Below the pieces are notes generated by a model, which saw nothing but the letters and a program-made list of their open reading frames with translations, was not told where the DNA came from and did not search any database. DNA of 64,000 nt from Squalus acanthias. Its lineage: Eukaryota. The stretch is taken from assembly GCA_030390025.1 (NCBI GenBank), contig CM059435.1, positions 14,570,001-14,634,000 on the forward strand, given 5' to 3'. Each line of letters opens with the position of its first letter. Positions within the stretch are counted from its first letter, which is position 1. A program made the position numbers and the translations under genes. Positions 1 to 64,000 of the stretch are shown here, piece by piece.

Positions 1-1953
1 TTCAGTGTAAAGTCACCTCATACTGGTTTAAAGTTACATCAAGTGCAGTAAAATCCTACCTTTAGTCACAACAGAATCTCGATTGCAGTGCATCAAGAAG
101 CTCAAACTTGATATGAAACCCTAAAAATTCCTCGCAAATCTGTACAATTTATACTGGACAATGTATAAATTTTGAAAACTTTTATTCCTGTTGCAGCCAT
201 GGAAGGAGCCAAGTTATGCTGATGAATCCAATCAGACTGAATCAATCCAAACCATTCACCACTCAGACCATTGTAGAAACTGAATTCTTTTCACAAAAAA
301 CTGAAAATTCACTTCAGCAAAACCTTTATTCAAAAGGAAAGGCACTATAGTTGAACAGGACTGGAAAATTCCACTTGCTACCCACCAGAAGTGGGTAATT
401 TTCCAACTCAAACTTAGAAAAAAAAAGCCATTTCCAGTTCTTCCAAACAATCAATTTACTTCTCCCTCCATATCCAATGCTTCAACAGTGAAGTCAGACA
501 AACGGGAACAGGTATAATGGCATCAAAAAAAGGTCTGAGTCTTCAACTCCTTGCTGCCCATTGTACCTTTGCCCTTGTAACTTCAGTAATAAATCTGTGC
601 AGCATGGCAATCATGTGCCTTATTTAGATTCTAATTCAGCTAAGCCAAAATATCTGCTTGGAACATTAAATGATTAGAGCTCTGCTGCTACACCAAGACT
701 CCAAGTTGGCCAAGATTCACTAAATATCTAGATCCAAACCAATCAGAATCCAAATCACCAAACATACATGGGGTTTCACTCAAATCCCACATGCAAAGAA
801 AAATGGCTACCTTCCCCCAACCACTTTTCTACCCAACCGTAGCCGGTCAGACCCTTTGCAGCAGGTTTTCCCTATTTAACTTCCAATTATGTGGGAAACA
901 GACACAACCGTATACATATAAACATCTCTGTATAAACTATTTATAATCTCTACTCTTTGGATCAATATATGTCCGACATTAAATACGGCATTAGTCATTA
1001 TTTAGGTTTCAACTTCACCAACTAAAACTTCTGGTTTCCATGCCGATAATGTAGCTTAAGTGAATTTTAAAAATAAATTCTACCTGCTAATTGGTGAGCA
1101 ACTTCCAGCAGCATTACTCAGCAATGTTGCTCAATGGTAATGGACTTTTAACGAATGTGTGCAGTGTACACACAAACTTTTAAAAATAGATATTCAGTGC
1201 AGCCAACCAAGGTCACTCGCTGTTGCAGTCTCCGGAAAAGCAGGCTGAACGGCATAACATTCTCAAATACATACATGTTCCCTTCAGGAGTCTTATCAAT
1301 TTAAAATTAAAAAAACAAATCCTAATAAATCATTAACCTAATTGCTGCTGCAGTTAACAAACTTAAAAGTGCAATGGTTTTGAAATTTGTGTAGCCCCAC
1401 ACTAGGCACTTTACTTTTGTAAAGTTTATTTTCAGTAATCTCTCATTGAACTTTCACTTTTTTTTAAAAAAAACCTGGTTAAAAACTGCGGTCTGGATGA
1501 TAACTTGCCTAAAGACTTCCAACTGCGCAAACAGGGTGTACTGCAAACTCCTGACTGCATAAAATAGCCCATAACTCAGATGAAATCAAGGGCCCCACTG
1601 CAGGGGGCTTGGTATAAATTGTTAAGTGGCAATATTTCAGTGAGTGAACATACAGAGCACGAGTTATGATTACATTCACTTATTTCAATGAGTACAACTT
1701 ATCTTTGGATAATTATACAAAGCAAAGAACACACCACACTTCCCCACATTAGTAGGTTGACTTACTTGGCTTAAACAGTTCCAGCATTTCTGACTTAGAG
1801 CCTGTTTAAACCTTTCACAGCTCTGTTTAAAAGTCTCATTGCCCTGGCAGCATTCTTGCACTAAAAAGCTTATCTCTCTCTCCAACTCCCATGTGTACAA
1901 AATAATTCCCAATACAATGGGTGTGAGATGTTTTCTGATTACCTAGACAAGCT

Positions 1954-2700
1954 CTTCTTAGGCAGACCCTCGGAACCGAGGATGACTTGCTTCCACACTA
2001 AAAATGAGTTCTCAGGTGACAGAGGAGTCCAATGCAGGACCTACAGTCTCTGTCACAGGTGGGGCAGACGGTGGTTGAAGGGGCGGGTGGGTGGGGTGCT
2101 TGGGTTGACGTGCACTCCTTCCGCAGTTTGCGCTTGGCTTCCGCTTGCTCCCAGCGAAGAGACTCGAGGTGTTCGGCGCCTTCCCGGATGCTTCTCCTCC
2201 ACTTTGTGCGTTCTTGGGCCAGGGATTCCCAGGTGTCGGTGGGGATGTTACACTTTTTCAAGGAGGCTTTGAGGGTGTCCTTGAAGCGTTTCCTCTGCCC
2301 ACCTGGGGCTCTCTTGCCGTGCCGGAGCTCCGAGTAGAGCGCTCGTTTTGGGAGTCTCGTAATCGGGCATGCGGACAATGTGACCTGTCCATCGGAGCTG
2401 ATCGAGCGTGGTCAAAGCTTCGATGCTGGGGATGTTGGCCTGAGCAAGAACACAGACGTTGGTGCGCTTATCCTGCCAATGGATTGGCAGGATCTTGCGG
2501 AGGTAGTGTTGGTGGTACCTCTCCAGTGCTTTGAGGTGCCTGCTGTACATGGTCCATGTCTCTGAAGCATACAGCAGGGCGGGTATCACTACTGCTCTGT
2601 AGACCATGAGCTTAGTGCCGGGTTTGAGGTCCTGGTTTTCAAACACTCTCTTTCTCAGGCGACCGAAGGCTGCACTGGCACACTGAAGGCGGTGTTGGAC
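1954..2700 (-). mobile_element. 5'-truncated RTE-clade LINE
   Basis: ORFs 2248-2646 and 1998-2378 (one frameshift) give LLYASETW, LRWTGHIVRM, RLPK.ALYSEL, GGQRKRFKD and a C-terminal CxxC..HxxxH; short AAG tail; TSD ctagacaagct at 1943-1953 and 2704-2714. Confidence 0.9.
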
Positions 2701-2765
2701 TAGCTAGACAAGCTAACAAATTGCTTACTGTTGAGTCACGGAGGAGAACAACTGCCATTTAGCAT

Positions 2766-3941
2766 ACAACAACAACTTGTATTTATATAGCGCCTTTAAC
2801 ATAGTAAAACGTCCCAAAGCGCTTCACAGGAGTATTACAAGACAAAAAATTTGACACCAAGCCACATAAGGAAAAATGAGGGCAGTGGTCAAAGAGGTAG
2901 GTTTTAAGGAGCGTCTTAAAGGAGGAAAGAGGTGGCGAGGCAGAGCTTTAGGGAGGGAACTTTGGAGCTCAGGCCCTAGGCAACAGAAGGCACGACCACC
3001 AATGGTTGAGCGATTATAATCTGGGATGCTCAAGAGGGCAGAATTAGAGGAGCTCTGAGTAGAGCGCTTGTTTTGGGAGTCTTGCATCGGGCATGCGGAC
3101 AATGTGACCTGTCCATCGGAGCTGATCAAGCGTGGTCAAAGCTTCGATACTTTGATTGGGTGGGGGGGGGTGGTTGTGAGGCTGGAGGAGATACAGAGAT
3201 AGGGAGGGGCAATGCCACGGGAGGGATTTGAAAACAAGGCTGAGAATTTTGAAATTGAGGCATTGCTTAACCGGGAGCCAATGTAGGTCAGCGAGCACAG
3301 GGGTGATGGGTGAATGGGAATTGGTGCGATTTAGGACATGGGCAGCCGAGTTTTGGATGACTTCAAGTTTACGTAGGGTAAAACGTGGGAGGCCAGCCAG
3401 GAGTGCATTGGAATAGTCATGTCTAGAGGTAACAAAGGCATGGATGAGGGTTTCAGCAGCGGATGAGCTGAGGCAAGGACGGAGATGGGAAATGTTACGG
3501 TGGTGGAAATAGGCGGTCATTTCAGGGTTAAATAGTAATAGGAAGCTCATTTCAGGGTCAAATATGACACCAAGGTTGCGAACAGTGTGGTTCAGACTTA
3601 GACAGATGTTAGGCAGAGTGATGGAGTCAGTGGCTAGGGAATGGAGTTTGTGGCAGGGACGGAAAACAATTGCTTCGGTCTTCCCAATACTTAGGTGGAG
3701 AAAACTTCTGCTCACCCAGAACTGGATGTCACTGACAAGTTAGAGACCGTGGTGGGGTCAAGAGAGGTGGTGATGGTGGTGGTGAAGTAGAGCTGTGTGT
3801 TGTCAGCATACATGTGTAAACTGGCGGATGATGTCGCCGAGGGGCAGCATGCAGATGAGAAATAGGAGGGGGCCAAAGGTAGATCCTTGGGGGATCCCAG
3901 CGGTAACGATGCGGGAGCGGGAATTGCAGGTGATTCTCTGG
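2766..3941 (-). mobile_element. L2-clade LINE 3' part, containing an RTE fragment at 3049-3151
   Basis: [35 protein letters not shown] and ITPVLADLHWLPV motifs; 3' end GGCGCTATATAAATACAAGTTGTTGTTG. Confidence 0.9.
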
Positions 3942-4013
3942 ATTTAACACACTGCATTCCAAACTTGCCCGTGTGTGCTGCAATTTTAATTCCCGGGTTT
4001 TCGGGAATATCGA

Positions 4014-7000
4014 GTCTGTCTTAGAGGCTGAACCAGACTGTTCAAAACTTGGTGTCATATTTGACCCCGAGATGAGCTTCCTACCACATATCCACACCAC
4101 CACGAGGACCGCCTATTCCCATCTCCGTAACATCACACGACTCCGCTCCTGCCTCAGCTCATCTGCCGCTGAAACCCTCATCCATGCCTTTAATACCTCT
4201 ATACTTGACTACGCCAACATACTCCTGGCCGGCCTCCCATTTTTTTTTTATTATTATTCGTTCCAGGATGTGGGCGTCGCAGGCAAGGCCAGCATTTATT
4301 GCCCATCCCTAATTGCCCTCGAGAAGGTGGTCTTGAACCGCTGCAGTCCTTGTGGTGAAGGTACTCCCAACAGTGCTGTTTAGGTAGGGAGTTCCAGGAT
4401 TTTGACCCAGCAACGATGAAGGAACAGCGATATATTTCCAAGTCAGGATGGTGTATGACTTGGAGGGGAACTTGCAGGTGATGGTGTTCCCATGCGCCTG
4501 CTGCCCTTGTCCTTCTAAGGTGGAAAAGGTCACAGGTTTAGGAGGTGCTGCCAAAGAAGCCTTGGCGAGTTGCTGCAGTACATCTTATAGATGGTACACA
4601 CTGCAACCACGCGCCAGTGGTGGAGGAAGTGAATGGTGAAGGTGGTGGATGGGGTACCTATCAAGCGGGCTGCTTTGTCCTGGATGGTGTCGAGTTTCTT
4701 GAGTGTTGTTGGAGCTACACTCATCCAAGCAAGTGGAGAGTATTCCATCACACTCCTTACTTGTGCCTTGTAGATAGTGGAAAGGCTTTGGGGAGTCAGG
4801 AGGTGAGACACTTGCCACAGAATAGCCAGTCTCTGACCTGCTCTTGTTGCCACTGTATTTATGTGGCTGGTCCAGTTAAGTTTCTGGTCAATGGTGACCC
4901 CTAGTATGTTGATGGTGGAGGCTTTGTCGATGGTAATGCCGTTGAATGTCAAGGGGAGGTGATTAGACCATTGCTTGTTGGAGATAGTCATTACCTAGCA
5001 CTTGTGTGAAGTGAATGTGACTTGCCACTTATCAACCCAAGCCTCACTTATCAGCCCAAGCCTGAATGCCATCCAGGTCTTGCTGCATGCGGGTATGGAC
5101 TGCTTCATTTTCTGAGGAGTTGCGAATGGAACGGAACGCTGTGCAATCATCAGCTAACATCCCCACTTCTGACCTTATGATGGAGGGATGGTCATTGATG
5201 AAGCAGCTGAAGATGGTTGGGTCTAGGACACTGCCCCGAGGAACTCCTGCAGCGATGTCCTGGGGCTGAGATGATTGACCTCCAACTACCACAACCATCT
5301 TCCTTTGTGCTAGGTATGACTCCATCCAGTGGAGAGTTTTCCCCATGATGCCCATTGACTTCAGTTTTACTAGGGCTCCTTGATGCCACACTCGGTCAAA
5401 TGCTGCCTTGATGTCAAGGGCCATCACTCTCACCTCACCTCACCTCTGGCTGCTGCTGATGGCCCACAGCGTCTCATGGATGTCCACTTTTGAGCAGCTA
5501 GATCTGTTCGGAATCTATCCCATTTAGCATGCTGGTACTGCTACACAACACGATCGAGGGTGTCTTCAGTGTGAAGATGGGACTGTGCGGTGGTAAATGT
5601 TGGATGGATGCATTTGCGACAAGTAGACTGGTGAGGACGAGGTCAAGTAGATTTTTCCCCTCGTGTTGGTTCTCTCACCACCTGCCGCAGGCTCAGTCTG
5701 GCAGCTATGTCCTTCAGGACTCTGCCAGCTCGATCAGTAGTGGTGCTACCAAGCCACTCTTGGTGATGGACATTGAAGTCCCCCACCCAGAGTACATTCT
5801 GTGCCCATGCTACCCTCAGTGCTTCTTCCAAGTGGTGTTCAACATGGAGGAGTACTGATTCATCAGCTGAGGGAGGGCGGTAGGTGGTAAACAGCAGGAG
5901 GTTTACTTGCCTATGTTTGACCTGAAGCCATGAGACTTCATGGGGTCTGGAGTCAATGTTGAGGACTCCCAGGACCACTCCCTCCCGACTGTATACCACT
6001 ATGCCACCAACCCTGGTGGGTCTGTCCTGCCAGTAGGACAGGACATACCTAGGGATGGTGATGGAGGAGTCTGGGACATTGGCTGAGAGGTAGGATTCTG
6101 TGAGTAGGACTAGGTCAGGCTGTTGCTTGACTAGTCTGTGGGACAGCTCTCCCAATTTTGGCACTGTCACCAGATGTTAGTGAGAAGGACTTTGCAGGGT
6201 CGCCTGGGCTGGTTGTGCCGTTGTCGTGTCCGAAGCCGGTGCCGAGGTCAATGCCGAGTGTCCATCCGGTTTTATTCTTATTATTGTTTCTTGTAGCGGT
6301 TTGTTACAACTTACAAATTGGCTTGCTGGGCTATTTCAGAGGGCAGTTAAGAGTCAACCACATTGCTGTGGGTCTGGCATCACGTATAGGCAAGACCAGG
6401 TAAGGACGGTAGACTTCCTTCCCTAAAGGACATTAGTGAACGAGATGAGTTTTACAACAATCTGGTAGTTTCATGGTCACCATTACTGACACTAGCTTTT
6501 TATTCCAGATTTATTTAATTAACTGAATTTAAATTCCTCAGCTGCCGGATAGTTTCTACCCTCTGTAAACTTAAGTCATCCAACACTTTGCTGCCCGTGT
6601 CCTAACTCGCACCAAGTCCTGTTCACCTATCACCCCTGTGCTCACTGACCGATGTTGGCTCCCGTTAAGCAATGCCTCGATTTTAAAATTCTCATCCTTG
6701 TTTTGAGGGAAAAGGGAATAGAGGGTTATGCTGATAAAATTAGATGGGGAAAGATGGGAGGAGGCTCAAGTGGAGCATAAACACCAGCATGGACTGGTTG
6801 GACCTGTTTCTGTGCTGTATACCCTATGTAATCCCAATGTAACCCTATGTTTTCAAATCCCTCCATGGCCTCACCCATCCCTATCTCTGTGACCTCCTCC
6901 AGCACTACAACCCTCCAAGATATCTGCCCTCCTCCAATTCTGGCCTCTTGAGCATTCCCGATTTTAATTGCTCCATCATTGGCAGCTATGCCATCAGCTG

Positions 7001-7218
7001 CCAAGGCTCTGGAATTTCCTCCCTAAACCTCTCCACCTCTCGTTCCTACTTGAAGACGCTCCTTAAAACTTACCTCTTTGGCCAAGCTTTTGGTCATCTG
7101 TCCTAATATCTCCTTATGTGGCTTGGTGTCAAATTTTGTTTGATAACACGCCTGTGAAGTGCCTTGGGATGTTTTACTATGTTAAAGGTGCTATATAAAT
7201 ACAAGTTCCTGTTGTTGT
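4014..7218 (+). mobile_element. L2-clade LINE 3' part split into pieces (4014-4240, 6550-6704, 6848-7218) by later insertions
   Basis: LGVIFDPEMSF..ETLIHAF..LLAGLP continues after 6550 and ends in the same L2 tail; a CR1 3' tail is inserted at ~6705-6847. Confidence 0.85.
4241..6546 (-). mobile_element. CR1-group-like LINE (endonuclease + RT, no ORF1 seen), internally deleted
   Basis: Endonuclease ORF 5643-6170 (LTESYL, YRPPS, VGDFNVHH); RT ORFs 5044-5433 (ALDIKAAFDRVWH, GVPRGSVL, LADD) and 4530-4991; 3' tail GGGCAATAAATGCTGGCC..(AAT)n. Confidence 0.85.
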
Positions 7219-9194
7219 GCTTTCTCTAAAGCCTCACTATCCTTCCTAAGGTGTAGAGTCCAAGTCTGAACACAGTACTCTAACTGAGATCTTATTATGG
7301 TTTCCTACATTACAACAGTGACTACATTTCAAAAGTACTTAATTGGATGTAAAGCACTTTGGGACGTCCTGAGGTCATGAAAGGCGCTATATAAATGCAA
7401 GTATTTCTTTTATATAGCTTCATCGTTGCCTCTTGGCTTTTATATTCTATACCTCTTGAGATTTGAGCTAGTTACTATAAATCTCAACAGCTTACATCAA
7501 TTCGCTGGAAGACTTAGAAATATAAATTTATCCTTTTCCAGTACTGCTGGCACCTTGTAACTAAGCTGCATTTGTAAAAATAACAGAAACTAATCTGGTA
7601 ATTTTAGATTAGCATTACTATAATATGATGATTGTAGATGCAAGGCTTCTCAAAGCTGGCATTTTTACCTGGCAATGTATGCTGCTTTAAAAAAAAATTC
7701 TGTTTTCAGTAGGTTTTTAAACAATTATTACACAAACATATCCATTTATTTGATTAAACTTAAATTTTTCATTTTTTCCAACCACTGCACAAAAGCGAAT
7801 ATGGTTTTAATTTTAAAAGCTGTTGTGAATTATCTTCATCAGGGACTCTGGTGATTTAATGCAGCTGTGAGGTAGACCATCAGAGAAACTTCATATGGCA
7901 TGAATCACCACAATCCTGCCAGCAATTTACATGCACTCAAACCAGGGGTCTACAATACGCCTAAATCTTGGAATTTTCATTACACCTTTCAGCATAAACA
8001 CTTTCATCTTTCAAACTGATGAGAAATTCTGTAAAAAAAAATATAATTAAACAGTTTACGAACATGATACCAGGAACATTTTGTTCTCAAGACTATTCCC
8101 CTGGTAACTCTGAAACAGTGAAGTCTGTAACACTGGCACGTACTTTTAGCTCAACACAAACTACTGCTACAGCTCTCAAACCTTTAACTCTTTTGCTGAC
8201 AGAACCTATAGCACAGATTTCAGTCAGATGACTCTCGGACAGCATCAAACGATATTTAGGTCGGGATAGCTCCTCCCCTTTTGTGTAATTATTATAATGT
8301 CGCATCCATGTGGAATTCTGGGAATTAAAAACATATGAAATGGGCGCTTCAAAAGACTTTCAACTAAAATAGAACACAGTTCCACAGCAAACAAAAGCAG
8401 GACTTCAGAAGTCAGGCTGCAAAGCGCTCATGACTCAGTGCCATATGGAGAGGGTTATAATTAATGCAACAAACCGATGAAGGGGTGAAAATGCTTTTAA
8501 ATGAAGGCGGTGAGGGTGTGGAAAGTTGAATACGAGTCATTAATGATCTCCTTCTGCCTTATGATCCTGCACACACCCTCCACTCCTCCAACAATGCATT
8601 TCTCGCTCCCTCTGCACCACCCCAAGTCCCACTTAGCATAACCCTTAGCTGCAAGAATTCGACTTTTATTTTGAAGCATAAAATAAGTTGGAGGCAGTCT
8701 GATGCACTCCCCATTTTGTGCCATAGTTTTCATTGTTCCAACAGCACTCAACTGTTTCCCTCGATGAAGACTGGCCTAAAATACTTTATTAGTGAACTAC
8801 AATCTCAATTGTGTACACCTCTAATATGGAAGGTTGAGGCGGATCTCCTTATGGGGTTAAACATTAAGTATCCATCTCCCTCGTCCTGAAAGCAGATTCT
8901 TTTCCCTACAATAAATAATTGCAATGGGTATTTTTAAAAAACAAAGAAAATCTAATGTATCTTCAAGGATCAGCCTTTGGTGACTACTGTATTCTTTGTG
9001 GTTCAGATCTAAAGGAGAAAAAGGGGTGAAAATGCTGGACGCAAAGGTTAGCATTGTTGCTAGAAGAACAGTCAACAGTACCATTGTGCTACACTCTGCG
9101 CCCAAAACTTGTTCAACTTCAAGCAGAACAGCACTCCTATCATCCTGTAAGCAGCGGCAGTAAAAACAATATGCCTTTATATAGCACTCCTCAT

Positions 9195-9705
9195 AGTACA
9201 GCACAGGAATAGGCCATTCAGCCCAACAGATCCATGCCGGTGTTTATGCACCACATGAGCCTCCTCCCACCCAACTTCATCTAACCCCATCAACATATCC
9301 TTCAATTCCTTTCTCCCTCATGTGTTTATCTAGCTTCCCCTTATATGCATCTATGCTAGTCGCCTCAACTACTCCCTGTGGTAGCGAGTTCCACATTCTC
9401 ACCACTCTCTGGGTAAAGAAGTTCTCCTGAATTCCCTATTGGATTTATGAGTGACTCTCTTATATTTATGGCCCCTGGTTCTGGTCTCTGGCACAAATGC
9501 AAATATCTTCTCTACGTCTACCTTATCAAACCCTTTCATAATCTTGAAGACCTCTATCAGGTCTCCCCTCAGTCTTCTCTTTTCTGGAGAAACGAGCCCC
9601 AGCCTGTTCAATCTTCCCTGATAGGTATAACCTCTCAGATCTGGTATCATACTAGTAAATTTGTTTCTCCAGTGCCTCTACATCCTTTTTTATAATGAGA
9701 CCAGA
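9195..9705 (-). mobile_element. CR1 LINE 3' fragment
   Basis: ORF 9399-9650 reads RLGL..EKRRLRGDLIEVFKIMKG..TRGHKYK, followed by a CR1 3' UTR. Confidence 0.85.
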
Positions 9706-9780
9706 TATGCAGGAAAACTTCTCAGAGTTCTCATTAGGAGGACAAGGATACAGGGGACACTGAACATGAAATGGGGAAGA

Positions 9781-10140
9781 GAAGTGTACTCACTGTTGTA
9801 ACATAGGAAATGCGGCAGCCAGTTTGCGCACAGCAATGTGATAATGACCAGATAATCTGTTTTAGTGATGCTGATTGAGGGATAAATATTGGCCAGGACA
9901 CTGGGGATAACTCCCCATGTCTTGGTCGAAATAGTGCCGTGGGATCTTTTATGTCCACTTGAGAGAGCAGAGTGGTTAAATGTCTCATCCAAAAGACAGC
10001 ACCTCTGACAGTGCAGCACTCCCTCCGTACTGCACTGGAGCGTCAGCCTAGATTTTTGTGCTCAAGTCTCTGGAGTGGGACTTGACCCCACAACCTTCTG
10101 ACTCAGAGGCGAGAGTGCTACCAACTGAGCCACAGCTGAC
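9781..10140 (-). mobile_element. tRNA-headed Deu-domain SINE (SacSINE1-like)
   Basis: Head TGGCTCAGTTGG..GGTCAAGTCCC (A/B boxes); Deu-like core GATCCCACGGCACTATTTCG..GTGTCCTGGCCAATATT. Further pieces at ~7301-7410 (+) and ~26522-26632 (-). Confidence 0.8.
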
Positions 10141-10324
10141 AACAATGTATTGCATTATATTTGATAAAGAAAACCAGCTTGTAAAACTAAGCCCTGAATT
10201 TTTGTTATAGATTCAGAATTGGTAGAAACATATACCAAAGCCACAAAAGTTCAATAAGCTGTTCCTTGGATTCCATTTCTCTTCCTCCTACCCCAACTAA
10301 AACAGGGCAAAACTGTTGGGAGTG

Positions 10325-10620
10325 TTTTCTCCCCTCTGCCTGAAACCATCAACTCGTTGCTGAGGTACAAGGTTCCACAAGTGCCAATCAACCAATGGTG
10401 CCTCAACTAAGTGACCATTCCTTATGTGTGACCCTAGACAGTGATTGTTGACAAGCTATTCAACAAAAGGAGGCATCATAGCCAAGCCCAATTACGTCTT
10501 TATCCAACATCTAGACATCTGCAATTCCAGCAGGGGCAAACTGGATAGCAAATCAGCAGCAAGAGCCTTACCCGGGTTTCCCCTACCTAACCCCAAAGGA
10601 GGGTGGGCAGTTCGAGCACA
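10325..10620 (-). mobile_element. Old AmnSINE2-like SINE
   Basis: GCTATCCAGTTTGCCCCTGCTGGAA..GGGCTTGGCTATGATGCC..CACTGTCTAGGGTCACACAT resembles the AmnSINE2 consensus as recalled; related copies occur elsewhere in the window. Confidence 0.6.
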
Positions 10621-11652
10621 ACCACTGATTTTTAATGGGTTTTCAGTCTTCTGGTAAGTTTACCTTTCTTGATCCATTCACAATTGCTCAAATTGGGCAT
10701 AGAAAATTTTACAGCAAAAGTAAATGAAGTTGCTAGTTGAATTAATTAGAAAACCTGTATTTCTTTTCCATGAGAAGTTTTGAATCCAGTTACTTAATTC
10801 ATACACAGTAATGTCAAAAGCTCACTGGAGCATTCAGCTTCCCTGGCTTGCAGTTGTGGATTAATTTGCTGGTGTTGCTCGGTTAACGCGGTCAAAACCA
10901 AACTACAGTATTGTATAAACTAAAAGGTACTGACGATTCATTCTTAAGATTGCCTTGGTGGTGACAAAAATGGAATTTTGTCTTGGTAGGCATTTTGAAA
11001 AGGTTATAATGGCAGTTATTTCTTTCTCAAGGTTACTATGGTACACAACAGAGGGTTAGGCCGAGGGAAAAGGAAAATTCTTTCGATCAAGAATTAGTTA
11101 ATATAAAAGCACTATTTAATCCAGATTGGGGGCAGCGTACTTAAAATGGAAATGAAAACTGCAAGGTGTCAGCAGCTGAGCAAACACACTGACACCTCTG
11201 CTGTAAATTGGACTTCTCAAAGAAAAAATGTTCACTTCAACCATCTCAAGCCATTAATCCCTTCAATATTGTATTTTAACCACAGGGAAATGGGTGCAAC
11301 TTCTTGACACAGCAACATTAGTATTGTTGTTTTACTATTCAGTTTAACTAAGCTTCATGGACTATCCTATTGTCCAAAGTAAGAAGTACCTTTAAATATG
11401 GACTAGACTGGAGCCCTGGAGTTTTTTTTTAAATTGTCAAGCATGTCTGAAAAAGTTCCATAATGAAAGCACACCCATGTTCCTTACATTCCCATGAAGG
11501 ATGAACCAAAAGACAAGGTTGATGTAGAGCTTCTAGGATTGTTTAATTCGTTAAGACTACAAAAAAAAAAACATTTTCGTATTCATTCTGGTTTTCCAGC
11601 AACATTTCCACTGGACAACAAGACCACCCACTCAAATATGGGCAGGTACAGT

Positions 11653-11787
11653 CAACGTTCCCTGTAATTATTTTTTGAGCCTCGCCGCCCATTCAAAAGT
11701 CCGCGCAAGCGAGGTTTTTCCATTTAAAAGCTGGTGAGCCGGCTGCACGGGACCTCCAGAGTGCTACGCAGCTTAAAGGGAACATTG
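11653..11787. mobile_element. hAT-type MITE
   Basis: Terminal inverted repeats (TIRs) CAACGTTCCCT / AGGGAACATTG; perfect 8-bp TSD ggtacagt at 11645-11652 and 11788-11795. Confidence 0.85.
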
Positions 11788-13044
11788 GGTACAGTTAAAT
11801 GAGGGGATAATGACAATGTGACGTCATACAAGACTCTTACAAGTTTTGGATCTGCCTTATATATTCTCTCAGATATAGCGGCCCTGGTCAATCCAGCGAG
11901 TGGTCGGAGCATCTTATGTTCAGGAGTGTGCCCGTAATGCCCAATATTTAATTATAATATGGTAATCCAGAGGACCCAAATGTGATTGCCACTGGATATT
12001 GTGTCTTTTGCACACCCCCTCATGTGCAATCTCTAATCTTTATGAAGGCAGACTGAAACATTTAGGCGAGGCCAAATACAAATCCTTAGTTGTTAAGAAA
12101 ACTTCACTTGTTTAACTCGATCTCACTTCTCTCCTTGAAAGATTGGGCGGGGCGAAATAAACCACGCATCCCTTCCCTCACCTGACTTGATTGTTTATGG
12201 CACATCTTTCCTTCTAGACAACTTCTAACTGCAAAAACTGATCTCCTGCATTTTAGCTTCCAGCTCCAGGCCAAGGATTGTACCTCATATGTCCTTTGTT
12301 CAAAATCTGACTGCCCCAAAACATGGGTTTTTCCTCTTTGTTAAATTCTGACCACAAGCAGTAGACGGGTGGTCCCACATGAATAGAATTGCCCTCACCT
12401 CAAAGGGTGAGAATATTTGTTGACCAGCCAAGATGAAATAATGAATTGCTTAATGTCCCTGGTGATCCTGGCTAATGAGCCTGGGATGAGACAATAGACC
12501 CTCAATTGTGTCTGAAATAAACTGTAAACTGTGACATTCGAGAAACTGCCTCATCTCATTTCCATGCATACTTCTTCTTAGGCATATCTTCAATGCTGGC
12601 AGCTTTTTTTTTAAAAAATCTGTGCAAATTCATTTTGCTTTTTTTTTAAAAAACATAATTCAATTGCAAAATCTTGGGCATGAAGGAAAAAAAATTCAAA
12701 TTCCTAAAAAGTGAGGTGCAAAATATAGAAATTGTCTGGGTCAAGCAAGCAGAAAAACCACCCCAGCATTCAAATGGGCAGTGGAAATCATGGCAGGAGG
12801 AACATCCCAACTACAGTCTCTAAACTAGTGATATATATGCAAGTACTAATTTCAGAGCTCAATGCATGTATAACAGAAAGATGAACAGCAGAATAAAAAG
12901 AACTAGAAGATCACCAAATTCTAAGGATGTCTTTCCTTTGAAATTCAAGCAGTTTCTTTACACAGGTCAAGTAATCCCTCTGAGCCAGTGAAGCAATCAA
13001 AAGCAGCTCCAGTAAATGGATAAGCATACAGCAGTTATACACTG

Positions 13045-15400
13045 TGGCTCGGAATTTCCTGTGGTGGCATAATCAGCAAATTACGATGAAATTTACGCCC
13101 ATTGCCACGGCCATTTTACACTGAAATTTCCTGTGCACAGAATGCAAGCAGCGTAAAAGACCAGCATGGTTTAAACGCAACTACTGAGGCCCCAGGGAAC
13201 TAAGGCAGAGTCCTATAAAAAGGTGGGGAAAAAATATAATTCTTCACAGTGAGTTCAAGGTAAGTGGCAGACAGCTCTCTCGCTCAAATTTTTTAAAAAT
13301 AAAATATATTAAAATTTCTGAGTCCAGAGAGTTCCCATTGTCTTAAAAACTTTCCCTTCTCATAGATGACCACTCAGAACGATGTTCAGGCTGGCAGAAA
13401 GGGGGCCTGCAATTCTGCAGAGGACATCCTTCAGGCCCTCCAACGAGATCAAGGGAAGGTGGGACTGACCCGAGCTCCCCGGCAGAGCAGTCAACACGTA
13501 GGATCAGAAGATGGGCATGGAGAGAGAGAGTGCCACCTCCATTACCCCCAGGGCAGCGGGGCAATGCTGTAAAAGGTTTAGTGACCTCACTAGAGTTGGA
13601 AAGGCAAGACACTCCGCATGCTTTCCCTTTCTTCCTCGTCCACCCTGGGTATCATCACACAAGTGGAGCTAGCACTCCCTGATCAGTGAGGTAGTTGCAA
13701 ACCCCTCTCCCCACCGCCCCCCAAAATTTAGTACCAATTTGGCCCCATTGGACCTTCACCTGTTGCGCACTACCCATGCAATGACAATACATGTTGTGAT
13801 AGACTTCAATCCTAATATTTCTTCCCATTTGTCTTTGCAGGGCATGATGTTAGGGAGTGATCAAAATCACATGGTGGGATTCCCGTGCTACCGCAGCACT
13901 GTGGCAGTGGAGGCTGAGGTCAGCATTGACAGTCCATAGTTTGGCGAGTACCTGCACCCGTTCTCTCTCCATGCTCCATGACAGCAGCCCAGGCTGGGAT
14001 GTAGCCAGCAGCAGCTCCGTGCCAGGTGCCAAATGCTGTTAGCAGAGACCGACCACAACCCCATGACCCCTCATCCTGGCATCTGGAGTCCAATATTTGG
14101 TCCAGAAACTGGTACATGGAATAGGAGAGTAGCTGGCCGAAAAGTTTGTCTGGGCACCAGGGTAATGCGGGGTGCCTGGAAGGAGTAGAGTGGCTTTGAC
14201 TGCTGGCTCTACAACCTCCTCTTACTCCTAATTTGTCTGGGGGGTGGGGAAAATTGTCACCGTTATGGTTACTATAATTTTAATTGTTGTCATTTTTGCT
14301 ACTTGGAACTGTTATTTTTCTATAAAAGTTAATAAAGTTTATTGAAGTTCATTAAAGTATAAAATTAAAAAGTAGTTGTAAATAATTGTGAATAATTCAA
14401 AATGAGCTCAACAAAAATTCTTCTTACAAAATAACCAAATACAGTCTATCGGGGATAGAGCGGGGGAATGGGACTGACTGGATTGCTCTAGAGAGCGCCG
14501 GCACGGACTCGATGGGCCGAATGGCCTCCTTCTGTGCCGTTATAACTAGGACAAGAATGAGAAAAAAAGGCAAGTTAACTGCCCTGCTTTGAAGTTTACA
14601 GTTGCAATAAAGCCGTTTTTGAACTCATGTATGGCGGCGTGTGACTAACGTTCCCGCTAAGCTGAGTGGCCACGCAGCAGTCTGGAGGTCCCGCGCAGGC
14701 CACTCATCAGATTCTATATGGAATAAACGGCGCATGCGCGGAAATTTGAATGGGCCGCGCAGCCAGTTAAAGGGACCACGCACAAAAAAAATGAAGAGGG
14801 AACATTCTATGTGACCCTTTTTCACATTCGACCCTTGTAGTGGCACGCAGTCGGTAAAAACCTCTGCCCTCTCAATGCAATACCTGATGCCATCATGCAA
14901 CATCACTTGGCTCCAACACCCTGAGCAGCTCAGGATCTTCCGGCTCCTCTCCCCGTCAAGGCTCGGACATTCCCCTCATGGCAATCCCCCTAACCTTTTC
15001 CAAGGAATATTGCAGGACACTCCTGGATCTGTCCAGGCACCTGAAGCAGCTGTTGAGAAGCTCGAGGGTCCTTTCAACCACCTATGTGGTTGGCTACATG
15101 GACATGGTTACCTCTTCTCTGCTGCATTCTGGGGTTCCCAAACTAGCATTAGCAGCCATGGCATCAAGGGGTATGCCTTTTCACCCAAGAAATGTCCTTC
15201 ACCTCTCCGCTGCTGCCCGCACGTTGTGTACAATGACAGCAGACCCCCCCGCATGCTGGGAATTAATGTGCAAAATGTGCTGCCAGGCATCACAGACAGA
15301 CAGTGATTGGAAACCCTTTCTATTCATGGAGCGGACTGGCTTCTCGTTGGGACATTTTAGTGCCATAGATCGCAAATTTACAACAAATTCCAGGTCTATA
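13045..15400. mobile_element. Decayed PIF/Harbinger transposon with a Myb/SANT-like gene (+) and a DDE transposase (-)
   Basis: Plus strand ~13528-13603 encodes SATSITPRAAGQCCKRFSDLTRVGK. Minus strand ~14960-15362 encodes MNRKGFQSL, FLGEKAYPLMPWLL..PQNAAEKR and VVERTLELLNSCFRCLDRS..LQYSLEKV (HARBI1-like). Boundaries approximate. Confidence 0.75.
14646..14807. mobile_element. hAT-type MITE, same family as 11653-11787, opposite orientation
   Basis: Ends AACGTTCCC / GGGAACATT; shared CTGGAGGTCCCG core; degraded 8-bp TSD cgtgtgac / tatgtgac. Confidence 0.75.
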
Positions 15401-18400
15401 TATTTACAGGAGTTTCAGTCTCCACAGAAGATAGAAAATAACAAAAAATACACCTATTGCATATCAACATAAGTTGGACTATTTTCTGAGTGAAACTTGT
15501 TTATAAACCTCACATGTACCACGACAGAAAAAAAGTCATTACAATATTTTATTTTCGTCACAAAAGGAACAGAAAATTTACTTCATATCCTTCAGTTTCG
15601 ATCTCCCACAAAAACACAGAACAGTTCCTCAATTGTCTGCAGTGTTATTAGATGCTACCATAAGTAACAACAGCATCAGATGTTTGGCGCTCAAGGTCAA
15701 AGCTAAATTATAATTTGAATGCCAATTTTTATCATTTGGTTCAGTTCTTCAAAGCCAACAGATCATCAGAAATCTAGGGTACGGTGGAACTAGCATTATC
15801 CGCATAATGGAGGGGAACCCCCCCCCAAACAAATAGATAAAAGGAAATTGCCAGATACTCGAGTGTCCCCAAATTTTGTTCTTGCATATAAGTGGTACAG
15901 CAATACCCTCGGCACAAGAATATAAATGAAAGGAACTTTTATGTAGTTGCAACATTTCACTCCAGGCTTTGTCCTGCAAAAATTCTAACAAATAATCAGA
16001 AAATCTGTTAAAGGGAGATTTTCCACTTCAGCGCTCCTAGGGCATGTCAGGACCACGTAGCAGGAAATTGCGTGGCCCAGTCCGTAATTTTTTGCCCATT
16101 AATTATAATTGAGGATAATCATGGGCTGGGGACGTGCAAATTCCCAATACATGAACAAAAAAAACCTCCTCTTTAGAGTGCAGATAATGGAGCTTCCAAA
16201 GCATTTGAATTTGACTGACCATGCAAATTACATTCAAAGTTCAAACATTATGTACCCCGCCTCCTGACTGCCACCTTGCCTTCGACAGCTGTTCTCCTTT
16301 TCACCCCTTCTGCTCGCACAAGCACCCATTTTGTCCAACATAAGTTTGCAAAGAGCACTGCATACCTGGAGCAGGAATTTTTCAATTAATAAAAGCAAGC
16401 TTCTCACAATCCACTCTTTAAAGGCTTTGATACTTTGAATATAACTTCATGGCTTAGCTGCTTATATGTTCAAAGCTGGTAAAGCACAACCCAGACCAGA
16501 GATGTGAGGCCAGCAACAAGGTTTAAAACCCTCACAAAACAACCATTAAAACTAAACTAAACGAAGCACTGAAGATTCATTAAAAAGACCAGCTGAAACG
16601 TTCAACGTCATCTCAGAATGGGATTCTGTCAAATATTCAAAGACTGCTGTCTAAATTCACACATACATCCTCCTTCCCCCCCCCAATCCCAAGTGACAGA
16701 AACAATATTTGGCTTCATCTGCATGATTAGTTACTTTGGAACAAATAATGGACCATGGATATTTAAATGCGACTTTAAAACACCTCAAATTCAGGGGGGG
16801 GTTTTCGTGCCTTTAAGAAATCGAACTTTGAAAACTAGATTTTTTTTTTTATACAGTACCCATTATAGGAAGTATTAGGTACTGTACCCAATTCTGTACA
16901 ATTTTCTCCCCTTCCTGCCTCTATTAAAACAAAATATCTGGAAACTGGGGCCCAAGTAAACTGCAAGGCAGACACCATTTAATATTTTCATCAACAATCT
17001 GAATTTTACAAGTATAAGTGCACAAGGAGACTTTGGCACAGAGTCATTCCAATAACCTTTCAAATGCAGCTAGTACAATCCTGCACATTGAGCAGAGACT
17101 GATCACTGTCATAACTGACCGACCTTGAGGCTGCACTTAGCAGTCTGTTACTATAGCAACACCACATTTCATCGGCTACAGTCTGCCTGTAAAGGACCCG
17201 TGTAGTAGGTAACCAGAGAACAATACAATCACAACAAATTTAGTTATTGTTTAGGATTTAAAAAAAACTAAGTACTGTTGACAAGTGGCAATTTTGCATT
17301 ATATCAAGAGTCAGTGGTTATTAAGGCTGTCTTGCTCAAAACCAGCAAGAACCATGGCAGATGGGGGGTCACAAAATCTATTCTCCTCCTTTCTCTCCAA
17401 CCTCCCCCCCCCCCCCCCCACTCCACCTTCCAATTTTCTACCCTCCACTTCTGAAGGTACTGACATCTGCTCGGGCAAGGTACTACTGGTGCTCTCCAGT
17501 GCAAGTGACCATTTGTTTTGTGCGAGTAGAATGTCAGCAGACTGACACTAACTTGAAACGGAAGGAATTGGCCATTAGAAAAAGACACCATTTTTTGAGA
17601 CGTTACCCTGCAACTGACAGGTGAAGATTCGGTTTTGCTCCAAGAAGCACATGTTTATGCCATTACAGCACCAGCCAAGTGCAAATTAAACAGCACCGCA
17701 CAATTCAAGTATGGAACCATAGCTACATTTACTTCTAATACTTTCGGTTAGTTGTAGCAAAAGAAAGCTTCTGTTTTAATGTAGACGAATGATGGAGAAG
17801 GAACGGGGGGAAAAAAAAAATCACTAGAATTCTCTAAATTTCAAACAACTATTTAAAAAATGATTTATCCAACTAGACTGACTCACTCTTAAACACCAAA
17901 TAACAAATGTTTATTGGGTTTCCCTTGGGTTAGTAACCCAATTTAGAAATTCAGATTAACTAAAAATATGCCAACCAACCATTCAGCTTAGTTACAAGGC
18001 CAATCTAGGAGCAAGACTATTAAGTCAATGTTAGTACATTAACTTGGCCTTTTAATGTTTTTAGTACATTAAATAATGTTGACTATGTAATTGTTAACTA
18101 ACAAAAATTCATTTGGAAAGTAGGGTGGAGTTAGTGAACACCAGATCCAAAGTACAAAGCAGAACAGGAGCCATTTTATAAAGATTACAGTAGAGTTTAT
18201 ATAAATAGATCTGAGGAAGGATACTGCTGTTTCACCTTACGCAGTAACAGATTTTCAGGAACAAATCCAGTTTTTAAAATGTAAATGCATAACCATGAAA
18301 AAGGGATAAGAAGCCAAACTGACTCCTTTAAAACTGAATTTTAAACAAAAATATAATTTCGATTCTATGTCTTCAAGGAACCTCATCCTCTCTGCTCGAC

Positions 18401-19199
18401 GCTGAGCAAAGCAATTAGAACATGACAGAAATACATCACACATTCTAACAGTCTAAAAGAACAATATACAGTACTGATAACACTGCCAATGACCCTTCTA
18501 GGACGGGCATTCTCAAACCTGCATTTGGTCTGCCATTCACATTTCCTGCAAAATCCTACAGAAAGCTTCAAATTCCTAATAAAACTACATTTTTGATTCC
18601 ATGGACTAATATTCTAAATTATCCTGTACATCTCATTGTCATTAATATGGCTAGTTATTTATCACTGGGCTTCACTATAATTAAGCATGCACAAGACAGT
18701 GTGTGGCCCAGAAGAAAATGGTACACATATTGAATTCATTAGTTGAATTACAGTCCAGTCCTGACAAACCGCCAAATCTTCAGGTCTTTTAACCACGACA
18801 GTCTCTAGGACTCCTGCTAATGCTTTTTGCTCCATCTGTTAATGAGACAATACAATGATCATTGAGAATTCCTGCTGGTAACAGATTAGTAAGAGCTATT
18901 CAGCTTTCATTACAAGCTGACTTAACCTTTTATAAATCATGGACAGGACAAAACAATGTTAATATGTGTGCAATAGTAGATTATTGCTAAGCCATTCCTA
19001 TATGTACTCCAGTAGTATCAAAGCACCAATTTGTGGGGTTTTAAAAAAAAATCAAACTTAAGTCAGCACTTCAGTCAGCATAGTTTTAGAAGTCCCTCAA
19101 GACCAGGGTTATACCCAAGAATTCACAAAGCATGTGCTTATGGGGCCTAGTACAGTTAATATACACAAAACCTAGGAATTACTATCTTTAACAGAGACA

Positions 19200-19745
19200 C
19201 ACAACAACTTGCATTTATAAGGAACCTTTAATGTAAAGAATGTCTTAACAAGTGGATGTTAAGAAATGGACGGTGAACAAGGACGAGAAAGAATTAGGAG
19301 TGATCGTAAGACCGGTTGAAGAGAAGGATTTTGAGATGGTCTTTAAAAGGTGGAGAGAAAAAGCAGAGGTTTAGGGAGAGTGTTCCGAAGAGGTAGCACC
19401 AAGGTGGCTGAAGACTGCCACCAATGGAGCAAAAAAAGGGGCGGTGGGGGGCGAAGGACATATAGATGGCTGGAGTCAGAGAAACAAAGCATTAAGCAAG
19501 GTTATAGGGTTGGAGGAGATTGCAGAGGTATGATGAGGCTAGGCCACAGAGAACTTTATAATGAGAAAGAGGATTTTAAATTTAATGTGTCGGGGTTGGG
19601 GGTCAGTGTAGGTAACTAAAGACAGGAGTGATGCGTGAGCTGGACTTAGTGCAGTACAGGGTTCATGCGGTGGAATTTTAAACGTTGCAGTTTATTGAGG
19701 GAGCAGGATGGGAGAACAGCAAGAAGAATACTGGAACAGTCAAAT
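19200..19745 (-). mobile_element. Old L2 LINE 3' fragment
   Basis: Begins acaacaacttgcatttata; diverged but colinear with the L2 at 2766. Confidence 0.65.
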
Positions 19746-20040
19746 CAGCATACTTGTGAAAGCCAACCCCATTGGGTGATAAAAATTGGGGGGGGAAGCA
19801 AAGTAGGTAGAATGCCCACTCTAGATAACTACGATTATGATAGTTAAAATCTGTTAATGTGATGGAGAATGCTTGCAGAGTAAAGAAAGCATAAATTCAT
19901 AACTGGGCTATTCTGCCTTTTATAATGACCATAATATATTTTCTTTGCACTGGAAGCTATTGATTGCAAACAATCTGTTCATCACAGATATTACTGCACG
20001 AGAATACTGCATTTTCAGATGTGTTTCAGATAATATATTT

Positions 20041-20428
20041 GGGTACGGTGGTGTAGTGTTTCTTTTACTTAACTAGTAATCCAAAGGCCTGGATTAATAA
20101 TCCAGAGAACATGAGTTCAAATTCCACCAGGGCAGTTAAAAAAAAAATCAGGAAATAAAAACCTGGTATCAGTTTAAAAAAAGTGACACCATAAAGTTAT
20201 CCCATTGTCATATAAACCCAACTGGTTCACAATGTCCTTTAAGGAAAGAAAACCTGCCGTCCTTACCCGGTCTAGCCTGTATGTGACTCCAGTCCCACAC
20301 CAATGTGGTCGACTCTCAGCTGCCCTCTAAGGTAGCCTAGCAAGCCACTCAGTTGTATCAAACTCAGCTCAACTAGGAATGTGCAATAAATGCCGGCCTT
20401 ATCAGCAATTCCCACATTCCGAGAATTA
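20041..20428 (+). mobile_element. tRNA-headed bipartite SINE related to the LINE at 4241-6546
   Basis: A-box-like TGGTGTAGTG and B-box-like GAGTTCAAATTCC; body matches LINE 6300-6510 and tail matches LINE 4250-4320. Confidence 0.75.
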
Positions 20429-20650
20429 ATCGTTTTAAATTAAACAGAAAATCTGTCTACCCATACAGGTTACAGGTTCCATAGCACTATTCCGGGCCAA
20501 CATACTGTCCTTAACCAATAGCATTAACACAAACAAATTAACTAGTCAGTCATTCATTTCAATACAGTATGTGGGATGCTGCTGACGCAATGACTGCCAG
20601 GTTCAACTACACAACAAAAGTCACTGCACTCCAAAGTAATTCATTGTATG

Positions 20651-21644
20651 AAACATAGAAGATAGGAGCAGGAGTAGGTCATTCGGCCCCTCGAGCCTGC
20701 TCCGCCATTCGATGAGATCATGGCTGATCATCCAAACTCAGTACCCTGTACCTGCCTTCTCCCCATATCCCTTGATACCTTTAGCTTTAAGAAATATATC
20801 TAACTCATTCTTGAATATATTTAATGACTTGGCCTCAACTACCTTCTGTGGTAGAGAATTCCACAGGTTCACCACTCTCTGGGTGAAGAAATTCTTCCTC
20901 ATTTCTGTCCTAAATGGCTTACCCGTTATCCTTAGATTATGACCCCTGGTTCTGGACTCTCCGACCATCGGGAACATTCTTCCTGCATCTAGTTTGTCCA
21001 GACCTGTCAGAATTTTATATGTTTTGATGAGATCCCCTCTCATTCTTCTATACTCCAGCGAGTATAAGCCCAATCGACCCAATCTCTCCTCATACGTCAT
21101 TCCTGCCATCCCAGGTAGCAGCCTGGTGAATCTTCGCTGAACTCCTTCCATGGCAAGAACATCCTTCCTCAGATAAGGCGACCAAAACTGCACACAGCAC
21201 TCAAGGTGTGGTCTCACCAAGGCCCTGTACAACTGCAGCAGGACATCCCTGTTCCTATACGCAAACCCTTTCGCTATGAAGGCCAACATACCATTTGCCT
21301 TCTTCACCGCCTGCTGCACCTGCATGCTTACTTTCAGCGACTGGTGCACAAGGACACCCAGGTCTCGTTGCACTTCCCCTTCTCCCAATCTATTGCCATT
21401 CAGATAATAGTCTGCCTTTCTGTTTTTGACACCAAAGTGGATAACCTCGCACTTATCCACGTTATATTGCATCTGCCACGCTTCTGCCCACTCACCCAAC
21501 CTGTCCAAATCATCCTGGAGTTTCTCGGTATCCTCCTCGCAGCACACACTCCCACCCAGCTTTGCGTCATCTGCAAACTTGAAGATATTACATTTAGTTC
21601 CCTTATCTAGGTCATTAATGTATATTGTGAATAGCTGGGGTCCA
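20651..21644 (-). mobile_element. Young 5'-truncated CR1 LINE inserted in an old Deu-SINE tail
   Basis: Uninterrupted 269-aa ORF 20738-21547 (LQDDLDRLGEWA..WQMQYNVDKC..LVRPHLE..RRMRGDLI..TRGH), preceded by KFADD; CR1 3' UTR. SINE sequence at ~20470-20650 resumes at ~21646-21692. Confidence 0.92.
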
Positions 21645-22830
21645 AGTGCTTTGAAGCATGTCTATGTGGTAAGGCACTATAAAAATACAAGTGTTATTAG
21701 ATCACCACAATCCTCAAAGAAGTTCAATCTTTACCCTATACAGAATCTTCAGGAGTACTGCCTCCAACCCACACAAAGAGACAATTCTCAGATTCCAGAC
21801 AGACAAGAGTTCTGGGATTTTCTGTAATCGCCTATTGATAGAATTCAAAAATTTGCATTCCTTGCAAACTTTCCAAATACATAAAATTAGCAATATAAAA
21901 AGCATTAGATAGACGATAGACTTTCGATAGCTACATGAATTAGGCACAGAAATATCAATTTCTAATGCCCGCCCCGGGTCCACCACACCACCCCCCCCCC
22001 CCAAAGCAAAATGCACACAAATCATTTTTCCACGCAGTGAAAGAGTTTAATGAGAGTGCTAAAGTACAGTAGAAATACTGAAAATCAGCATTATTGAGGA
22101 ACTAGCCGTAAAATTGTAAGAAAGACAGTGCCGTCAGACGTTTAAAAAAGTGGAAAGTTACAAAGAGCACTTAACTTGTACACAGAAGAATACTTCTTAC
22201 AGTTTAGGTTGGACGTGATTGTGGCAACACTCGTGTAACCTTAACACAGACCGTGCCATATGATACCGTGGTGGAAGTAGAATTTTGCCATGCATCAGAA
22301 ACAAGGAAAAATTCTAAATTATATCTATTGCCTATGACTCTAGATAGAGACAGCAATGCGCTTTAAAGAGAAATAAAATGATTCTTAAAAAATTCTATTT
22401 CTCGGATCACAAAAGCAGCCAACATACAAATCTTTCCTGATTCAGGTGCATTTCAATAATATTTGCATGTCCTTGGTGCTTTTCCTCAGTATTGTTGCCT
22501 GTATTCAGAAATTAGTAGTGTCAGAAGATTACCTAATGTCTTGGTAATTCCCATTTCAGGTGTTAATGGCTACAAATTTGCAGATCGAGGGAAACTGAAA
22601 TTCATGATTTCTACTCTAAACCCTCAGTGGTTACCTCAAAAGGAACGCAGTTAATGCCATCCTCCATTCAGGGAGTTCAATATTTTTGGAGTTCAGTTCA
22701 TTTTGTTGATTTGCCACTTGGGACTCTGGACAGTCGGCACCCTATTGCCTCACCCATGTACACATATCATTGTGAAGTCTGCTTTTCTCCCAAAGTCTTA
22801 CAGATTATCAGACTGAAATACATTCCGAAG

Positions 22831-23053
22831 ATAAAAATAGAAAATGCTGGAAATACTCAGCAGGTCAGGCAGCATCTGTGGAGAGGGAAACAGAGTTAAT
22901 GTTTCAGGTCGATGACCTTTCGTCAGAACTGGTCTTCGACCTGAAACGTTAACTCTGTTTCTCTCTCCACAGATGCTGCCTGACCTGCTGAATATTTCCA
23001 GCATTTTCTGTTTTTATTTCAGATTTCCAGCATCCGCAGTATTTTGCTTTTGT
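22831..23053. mobile_element. Fold-back pair of Penelope-type terminal repeats with a hammerhead-like core
   Basis: 22831-22912 is nearly the reverse complement of 22937-23018; the minus strand reads CTGACGA-A-AGGTC-ATC-GACCT-GAAA. The Penelope assignment is from recalled family knowledge. Confidence 0.7.
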
Positions 23054-23159
23054 ACATTCTGAAGATGATATTTTAGAAGATTTGAGTACTGATTCAATAT
23101 TTGTTTTCCAAGTAGTTGTACCAGCCTTTCTTATAAAAAAATCCTTACTTATAATGGAT

Positions 23160-23863
23160 TAGTTTGGAATGAAAGTTCTGGCGTCCTGACATGCGCAGTT
23201 AAATGTGGAAATCCGGAAGCTGCTGTCCAATTTGCCCTGCTCCTCCACAAGCTTTGCTACATCCGTACCTCACCGATAGACTCGACATTAAAGTACATGA
23301 AGGGCATGAAATTACTGTACTTACCCACTAGTTACCCCCTAAACACGCCAGAAAAAGTGAGGGCTTGTGCATTCAGCTGTAAGTGAATTTTTAAACGGCA
23401 TGATAAATCTTAATTATTGCCAAACAATCTCTCTGGCCCTGGAGATTTACTTTTACAGGTGTGGAGTCTCATGCCTTCAAATTTTAATAATTGTTGGAAA
23501 AAAAAAAAATTTATTTTTTTTATTTGAATGTTTTTTCCACGTTTCTTTATCTGTTTTATCTCCCTCAATCCCATCTTTCTTTCCCTCATTTTATTTTGTT
23601 TTCGTACATGATTTTACATTGAATTAAATATTCGAATTTCGAACCAACTCAGTGAGAATTCTTCACTCTGATTGGTTGAAGATACACACTGTTGCTTGCC
23701 CTGTTCACACACCCCACAGATCCCCAGTAGAGGGTGCCGCACTGAAAAGGATCCAGAGTAACCGCAAGTTGCCGCTCAAAAACCCACAAAAAGTCAGTGA
23801 GCAGCTGTAAGCGTAGTGATCGGCGAGCGACGTTCCTTCGCCACAGACCACAAAATCCGGGCC
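23160..23863. mobile_element. Non-autonomous DNA transposon (Harbinger-type MITE), left end eroded
   Basis: Right end ..AAAATCCGGGCC; internal similarity to 41520-41860. Confidence 0.55.
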
Positions 23864-25289
23864 AATGTGAAGTGTGGTATTTACCTCTTTTTGGAGTAGA
23901 TAGGAGAGTATGGTGGACATCCCATGTGGTCTCTGTTGTATCAAATCATAATTAAAGCGTAATAGTTAGTACTGTGGCATGCTTTGCCATTTATAGCATG
24001 AAAAAGGGCAGAGCTTTCAGTTGTGTCTACTTATCGAAGCTACTTTTCGACTGTGAACCCAAGTTAAAAGTGTTGCAAGGAATCTGCAAAGAATACAACA
24101 AAAACTGTCTGCAGGAACCTCCAAATGTCAACTCTAAAAATGAACAATTCGCATTTCTCTCGGTAGATGATCACCTACTATGGAGGGCCCAAAGTTGGTT
24201 CAAAACATGGTCAACATGCTACGGTTGCGGTTCACTTGTACAGGGCCAGTGACACCATGTGTTGTGTATTAACACCTTGTACCACGAGCAGTTGAGCATA
24301 AATTCGTTTTCAATTTTAGTCTAGTGAACATGTAGGGAATGGGGAAAAGAGACAGTCACATTGATTGGAGGCAAACTAGTTTTCTAGAAGAATAGAGGGT
24401 AAAGCTGAAGGGAAAGTCCATCTGTGATCGCTTTTGTGCACTTCACAGCAGCAGGCTCTTGATCTGCATTGTAAAAGACCTCATTACACGTAGCCCATCC
24501 ACACTCAGTCACAGGAATGTTACATGAAGGGGGGGGGGGGGTGCGTGTTAAAAACAAGCCTTCACTGCTGTATGCAAGAGTTGAGTACCATAATTTATCT
24601 TCAGTTCCATTTAATGGCTTCTGCACAAAAAGTTTATTTTAATAACATATTCTGAACTGTTCACTCCCACTACATGGCGTGAGTCATCACACTAACTGAC
24701 CAGAATGGTAGAGGCTCAATTGCCTTGGATTGTCTTTAAAAGTGAACCGAACTCTGCAGTCAAACAGGATAGTCCTAGTCTGACCAGAATAAAATACATC
24801 TCTACAGTACTTTAGCTACTCATAGTCATTATGGTTTCAGAATTAAAAAGCATTTTGTCCACAATGGTTATGGTGTGGACCATCCCAGAATCTAGCAACA
24901 CTGTACATTAAAATCACTTTTTGGCTAGTGCCCTTTATTCAGACTGCAGCATTACAGAACTGTAGGAAGCCATTCAACAAAAATATTAGCAAAGCTACAA
25001 AATCTGCCACATGAACATCGATATTTTCTGAACTGAATCTCATGTAAAAAGTTGGATTCATTTTTTTTCCCGCTCGCTTTTTTGTTCCCCATTTTGTTTT
25101 GCACTCATCAGATTTTAGTGCCAGGGAGTAGAACACTCTGCATTTCAGCATCAAGTGCAGTACTCCCAAATCAGGTACAGCACTGTTAGATACCTCCATA
25201 ATTTTCCTGTTCCAATAAAGTGCCGTAGCCCAAACCTCAGAAGAGCACTCACTAATGCATTAGAGTGACATTTTCATCTCACGTCCTGA

Positions 25290-25810
25290 CTCCTCAAAAT
25301 CTCTCCTCCATCGACTCGACTCATGTCAGGATACAATGCCATACTCACTGTTCGCCCGGATGAGTGCAACTGCAGCAACACTCAAAAAGTGCAACAGGAC
25401 AGAGCAGTTCGCTTCTGGACTCAATATCCACTTCTTCCATCATAGGCAACCTACAGAATGCACAGCAGCAACTCACCAAGCTTACTTCAACAGCACCTCT
25501 CTCTCTCTCTCTCTCCCGCCCCCTGCCCCCCCCCCCTCCCCCGGAACCTCTACCACCGAGAAAGATTAAGGTAGAAACACCATCACCTTCAAACTCCCCT
25601 CCAAGTCACACAATCATCCTGACTTGGATAAATATTGCCTCTCCTTCATCATTGCTGGGTCAATGTCCTGGAATTCCCTACTTAACACCATTGTACCATC
25701 ACTCTAAAGACTGCAGCGATTCAAGAAGGCGGCCCACCACCATCTTCTCAGGGCAGCTCGAGATGGGCAATTAATGCAGCCTTGCCAGCATCACACACAT
25801 CCCAGACCAG
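25290..25810 (+). mobile_element. Older 3' fragment of the LINE family at 4241-6546
   Basis: CCCTCCAAGTCACACAATCATCCTGACTTGG..TCCTGGAATTCCCT..GAGATGGGCAATTAATGC is colinear with 4260-4750 minus. Confidence 0.7.
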
Positions 25811-28800
25811 CTTAAAAAATACACTGACCAAACACAGGACCCTTACAACCAGCAAATGAAAAGGATTCCACACCACCAATCTGGGCTAAATTTTAACCCA
25901 CGTCTAAGAGTCAAAAGCCAGTGTCTAATGGTGCTTTTCCACTACAACTGTTGCATCACTGGTACAGTTATAATGTAAATGCAGCCTGAATCCACAACAA
26001 GGAACAATTACAATCCCTGGAGGAGGTCGTCTCGATCCACTTTGGGAAATCAGCTTGGGCATCAACACCCAATTACTATTCACAAGTTTAATGTTACTGT
26101 GAAGTTGAAACAGTTCCACACTGATAAACTTTGCCTCCAATGCACCTGGGGAGCACTCAGTTCCCAAGTGCAAAAATGAGGAAATGTTGCCCCAGGACTT
26201 GAGGCTTCTATCCCATTTGGGACAACAGCTAGAGGGCCATAGCCGACAGCTATTACCACTCAAGTCTGCTTTCGGTTTCCAACGAGACAAGAGAAAATGA
26301 ATGAATAGCAGAACTTGTAATGAAGTTGAATCTATTTAAAAAATGTAATTTAATTTTCAAGAAGCAATTTTAAGATGCATTTGTTATGTACTCAATACGT
26401 GATAAGATGGTGGGGGGTGGGCAGTTACAGGCAAGATGACCACTACCACATTCCCAATGGAGAGTCCTTTCCAACTCTACAAATTAGTTGGAGGGTTAGG
26501 AACAACTATGATTACATGTAAAAGAAAGACTTGAATTTACATAGCTCCTTTCACAACCTCAGGACGTCCCAAAACGCTTTACAGCCAATGAAGTACTTCT
26601 GAAGTGTAGTCACTGTTGTAATGTAAGAAACGAATAGAAGAGTACAGCACAATTCACAGTCCCAAGAAACAGGTGAGCAAAACATGATTTTCCCCACCCA
26701 TGCAATAGGGTAAAGCAAGAGACAAAATGTTCAAAGATATGGGGTAGCATCACTTTACCAGGATGTCAGAATATTAGTTCTATCCTGTATTGCACTATTG
26801 ATCTTGGTTAGTGATATACAGGCAGAAAGAACTCAGTAAAAACACATGGATGATCATTCAAAAAGTGTCTTTAAAATCGGAGGTATGGGACTTCTCATCT
26901 CGTGAGGTCGCTTTATAAAATCTTAGTGATATTCAAGAAGTATTACAAACCACAGAATAAACAGATTAAAAACTAGAATATATTACCTTTTGTTCTTTTT
27001 CCTTAAAATATTTCAGTGAAAGAGCACTTTATTATTTTATATCTGCTCATTTCCCCCCAACCCTACACCCAATACACAATTTTATTGTTGGCACTTACAA
27101 CCAGTTGAATTCCGATAAACAGCACTTCCAGTCTGTCGCAAAAATATTTGGGAGTTCTGGATTGCGAAGTGTTCATCAACACTGGGCACCATCCATAACG
27201 TTTTACTCCAAATTGTAGCTGGATTCCTAGCCATTATTAAATTGTACGCACCAACAGAAACTTAATTGCATCATTAGGGTAGACGATAGTTGTAAATGTA
27301 CTTCTCTAGGACAAGTAATGGGCATTTTCACAAACCAAGTGGTGTATCCTGGTAGGGTTTCATAGTTTAGAATTTAACACACTGTTGCAATTATGTATCA
27401 ATAGCAGGGTTTTTTCCTCTCTGATAATGTCACTTGCACTTATATAGCACCTTATCATATTGAACAATCGCAAATTGCTTCCCACAAATCATTATTTTTC
27501 TTGAAGTGCACTGACCATTGTTATGGCACCTTCTCTGCTTGTCAGTCTCTTAAATTCATGAAATTTGGACGATTAACTTAACAGACATGTGAAACAAAAT
27601 CTTGTTTTTTGTAAGCAACATCTGCAGATCAAGAACTTAATGTAACCATTACAATAAGGATGTTGTGCTCCTGTGTAGATGTAAGCGCACGATGTACTTG
27701 CTTGTACACTAAGAGTTCTAAGTGTCTATATCCCATCTATATGACCCCATGATGATCTAATGTTGCAGGGGCAGTTGCTCCAGTGTTTCCAGTCTCTAAA
27801 TTTGCCCAGCAGTACAAACGGGGCAAATTAAAAATACAGAAATTCAGTTTCACAGTATTAATGGGATATCAGGTGCACCTTACTGCTTCTCTTCCTCCTT
27901 CATATGGGACCACAGAATGGTCTGAGCCTAGGAATACAAAGCTCACCTTATGCTAATTAAAGATGAAGTCCAAGACATAAAATAGACAATGGCCACTGCC
28001 TGGGTCACTCCATTAACTGTTTTAAGGACTATAGTGGCAATATTATTAATTAATGCAGTCTTTTGTTTTTGAGATACAGCCTTGTTCTGACCCAAAATAA
28101 CTTGAAGCATAATAGAATTATTTGAATACTTTATGGGAAAAATAGATACCCAATAAAAATAAAATGGCATCACATTCGGTTAATCAAGCACCTTACACAA
28201 AGCACCTTCTGTACAAAAACTTGAAAGTTAGTGATGCTTTGACAATAGTAGATTACTGTACTATTTAAAAAAAAACACTCTTTCCCCTTTCCCAAAAGGT
28301 TTTTGAAGCCTCAACCCCTAGATCTCAGGTGCACAGGACAGAAAGAAGCGTTCAGTACTAGTCAGAAAGTCTCATTCAAGGGAAATTGAAATGTTACAAT
28401 GATTCAGTAACATTTCTTTTTTGGGGGTGGGAAGGGGGTAGTAGTTTGATGATGGGATGCTGTTGGGGACTTTTACCATACATCGACCCTCTGTTATACT
28501 GAGCTGGTGAGTTCCGGATGCAAACAGTGGCGAATGTCTGTTACCAACCAATTATCTCCCTCACAAATTTTCTTTGTAAAGTAAAATTTACTAGTAAAAT
28601 ATATCATAATAAATTGGCAGCTTCCCAAAATGGACCCCTAATCCAACCTTAAAAACCCTCTTGTTTTACTCCAATTAGAAAAATCCTATTCATTGGACAA
28701 ATACGACCTCAGACTCATTTAAATAATAAAGACCAAAATTTATCAACCTTACATGGGGGGGCGGGGGGCGATAATCAACAGAGAGAAATTAAATAAATTG

Positions 28801-29869
28801 CTTTTAGCCATTTGGCTAATGGTAGCTTAAATCATTTAGTAGTTTTTGCAGCTGAGGACAACTCTTGGATTTTTTTAATGCACATCAGCCCTATCCCACA
28901 TGTTCAACCCCAATTTCGCTGAAGCAGCACTTCTCCATGCAGTTTTCTTTACACTGTCAGCTATTTACACAGCTAAGCAGATTAAATATTTGCTCAACAA
29001 GACCTACAATGGCCCTATGCAAAGCTCAAACACTAACAAAATAACTACACATATCCAACATCAGCGTGCATCTCATTACCTGATCTAAAACAAGGTAACG
29101 GGTTCCATGATCTCTGTTTTCAGGATCTTTGACTGCAAAGTGAAATTCAATTCCCGTGTACGGCGCAGCACTCAGCCTCATTAGATACCTTCATCTTTTA
29201 CAAAAGTTCTGCCCTCCTATAAAAATTAACTAATTGAAATTGTATTTTATCTGCACCAGTGGAGTGAGATGTGCTGTATAGTAAAAGAATGTTCAAATCT
29301 TTATTCCAAAAATCTTGTCTGCATATTTCAAATGAATCTCTCATTATATAAGTTTGCATCTTAATAGTTTAAGTTCAATATATAATATGTACAAATCCAC
29401 CAAATTAATTAGTATTGTACATTTTGGTTGGGGAAAAATAATAAAAATAAGGTGGGCAAGTGATCCAAGTTCTTGCTACTTAACAGTCAGTCATGAAGCA
29501 ACATTAACTGCAGCCTAAGGGCACCTCCCCACCCCTTCTGCCAAGAAACTGTGAAGGGAGGGGGAAAAAATGCATAATGCCCGTGGGTACAGGATGTGAG
29601 GACTATATCCTGGGTACCTACAACTTTAGTCAAAAGTAAACCGTAATCAGATTAACTGAAATATAACCTGTTAAACTGCATGGATTCTGAACCAGAGACT
29701 TCAATTTAAACTGATATAAAAATATCCTAAATTTAAGAAACTATGCCCTTCCCTCCAAAAATATAGATTTACCTTAGTTTATGGTAAGTTTTTCCATCTA
29801 CTAAAAGCTCTTCAACAGAAACTGCCAATTTGGATGGAAGAGGAAAAGCAGCTCAGACAAAGCAAACGA

Positions 29870-30100
29870 TTGCAAACTAGATGTTAAGATCTGGAATGCA
29901 CTGCCTGAAAGGGTGGTGAAAGCAGATTCAATAGTAATTTTCAAAAAAGGGAACTGGATATATACTTGAAAAAGGAAACATTTGCAGGGCTATGGGGAAG
30001 AGCAGGGGAGTGGACTAAGTGGATTGCTCTTTCAAAGATCTGGCACAGGCACAATGGGCCGAATGGCCTCATTCTGTGCTGTACAATTCTATGATTCTAG
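29870..30100 (+). mobile_element. CR1 3' end
   Basis: TGGAATGCACTGCCTGAAAGGGTGGTG..GGGCCGAATGGCCTC..TTCTATGATTCTA tail; similar tail at ~14435-14545. Confidence 0.8.
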
Positions 30101-33100
30101 ATATTTTGGAACCAATAAACCTGGTCATTTCAGAAAACTGAGCAGCTCATTTTTAGGTTAAAAAGACAAATATACTTAATGCTATCTTATCATATTCACA
30201 TAACCAACAAAGCATAGTAGCCCCACAAGACACACAACACTGCTTCACTGAAACAAAACACACTTTTGTTGTACATTTTTAAACCCTACTGTGTATACGT
30301 TACATAATGTTCAAATTGTGCAGCGACTTGTAAACAGATTTGTGCATGTGCAGGGAGCAGGTATACTGTGCTCTTTCTCTTCAAACTACAAAATTGTTAT
30401 AAATAGCATTACAAGTAATCGTGGACAACTAATATGTCGAATGCAATGCAGCACACATACACAGCGTATACCGCAAACAGATTATTTTTCATGTATGTAC
30501 ATTATATGACAGATTCATTGTTCAGTAAAACAAATCCCTTACTGTACCGGCTGTAGCACGCTGCAGAAATTCAGATACACTTGTGCATAATCTGTTATGG
30601 AGGACATATTAAGTCAACCATTTCACAGGCTCGCACTTATTTTTAAATGCCAGGAACAGTACATAAGTGTGAAGCAACCCAAGGAAGGAAACAGGAGAAA
30701 ATAGTTTACAAAATGGGGGCTGAGATGAGAAAGGTGCAGAATTAATGTTCACCAACTGCTCATTTAGCTTTAATAGCCACAAAAATTGTAATTTTTTAAT
30801 GTTAAAATGGCTACAATGATATTAAAATGTACTAAATACTGCTTATTTCACAATATTCTGCCAAATTAAAATCTGGTTCCATTTTGGTGGTGAAATGCTA
30901 TTGCATTTCTTAAAGGGTTAAATTAAGTGTTTTGGCATGGCCACTGCCAACTGTACATGAAAAATAAAAGCAATATTCGTCAGTCAGATGCTAAACATTA
31001 AGTTTTAATAACTCAGACAGACCTAGTTGCCATAATAAAAACTTTTATACAGATATAATGGAGCAACACAACATATTCTAGAAAAAAACAAGCCCGTCAA
31101 TGCTGTATTGTTATTTAAAAGTCTCTTTTGTTTTGCAAACTGTAAAATTGTGCCTAGAACCCATCCCACAAGACGTCAATATTCATCGATGTGATCTTAT
31201 AAATAGAACACACTTGTACAAATTTGTAAAAAAAAAGGTCAGAGCCTATCAAAAATATTTTTCCAGCACCCACGTGGCTGCAGATACTGTAACCCAGCTA
31301 GCTCTTCTGAACTACCTCTGATAGTAACTGCAGTCAAACTAAACATTACGCGAGGTCATCTAGTGCTGTTGCTATAACAACATCCTTGGCTGTTCCAGAC
31401 TGACGCAAGAATTGTGTCGAAGTTGCAGTCAGCCGGTGGCTTGACCCAGAGTCTTTAACAACATCTGGGGGGATAGGGAAAAAAACTGACCACCGCCTCC
31501 TTAACCTGCACACAAAAATGTACAGCCGTTCCCAAACAAAAACACAGTCGGGCTAGAGGAAGAACTCCTTCTGCAAAGTGTTTTAGCAGCCACCATTTAA
31601 AAATAAACGCACACTCAGTCTCAGACTACCTACAGTGCCAGTCATGGAAGCGGTTATCAAAAATTGTAATAAAACTGTTTTATAGTTTTGTTCAGACATT
31701 TTAATAGATGCACTACTGACACCTGAAACAAAATCATATTTTCCTCCTGCAAGTATTAAAAAAAATGCCACAGCAAGTGTCCTGTGGAAAGGAAGGCAAG
31801 TTGTTTCAATCAAGGACAGGTAAGTATTGCATTCCAAATTTTGGCACTCCTCGGCACGCATATTTCACAAGCATTCACATCAAGTCCATTAAGTCTAATC
31901 TGATGTCTAAATTGGAATGTTCCTGCCTACCTCCCATTTTGTCCCCTCACTTCTTGGTATAAAGGACACAGCAAGAGACATTGTGTTCGGTTCAAATCAA
32001 CGCCATCACGAACAGTTATCGTCATCTAAATAGGCTTTTGACCCCCAAGTGTAGAATAGTTCAGTACCTTTTTTTTAAAAAAAAAACTGGCCAAACCAGA
32101 AAAGATGCTTAATGTCAGATGAGGGTTTTAAAGAGACATTGTGCACGGAAATACTGCACACTCCAGAATACCAAAAATTTAGCTCAGCATTTTTATGAAA
32201 AGTAGCTCCAGGCTCTTCGAACAGGCCTGCCAATAATGGCATCCAAACAAGATGTAGATGTCAGACCCACCAGTACGTTAGCAGCTGTCCATCAACAGGG
32301 TCTCAACAGACACACCAATGACAGCAGCTTAAGAGTGCTATCAGCAAACAAGCCAATAGCAGAAGTCCCTCAGCACGCTGTCACCAGACTCGGCGACAGC
32401 ACAGGAGCCTATCCGACTGCTGCCTGCACAGCCACAATTAGAAGCAAGCCATCAAGGAGCTGTCACGTTGAATTATCCTGCTCAACAAACAACGCTGTGC
32501 TCTTCTAATGCACAAGGTGCAGGTATAATCACCGATTTAAAATTAAAACCATTCGGCTACTACGACAACCGCCAGAAATTACAACCGAATCCAATAAATA
32601 ACCGTCACAACCCAATTAGTATTTTTTTTTTTAATTACAAAAAACATGTGGCAACAAATCATACTTGCGACCTTCTGAGCAAATCTTCCAAAAATAACAT
32701 GCAAGTAATGTATGTGTTTTAGGCACATGTGCATCATATAGTGCAAAAAAAAAATTCTGTCAGCAAGCACATAACTACATCGGTTTTACGTGGGCTCCAT
32801 ACGTAGTAAAATTCTAAACGTTCAGAATATAACATTCGAGCAAACTTATTCTTAATGATTACTATAGACAATATTTTGGATACTCTTGTTATAGCTGTAA
32901 ATATTCTGCCGATAAAAGCGATTTTCAAACTTTTCTGTGCGAGAGACCACTTACAAATATTGACACACTCTCGTCCTAATCTCTTAGACACGGTCAGCTA
33001 CCCCAAGGAAAAAGTAGCATACAGAAAATAGAAATATCATGCTAGTAAATCAACAAGTAGAGAAATACAGAAATCTGAAGCGATGGACAGAAATTGGATG

Positions 33101-33234
33101 ACCTTGGAGAATCCCTGGGATCCCCTCGGACAGCTTGGGGACTAGAATCCACAGTTTTAAAACCTATGCTCCACAATGATTTACTCCATTGCTGGGGATA
33201 TTTTCAAAAGTGTGCAACTCATCTCTTTCCCTGA

Positions 33235-33610
33235 TTCAGCAATGAGTAAATGGGCCATACGGTGTTGATTAGGAGCACCCCAGGTTCAATTCCTGGTCTA
33301 TTCTGGGTTCTCAGCCAGGGCAGAACTGGCTTCAGCAGCATCAGGGTCAAGATAGTGTGAATAAAAAGAGGATTCTCACTCCTAATTGCTATCTAGCAAC
33401 CTTATTCAAAAAGCACAGGGGCAGATGTGGACACTTTTACCCTCACAGACCAACGCCACCCCTTTCCTCCTTAACAATCACTATCCGAGTGAGTGTCCTG
33501 ACCTGACAAAACAAATAACCATTTGAATATAAAGACGATAAGCCACCAGTACCCCTGGTACCGTACCCAACATGAGTCATTTAATGACAACTAGGGTAAA
33601 GGAAAAAATG
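33235..33610 (+). mobile_element. Old AmnSINE2-like SINE
   Basis: CCCAGGTTCAATTCCTGGTCT..CTCAGCCAGGGCAG..CTCCTAATTGCTATCTAG; related copy at ~42120-42370 (+). Confidence 0.55.
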
Positions 33611-33831
33611 CAGACAAAAGCCTTAAAAAAAATACATCTGCAAATGATACCAACGTTAAGACTTTAAATGCGCACTGGACTGCACAGAAACGTGAAAACT
33701 GCCAGTAAACATGCTACTAAAAATAAAGACATTAGGATAAAGCTGTCCTAGTTACAGCCTCTCAGAGATAAGCCCGAATATACTAATTTGCAAAAAAGCA
33801 TATTCATAAACAACAAAAGCTCCAAGCATAT

Positions 33832-33985
33832 TCAGAAATAAGTTTTTAAATCGTGGCGAAACATTTAATGGGCATGTCCTCCCCCCACACACACATTCCT
33901 TTCACTGTCAGAAATAAGTTTTTAAATTTTAAACATTTAATGGGCAAGTCCTTCCCCCCCCCCCCCCACACACATTCCTTTCACT
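33832..33985. repeat. Tandem duplication of a ~76-bp unit
   Basis: tcagaaataagtttttaaat..aaacatttaatgggca.gtcct(C)n(CA)n ttcctttcact occurs at 33832-33907 and again at 33908-33985. Confidence 0.85.
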
Positions 33986-34139
33986 ATACATTACAGGCAT
34001 GCACAAGGAGCTGGGTGAGGGAGGGAAGATGACAAGACGCAGCATCAATTTTTTTTTTTAAAAAGCAACATAAAATACCATTAAAAAAATTGACAGCACA
34101 ATGAAATCAATCTCTCTGTCCCACAAACTAATGACAAGG

Positions 34140-34900
34140 GACAAAATGCTATGGCGACAGGTTGGTTGATTGACAGGGGCGGCGGCCAATGGGATGGCAG
34201 GAGAGGGGGGAGGGAACCAATGGGCGAGGGGCGCAGTGGGGGGGGCGGGACCAGCGCTGCCAAGTTCGGCCTCAGTAATTAAGTTGTCCCGGACCAAGAT
34301 TTCATGAAGAGAGAGAAGCGCGGAGGCGCCGGTCTGACCCAGGGTTCGGGGAGGCGGCACACCTCCGACGGCCTGGGCGTGTGTAAGTGCGAGGCCCGGC
34401 ATTAACAGGTTAGTTTGAGGGCGCTCGCACGTTAACTTCACTGCGGGACGGAGCTGAAGGCGCGTCGAGAGGGAGAGGAGGGAGGAGGAGGAGGAGAAGG
34501 AGGAGGAGGGGCAAAGGCTTCCCCACAAAGAGGAGGTGGAGAGCCGAGGAGGGGGGTTAAAATAAATAAAACCCTCCTCTCTCAGGCTCACCCACCCGAC
34601 ACCAACCATTCCCGCTTTCAACACCCACTTACCGCGCTGGCTGTTACTCGGAGGAACATTCCAGTATCCTGACCTTCGTTTGCCTAAATAAGCCGAGTAA
34701 AAGCGCCGCCATGTTGCTCCTTGTTTATTTAAATCTCGAACACTCCCAGGGAGGGCGGGGGGGGAGGAGGGGTGCTCACTGCGCATGCTCGCCCGAGGCC
34801 CCCGCCTGGCCTGCTGGGAGTTGTAGTCCGGCTGGCGGGGCATCAGGTGTGCAGGTGACCCCAAACAACAACACATTTGAGTGGGCACCGCAGGGAACTG
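34140..34900. promoter_or_regulatory. CpG-island promoter of a minus-strand gene
   Basis: GC/CpG-rich block in an AT-rich window. ZNF143 motif GGACTACAACTCCCAGCAGGC (34809-34829, minus), NRF1-like TGCGCATGCTC (34780-34790), GC box ~34753-34762, YY1-like AACATGGCGGC at ~34705-34715. Confidence 0.88.
34633..34760 (-). other. NCOA3: Non-coding first exon, probably NCOA3; start site approximate; followed by a long intron running to the window start
   Basis: Strong donor GCG|GTAAGT at 34633/34632. GAGT..GATTTAAA..GAG..AA.ATGGCGGCG resembles the human NCOA3 exon 1 as I recall it. Same-strand position downstream of a TRAM gene parallels the TRAM1-NCOA2 arrangement. No coding exon is in the window, so identity is inference. 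Confidence 0.55.
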
Positions 34901-34901
34901 G

Positions 34902-35030
34902 AGTGCAAAATACTGCAGATGCTGGAAATCCGAAATAACAACAGAAAACGCTGGAAAAACTCAGCAGGCGAGGCAGCATCCGTGGAGAGAGAAACAGAGT
35001 TAACGTTTCAGGTCGAAGACCTTTCATCAG
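34902..35030 (-). mobile_element. Penelope-type terminal repeat with a hammerhead-like core
   Basis: Same family as 22831-23053; minus strand reads CTGATGA-A-AGGTC-TTC-GACCT-GAAA-CGTT-AACT. Confidence 0.75.
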
Positions 35031-35134
35031 ATTTTAATTTCATTTGTTAAGTTTCATTTAATGTATTCTTGTTAAGTTACAGTTTATTCGTTTATTGATC
35101 GCACCAAAAGAGTACAACAAATTTGATCAAAGTT

Positions 35135-35500
35135 TTCAAGATATTAAGTGGGACCAGATTGGGGTAGATAGAGAGAAACTATTTCTGCTGGTTGGGGATT
35201 CTAGGACTAGAGGGGTACATAGGCTAAAAAAAATTAGAGCCAGACCTTCCAGGAGTGAAATTAGGAAACACTTCTGCACACAAAGGGTGGCAGAAGTTTG
35301 GAACTCTCTACCGCAAGAGGCAATTGATGCTCGATCAATTGTTAATTTTAAATCGGAGATTGATAGCTTTCTGTTAACCAAAGGTATTAAGGGCTATGGG
35401 CCAAAAGCGGTTAGATGGAGTTGGGTCGCAGATCAGCCTTGATCTCATTGAATGGCGGAACAGGCTCGAGGGGCTGAATGGCCTCCTCCTGGTCCTGTGT
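35135..35500 (+). mobile_element. CR1 3' fragment
   Basis: VDREKLFLLVGDSRTRG..RKHFCTQRVAEVWNSLPQ followed by a CR1 3' UTR. Confidence 0.85.
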
Positions 35501-36305
35501 TCACAACCACCGGACGTCCCAAAGCGCTTTACAGCCAATTAAGTACTTTTTTTTTTTGAAGTGTAGTCACTGTTGTAATGTAGGAAACGTGACAGTCAAT
35601 TTGCGCACAGTAAGCTCTCACAAACAGCAATGTGATAACGACCAGATTTTTTTAGTGATGTTGATTGAGTTAATAAATATTGCCCAGGTCACTGCGGATA
35701 ACTCCCCCTGCTCTTCTTCGAAATAGTGCCATGGGTTCTTTTACGTAATAGGGGAGTCTACAACAAGGGGGCACAACCATAAAATTAGGTCTGACGAAAG
35801 GTCATCAACCTGAAACGCTAACTCTGTTTCTTTCTCCACAGATGCTTCCTGACCTGCTAAGTATTTCCAGTATTTTCTGTTTTTTATTTTATACCATAAA
35901 ATTAGAGCTAGGTTGTTCAGGAGTGATGTCAGGAAGCGCTTCTTCACACAAGGGATAGTAGAAATCTGGAACTCTCTCCCAAAAAGCTGTTGAGGCTTGG
36001 TCAGTTGAAAATGTCAAAACTGAGATTGATAGAATTTTGTTAGGCAAGGCTACTAAGTGTTAAGGAGTCAAGGCAGTAGATGGAGTTAGGATATAGATCG
36101 GCTGTGATCTAATTGAATGGTGCAACAGGCTCAAGGGCCTACTCCGAGAGAGCAGACGTGGCCTCGGTTTAACATCTCATCTGAAAGACAGCACCTACGA
36201 CAATGCAGCCTAGATTTTTGTGTTCGAGTCTCTGGAGTGGGACTTGAACTCACAACCTTCTGACTCAGAGGCAAGGGTGCTACCAACTGAGCCACTGGCT
36301 GACAC
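35501..36305 (-). mobile_element. Deu-domain SINE interrupted by a CR1 fragment (~35746-36143, +), which in turn contains a Penelope-type repeat (35789-35892, +)
   Basis: SINE body stops at ..TTTTACGT and resumes at GAGAGAGCAGAC; the inner insert is flanked by accataaaattag at 35776-35788 and 35893-35905. Confidence 0.82.
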
Positions 36306-36429
36306 TCCCACGGAGGGAGGGGGGAAGGGGGATCTCACGTTCAGTACTTGGGTGATGGAGGGAGGTGGGGTGACTGCAGTAAGGGAAAAATATAATGTGC
36401 ATGGCGTTAATTGCAAGGCTGCATTCCTG

Positions 36430-36560
36430 TGCAAGGCAAAATAAAACTGCAAATCTGTAATAAGAAAGGGAAATGCTTGAAATGTGCGACAGGTCAGCCA
36501 GCATCTATATTCGAGAAAAGGCAGGTTATGACATTTTAGTTGTGTACCCTTCATCAGAAT
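36430..36560 (-). mobile_element. Older Penelope-type terminal repeat (second subfamily; another piece at ~57221-57298)
   Basis: Both copies share ggcaggttatgacatt and resemble the younger copies; decayed CTGATGA-AGGGT core. Confidence 0.55.
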
Positions 36561-36719
36561 TCAATTATTTGGGTACATGGAAGTTTTAAGTGTAGATAAC
36601 TAGGTGCATTCAATGTAAAAATTGAGTATTGAATCTGCAACAGCTCTGTGTTGGTGTTTATAATCCATTCAATCCTCCTCCCACTCTGCCCCCATATCTC
36701 TATTCCCTTCTCCTGCATT

Positions 36720-37180
36720 TATGGACGGCATTTATTTAAAGGAGTCAGGTATATTCAGTGCGAAGCATTAGATATACAATGAATTGTGGGCAGGGAATTA
36801 GGACAATGATATCAGGTATTCCAGGCACTCAATGCAGTGACAGTACATAAGGTATACAGGTGGCATTCGGGACATTGCCACTGGATGGTATGTAGAGCAT
36901 TCAGCATAGGGAATTGGGTATAGAGAGAGCATTCAGTACATAGAATCAGATACACAGTGCAGTAACAGGATATACTGGAAATATGGTATAGAGAATCAGG
37001 ACAATGCCATCAGTTATCTGTAGTATTTAGTGCAGGGAATAAGCATAGTGCCTTCATATATATGAGACAGTGGCATAAATTCTACAAATCATTCAGTGCA
37101 GGTATACAGGTGGCATTCAGGTCATTGTGTATACAGGGTATTCAGTACAGCAGTAGTGCCATCATGTAAACAGGTCAACC
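36720..37180. repeat. Degenerate minisatellite-like array
   Basis: Recurrent CATTCAGT(A/G)CA, GGGAATT and GGTATACAGG units with irregular spacing. Confidence 0.6.
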
Positions 37181-39189
37181 CTTGAGAGTCCATCCAGTTG
37201 CAAAAGTTAATTACCAGAACCTTCAAACAGGATTGCTGCCCTTGCTATATAATGGAATAGTGTATGGCATAAGGAGAACTAAATTGGAGGGCCAAAAATA
37301 ACCTAGATGAGTAGCTAGAATTTGTATCAAATAAAGATTATGAGTTTGTGTAAAGATTCATTGTCTTCTTAATGACTCAACAATAAAGGACTGATTCCAA
37401 CAAACCTGGATTAAGAGCTCATTATTTATAAATTTCACTTCAAGTAGGCATTGTGGAGCTGAGAAGAGGATTAAAAAGATTACTCCCAAAACTGATCTTG
37501 GTTTGATTGCATGTATTACTCTCGATGTGTTTTTATTTAAGTGTCAGGTTAATAATTGTTATTTTGATCCTGCAATGCTCAGATTCTATTTTTGAACAGA
37601 AGTGTTCTATTTAAATGCAGGAAGTACTGTCTATAACATGATATCACAATCATCCCAGTATTGTTTGCTCTCTTCAATGAATCACAGATCTCATAAAATA
37701 ATTAAACTATAAATATTAAAATCATCATTACAGGGAAATAACTATATGTGATATTAATGAAATACACATCTTAGGAACTGTGTGGAGGAAAATGCACATG
37801 AAATTCTAGCCTCATAATTCACTCATCCCTTATTACTCACTGATTTATGGAGTCTAGTATTACTTGTTCCCCCTCCCCACCTATATACTACCTCTACTGA
37901 TTAAGCATCCTACAAATATAAACCAGAACCTCTATTAAGCTGATTCCCAAGTTGATACAAAGAAGACATTAGTCCCAAGATCTCACAACTTCTCAGAAAC
38001 TATCTGGAGCATTGCCAAAGAATTTTCAAATTCACCATTGTAATATCAGAGAGCTTCAACCTAAATTTGAGTATAATCTCAAATCAAAGAAACCCTCTCT
38101 AACCGAGACAGAGATCACTCTGTTGATGGGAGCACCAGCTGTTCCTATGATGTCACCATAGTACTAGAAATTGAATTATTAAATTTGCAGCATGCATCTG
38201 TGTTGGTGATCTGATAATACAAATGTCAGATGGTTCACTTCTGACATGTGACAAGAAGGTTGTGAACCACCATGATTGAAATTGTAAGCTGAAGAGAGTG
38301 TAATGAGCGGCAGTCCTATGGAATTACAGAGCAAAACAGAGAGATACAGCATGAAAGATCAAGACCATAATAGCCAGGCTAAATATGAGATGGAAAAATA
38401 GGACTCCGTATAGACTAGTTTAAAACCATTTATTTAATATGTCTATATCTACGTAGCATGTAAGTGTAGTTCTATAGAAACAGGCCTCATTAAATTTGGG
38501 CATTAATTTAGAATAGAGACAGACATCTCCATTTTCCTAAGGAATCTACTACATCTCTCTCAGTTCCCTCCTCCCCATACTGAACCACCATTGCTCCTCT
38601 GACCGCACCATGCCCATTGCCCCCTTCCTCTTCTATAGTGGTTCAGGAATGCGAACAGGGATATTTTTAGCTTTAATCTCCTTTTCACATGAATGTTTCC
38701 ACTTGCCATGCATGGATTTTCAAGTGCTAAAAGGTTGGGACTATTTTAATTCCAAGCAAACGGTGTGGTTCAGAACTGAGTAACAATGTATCATTATTTT
38801 ATTAGGATAAGTCTAAATTCCAAGAGATGGTTTGGTCAGTACATTATTCAACTGGAATTTTACTCTTTAAAGTGTGCTCCAACATGCCCTGTCCTTTTCT
38901 GTCACTGATCTGCAGCAGCATTCAATAAAGTATTGTTTGTGCTCCCTACTTTTGATTTAAGAATGTCAGAAGATTGTCTGAGGTCCTATGCTTAACCCTC
39001 CACAGTTAATTAAAAAAAATTGCCTTGAAATTAAAGAATCGGATACTAAACCTACACCTGCTCTTAATCGGGTTGTGTGCATTTCCGTTCTTTGCAATTT
39101 AGTACAGGCATTAACAGGGTTAATTTAACAGCAGTATTTTATGTTATGGTAATATCCCATAGTGCATTTCAAAGCCTGTATTTGAAAAA

Positions 39190-40400
39190 AAAATGCTCGG
39201 GCGTACGTGCAGTGCCTCGAAAAATGCGCACTGGTCTGTGGAAGAATGTGGGCGGCTGTGTCTGGAACTGGGAGGGGAGGTGGGAGTGGGAGCACTTGCG
39301 TGTCAGTGGTACGTTTAAAAGTGTGTGTAAATCGCACGGACCAATGCTTACTCCTGATACAGTGCGCAGGTTAGTGGTGGAGAATGGGCGAGGGACGGTC
39401 ATCGACCTGGATTTAAAGCGCACACACACGCCCTCTGCTGCACTATGTGAGGGTCTTTATACCCCCAGATTTCTTACGGGACCTTTCACCCAGGAGTTTT
39501 ACCTCCAGCTTTTTGTCAGACCTGTGGAATCTCCTGCAAGACCTGGGTCTCCACAGCTGCCAGTCTCCTTCCAGCAGTAAAATAAAGAAATACTTAAGAT
39601 TTAAAAAATCCTATTATACTGATAAATTAGGAGCTAGTTAACCCCTCCCCCTCCAAAAAAAATATGGATTCGTATGTACTGCCAGTAAGAAACAACTTTC
39701 CCCTAATAATGCAATATTAGTGCAACTTTATTGGAGGAAGGTAATATAAATATATTCATGCCGAAGAGAGAGCTTCAGCAGAAGAACTGCAGGTCTTGCA
39801 GGAGATTCAGGACTCTCGAAGAAAGGCTTCACTAAGATTGCGAGAGAGGGTTGTATTACCACTCAGCAAGCACTTTTTGTTTCCTATTTTCTTTGTCTTG
39901 ATAATAGTGTCCATTCGTTGTCCTGTAGGTTGAAAGAAGCCCCCTTCCAAATGGAGTCTGGTCTTAATCGTTCTGCCGAGTGAAAGTGAAACTGCTTTAA
40001 AAAAAAGACAGCGCGATTATAGAGCAGTTTCCTTGTCGCTGAGCAGTATGGGCTAGCTAAGCATCCATTAACAACGCGCTCTCCTGTAACCCAGAGCGAC
40101 TTAACAATTGGAGACAGAGGTTCGGGGCCGGAACATTAATCTGAATTGCACCAGCCCACTTTAAGCATTCACATCTATGATTAATGTTTCGCGGTTTAAC
40201 ATATATTTGGGTTTTATACTTTGTTCTTCTCTGGTGACCGAAAATTCTAGGAATGCTCAATTCACAGTATTTTTTAAAAAGTGTATATAGAAAGGTATTA
40301 CATTTGGCTGCGCATTAAAGCGAAGGGCGAAGCTGACAATATCAGGACCATAACATTTCTGTACTTCAGGTTGCCCTGACAATTAGCCTTAAATTCAATC
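39190..40400. promoter_or_regulatory. CpG-enriched upstream regulatory region
   Basis: Local CpG enrichment; CTCF-like TGCAGCAGAGGGCGTG (39427-39442, minus); ISRE-like GAAAGTGAAACT (39982-39993); HRE-like TACGTG near 39204. Confidence 0.5.
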
Positions 40401-40437
40401 TCAAAAGAGGACGCATAGGTCAGTGCAATGTATAGTA

Positions 40438-40990
40438 TAACAACAACTTGCATTTATATAGTGCCTTTAACATAGTCAAACGTCCCAAGGTGCTTCACAG
40501 GAGCGTTATCAGACAAAAATTGACACTGAGCTAAAGAAGGCAACATTAGGACAGATGACCAAAAGCTTGGTCAAAGAGGAAGGTTTTAAGGAGAGGTGGA
40601 GGCAGAGAGGGAGGGAATTCTAGGGCTTAGAGTTGGAGGAACACAGAGTTCTCAGAGGATTGTAGGACTGGAGGAGGTTACAGAGATAGGGAGGGGGAAG
40701 GCCATGAAGGAATTTGAATATGAGGGTGAGAATTTTAAAATCAAGATGTTCGGGAACCGGGAGCCAATGTAGGTCATCGAGCACAGAGGTAATGGGTGAA
40801 TGGGACGTTGCGAGTTAGGATACTGGCAGCAAAGTTTTGGTTGTGCTTAAGTATATTGAGGGAGGAAGATGGGAGGCCAACCAGGATAGCATTGCAATAG
40901 TCAAGTCTGGACGTAACTAAAGCATGGTAAGGCTTTCAGTAGCAGATGGGCAGAGGCAGAGGGTGGGGGAGACGGGCAATATTACGGAGC
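40438..40990 (-). mobile_element. L2 LINE 3' fragment
   Basis: Starts aacaacaacttgcatttatatagtgcc, colinear with 2766-3500; a short tail piece also at ~44569-44692. Confidence 0.85.
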
Positions 40991-41303
40991 TTACACCTTC
41001 GCAACCAGCAGAGAGAAGAGATTTTCATCCCATCAGTCTGGGCTGGGTTCAAACTTAATTACGAGAGAGAAAAGGACACGTTTTAACCCACTGTACTGGC
41101 CACTCCTCTTGCAACTGGGCTTTTTATCAAATCATTTTTAGTCTTGTAATTGAAGAGGGATTGTAAGCTCCCTTGATGACTTACCCTGACACTGGAGTAT
41201 GAATCCAGCCCAGACTGATGGGATAAAAATGCCATCTCTCTGCTGGCTGCAAGTATAATATACATGGCAGTGAACTATGCTCCATAGGTGAATCATTTTA
41301 AAT

Positions 41304-42026
41304 GGGCCAAATCTTGCTGGAAAAATAACTGCGATGTTAATGTACAAATGGGTCAGCAAGTTCAGAGAATAGAGAGATACCCCGTGAGTTGCAAATCGCC
41401 AGAACTTGCTGGTCAATTTACACTGCTCTACCATTTGCTTTGCACAAACGGCATCTCACCCTTACAGACTCCCCGTTATTTTTAAGAACTTGCTGGATTT
41501 GCACATTAATTGCTCATTAAACACCACAGAAAGTTAAGTCTGGTAATTAAGAATGGAAGTACCCTTTTAACAAAGTGATAATTGTTAATGCAATGCTAAT
41601 CAACCTCTCTGGCCCTAAAAGGGAACAATTTAAATAGTTCAGTCTCATTCCTGCATGTAGTCAGAAATCTTTTAAATGTCAAATTTAAAATGTTTAGAGT
41701 TTATTTTTACTTTTCCTGTCTCTTTTCTCTCTCTCTTAATCCAATCCTACCATCCCTCTTTATTTCTCTTTCTGTATGTGAATTGACTCTAATTCACCCT
41801 CCTTCTCCATCATTCCTGTTTCTTTCTCAATTCTTAAATCTCATTGGTTAAGGAGCTAAACTGTTGGTCCCGCTGTTCACCGAGATCTCAGGCGCCCCGT
41901 TGCCCTCACCACACCATTATCAGCTCGCACTTCCAGCAAGTTACAGGGCAAAACATTTTCGAGCTGAAGGGCACAGAAAAAGGTCTAACAAATGGCGCGA
42001 TGTCCCACTCCAGCAAGATCCAGCCC
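41304..42026. mobile_element. Harbinger-type MITE
   Basis: TIRs GGGCCAAATCTTGCTGGA / TCCAGCAAGATCCAGCCC (15 of 18 complementary); 3-bp TSD aat. Confidence 0.75.
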
Positions 42027-43341
42027 AATGTTGTGAATGTCGCAGTAGCTTCACGTCTCTCCTAATGCTAATATGATTCAAAATTTGTAACATTGCTATG
42101 CAGTGGACTGGAGTTACACTATATCTAGTGTATAGCCTGAATGGTGTGAGATTGCTACCTGTTGTGATACACAGACCAGAAAGGTCCCAGGGTTGACCTC
42201 TGATCTCTGCTATCATTCAAAGCAGCAGCGAAAGGCACTGCAACTCGTCTCAGTGACCCTGGGCTAGCAGAGAGTGGAAATCAACCACGGTTTCTGTTCC
42301 AGATCACTAGTTAATCTGTTGAAAGGTTGGGATATAATGTGGCATGAGCCAAGGCTATCGGATTGCAGAGACCCAAAATGATTATTGTAGATTACAGCCT
42401 AGAATTTCCTCTATTGCTGTTTCCCTGGATTTTCCACCGATCTCCTGCCAAAGTTATGACAGTTATGAAGTTATTTGGCTCATCAATATTTTTTCTTCTT
42501 TCCTTCAGTTCTGGATTTTTTAAAATTTACTTTTCTGCATTCCACTTTCTTTGATTTCATTTATTCTTTTCTATTTATTCAAATTTCTCTTTGACAAACT
42601 TCCTTCAAAATTATCACCACTTCTCACTTCTACACCCAACCTCTGCAACAGTGTAATTTTTGACTCCTTGTAAACAATGCTGCAGATCTGCTGGTATGAG
42701 TTTATGTAGCACCTGATTCTGGCCACTGGGTGGTGTTCTGTAGAATCTGAGTGGCCTGTTGCAGTTCTTGCCGACTCCAGCAACAGAATAAAATTAGGAG
42801 GGCCAATTTTAACGGGCCTGTAGCAGTCCGAAAATAGCTGAGCTGCATTCACCGCCTTGTTACCCCCTCCACTCCCACCTGCCACTAGGGTAGCCCAGGT
42901 ACCCGCCTGAATCAGGCAGGAGCCTCATTACTGCCTGCAAGTCAGGGGCCTATGACTTCCATATGACCTAGGGTTGCCAACCCTCCCAGATTTCCAGGAG
43001 CCTCCCGGAATTGAGGATTGCTCTCCCAGGTGCTGCTCCTAATAACCTGGGAGGAACGTACTTTGTATTCGCGATTCACGTAACTTCGCACCTGTGCGTC
43101 TATGCAGTCTGTACTTGCAATTCCCACCGGCATACCTGGCGCACAAATAACCCGTCTCAGACATTCCTTGCCTCCCATTTCAAGCGGCAGCCTGGAATTT
43201 CTTCGTAGCTGGTCCCTCCCAGTCATTGCAACGTTGATGGAATTGCAGCAATGTTAGTGTAAGGCGGGAACTGCCGTAAGGAAACTCCCAGCTTGCTTTC
43301 TGAGAATTTCAACTCTGTCTGCTAACCAGCCTGCGACTTGT

Positions 43342-43690
43342 AAAGAAAGAACATGTATTTATATTGCGCCTTTCACAACCACTGCACGTCCCAAAGCGCT
43401 TCATAGACACTTAAGAACTTTTGAAGTGCAGTCACTGTTGTAATGTAGGAAATGCGACAGCCAATTTGCATACAGCAAGGTCCCACAAACAACAATGAGA
43501 AAATGACTAGATACGTTTTAGTGATGCTGGTTGAGGGATACACTGGGAAGAATTCCCCTCCTCTTCTTCAAATAGTGCCATGGGATCTTTTCTATGCACC
43601 TGCGAGGGCAGACAGAGCCTTGGTTAGACAGCACCTCCCACAGTGTAGTAGTTCCCTCAGTACTGTAATGAAGTGTCAGCCCTCCTATAT
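43342..43690 (-). mobile_element. Deu-domain SINE lacking its head
   Basis: Colinear with 9781-10060 and 35501-35745; an older copy lies at ~52885-53270. Confidence 0.75.
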
Positions 43691-45109
43691 CCTCATTGGA
43701 TAGTAAATCAGGAATGGAAATCCTAATTCCCCCCTTTTGTTTGTCCATTGAATGCAATGCAGTGTCTACACTTCTTATACTAGGGATGGGCAAGCAGAGT
43801 AATTTACTTATAGCAAGGAGGAAGCAAGATACTGGAGAGCTTCAACAGGAAGGGGCCCTCAAATCCTTTCAATAAAAGAGGAAATTTGAACTGGATGGCA
43901 AAGATTTTAAGTATTTACAGCTTCTCGCTGTATAGTGGTGGACCTTAGACAAAGGCTCTTAGATATTTGCTTTTAATCATGAGCAGTAGCTTCTTGGATA
44001 TGCAGAATTATCCCAGTCCGCTGCTGTAACAGTTAACACCTCTACAAGATGACCTGGTTTCCAGAGCAATAGACTGCCATCTAGGAAAGTTTGTTTATTA
44101 TCCAGGGAGTTCAGAAATGACTGCAACATTATAAAATCAGTCACAGAATGAAATGGACTCCATCAAAACTGGGATGGGCAATAAATGCTGGCATTGCCAG
44201 CGACGCCCTGATCCCATAAACAAATAAAGTTGCCAGAAGCAGGCTACCGTTAATGATCTGGGCCATATTAGAGTACTTCAGCACAATCACTGATGAAAAT
44301 ATTGACATTATAATCCATGTAATCAGCTCTGAAATAGAGTTGCACTGTCCTGTGCAAGGAACCAAGGCCAGACATTTAACTGAAAGTTTCTTGGTTCTAC
44401 AACTGATGGGTTGCTCACAATTTGCTACGTCTGGTCCTGAAATGACCTTGAAGCTGTTGCTCTTTCAGCTGAATGTTACAATAATCATCCAAGAGCTGCA
44501 ATTGGCAGTTTCTCACTGCAGGCGACCTCTAATGATGACCAAATTAATTTCTTCTCCAGCAATGGATCAACAACTTGCATTTATATAGCACCTTTAATGT
44601 AGTAAAATAACCCAAGGTCCTTCACAGGAGCATTAGCAAACAAAATTTGACACCGAGCAACATGAAGATGATCACAAGCTTGGTCAAAGAGTATCTTCTT
44701 CCAGTGGCAAAGAATCGGGTCACAATCTAACTGTTGTGGTTCTTGAGCGGTGGAATGTCCAGCCATATTAATGCAACATTCACAGAGGTTGTCTGGCTAT
44801 TTAGAATCAAGATGTAGAATTAATGCATTGTTTCCAGTATTGCTCTAATTTGAAACATTTCTACAGGTCGGATTGATGCACCTACATCTAACTGCAAATT
44901 AAGTGTAGATTGAGTATGTCTATACACAACTGGTATTTGTTTGAAGAGTATTGTACATCTCTATATGTGGTAGACAATATTTGTTTGTTAAAAAAAAGTC
45001 GTCTTCCTCCAAAACAAATCTCTGAACCGTCCCATTCTACAAAGAACACGCAGCACCTTTAGAATTTAAAATGTCAAATTATCAAAGATCACAAGCAATT
45101 TAAAATGTT

Positions 45110-48100
45110 ATAGATGAGGCAACAAGTTTATTTTCCAGATTACAGAAATAGTGGTTTTATAACATCAGATTCAAAATGTATGTTCAACTTACAAGACCCT
45201 GCCGCCAAACATACACTTACACAGAGAGCTTGGCATTTGAAGGTATGTTTGGATTAGCAACTGAAAGACACGGTACTGTGTTCTACAACCCACAACTGAA
45301 TATAACAAAATGACAAACAATGTAAAGTTAAATAAAAATCACCTTGAACTATCTTCTGTTGTACCAGTAGAGGGGAAAAAAAAAAGGCTCCCACTTCCCT
45401 GGCCACATATTCATCTGAACACGAAAGCAAATGGACTGGGAACAAGAAGCTGTTACAGTTACATTGATTCACAAAATGGATTAGAAAAACAAATTAACTA
45501 CATTTACATGACTGAGTTTAGAAAGGCTTCTGACATTCAGGACTATCCTCATTTTAACTGTAACCAGCTAAGTGGTTATGTTTCATGTCATAACATAATA
45601 AAGTTTAAGCTGCTGTTTACCCACAGTGCCCCCCTTTTTTTAAAAAAAAGGACAATTAAATTTATTTATATATACTTGTAAGAAAATAGGCTGGGAAATC
45701 TCTGCTCTTTGAGATATCCCTTTGGAGTTTCAGTATTTCCTCATGGATAAGATCAATATTCTGGTCAGCTCTGCCCATCCTGTCAGTCACACAGGATGTC
45801 CTGTCTCCCTAAAGTACTGATTAAGTACAGAAGCAATCATATTTTTTTCCAGTCTACAGAGAAAATGCAATAAAATCTGCATGCAGACAGTAAGAACATA
45901 GTCCCTGTGCATAGTCCATTGTCACAGAGCTGGGGTACTAAAATTAGGCTGGAAACAGTGGTATCACTTCAGAATGTGAACTGTTGTCCTCAACTCCAAA
46001 CACACGAGCAGGAGATAGTCGAACAGTATTTTACCTCCCTGTACGCTGATTCTACATGCAACATTCACAGCAGTGGGCGGGGATGAAAGAAACTTGGACT
46101 GTGCTCCAATTTCGGCACCAACACATTGTGTTAATCAGTATGCAATAGTGGGATTTACCTCAAACTTTGTTTTAGGAAACAATTCATGGAATTGTTCATA
46201 GAAGTTTACAAGCACAATGCAGCTTCCTATTTGTATAGAAAGACAAAACAGGTAAGTTTATTCAACTCAGTGGTTCATTATACAAGTGTGTACACAGTTA
46301 ATTTTGTACAAATGGATGGTTGTGTGCTTGGTGATTCAATATAGATAGATGGGAGTGTGTATGTGTTTTTGTTTACATACACAGTAATATGGCACATGGT
46401 CAATGTGTCTACACACAAAGTGTTTTGATAAAATGATATGAAGTGTATATGCAGTGATTCAGTACAAATGAATCAGTGTAGGCTTGTATATAAGGCGATT
46501 CAGTACATGAGTATGTGTACACGTGGTGATTTGGCACAGATAATTGGGCAAGTGAGCGTGTATACATACATGCTCATTTAGTAAATTTGATGCACACAAA
46601 TACACTATGATTTAGTATGTATGTGTACAAGGGATTCTGAAAAAGACGAATGGGTACATGTACAAGGCTCTATTTAGCAGGTGTTTTGTCAAAACCATGA
46701 AACTTCGACATTGGGCATTAGCTCGACCAGGTTTATTGGAGCGCATGGTAGAAACGAAGCCCAAATTAATAGGAGGTACCTTCCCATTGCACAACTTTGT
46801 CACAGAGCGGGGATCGTTATAAAGTAATATTTGAAGATGCATATAACTTGAACAGGAGCGGTCAGCCAATCACCCAACCAGCTTAGTTAAGAAGCTCCAT
46901 AAAGATAACCCACAATAAGGATTTGCTAAACGAGATTGCCCTAAACAAGGAATCTGACTAAAGAGAATGTCCAAAGAGAATTAGCCTGTTAAAAACATTT
47001 AATTGCCTCTTATAAGGAAATATTATGGGGCAAAGCAGGTTCCACAATAAGTGTGTTTAGAAGATAATCTGTTTTAAAATAATTTTTAACTCTGTCATGT
47101 AAAATACTATTGGTGACAATTGTCATTTAGGACAGGCTGGATCCAGAACCCACATCTTAAAAACAGCAAAACAATTTTTTCTTTGATTAAAATAAACAAT
47201 TGTTAAAAATGCTATAAAAACACCAGAAATTAAAGATTTGCTTTTGTTTGAGATGAAAGAATAGACAGTGAAATGGACTAGACATAGTGGTTAAACTTTG
47301 ATGCCTTTTCATGTTAAGACTACAGAAGTAGACAACATTTGTCAAAGTTAAGGCACAGTCCCCATCATGCATCTATGGGCAAAGCACTATGCTGACTCAG
47401 GCTTGAAGCAACTAAAATGATTGAGAACACACAAACACAGACAGGAAAAGACCAATTTGCTCACTTAACATAAACTTAAAAAAAAAACCTCCCCCTTGAA
47501 GAACCATTTTGCTGAGTTACAGTATTATTGTAACATGGTTGTTTTTGGCTGGTCATTTTTTACATTTCACATCAAGGACACTTGAATAAAGAACTTTTTG
47601 GGGGGAGGGGTAGAGGGATGGCAGCCAAACACATACACACAGTTTCTCTTGAAAAGTCACAAAAGTAAAACAAAACCCCACTTAAAAGTTTGGGGTATAA
47701 TTGGCAGCATTTATCAATCCTTTTTTTAAAAAAAATCAAATAAATAAAAAAAATCCTCACCCTGTGGTTTGAACAAGCTGCAGGAATTCTGCAGCGAGAG
47801 ATTAATGACATGTTTAACCAACCTAATAAAATACAAATTGGAGCCAAAGCCTGTATTTATGGTGTGGACAGCACTCAATGATGTGCCATTGTATCTGCAG
47901 GGACATATTGATTAATTCAGGTCAACACATCTTTAGTGCAACACTGGAGACTGCTACACAGTAACCAGCTAGGGTGAGGTTGAGTTCTCTTTCTGGTGAT
48001 ATGGGAAATACAGTATAAAGAACTCGGTTACATTTTATACTTGAACTTGTGTTCACAGTTCGTTAGGGTCTGGGGTGTTCTTGTACTTCTTTAAATGTAA

Positions 48101-48687
48101 ACAGCACAACAGACTCATTATTCGGGGGCGGGGAGGGGAGACAATGCAAGAATAAATCAGTGAAGCTGTGATAGGCCCAGTCTCCAGGTAATAAGACAAT
48201 CTTCATATTTAATTCTGAATACACTGTTAGGACAAAGTCCAAAATTCATGTCTGTTGCACTGGTAACGTGGCCCACAACAGCCTTTGGTAAAGGCATCCG
48301 ATTGGCTGATTTCTATCTCACCCCAATTACCACAGCCACCTTCCCATCATTTAGGTGTCCTCCAGCCTCCATCCAAAACTGACGAGCAAATAAACTGCAG
48401 GCATGCACCCCATCAGAGCTGAGCATTTACCACTCTCGAGGCCTTTTCCAATAGCTGATCTGTTTGGGACAGTAAGACGACAGTGTTTCATATCTCACGC
48501 CCATTCATAAGGCTGCAAGAAGAAGAGCCTCTCAACAGGGTCAGCCATCATTTTCTTTGCTCAACTCTGATCAGCAGATAGTGACGAAAGTAGAGTGGTT
48601 TAGGGGTGAGACGGGATAGAATAGATTTGTGATTATCACAGTTTTTTTTCCCCTCTATAGAAATTTCTCAATTTTTAAAATCCAGCT
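45110..48687 (-). other. Probable 3' UTR of the TRAM-family gene (end uncertain)
   Basis: AT-rich, transposon-poor sequence after the stop. Candidate poly(A) signals on the minus strand include ATTAAA at 46998-47003 and AATAAA at 45127-45132; the real end cannot be determined. Confidence 0.4.
46260..46680. repeat. Degenerate minisatellite-like array
   Basis: Recurrent TGTACAC..GTGATTCAGTACAAATG-like units roughly every 30-45 bp. Confidence 0.55.
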
Positions 48688-48761
48688 TCATGAAGCTTTT
48701 GCTTTCCTTGCACGTGGTGATGTTCCACTTTCTGTCTTCACTGTTCCATTAGATGCATTAG
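48688..48761 (-). CDS. TRAM-family gene, last coding exon with stop codon
   Basis: Acceptor ttttataatgtttttgcAG with branch-like CTTAC; encodes (A)NASNGTVKTESGTSPRARKAKAS*, ending in a KxKxx ER-retrieval motif. Confidence 0.92.
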
Positions 48762-49409
48762 CTGCAAAAACATTATAAAAAAAACAGTAAGACGACAAAA
48801 ACTTTGTGCAAATAATAAACACCGAAAATAGGGATGTGGCCCTTACTGATAATTCCCATCAATCCACATCTTTTTGGGATTAGATCCATACTTCTATTTA
48901 GAGATGGGATTGGCTACAGACCTGCCACCCTATTCTTATCCTAGAGACCAAGAGCTTATTAGAGATTCTCCTCTATTTGATCATTTAGTTGATGTGACTA
49001 TGTACTTAGAGGAACTTTTCTCCATGGAAAAACTGGAAGTCATGCTACACCCCTACATGAATGAACCTCAGAGCCTGGAGGTGGTCATTTTGCTTTATGT
49101 AGGCTGCCAAAAAACAGATTAAGAATGACTGTAAAGTATTAAATCTGCAGGAATGGTATGAAAGTATTGTTTCTCATCAGAGAAATGCAACTAGGGACAT
49201 GCACAAATACTATCTAGTATAGGAATAGCATTTAGAAGCATAACATTACTACAGAAGGGCTGTGAATTTAGAGACAGCATGTAATAAAAACCCTCTGAAT
49301 TTAGATGTGATTAATCAGGGATCCTAAATCCACAATAATATCACACTCAGGCAAAGAGAGCTGAAATCAACTGGTGCAGATTGAAATTAATTTTTCCCCC
49401 ACTAACTGA

Positions 49410-50311
49410 CACCAGCTCTACCTCACCACCACTTATCTCGACCCCTCCAAAGTCTCTAAATTGTCAGACTGCTTGTCCGACATCCAGTTCTGGATGAGCA
49501 GAAATTTTCTCCAATTAAATATTGGGAAGACCGAAGCCATTGTTTTCGGTTCCCGCCACAAACTCCGTTCCCTAGCCATTGACTCGATCCCTCTCCCTAA
49601 CATTTGTCTGAGGCTGAACCACACTTTTCGCAACCTTGGTGTCATATTTGACCCTGAAATGAGCTTCCGACCACATATCCGCAGCATAACTAAGACCGCC
49701 TATTTCCACCTCCGTAACATCCGCTGCTGAAACCCTCATCTATGCCTTTATTACCTCTAGACTTCACTATTCTAACGCACTCCTGCCTGGCCTCCCACAT
49801 TCTACCATACGTAAACTTGAGGTCATCCAAAACTCAGCTGCTCGTGCCCTAACTCGCACCAAGTCCCGTTCACGCATCACCCCTGTGCTCGTTGACCTAC
49901 ATTGGCACCGCCTCAATTTCAAAATTCTCACCCTTGTTTTCAAATTCCTCCCCATCTCCGTAATCACCTCCAGCCCCACAACCCACTCGGAGATATCTGC
50001 GCTCCTCTAATTCTGTCCTCTTGAACATCCCTGATTATAAATCGCTGAACCATTGGTGGCCGTGCCTTCTGTTGTCTAGGCCCTAAGCTCTGGAATTCCC
50101 TCCCTAAAACTCTCCGCCTCGCTACCTCTCTTTCCTCCTTTAAAGACACTCCGTAAAGCCTACCTCTTTGACCAAGCTTTTGGTCATCTGCCCCTGCCCC
50201 AATTTCTCCTTATGTGGCTCGGTTTCAAATTTTTGTCCTATAATACTCCTGTGATGCACCTTGGGACATTTTACTGCATTAAAAACACTATATAAATACA
50301 AGTTGTTGTTG
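49410..50311 (+). mobile_element. L2 LINE 3' fragment in the last TRAM intron
   Basis: ORF 49461-49730 reads DCLSDIQFWMSRNFLQLNIGKTE..RNLGVIFD; L2 tail. Confidence 0.9.
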
Positions 50312-51592
50312 CTTCATGAACAGTCAACTATATTTCTCTTTTGCATGTCTACCTTCTAACTAGCATAAATCTTTAGATATCACAGATTTCATGACACATT
50401 CTAATTACCTTGCTGAACAGAGAGTATAAGTCAGATATGCATAGCAGCTTTTTCATGAGCCATTATATCTGTAATGCTATGCTGAACAGTTGTGAAAGGG
50501 CAAGTAGTTGAGAGAACAATGAAGGGATGAATATTACTGGAAGAGGTTTGTGACCATGTGTGTCTTTTCCCCCCAAAAATGCAACAAATGGAAATAAAAT
50601 AATTAGAGAATGTATTAAACCATACACTTGTTAGGGAGTAGCTGTCCGTTAAAATCAATTAACAAGCTTGGCAATTTTAAGTAAAACCGTAGATCTTCCA
50701 TGGTATTACTCATGGTAAAGCATAAGGATAGGAGATTTAACACACAATAAATTATTCTGAAAAGGTGTAGCTACGTTCTTTTAAGGCAACAAAGTCAAAC
50801 TATTGGGAACTGAACACAAGTTCATGTTACTCAGAGATCAATGCAATGTGATGCAAAGCACCAGAGCATATATAGGACACTGTGGCCTCAGACTGACTCC
50901 ATTACTGATGCATACTGTGCATGTCTACATGATCAGGCAGCACATAGCATGCTAGGGGCTTGCACACAGACGATGCAAAAGGCTCATTAAGGTGCTGTTT
51001 TTTTTAGCTTAAATAAAAGTCCTTCCCATAATGTGGCTGAAACACCTGGGCAGCATTACAGACAGTTCGGGGGATTAATCTAAGAAAGTGGAGCCTTCTT
51101 ACTCCTGCTTGGTTCTTTCCCAACAGACCACCTTTTGGTGTTCCATTTAGTTTTGCTTGTACGCCAAAGACTAGCTCTTGAAATAAATTGTTGTTCCTCA
51201 GATCATTTTTGGCCCCAAAAGTACTGCAGCTCTCAGGACAGCTGTAACAAAGCCTGGTGAGTGACATCTGGCACACAATATATGGTTTATAAAGTATTTT
51301 AGATATAGGGGCCCTGAATTTCCACAGGATCCTCAGAGAAACAGCCATTTATGCTGTTTTTTCTAGGGTTACCGCTATCTCCCACTGAAGTTCCAGCATG
51401 AGATTGGGACAACCGTCACAGAATTTCAGGGTCAGTTTATTTAACTTTTTAAAAAAAAGCTATCATTCAATGAATCATGCCTGTAAATTTAACAAAATGT
51501 TGAGCGTGTTTTTGGTTTAGAAGATTAAATCGTGAAATGGAGGATTCAGGAAAGGAGAAAAAGTAATGAGATTTCCAGGTTTTGACACTAAC

Positions 51593-51753
51593 CCTTGTTG
51601 TATTCCTTTTTTGAAGGTTTGTTCTTGGTATTAGCTACTTTCTTTCTGGGGATCTGATTCTGAGTGTGCTCCCTCCACTTCTTCAGCTGGAAGTTAATAA
51701 ACTTCCACATCATCCATGCTTGTGTTAGACAAATAGCTGCTAAGCAACTGATC
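51593..51753 (-). CDS. TRAM-family gene, penultimate coding exon
   Basis: Acceptor tttatgtttgaacAG, donor G|GTTAGT; 161 nt encoding (R)[53 protein letters not shown]; [20 protein letters not shown] is characteristic of TRAM. Confidence 0.95.
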
Positions 51754-52372
51754 CTGTTCAAACATAAAGGCAACCACAGGTCAGTGAACTACATGATTAT
51801 TCAAACTAGAAACTTGCACAAAAACAAATGTAATCTAGAAGGCAGTGCCATAGGCTTGTTATATCACAAATTATATTAAGTATCTTTGTACTGCTTCAGC
51901 ACGGAGTCATCTGGAAATACAATTTCAGCAGAGCACCTTTTAATTTAAAACTAAATCCCCGTGTGCTGCGTTGGTTGTGAAACGTATTGTGCGATGGAGT
52001 GGAGGCCAGTCACAATTCCCCACATAGTGACTTCCTAATTGCCATGGCAATTGAGAACAGAAATGCAATGTAATGTTTCTCTGCAGGGAAGAAGTAAAAT
52101 TCAGACAGCCATCATACATCTCTTGGTGGCCAGTTACAGACCAGCATTTGCTGAGGCTTAGGAGTCAGCCAACTGCCTACTATCTTGACTAGGAGATGGT
52201 GTGTGACAGTGAAATCTAAAGAGAAGGAGGAAATACAATGAAAGTTTTTTCTTCTTTAAAAAAAAAGCAGCTCAGATCTAATGCCATTCATTTTACATTT
52301 GTTTCAGGGAATAGATCCCATATTAAAAACCAAGGCTTAAATCAACACCCCTGAACCTTCATCAAAAAAACC

Positions 52373-52831
52373 CATAAGAATTAAGAGCAAGAGTGGGCCA
52401 TACAGCCCCTCGAGCCTGCTCCGCCATTCAATAAGATCATGGCTGATCTTCAACCTCAACTCAACTTTCCCACCTGATCCTCATATCCCTCGATTCCCCT
52501 AGAGTCCAAAAATCGATCGCTCTCAGTCTTGAATATACTCAACGACTCAGCATCCACAGCCCTTTGGGGCAGAGAATTCGAAAGATTCACAACCCTGAGT
52601 GAAGAAATTCCTCCTCATCTCAGTTTTAAATGGCCGACCCCTTATCCTAAGACTATGCCCCCTAGTTCTAGACTCTCCAGCCAGGGGAAACAATCTCTCA
52701 GCATCAACCCTTTCAATCCCCCTCAGAATCTTATGTTTCAATGAGATCACCTCTTATTCTTCTAAACTCCAGAGAGTATAGGCCCAATCTACTCAATCTC
52801 TCCTCATTAGGACAACCTTCTCATCCCAGGG
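52373..52831 (-). mobile_element. CR1 3' fragment
   Basis: ORF 52547-52750 reads KILRGIERVDAERLFPLAGESRTRGHSLRIRG; another CR1 tail lies at ~54248-54472 (-). Confidence 0.87.
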
Positions 52832-54749
52832 AAAGTGGTACTGACAAAATTACTGCTGCGCTCTGTACGATCTGTTTCACTAAAAAATGATTTGCATTTA
52901 TACGGTGCCTCATTACATTTCTCAGAATTGGTCCAAAAATGCTTTGCATATAGTGATGAATTATTCTGAGATGTAGTTACTACCATTATGTAGACAACAG
53001 CAGTTATTTGTGCACATAGCAAGATCTCACAAACAGTAATGAGACAAATGACCAGTTAGTTGAAGGAGGAATGTTAGCCAGGACACTGGGAAAACTTGTT
53101 CTCTGAATATTTCCATGGATCCATGGATGACGCCTCCAACAGTGCAGCACTCCCTCGGTACTGCAATGGAGTGTCAGCCTAGATTATGTGGCTATTTCCT
53201 GGAGTGGGGTTTGAGTCCACAACTGTGCGACTCAGATGTGAGAAGCTTCCAAATGAGCCAAACTGATACTAGATGACCTCATAAGCAGGGCTGTAAGTTT
53301 TTAAAAGCAGATTGCATTTGTCTGTAGAATCCCTGAAGCTCCATGAAGTCAGGGAAATTTGATGATTCACACAAATGTTTTACATGGACTTTTGTTATGC
53401 AAATCATTGGAGTGGTCATCCCACTTCCACTTCAAGGAGTTTTAAAATACTATGCAGAAAAAGTGCATTCTGTGAACACCCCCCCCCCCCCCCCTCCCCA
53501 CCCCCAGGTAATTATTCTCCCCTATTCTTGCTCATTTTTTGTCTCTGTCTCTCAACTTCTAACTAATACATGAGAAAAAAGAGTTGCTGCAAAGTGAAAC
53601 CTCAAGATCCGTCTGAAGGATGAACTTCATTTTAAAGAAAGAGGAAAAGCTCCTTCCTCCTTTGCTCACCCTCTTCAAACAATAGAACATCAAAGTAGGG
53701 AAAAAGAAGTTTGCAATTCTTCAGATTTAATGTTAATACTAACTTGGACCATGGAATTGAGAAAATGCAAATCTTTGTAAACTGAGAGATTCAAATAATA
53801 ATTCCTGGCAAAAAAGCTATGAGGGCTGCTTTTAGTAGATTACGTGGAGAGTCCAGAAAAACACATTTAATTTTGGCCCATGATAGGGGTAGCTGCATGA
53901 ACAGAATGAGCTTTTATTCTGACTCATAATTCATGACCAGCTAAACTAACATACAAAGACATTCTTTCCATTACCTATCCCACAACATAATGTTCACTCA
54001 TGAGGTGGTCCTGCACAAACAAAATAAGCTTTTAATCAGCTTGGCAATTCATGACAAGTTATGCTTTAACACAAAGAAATAAACTCCAGGATTCATCCTT
54101 TTTAGAAATGGGATTACCAAAAGTTTTATTTCAAAAGCAATAATGAATTAGCTAGACTGGGCATATTTGTGTGGTTCTAACTGTATGACATTAAAAAAAA
54201 AATTAATGTCATAGAATTTATCCAAGATTTCAGAGACCAGATACTTCATAGAATTAACAGTATAGAAACAGGCCATTTGGCCCATGGGGTCTATGCCGGT
54301 GTTTATGCTCCACACGAGCCTCCACGCACCCTACTTCATCTAACCCGATCAACATATCCTTCTATTCCTTTCTCCCTCATGTACTTATCTACCTTCCCCT
54401 TAAATGCATATATACTATTCGCCTCAACTACTTCATGTGGTAGCAAGTTCCACATTCTAACTACTCTCTGGGTTTTCTTTTCTGTTCCCCATGGAAAAGG
54501 AGGAAAAATTCTAGTGGAAGGTCACTTAGGCTGCACTCGCAACAGCTACCAGTTAAAAGTGTAACAGCATGATTTCCTCCAGATTTTTTAAACAAGAAAT
54601 CCTGGGAAAAGTTTCAGATGGGGGTCTAAAACAGTTCTATCAAATGCCAACCATTTTGATAAATCTACTGCCAAGGCATAAAAAAAACCAAGAACAAGTA
54701 GGTTACATAAAGCTCAGGCCGGAATCAAAGATGAATAACAAATCTTTAC

Positions 54750-55400
54750 ATGTTCAAATATTGGTGGATGGTAGTAATATGGTAGTTAGTTTTCTCTACA
54801 TTTAAAAAACAAATTATTATAATACCTTAGCAGATTTGGGACATCATAAAGCATTTTAAAAATGTAGAAAATTGGTGAATAAGGTGTTAACAAAGTGTAA
54901 CAAACAGTTGAAGTTCTAATTGGATAATTATGACCAGCATATTATTCCTGGGAATGGTCTTCATTATTTTTATATACGATCTAGATGAATGCATTAGGCA
55001 ATATGTTGTTTTAAGCTTATGTGGGAAAACAGGATTTTTGAAGTTAAAAGCTAAACTTGCAAAGATCTAAAAGTATTGACAAGACATGGCAGCAGCTGTA
55101 AAGACATAAATTGTTGTGGTTTAAACATAGATCCGTACACTAGAAGCGTAAGGAATTGATACTGACACTATCAAACTTTAATGAGATCACACAGTGTACT
55201 GTGTCCACTACTATACTTACAAAAAGATAGTACAGGAATGGAAAGGATTCAAAGAAGACTTTAGATCATTGAAGGATGCTATGGAAGCTAAACCTATTCG
55301 CACTAAATAAATGAAGATATGGGGTGATGACAAACTTAGTTTAAAATGAACTTATTTGCATTTAAGAGGCAGGCAACCTGTGCAATAACCTTCCACTTAC
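54750..55400 (+). mobile_element. Highly decayed CR1-like RT remnant
   Basis: Traces IFIYDLDE (~54966-54990) and KDSTGMERIQRR (~55223-55258). Confidence 0.4.
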
Positions 55401-56029
55401 AACAACAGGGTATACTCTAGCTAAGGGGAATACGAGACCAGAAGTAATTCCTAGAGTGGGGGTGGGGAAAGGAGAGTCCAAGGGATGAAATGTCCCTGGT
55501 CAGAAGTTTGGGAAAATTGGATTTCTTGGAATCAAGAAAACATCATTCAGGCTAAATTTGCAACTTTTCTGCACAATTAATATATGCTAGCAGATCGCCA
55601 ATGGCAATCCATGTGTGCAATGTCCAGTAGGCTGCGTTACCAATCTCAGCGATGTTATTTTGGAAAGCTCGAGGTCAGACCAGATACTTCCCCACAGTAA
55701 AGGAGGAAATTCTAATGAAAGGTTAACAGTTAGTTACTAAGTGGTGCTGGTGAAGGTCCAGCAGTCACCTTGGCCAGGGGTGATGCAAGACACTGGGGCA
55801 TGAACAAAAGTGAAAAGGAGAAAAATACTTTTTGAAAAAAATTACCAAACATGTAACGAAGCCATATACGCAACACTAAAATGTCAGCAATTCATAACCT
55901 GGGAACCAAAATAACAGTAACCCATACCTTTAATGTTAAAATAACATCGCAAACATATCCTCACTCCAGCAACAATAGGTAGGACTGTTTTTCAAATGTC
56001 AGACTACAAGCGTCACTTCAATGACCCAC

Positions 56030-56173
56030 CTGACAGTCAATGTGTTGAAATTTCCATTTGCTACTGAAAAATCTTGATTCTCCACTCTCGCAAGGCCAAA
56101 GCCAAAAGTGAGGACAGACAGAGTCAGTGTGAGGAGGCGAGCCATTACAAAAAGTAGAGCCCAGAGAGTGAAG
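56030..56173 (-). CDS. TRAM-family gene, coding exon
   Basis: Acceptor ttttttttctccctAG, donor AG|GTGGGT; 144 nt encoding (G)[47 protein letters not shown](R), with the TRAM-typical GFGLARxEN and GNFN motifs. Confidence 0.95.
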
Positions 56174-56359
56174 CTAGGGAGAAAAAAAAAAACATCTTTT
56201 TAGACCAGTTGTTAAACCTTATTGATGAAAATAGTTTACATCATCTTTTTCTGGTACTCATTCAGCACATTGTTATATTAAATATATTCTACAGTTCCAG
56301 TGATCACCAGTTATTTGTAGCATTCTAAATCGAGTGGCACAATGTATTAGTGTACTAAT

Positions 56360-58850
56360 ACGGTAATCTTGTCTCAACTATTGTGTAGCAAAGCATCCCA
56401 TGTTCCAACAACGGTAAATTATTTTTTTCCTAATTTTGTCCTTACTCTCTTAGCGACAATTTTAAACTGATGACAGTTTTTCACCGACTCCACATAACCA
56501 GTGGAAATAGTCTTTTCATATTCACCCTATTAAAACCCATCATAACTTTTAAAATCTGTATTAAAATTGCTCTTAGCATTCTCTGCTCCAGTATCTCATG
56601 TCTCTCCTCATAACTATAGTTCTTCATCCTTGGTATCATCCTGGTGAATCCATGCTGTATGCTCTTTCTGGCTTTGTGTCCTTTCGATAATGGGGCATCC
56701 AAAACTGCAAAGTACTGTTACCCAACCAATGTTTTGAACAAATTTATCATCTCTTTGCTCTTGTACTTTATGCCTCTAATTATAAAATCCAAAATGCTAT
56801 TGGCTTTTTATGGCTTTATCCAACTATACTCATACTTTCAGGGAATTTATATTTGTACCCCCTAGATCTCTCTGTTCATCCACATGCTTCATTTAGTGCA
56901 TATTTCTATTCTTTGTTTTTCCTCCCCAAAATGTATTACCTCACACCTCTCCACATTAAATTTTATGTGCCATGAGGCTGTCTATTCAACTAACCTATGC
57001 TTCTGCAGCTACAGTCTTCCTCACAGTTTTTAAGCCCCCTACTTTTGTGTCATCAACAAATTCTGATAGTGTTCCCTATAGTCTAAGTCCAAATTATATA
57101 CCAAGAATAAAAGTAGATCAAGTACTGACCCCCGCATCCAACAATTCTCCAAACCGAATAATACCCATTGACTCTAACCCTTTGTTTCCTGTCAGTCAAC
57201 CAGCTCATAACTAATTAGGCCAAAATTAAAACAGAAAGTGCTGGAAATACACAGCAGGTCCGTCAACATCTGTAAATCAAAAGGCAGGTTATGACATTAG
57301 TGATGTTAGACAAACTGGTCCATAGTGACCCAGCTTATCGTTCTCTCTCTTCTTGAACAGAGGTGTTACATTGGCTATCTTCCAGTGCACAATTTGTATA
57401 TCTAAGGAGACTTCTGCAATCTTCTCTCCAACTTCCTTCAACAGCAGAGGGTTCATGCCATCAGGATCCAGTGGTTTATCCACCTCGAGTTCTGCCAATT
57501 TTTCCTGAACCAATTCCTTTTATTAGTTATCTTGAACAATTGTTCCACATCCTCCTCTAGTACTCCTACATTCTCACTTCCACTATTATTTATAAAAACT
57601 GACAAAATATTTAATATCTGTCATTCTTCTTCCTCAATTAGATTTTCCCCATTACCTCTGAGCATTTCCACCCTCTCTAACTATTCTTTGACTTTCAATA
57701 TGTTTAGAAAAGTCCATATTATTTCATTTTATATTATCTGCTAGCCTTTTTTCATATTTCCTTTAAATCTCCATTTTTCATCTCACCACTACACTTTCTA
57801 CATCCATCATGCTTTTTTAAAGTATTGCTAGTCCTAGTTTTATCATGTGCTTTCCTCTTAGGTTTCAGTTTAATTTAAATCTTTTTTTTATTCATTGAAT
57901 AATGATGTGATGTGGGCGTCACTGGCAAGGCTGCATTTATTGCCCATCCCTAATTTCCCTTGAGAAGGTGGTGGTGAGCCACCTTCTTGAACCGCTGCAG
58001 TCCATAGAATTCTATCCTGTCATGTACTCCCTTTTTGCCTTGTAGAAATTTATCTATTTTGCACTCAGCCCATCTCACATTTGAAGATCTCCCACTACTT
58101 GTTTGCTAACGTTTCTGCCCAATTAATTTGAGCCAGGTTGCTCCTTATCTCAGGTGAACTTTGCCTTTTTCCAGTTCAGCACTCTTATCTTTAACTCTTC
58201 ATTATCCTTTTCAGTTTTCACATTGAACACAACTATGTCATGGCTACTATTTTGCAATTGTTCTCTTCCTCTCAAATCAGTTACCTGTCCAACTTCATTT
58301 CCCAGAACTAAATCAAGCAATGCTTATTTTCTTGTTGGATAAGCAACATACTAGGAAGCAGTCTTAGATGCATTCTAAAAAGCATTTCCCACCATGACCA
58401 CATACTTTACCTCCGTCTCACTTGGGATAGTTTAAATCACCCAACATATTGCCTTGCTGTTTTTAGATATCTCTCTGAACTGTTTGCAAATCTTCCCCTC
58501 TAAATCATCTCCATTGATTTTAATGGCCTGTAATGTACACCGAGAACTCTAATTTCCTCTCCTATTCCGTAATTCTATCCATGGAGATCCTGGCATATCA
58601 CAATCCCTTGGAAGATCCTTGCATTCTAGCACTGTAATAAAATCCTTTAATAATACTGCCAACCGACCCCCTTTTCCCTCCACCATCTCTCCTGAAAATG
58701 GCATAAACTGGAATATTAAGTTCCTAGTCCTGCCCAAACCTAAGCCATATCTGTTATACCAACAATATCCCGTCTTCATTATTAATTCTCCAATTTTGTT
58801 TTCAATGCTTTGTGCATTCAGATGCATAATACTTGATCCTGACTCCAATT
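56360..58850 (-). mobile_element. Old long CR1 ORF2 remnant with nested small inserts
   Basis: Endonuclease traces HLNAQSIENKIGEL and WIELRNRRG; WKIANVTPLFKK..YGPVCLTS; FTRMIPRMKNYSYEER. Confidence 0.75.
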
Positions 58851-59049
58851 CCTGACTTTTGGCAGGGTGGCTCAAGCTTTTTCTCAGTTTTCTCATTTAA
58901 CTTTATCTCTTGCCCCTTTTACAACAGCGTTTTTATCTCTTAGTACCTCAAAGCCTCTTTCTTCCCCTTTTCTCCTCTGTTAATATTTCCTCACTATTTA
59001 TTTCAACTACACTTTATACTTCTACTCCAACTGTTTTATTACTCCTTCT

Positions 59050-59380
59050 CTAGTGCCAAGCATAGACTTTCCCCACCACCTACATGTAATAAGTTAGGGC
59101 AATCTCACTCACAGTAGCCACTGTTTATGTGGGGAGACTTGACAGGATTTTTGATTACTAGTGACATTAATTGAATGTCCTCATCAGAAGTCCGCACTTA
59201 CATCCAGCATTGTTTGTTGGACAGCAAACAGGAACAAAACTCAAGCAAGTATTCCACTCCCCAACCCAGGGGTGCTGTGGCTAATTATGCCAGTAGTGCT
59301 GCCCTTGCTGAGATCAGCTAACTTGGATTGAAGGTGGGTCCCACTGGCTTTTCCACTTACTGGGTAAATTTGCTGAGTCC
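59050..59380 (-). mobile_element. Old AmnSINE2-like SINE (another at ~59990-60370)
   Basis: Minus strand AGTTAGCTGATCTCAGC..ATAATTAGCCACAGCACCCCTGGGTTGGGGAG. Confidence 0.6.
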
Positions 59381-59496
59381 TGGAGTGAGCCCCTATACGT
59401 ATTATTTTAATGGTGAAAGAGAGAAAAAACACCTGGTTGTACTGCAATACAGTTTGACAATTCATACTCCTAAAAATGTCCACAAAATTACTCTTA

Positions 59497-59619
<123 letters not shown>

Positions 59620-61997
59620 TCACGAACAAAACCAAGCTTAAATAAGGTACAAGAATTCTGTACACTTCTAAATGTCATACTGGACTGTTACTTTTATTCT
59701 CAAGAGAATACCCACCTTGAAGCAGCCACATCCACATAGTGTATTTCATTAAACCAGCTATCACAGGCATCATGAGTCCACTTAAACTTGAAGTTATCAC
59801 AAGCATATTACATGCGGCACAATTTATTTTCAGATTGGACATGGTAAACTTTGGCATTACTGTATTGAAGAAATACTGTGAACGAGGGGGTCAAGGCAGT
59901 GCATTAACTGCTGGCTACTTTCCTGAAGCAATAAAGTAGCTCCTCTGAATACTGTGAAGCAACACCAAGTCAATGGGTTCAATACTGTCATTGCTCTCTC
60001 TGCCCCACCAATTTTCACCCCACTTTCCTAAGGGCATTGAATTCTGCTGAGTAAGGATCCACAGGCTCCCTCTGATACCTTACCAAAATGGTGATCCTTC
60101 ATGTGTAAGCTTGGACAAGTGTTGGCAGACTATTCAACTGTGGAGGACATACAAGCCTAATGTTGTCCTTACCCGACATCAACACGTGGACACTTTCCAG
60201 CAGATGTCACTAGATAGTAAACAGGAGCAAGAACCTTGGCTGATTTTTCCCTGTGTAACCCAGGGGCACTGTGGCTATTGTGAATTGTTTTATTGGTTAC
60301 AGCATACACAAATCACGAGTATTAATTAAATCAAATGTAACTACTGAAGATCAATCTCAGAACTTCTAAGTGCAAAAAAACTGAATTTCCACAGGGGGAC
60401 TTCCGTAGTGCTATACATCAGTGTTCTGCAACATGTAAGGAAAATCCAAGCATTAAATCCCATTTTAGGCTTGAATTCACACTTAGAGACTTTGAGTTGT
60501 CAATCTCAACTAGCTATTCAATCAATAGGATGGATAGGAAAATCAGCATGGGTTCTCCCTTAAGTTGCACCTCAATTCTCCCTACCAGTGATGTCAGCAG
60601 AACCCAGGAACAGGTCAATGGGTGCCTATCATCTCCACTGCAAACACAAATGCTCATAATGGGATACATGTAGGGAGAAAAAAGGGGGAGGGGGATAATA
60701 TGCATGACAAAAAGAAAGTCGTTAAAGTATTTGGGAAAAAAATCCTCACTATTCATTTGATCAATATCAATAACATTACATAAAAAACACAAAAGCTCAT
60801 GTGTCTGTCAACAAGCACTCCTAATGAGTGGATTGTCAGTTCCTAACTTGGTCTATGGCAAAACGTCAAAAGTTGAATTACTTACCATGTGAGGCTCCTA
60901 AGCAAATTCACTGCGTCTGACCAAATAAAGTCAAATTTTGGTCACATTGTCCCAGAAACTAGTTAAGAGAACTTCCTTTACTACATCCCTGCTAACTGAT
61001 TTGGCATTGGGTTTAATGCATCCAAAGCAAAAGATATTATATCATGCAAAAACATTGTACTGTATTCTCGCAACTGAACAAAATGCTTGAAAAAGTTAAT
61101 GGAAAAAAAATTCATTTCCTTAATCCAAGTCGATTAAAAGATCTGTAATATACAACCAATGGATGGATTGCATCAGAGCAACAAGTCAAATTTCTTGTAT
61201 TTTTAAACAGACTCTGAGAAGCAAAAAAAATTGGAGAAAATGTTTCAGTAGTTTAAGTTGGACAAAATGAGTTACCTAAGCAACATCATTATGGCCGAGG
61301 GAAAGCTAAAATATGAAGATCTGCCCTTTAGGTTGCAATATAATCGAACTCCTGTACACTCCAATATAGTACAATGGAATTTCGATTCTTCATGCTCATA
61401 TTATCCACAAGAGTTTTCAGAAGTCAATATTAGCAGGCCCTGTAGCAGGGAGCAACGAGAGGATCACACTGAATAGCTGTTCAGAATGGGCTGACTAGCC
61501 GCTTTTACTGTGTACCACTTCTTTTGAAATCTTTTAGTTAGTTATATTCTCTAGCAGTCAAAAGATTTGAAAAGAAATAGAATGCAAGGAGAACAATGTG
61601 CAAAAGGGAGCAGAGGGTCAGTGGCAGCAGTTAGGAGAGATCACTAGAGGAAAGGGATGCAAGAGGAGTGCACTGATCAACAGGTGGCTCTCCTTACATT
61701 CAGTTTCTTTTCAAAAAAAACTTTTGTGAGCTTGAGAATAACTCAATAAAGATCCGAAAAGATACAGAATGCAAGGAGGGCCATACACAAAGGGCTTCTT
61801 GCACCCCTGAACAGTGGATTAATGTGCTCCTTGTTCAAGGGAATCTCAATGACCCACCATTTTCCATAATACAATGGGGTGAGGGAAGAGAGAAGAGATC
61901 CTTTTTGGGAGATAATCAAAGTTCCACTATACAAAAATAAAGCCAAAATGTGATCTAATTTAAATATAACTGCAGCAGACACATGCTAAAAACTTAC

Positions 61998-62068
61998 TTT
62001 AATATATAGGCACCAGTGATATGGAATATGTAAAGGCAAATGTAGTACAGCTGACGAGCGATATCCTC
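61998..62068 (-). CDS. TRAM-family (TRAM1/TRAM1L1-like, TLC domain) gene, internal coding exon; upstream exons lie beyond the window
   Basis: Acceptor ...atcttacAG, donor AA|GTAAGT; 71 nt encoding EDIARQLYYICLYIFHITGAYIL(N), matching recalled TRAM1 [24 protein letters not shown]. Confidence 0.93.
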
Positions 62069-63249
62069 CTGTAAGATTTAACAATTTGAAACACATGAGG
62101 AACAGAAATTAAGAAGTCAAAAAGACACCATGTGTGCCATGAAGCAGGGATGCAGATTTGCCCCACAACTCCCCAGAGGGTTTGTTCCCAATACCAGTCA
62201 TGTTGTCTGAAGATGATGCCGAGAGGAAACCAGGTGCTTCTCTACAGGGAGTGAGAAGTCAGGAGTATCACTTCAACCACTCTTGTACATCTTGTAGAAA
62301 AGATGAAGAACTGGATTATGAGGGGCTTTGGAGCAGATTGCTCAGCTGTCTGCCCGCCTGCTCTCTTAATTGAGGAATGGCGTGGGAGGACTTCAAGAAA
62401 GGAACGCAAAAATAACATAATTTAGCAGTAAAATAAATGATGCAACAAAAGGAGCCCACACATCATTTCCTTGCATTCAAAACCATTCTATATATACTCT
62501 TCCTTAAAACTGATGAACTTTAAACCACAATTTCAGTCATTATTTAAGATCTATTTATTGTCCTCCGTATTCTAGAAGCATTCACAAAGATCTTCAGATC
62601 AAGTCATGGACAACTCCTCTGAAGTGGAGTAGAGAAAAAGTTCACAAAGCATTACTTCCACCTTTTCGTAGTGGGTGCACTCAGTCAGCAGAATATTTCT
62701 GTTCAATGAATAAAAACATGTGACATGTTTCATTTACCATAAATTCACATGCACAGCATGTATTTGTGGGTTGTAGCTTGCTTATGTACAAAAAAAAAGG
62801 CAAATTTATAAGCAAATTCATTTGAATCCAGTATCTATTGTTTTTGTTGACCAGTTGGGCATCTGGTAGATGTGGAAAATAACCATCATGCTTAAGAGTC
62901 TCCAAACCAAGCTACTGAAAAATCAAAATAGGCAGCTTCAGTTTACTTGACGTGGAGTGCACTCTCGACACAGGGACACATCCCACTTACCCAAATTGAG
63001 AGTTTAGGTGCAAAGGATTAGGGATCCCCAATTGTGCAGAGGAGTTACTACTAGAGTCTAACTAGCTAAATCCACATAGCTTCTCAGCAGAAAGCTCTGG
63101 TAAGCTGCTTGTCCAGCTAGGAGCACTCTACCCACGATAGCATTGGTCTGCAAGGTTATTTGAAGGCAACTGGGAAGATTCACAGCCCCAAGAGACAGGT
63201 CTACCCCTCTAGCTCCAATTACTAAGCCAGGCTATATAGTCAATTATTA

Positions 63250-64000
63250 ACAGTGCCCTTGGAGTACTGCAGACTTGCCTGGCTCAGGTAATGGATTACC
63301 TAATTTCAATGCTATGGGCAGGGTGGAAACGGCATTAAAAAGATTCAAACATGAGTAGTGGAAAACAATGGCTCGTTCAAGGACTTTGGGCAAGACAGGG
63401 AGGTTAAAAACTGGATTGTTGGAGGGAATAGATAGACCAAGGGTGAGCTTTTTGAGGGGGGGTTGATGACCAGCTTTGGAAGCAAGCTGATTAGAAGTAG
63501 CCATTAACAATGTTGGCAAGCATTGGGGCCATCAAAGTTAGTTCAGCAGTCAGTAATATGGTGGGGAGGGGATCAAGGGGCAGTAAGTGGATCTGATAGA
63601 AGAGGTGAGCTTAGAGAGGGCAGGGAGAAGATGGGAAATAAGCTAAGAAATAGAAGGGGGATGGGGTTAAAATAAGTGAGGGGCTGAGAGATGATTAGTT
63701 GGAGTGGGGAGGAAGTGGGAGGTGGCACGTGAGGCATCTGCATGAATCATAATCTTTGAGATGAAGTAATCCACAAGCTCCTTATAGTTGGTGAGTTTGA
63801 AGCGGCATGGGAAACCGGTTTGAGAAGGCAGGTTGTTATAGAGATAAACTGCGAATTGTTCTTGGACCATCAGTATAATCCTGTAGTAGTAGGAGAGTTT
63901 GACCACTGAGGGGGATTTGTGGCGACGCTTGATATGGTGCAGCCAGATTTGGCAGTGGAAGGCAAGACCAGCTGTGCGCCAAATGCGCTGAAGTCTGCAA
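63250..64000 (-). mobile_element. Old L2-clade RT remnant
   Basis: ORF 63247-63519 reads LKKLTLGLSIPSNNPVFNLPVLPKVLERAI, a decayed KKPSLDP..NYRPISNLPFLSKVLE motif. Confidence 0.65.

Follow-up and report, generated by a model that had tools for sequence, protein, structure and literature searches.

Truncated hammerhead-bearing ends of a Penelope-like retrotransposon in the genome of Squalus acanthias

Element pieces in the window

The window analysed here, a 64,000-nt stretch of the Squalus acanthias genome (contig CM059435.1, positions 14,570,001 to 14,634,000), holds six pieces of a repeated element, which we refer to as stubs 1 to 6 and number with C3 of the hammerhead core as +1. The four motif copies described in the original prediction (22894-22930, minus strand; 34998-35030, minus; 35791-35824, plus; about 36523-36558, minus) are all present. 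Two further pieces (22931-23052 and 57220-57273) had been overlooked, as had the 65-105 nt by which the repeat extends downstream of the motif, the target duplications (13-14 bp, at two insertions in the window) and the fact that 22833-23052 is a single fold-back insertion.

This fold-back consists of stub 1 (22833-22932, minus strand; element -5 to about +94, C3 at 22926, the short-tail end) and its inverted partner stub 2 (22931-23052, plus strand; element +10 to about +131, the long-tail end), and is enclosed by a 14-bp target-site duplication with one mismatch between its left (22819-22832) and right (23053-23066) copies. Stub 1 carries a complete minimal hammerhead at 22894-22930, with a predicted cut between 22898 and 22897 and with G16.2>A at 22900 replacing ACGT by ACAT, while stub 2 is devoid of the CUGANGA box. 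Together, the two are predicted to form a single hairpin of about 90 bp (-147 kcal/mol, z -21) with the motif buried inside. Stub 3 (34905-35031, minus strand; element 0 to +126) is identical to an intact element at 123 of 127 positions and retains an intact core, helix II and ACGU in its motif at 34998-35030; no target duplication was found for it. Stub 4 (35789-35892, plus strand; element about -1 to +98, C3 at 35791, a short-tail end) lies within an exact 13-bp target-site duplication (35776-35788 and 35893-35905), to which the AG of its helix I 5' strand belongs, and is damaged by U16.1>C at 35818, a G>A at 35807 that breaks helix II, and mismatches in helix I. Stub 5 (36447-36559, minus strand), an old copy matching an intact one at 76 of 110 positions, has kept CUGAUGA and lost the GAAA box of its motif (36523-36558), and stub 6 (57220-57273, minus strand) is tail only, aligning to element +48 to +101 without a hammerhead core. 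Since stubs 5 and 6 have a diverged stretch in common, both likely stem from an older subfamily.

The expectation that each copy carries a lesion holds in that all window copies are crippled, with ACAT and the U16 to C change both borne out and with the CUGANGA or GAAA boxes or the NUH triplet broken in stubs 2, 4, 5 and 6. The "lost helix I" of the copy at 34998-35030, however, is not decay: stub 3 begins 1 nt ahead of C3, so that the missing 5' strand of helix I reflects 5' truncation. The window copies are damaged, 5'-truncated insertions of 50-130 nt, comprising a minimal hammerhead and a tail; they are likely inactive, and it is highly improbable that any one of them is active.

The hammerhead motif and its parent element

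The window motifs are almost certainly minimal type I hammerheads from the pseudo-LTR (pLTR)/ORF junction of a Penelope-like retrotransposon. The Penelope origin proposed earlier was confirmed by linkage of the motif to an RT-GIY-YIG frame, with RT and GIY-YIG frames terminating about 280 nt upstream of the motif. In family A, all ten loci chosen for long open frames read motif, 971 codons, motif, with the hammerheads 3,190-3,203 nt apart; in a second family, B, which has the same core, compensated helices and a protein 32% identical to that of family A, a hammerhead is found in both pLTRs at 4/4 loci. The 971-aa protein displays DKG at residue 375, YIDD at 616, VYCI-CxxC-LYIG at 875 and histidines at 902 and 918 (CCHH), together with a C-x4-C-x2-C linker at residue 837 between RT and endonuclease. 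The latter fits the CX2-5CxxC linker of the Neptune clade, which by the motif definitions given in PMC8557442 is common to Neptune and Nematis, and the Pfam RT scores of the frames lie below the curated cut-off. Judged from these sequence features, the parent likely belongs to the Neptune clade. Further hallmarks of endonuclease-bearing (EN+) Penelope-like elements were seen as well, namely partial tandem pLTRs, an inverted 5' copy, a 30-40 bp tail and 5' truncation. The first AUG of family A lies within the core (A6-U7-G8) and is lost in C7 variants, with a second in-frame AUG at +52, whereas the family B motif contains none. The motif is therefore the truncated end of an autonomous element and not, as first described, a free-standing dispersed short repeat.

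The claim that the genome is seeded with ribozyme-bearing fragments was upheld by counts in the tens of thousands: genome-wide, family A gives 38,193 exact 32-nt matches (control 0), and family B adds 51,268 matches, or about 50,000. Within the window, hits to the core pattern alone are consistent with chance (5 found against 3.46 expected), and an Rfam scan returned no hammerhead family even at E<=10. Of 75 family A copies sampled after duplicates were removed from 91, 22 carry a completely intact motif. When families with a purine at 11.1 were sought, the 989 matches (control 124) proved to be mainly point mutants of A and B.

The proposed helix pairs, and compensatory change in helices I and II, hold across lineages. 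Among 17 hand-picked natural copies, 98.9% of 185 cells are paired, compared with 19-44% in slid controls, and 8/11 pairs change on both sides (helix I 4/4, helix II 3/5); this covariation comes mainly from two lineages and thus represents few independent events. In the same alignment the CUGANGA and GAAA boxes are invariant and the cut triplet is GUU, GUC, CUU or CUC. Likewise, of the 16 haplotypes seen in at least three places, 15 keep four helix I pairs and all keep a pyrimidine (U or C) at position 17, an extra A between 9 and 10.1, and the palindromic stump, which reads ACGU in family A and AGCU in family B. Position 10.1-11.1 is always paired: G-C occurs in family B and in a minor family A subfamily (1,077 matches), and main family A, like the copies in the window, has A-U or G-U. 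The expected conservation of the core relative to its flanks was not found among inserted copies (10/407 mismatches in the core, 4/481 in the flanks), which places any visible constraint solely between replicating lineages. In silico, the family B monomer adopts the hammerhead fold (z -2.36) and that of family A does not (z -0.33), the predicted family A dimer being a structure other than the hammerhead. In our judgement, the parent motif probably works as a dimer- or protein-assisted ribozyme.

Copy ends and the route of copying

The 3' ends of the 75 family A copies fall into two clusters, 45/75 at +85 to +102 and 25/75 at +120 to +140, which agrees with the two RT starts and the 30-40 bp tail of the anole element (PMC11167929). 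Fold-backs that pair one short with one long tail account for 16/20 in family A and 52/53 in family B (where four rows represent one tandem duplication), and most of these are flanked by 12-15 bp duplications. At the other end, the 5' ends of copies are enriched about eightfold at the front edge of the motif in both families: with bins picked after seeing the data, 27/75 family A copies begin at -8 to +13 (0.022 against 0.0026 per nt, p 2e-12) and 37/83 family B copies at -12 to +13 (p 2e-14). A single sharp start at -3 was ruled out, the 5' ends forming a plateau from -4 to +1 (78/100 among the matches listed, scored by eye). In family A, the A of an initiator-like hexamer of the BBCABW consensus (PMC5287114) falls at -3, and in the main family B subfamily at -6. 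By contrast, long copies coming from the ORF rarely stop here (0/21 at -8 to +13 and 1/21 at -12 to +13; Fisher p 2e-4 and 1e-3). These 21 long copies make up the youngest subfamily, and they may represent the events of highest processivity.

The predicted cut site leaves no comparable footprint. Only 2/74 and 1/81 copies begin at +28 to +33, and among 30 loci enriched for such starts, one begins at +30. By eye, about 4-5 of 100 among the matches listed, out of 1,971 against 57,719 tails, are cut-site starts, which amounts to under 1%. A modest excess in family B coincides, again by eye, with helix I microhomology.

We propose that the RT-GIY-YIG protein would nick the two DNA strands at sites about 12-15 nt from each other, and that reverse transcription would begin internally in the RNA, around +97 or +133, in the way demonstrated in vitro with the anole element. 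If the template were an uncut RNA with its 5' end shortly before the hammerhead, this could give a stub of 100-140 nt and, were both strands primed, a fold-back. Within the parent RNA, the hammerheads, separated by 3.2 kb, may pair via ACGU and cut after GUU or GUC, probably with the assistance of protein; the cut unit could then be ligated or left multimeric, and copying of such RNA would produce longer-than-unit partial tandems. That stubs derive from the 5' end of uncut RNA and long copies from circular or multimeric RNA has, in our judgement, close to an even chance of being correct. A bolder and rather unlikely version holds that the insertion junctions of these two unrelated shark Penelope families bear traces of two RNA templates, a capped RNA starting at the hammerhead's first base, which, having lost its priming tail to the 3' hammerhead, yields stubs only, and a ribozyme-made circle that yields longer-than-unit copies. 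If true, the hammerhead would be a switch between dead stubs and replication-competent tandems, and these junctions would be the first in-genome record of its role.

It is quite possible, though we lean against it, that the same element makes stubs ending at the motif with no RNA 5' end there, either because RT is held up by the folded motif, by bound protein or by the U-rich tract just upstream, or through early capture by second-strand priming. In line with this, the 5' ends form a broad plateau, 38/75 copies extend beyond -30 and microhomology is present at many junctions; however, long copies pass the identical sequence almost without stopping, and helix I would already be unwound once the enzyme reached -3. 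Somewhat less probable is that the motif is retained as a protein-binding or translation-control structure that does not cut in cells. Such a role would suit the missing cut-site footprint, the poor predicted folding of family A, the first AUG within the core, and the finding that cleavage of the anole element is dispensable for in vitro insertion and leaves no reads ending at the cut site (PMC11167929). Yet all catalytic positions, the palindrome and the pyrimidine at 17 are retained between families with differing flanks and only 32% protein identity, the family B motif lacks an AUG, and the anole motif did cut in the presence of protein (PMC11167929).

It is very improbable, and already largely refuted, that the short copies replicate as a unit and so form an independent, non-autonomous element (retrozyme, SINE or MITE). 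Their very high copy number, own target duplications and frequent palindromes would fit, but 5' ends and fold-back junctions vary from copy to copy, stub 3 is nearly identical to the autonomous element, and the window copies are dispersed, occurring singly or in inverted pairs with no tandem non-coding units and descending from coding parents, whereas non-LTR retrozymes are tandem repeats by the definition given in bioRxiv 10.64898/2026.07.22.740005. Equally little credence attaches to intact dispersed copies as domesticated ribozymes cutting host pre-mRNAs: the intact fraction sampled implies that thousands may sit in transcribed DNA, but every window copy is broken, the core decays neutrally, the motif requires a partner, and no host gene was found in the window.

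This last result also leaves the suggestion that some copies lie in host pre-mRNA sense without support. A profile scan of 34 of the 43 window frames of at least 110 aa returned LINE-type RT and endonuclease matches only, and no spliced joints appeared over 19,000-38,900 among the matches listed from transcript contigs (run type guessed). The depth of contigs covering the motif tracks copy number and is no evidence of expression. A splice acceptor just ahead of the motif (a pyrimidine tract followed by AG, the arrangement of Drosophila Penelope) was likewise unsupported, with no splice-type joint in four contig sets and no AG in family B. Taken as a whole, damaged hammerhead stubs of a Penelope-like element are very probably the best explanation of the data, the copying route proposed above being its less certain part.

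Relation to known elements

The motif type is already described as the minimal hammerhead (min-HHR) of Cervera and De la Pena 2014 (PMC4209133), with which it shares, in the features set out there, the type I topology, a 4-bp helix I, an extra nucleotide after A9, a palindromic 15.2-16.2 in place of helix III, location in both pLTRs about 3 kb apart, and mostly single, truncated copies with some close opposite-strand pairs. Here, by contrast, helix II has 5 bp, and family A mostly closes this helix with A-U or G-U instead of the conserved G10.1-C11.1. The copy numbers also exceed the 4,000-9,000 given in that paper for coelacanth and Xenopus, a comparison across differing search methods; the results and discussion of that paper name no cartilaginous fish. 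In itself, the finding is unremarkable, adding a further genome, with a high count, to those known to carry Penelope minimal hammerheads.

Similar to Poseidon of Anolis carolinensis (PAc; Frangieh et al., 2024, PMC11167929), the shark element has a hammerhead that overlaps the start of the ORF and two internal 3' ends, spaced by about 35 nt, that create an optional tail; on the route proposed above it would also share the use of both DNA strands and insertion from uncut RNA, PAc having been assayed in vitro and the shark element read from sequence. It differs in its Neptune-type zinc linker and in an AUG that lies within the core and is lost in C7 variants. With the Neptune-clade EN+ elements, as portrayed in PMC8557442, it has in common a single frame of RT and C-terminal GIY-YIG, DKG, the CX2-5CxxC linker, CCHH, partial tandems, an inverted 5' copy and a tail at one end, and it departs from them in its clear 12-15 bp target duplications and in that no microsatellite targeting is evident in the window copies. 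The non-LTR retrozymes (bioRxiv 10.64898/2026.07.22.740005), for which that preprint reports one chondrichthyan genome, likewise combine a type I hammerhead with Penelope pLTR ancestry; they are tandem and non-coding, in contrast to the shark stubs, which lie dispersed and arise by truncation of a coding element.

PMC8557442 describes as unclear what the hammerhead does in Penelope elements that carry an endonuclease. The shark genome, with its two young families, numerous intact copies and junctions in the tens of thousands, makes models of start site, stalling and circle formation testable. Moreover, the hairpin predicted for stubs 1 and 2 suggests that fold-back stubs may be a large source of dsRNA in host transcripts.

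Family A copies in the window

All four minimal type I hammerhead motifs of the original prediction are present in the window, at 22894-22930 (-), 34998-35030 (-), 35791-35824 (+) and ~36523-36558 (-). The bare core pattern is itself not above chance there (5 found, 3.46 expected), and Rfam reported no hammerhead in the window. BLAST identified six pieces of one Penelope family (family A); all include some of the 65-105 nt tail that follows the motif. Two of these, stub 1 (22833-22932, -) and stub 2 (22931-23052, +), form a single fold-back insertion, 22833-23052, which folds as a long hairpin and is flanked by a target duplication (22819-22832/23053-23066). Stub 4 (35789-35892, +), with three lesions and an AG supplied by the target duplication, is likewise flanked (35776-35788/35893-35905); none was found at the other three window insertions. 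The predicted loss of helix I is real in stub 3 (34905-35031, -), not as a lesion but because this copy starts at position 0. The two oldest pieces, 36447-36559 and 57220-57330 (-), share the same consensus departures around the cut site, which suggests that they come from an older subfamily and did not decay independently.

We found no host gene in the window, where 34 of the 43 frames of at least 110 aa were scanned, so the suggested host pre-mRNA sense of some copies stays conjectural. The window contains LINE-type RT and AP-endonuclease fragments (5044-6176 and 20738-21661, both -) and abounds in other dispersed repeats; 4-6 kb beyond its right end is a family A element (L036:3749-6197) that is almost full-length and frameshifted. 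The RNA data, assembled contigs whose run type was guessed, show presence, neither ends nor strand.

Parent elements and genome-wide abundance

The expectation that the genome is seeded with many copies holds: in 3.7 Gb, a 32-nt family A pattern has 38,193 exact matches (control, 0) and a tail-only pattern 39,501. An RT and GIY-YIG frame lay upstream of the motif at 2 of the first 30 loci listed; a query with the ORF's 5' part returned 30 loci, 21 of them continuing upstream through the motif. Moreover, the anticipated Penelope origin and linkage to GIY-YIG/RT ORFs were borne out at all ten of these loci picked for long open frames, where 971 codons and 282 nt (the latter measured in L101) lie between motifs spaced 3,190-3,203 nt apart. 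The protein contains DKG, YIDD, a CX4CxxC linker and CCHH; DKG, such a linker and CCHH are given for Neptune and Nematis in PMC8557442. Pfam matches are weak and below cut-offs (RT, E 3e-4; GIY-YIG, E 6e-4); of the named relatives, a bamboo shark protein comes closest (71%), which makes a cartilaginous fish the likely host. The ORF's start AUG is A6-U7-G8 of the hammerhead core and is absent in C7 variants; another in-frame AUG lies at +52, behind the cut site (C3 of the core is +1; the predicted cut is between +29 and +30). An uninterrupted 555-codon frame, HSP70-like by eye, adjoins Penelope pieces at L033:5995-7659 (+).

A second Penelope, family B, has its own minimal hammerhead genome-wide (for example at loci L067-L096 and L269-L272), with none in the window. 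A structure-based pattern gave 51,268 matches (control, 258), and 98 of the first 100 listed belong to this family. The hammerhead sits in the pseudo-LTRs (pLTRs) of intact elements at 4/4 loci. Counted from its first AUG, the frame has about 890 codons; its protein is 32% identical to that of family A, and open frames are many and near-identical; the family is therefore very young. PMC4209133 already describes this class of motif, its dispersal and its position in pLTRs, and the window copies are a further case of these Penelope minimal hammerheads. In the literature that we searched, we found no paper on these shark families or on the 5' pile-up described below; both families may already be catalogued in repeat libraries.

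Insertion ends and the copied template

Junctions were sampled on contig C1 (first 8 Mb for family A, 5.3 Mb for family B), leaving 75 of 91 and 83 of 103 copies after removal of duplicates; a perfect tail was needed, so young copies are favoured. Family A 3' ends fall into two groups, at +85..102 (45/75) and +120..140 (25/75). Of the fold-backs, 16/20 (A) and 52/53 (B) pair a short tail with a long one; three of the family A exceptions continue into the ORF, and most fold-backs have 12-15 bp duplications. Both features fit the anole element, for which PMC11167929 showed that RT starts at two internal sites and that both strands are primed.

Many 5' ends lie at the motif's front edge (A, 27/75 at -8..+13; B, 37/83 at -12..+13), at about eight times the density elsewhere, in what is by eye a plateau; such starts also occur in 16/57 non-inverted family A copies, and fewer than 1% of copies start at the cut site. 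We infer that stubs are copies of uncut RNA and stop at its likely 5' end; an initiator-like hexamer (consensus from PMC5287114) occurs at the pile position in family A and the main B subfamily. Stalling or early capture at the motif is a fair rival for these ends; among 21 long copies coming from the ORF side, 0-1 stop there and 5' ends are scattered out to -1029. A non-cutting role for the motif is also a fair rival. Under our preferred reading of uncut RNA, long partial tandems would reflect a template running past the stub stop point, a circle or multimer, as proposed in PMC4209133. Cleavage would occur in dimers through the palindrome, likely protein-assisted, as in PMC4209133, PMC11167929 and PMC6765202. 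Usable cut triplets include GUU, while GUC and GUA are the fastest (PMC3138052).

Helix compensation and variation at the cut site

In an alignment of 17 natural copies picked by hand, pairing holds in 98.9% of cells (slid controls, 19-44%) and 8/11 pairs change on both sides, so the predicted helix covariation is found; most of this signal is a single split separating two lineages. The families differ in their palindromic stump (ACGU in A, AGCU in B), position 17 is U or C, and one helix I pair also changed on both sides within family B. Conservation of the core relative to its flanks stands between lineages, where helices are compensated, but fails among inserted copies: in those selected on the tail only, mismatches are no rarer in the core than in the flank (10/407 vs 4/481; 37/41 copies without indels), as dead insertions would show. 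The motif is fully intact in 22/75 sampled family A copies; folded in silico, family B forms it and family A does not.

A young subfamily (L098, L100 and nine further places) carries GUC in place of GUU as the cut triplet of both pLTRs in intact elements, and a minor family A subfamily (L205, L214, L220-L221) has a helix II of 4 bp with G-C as its closing pair, and U-G as the basal pair of helix I. In addition, at 19/30 loci (among L309-L338, for example L312, L318, L322 and L324) the GTT cut triplet is the exact position of a GC-rich element whose ends are inverted, perhaps in about 1,200 copies. Its 3-bp duplication and GGG ends are reminiscent of Harbinger-type MITEs. GTT is duplicated wherever both ends were visible, and the ends are found at other sites too.
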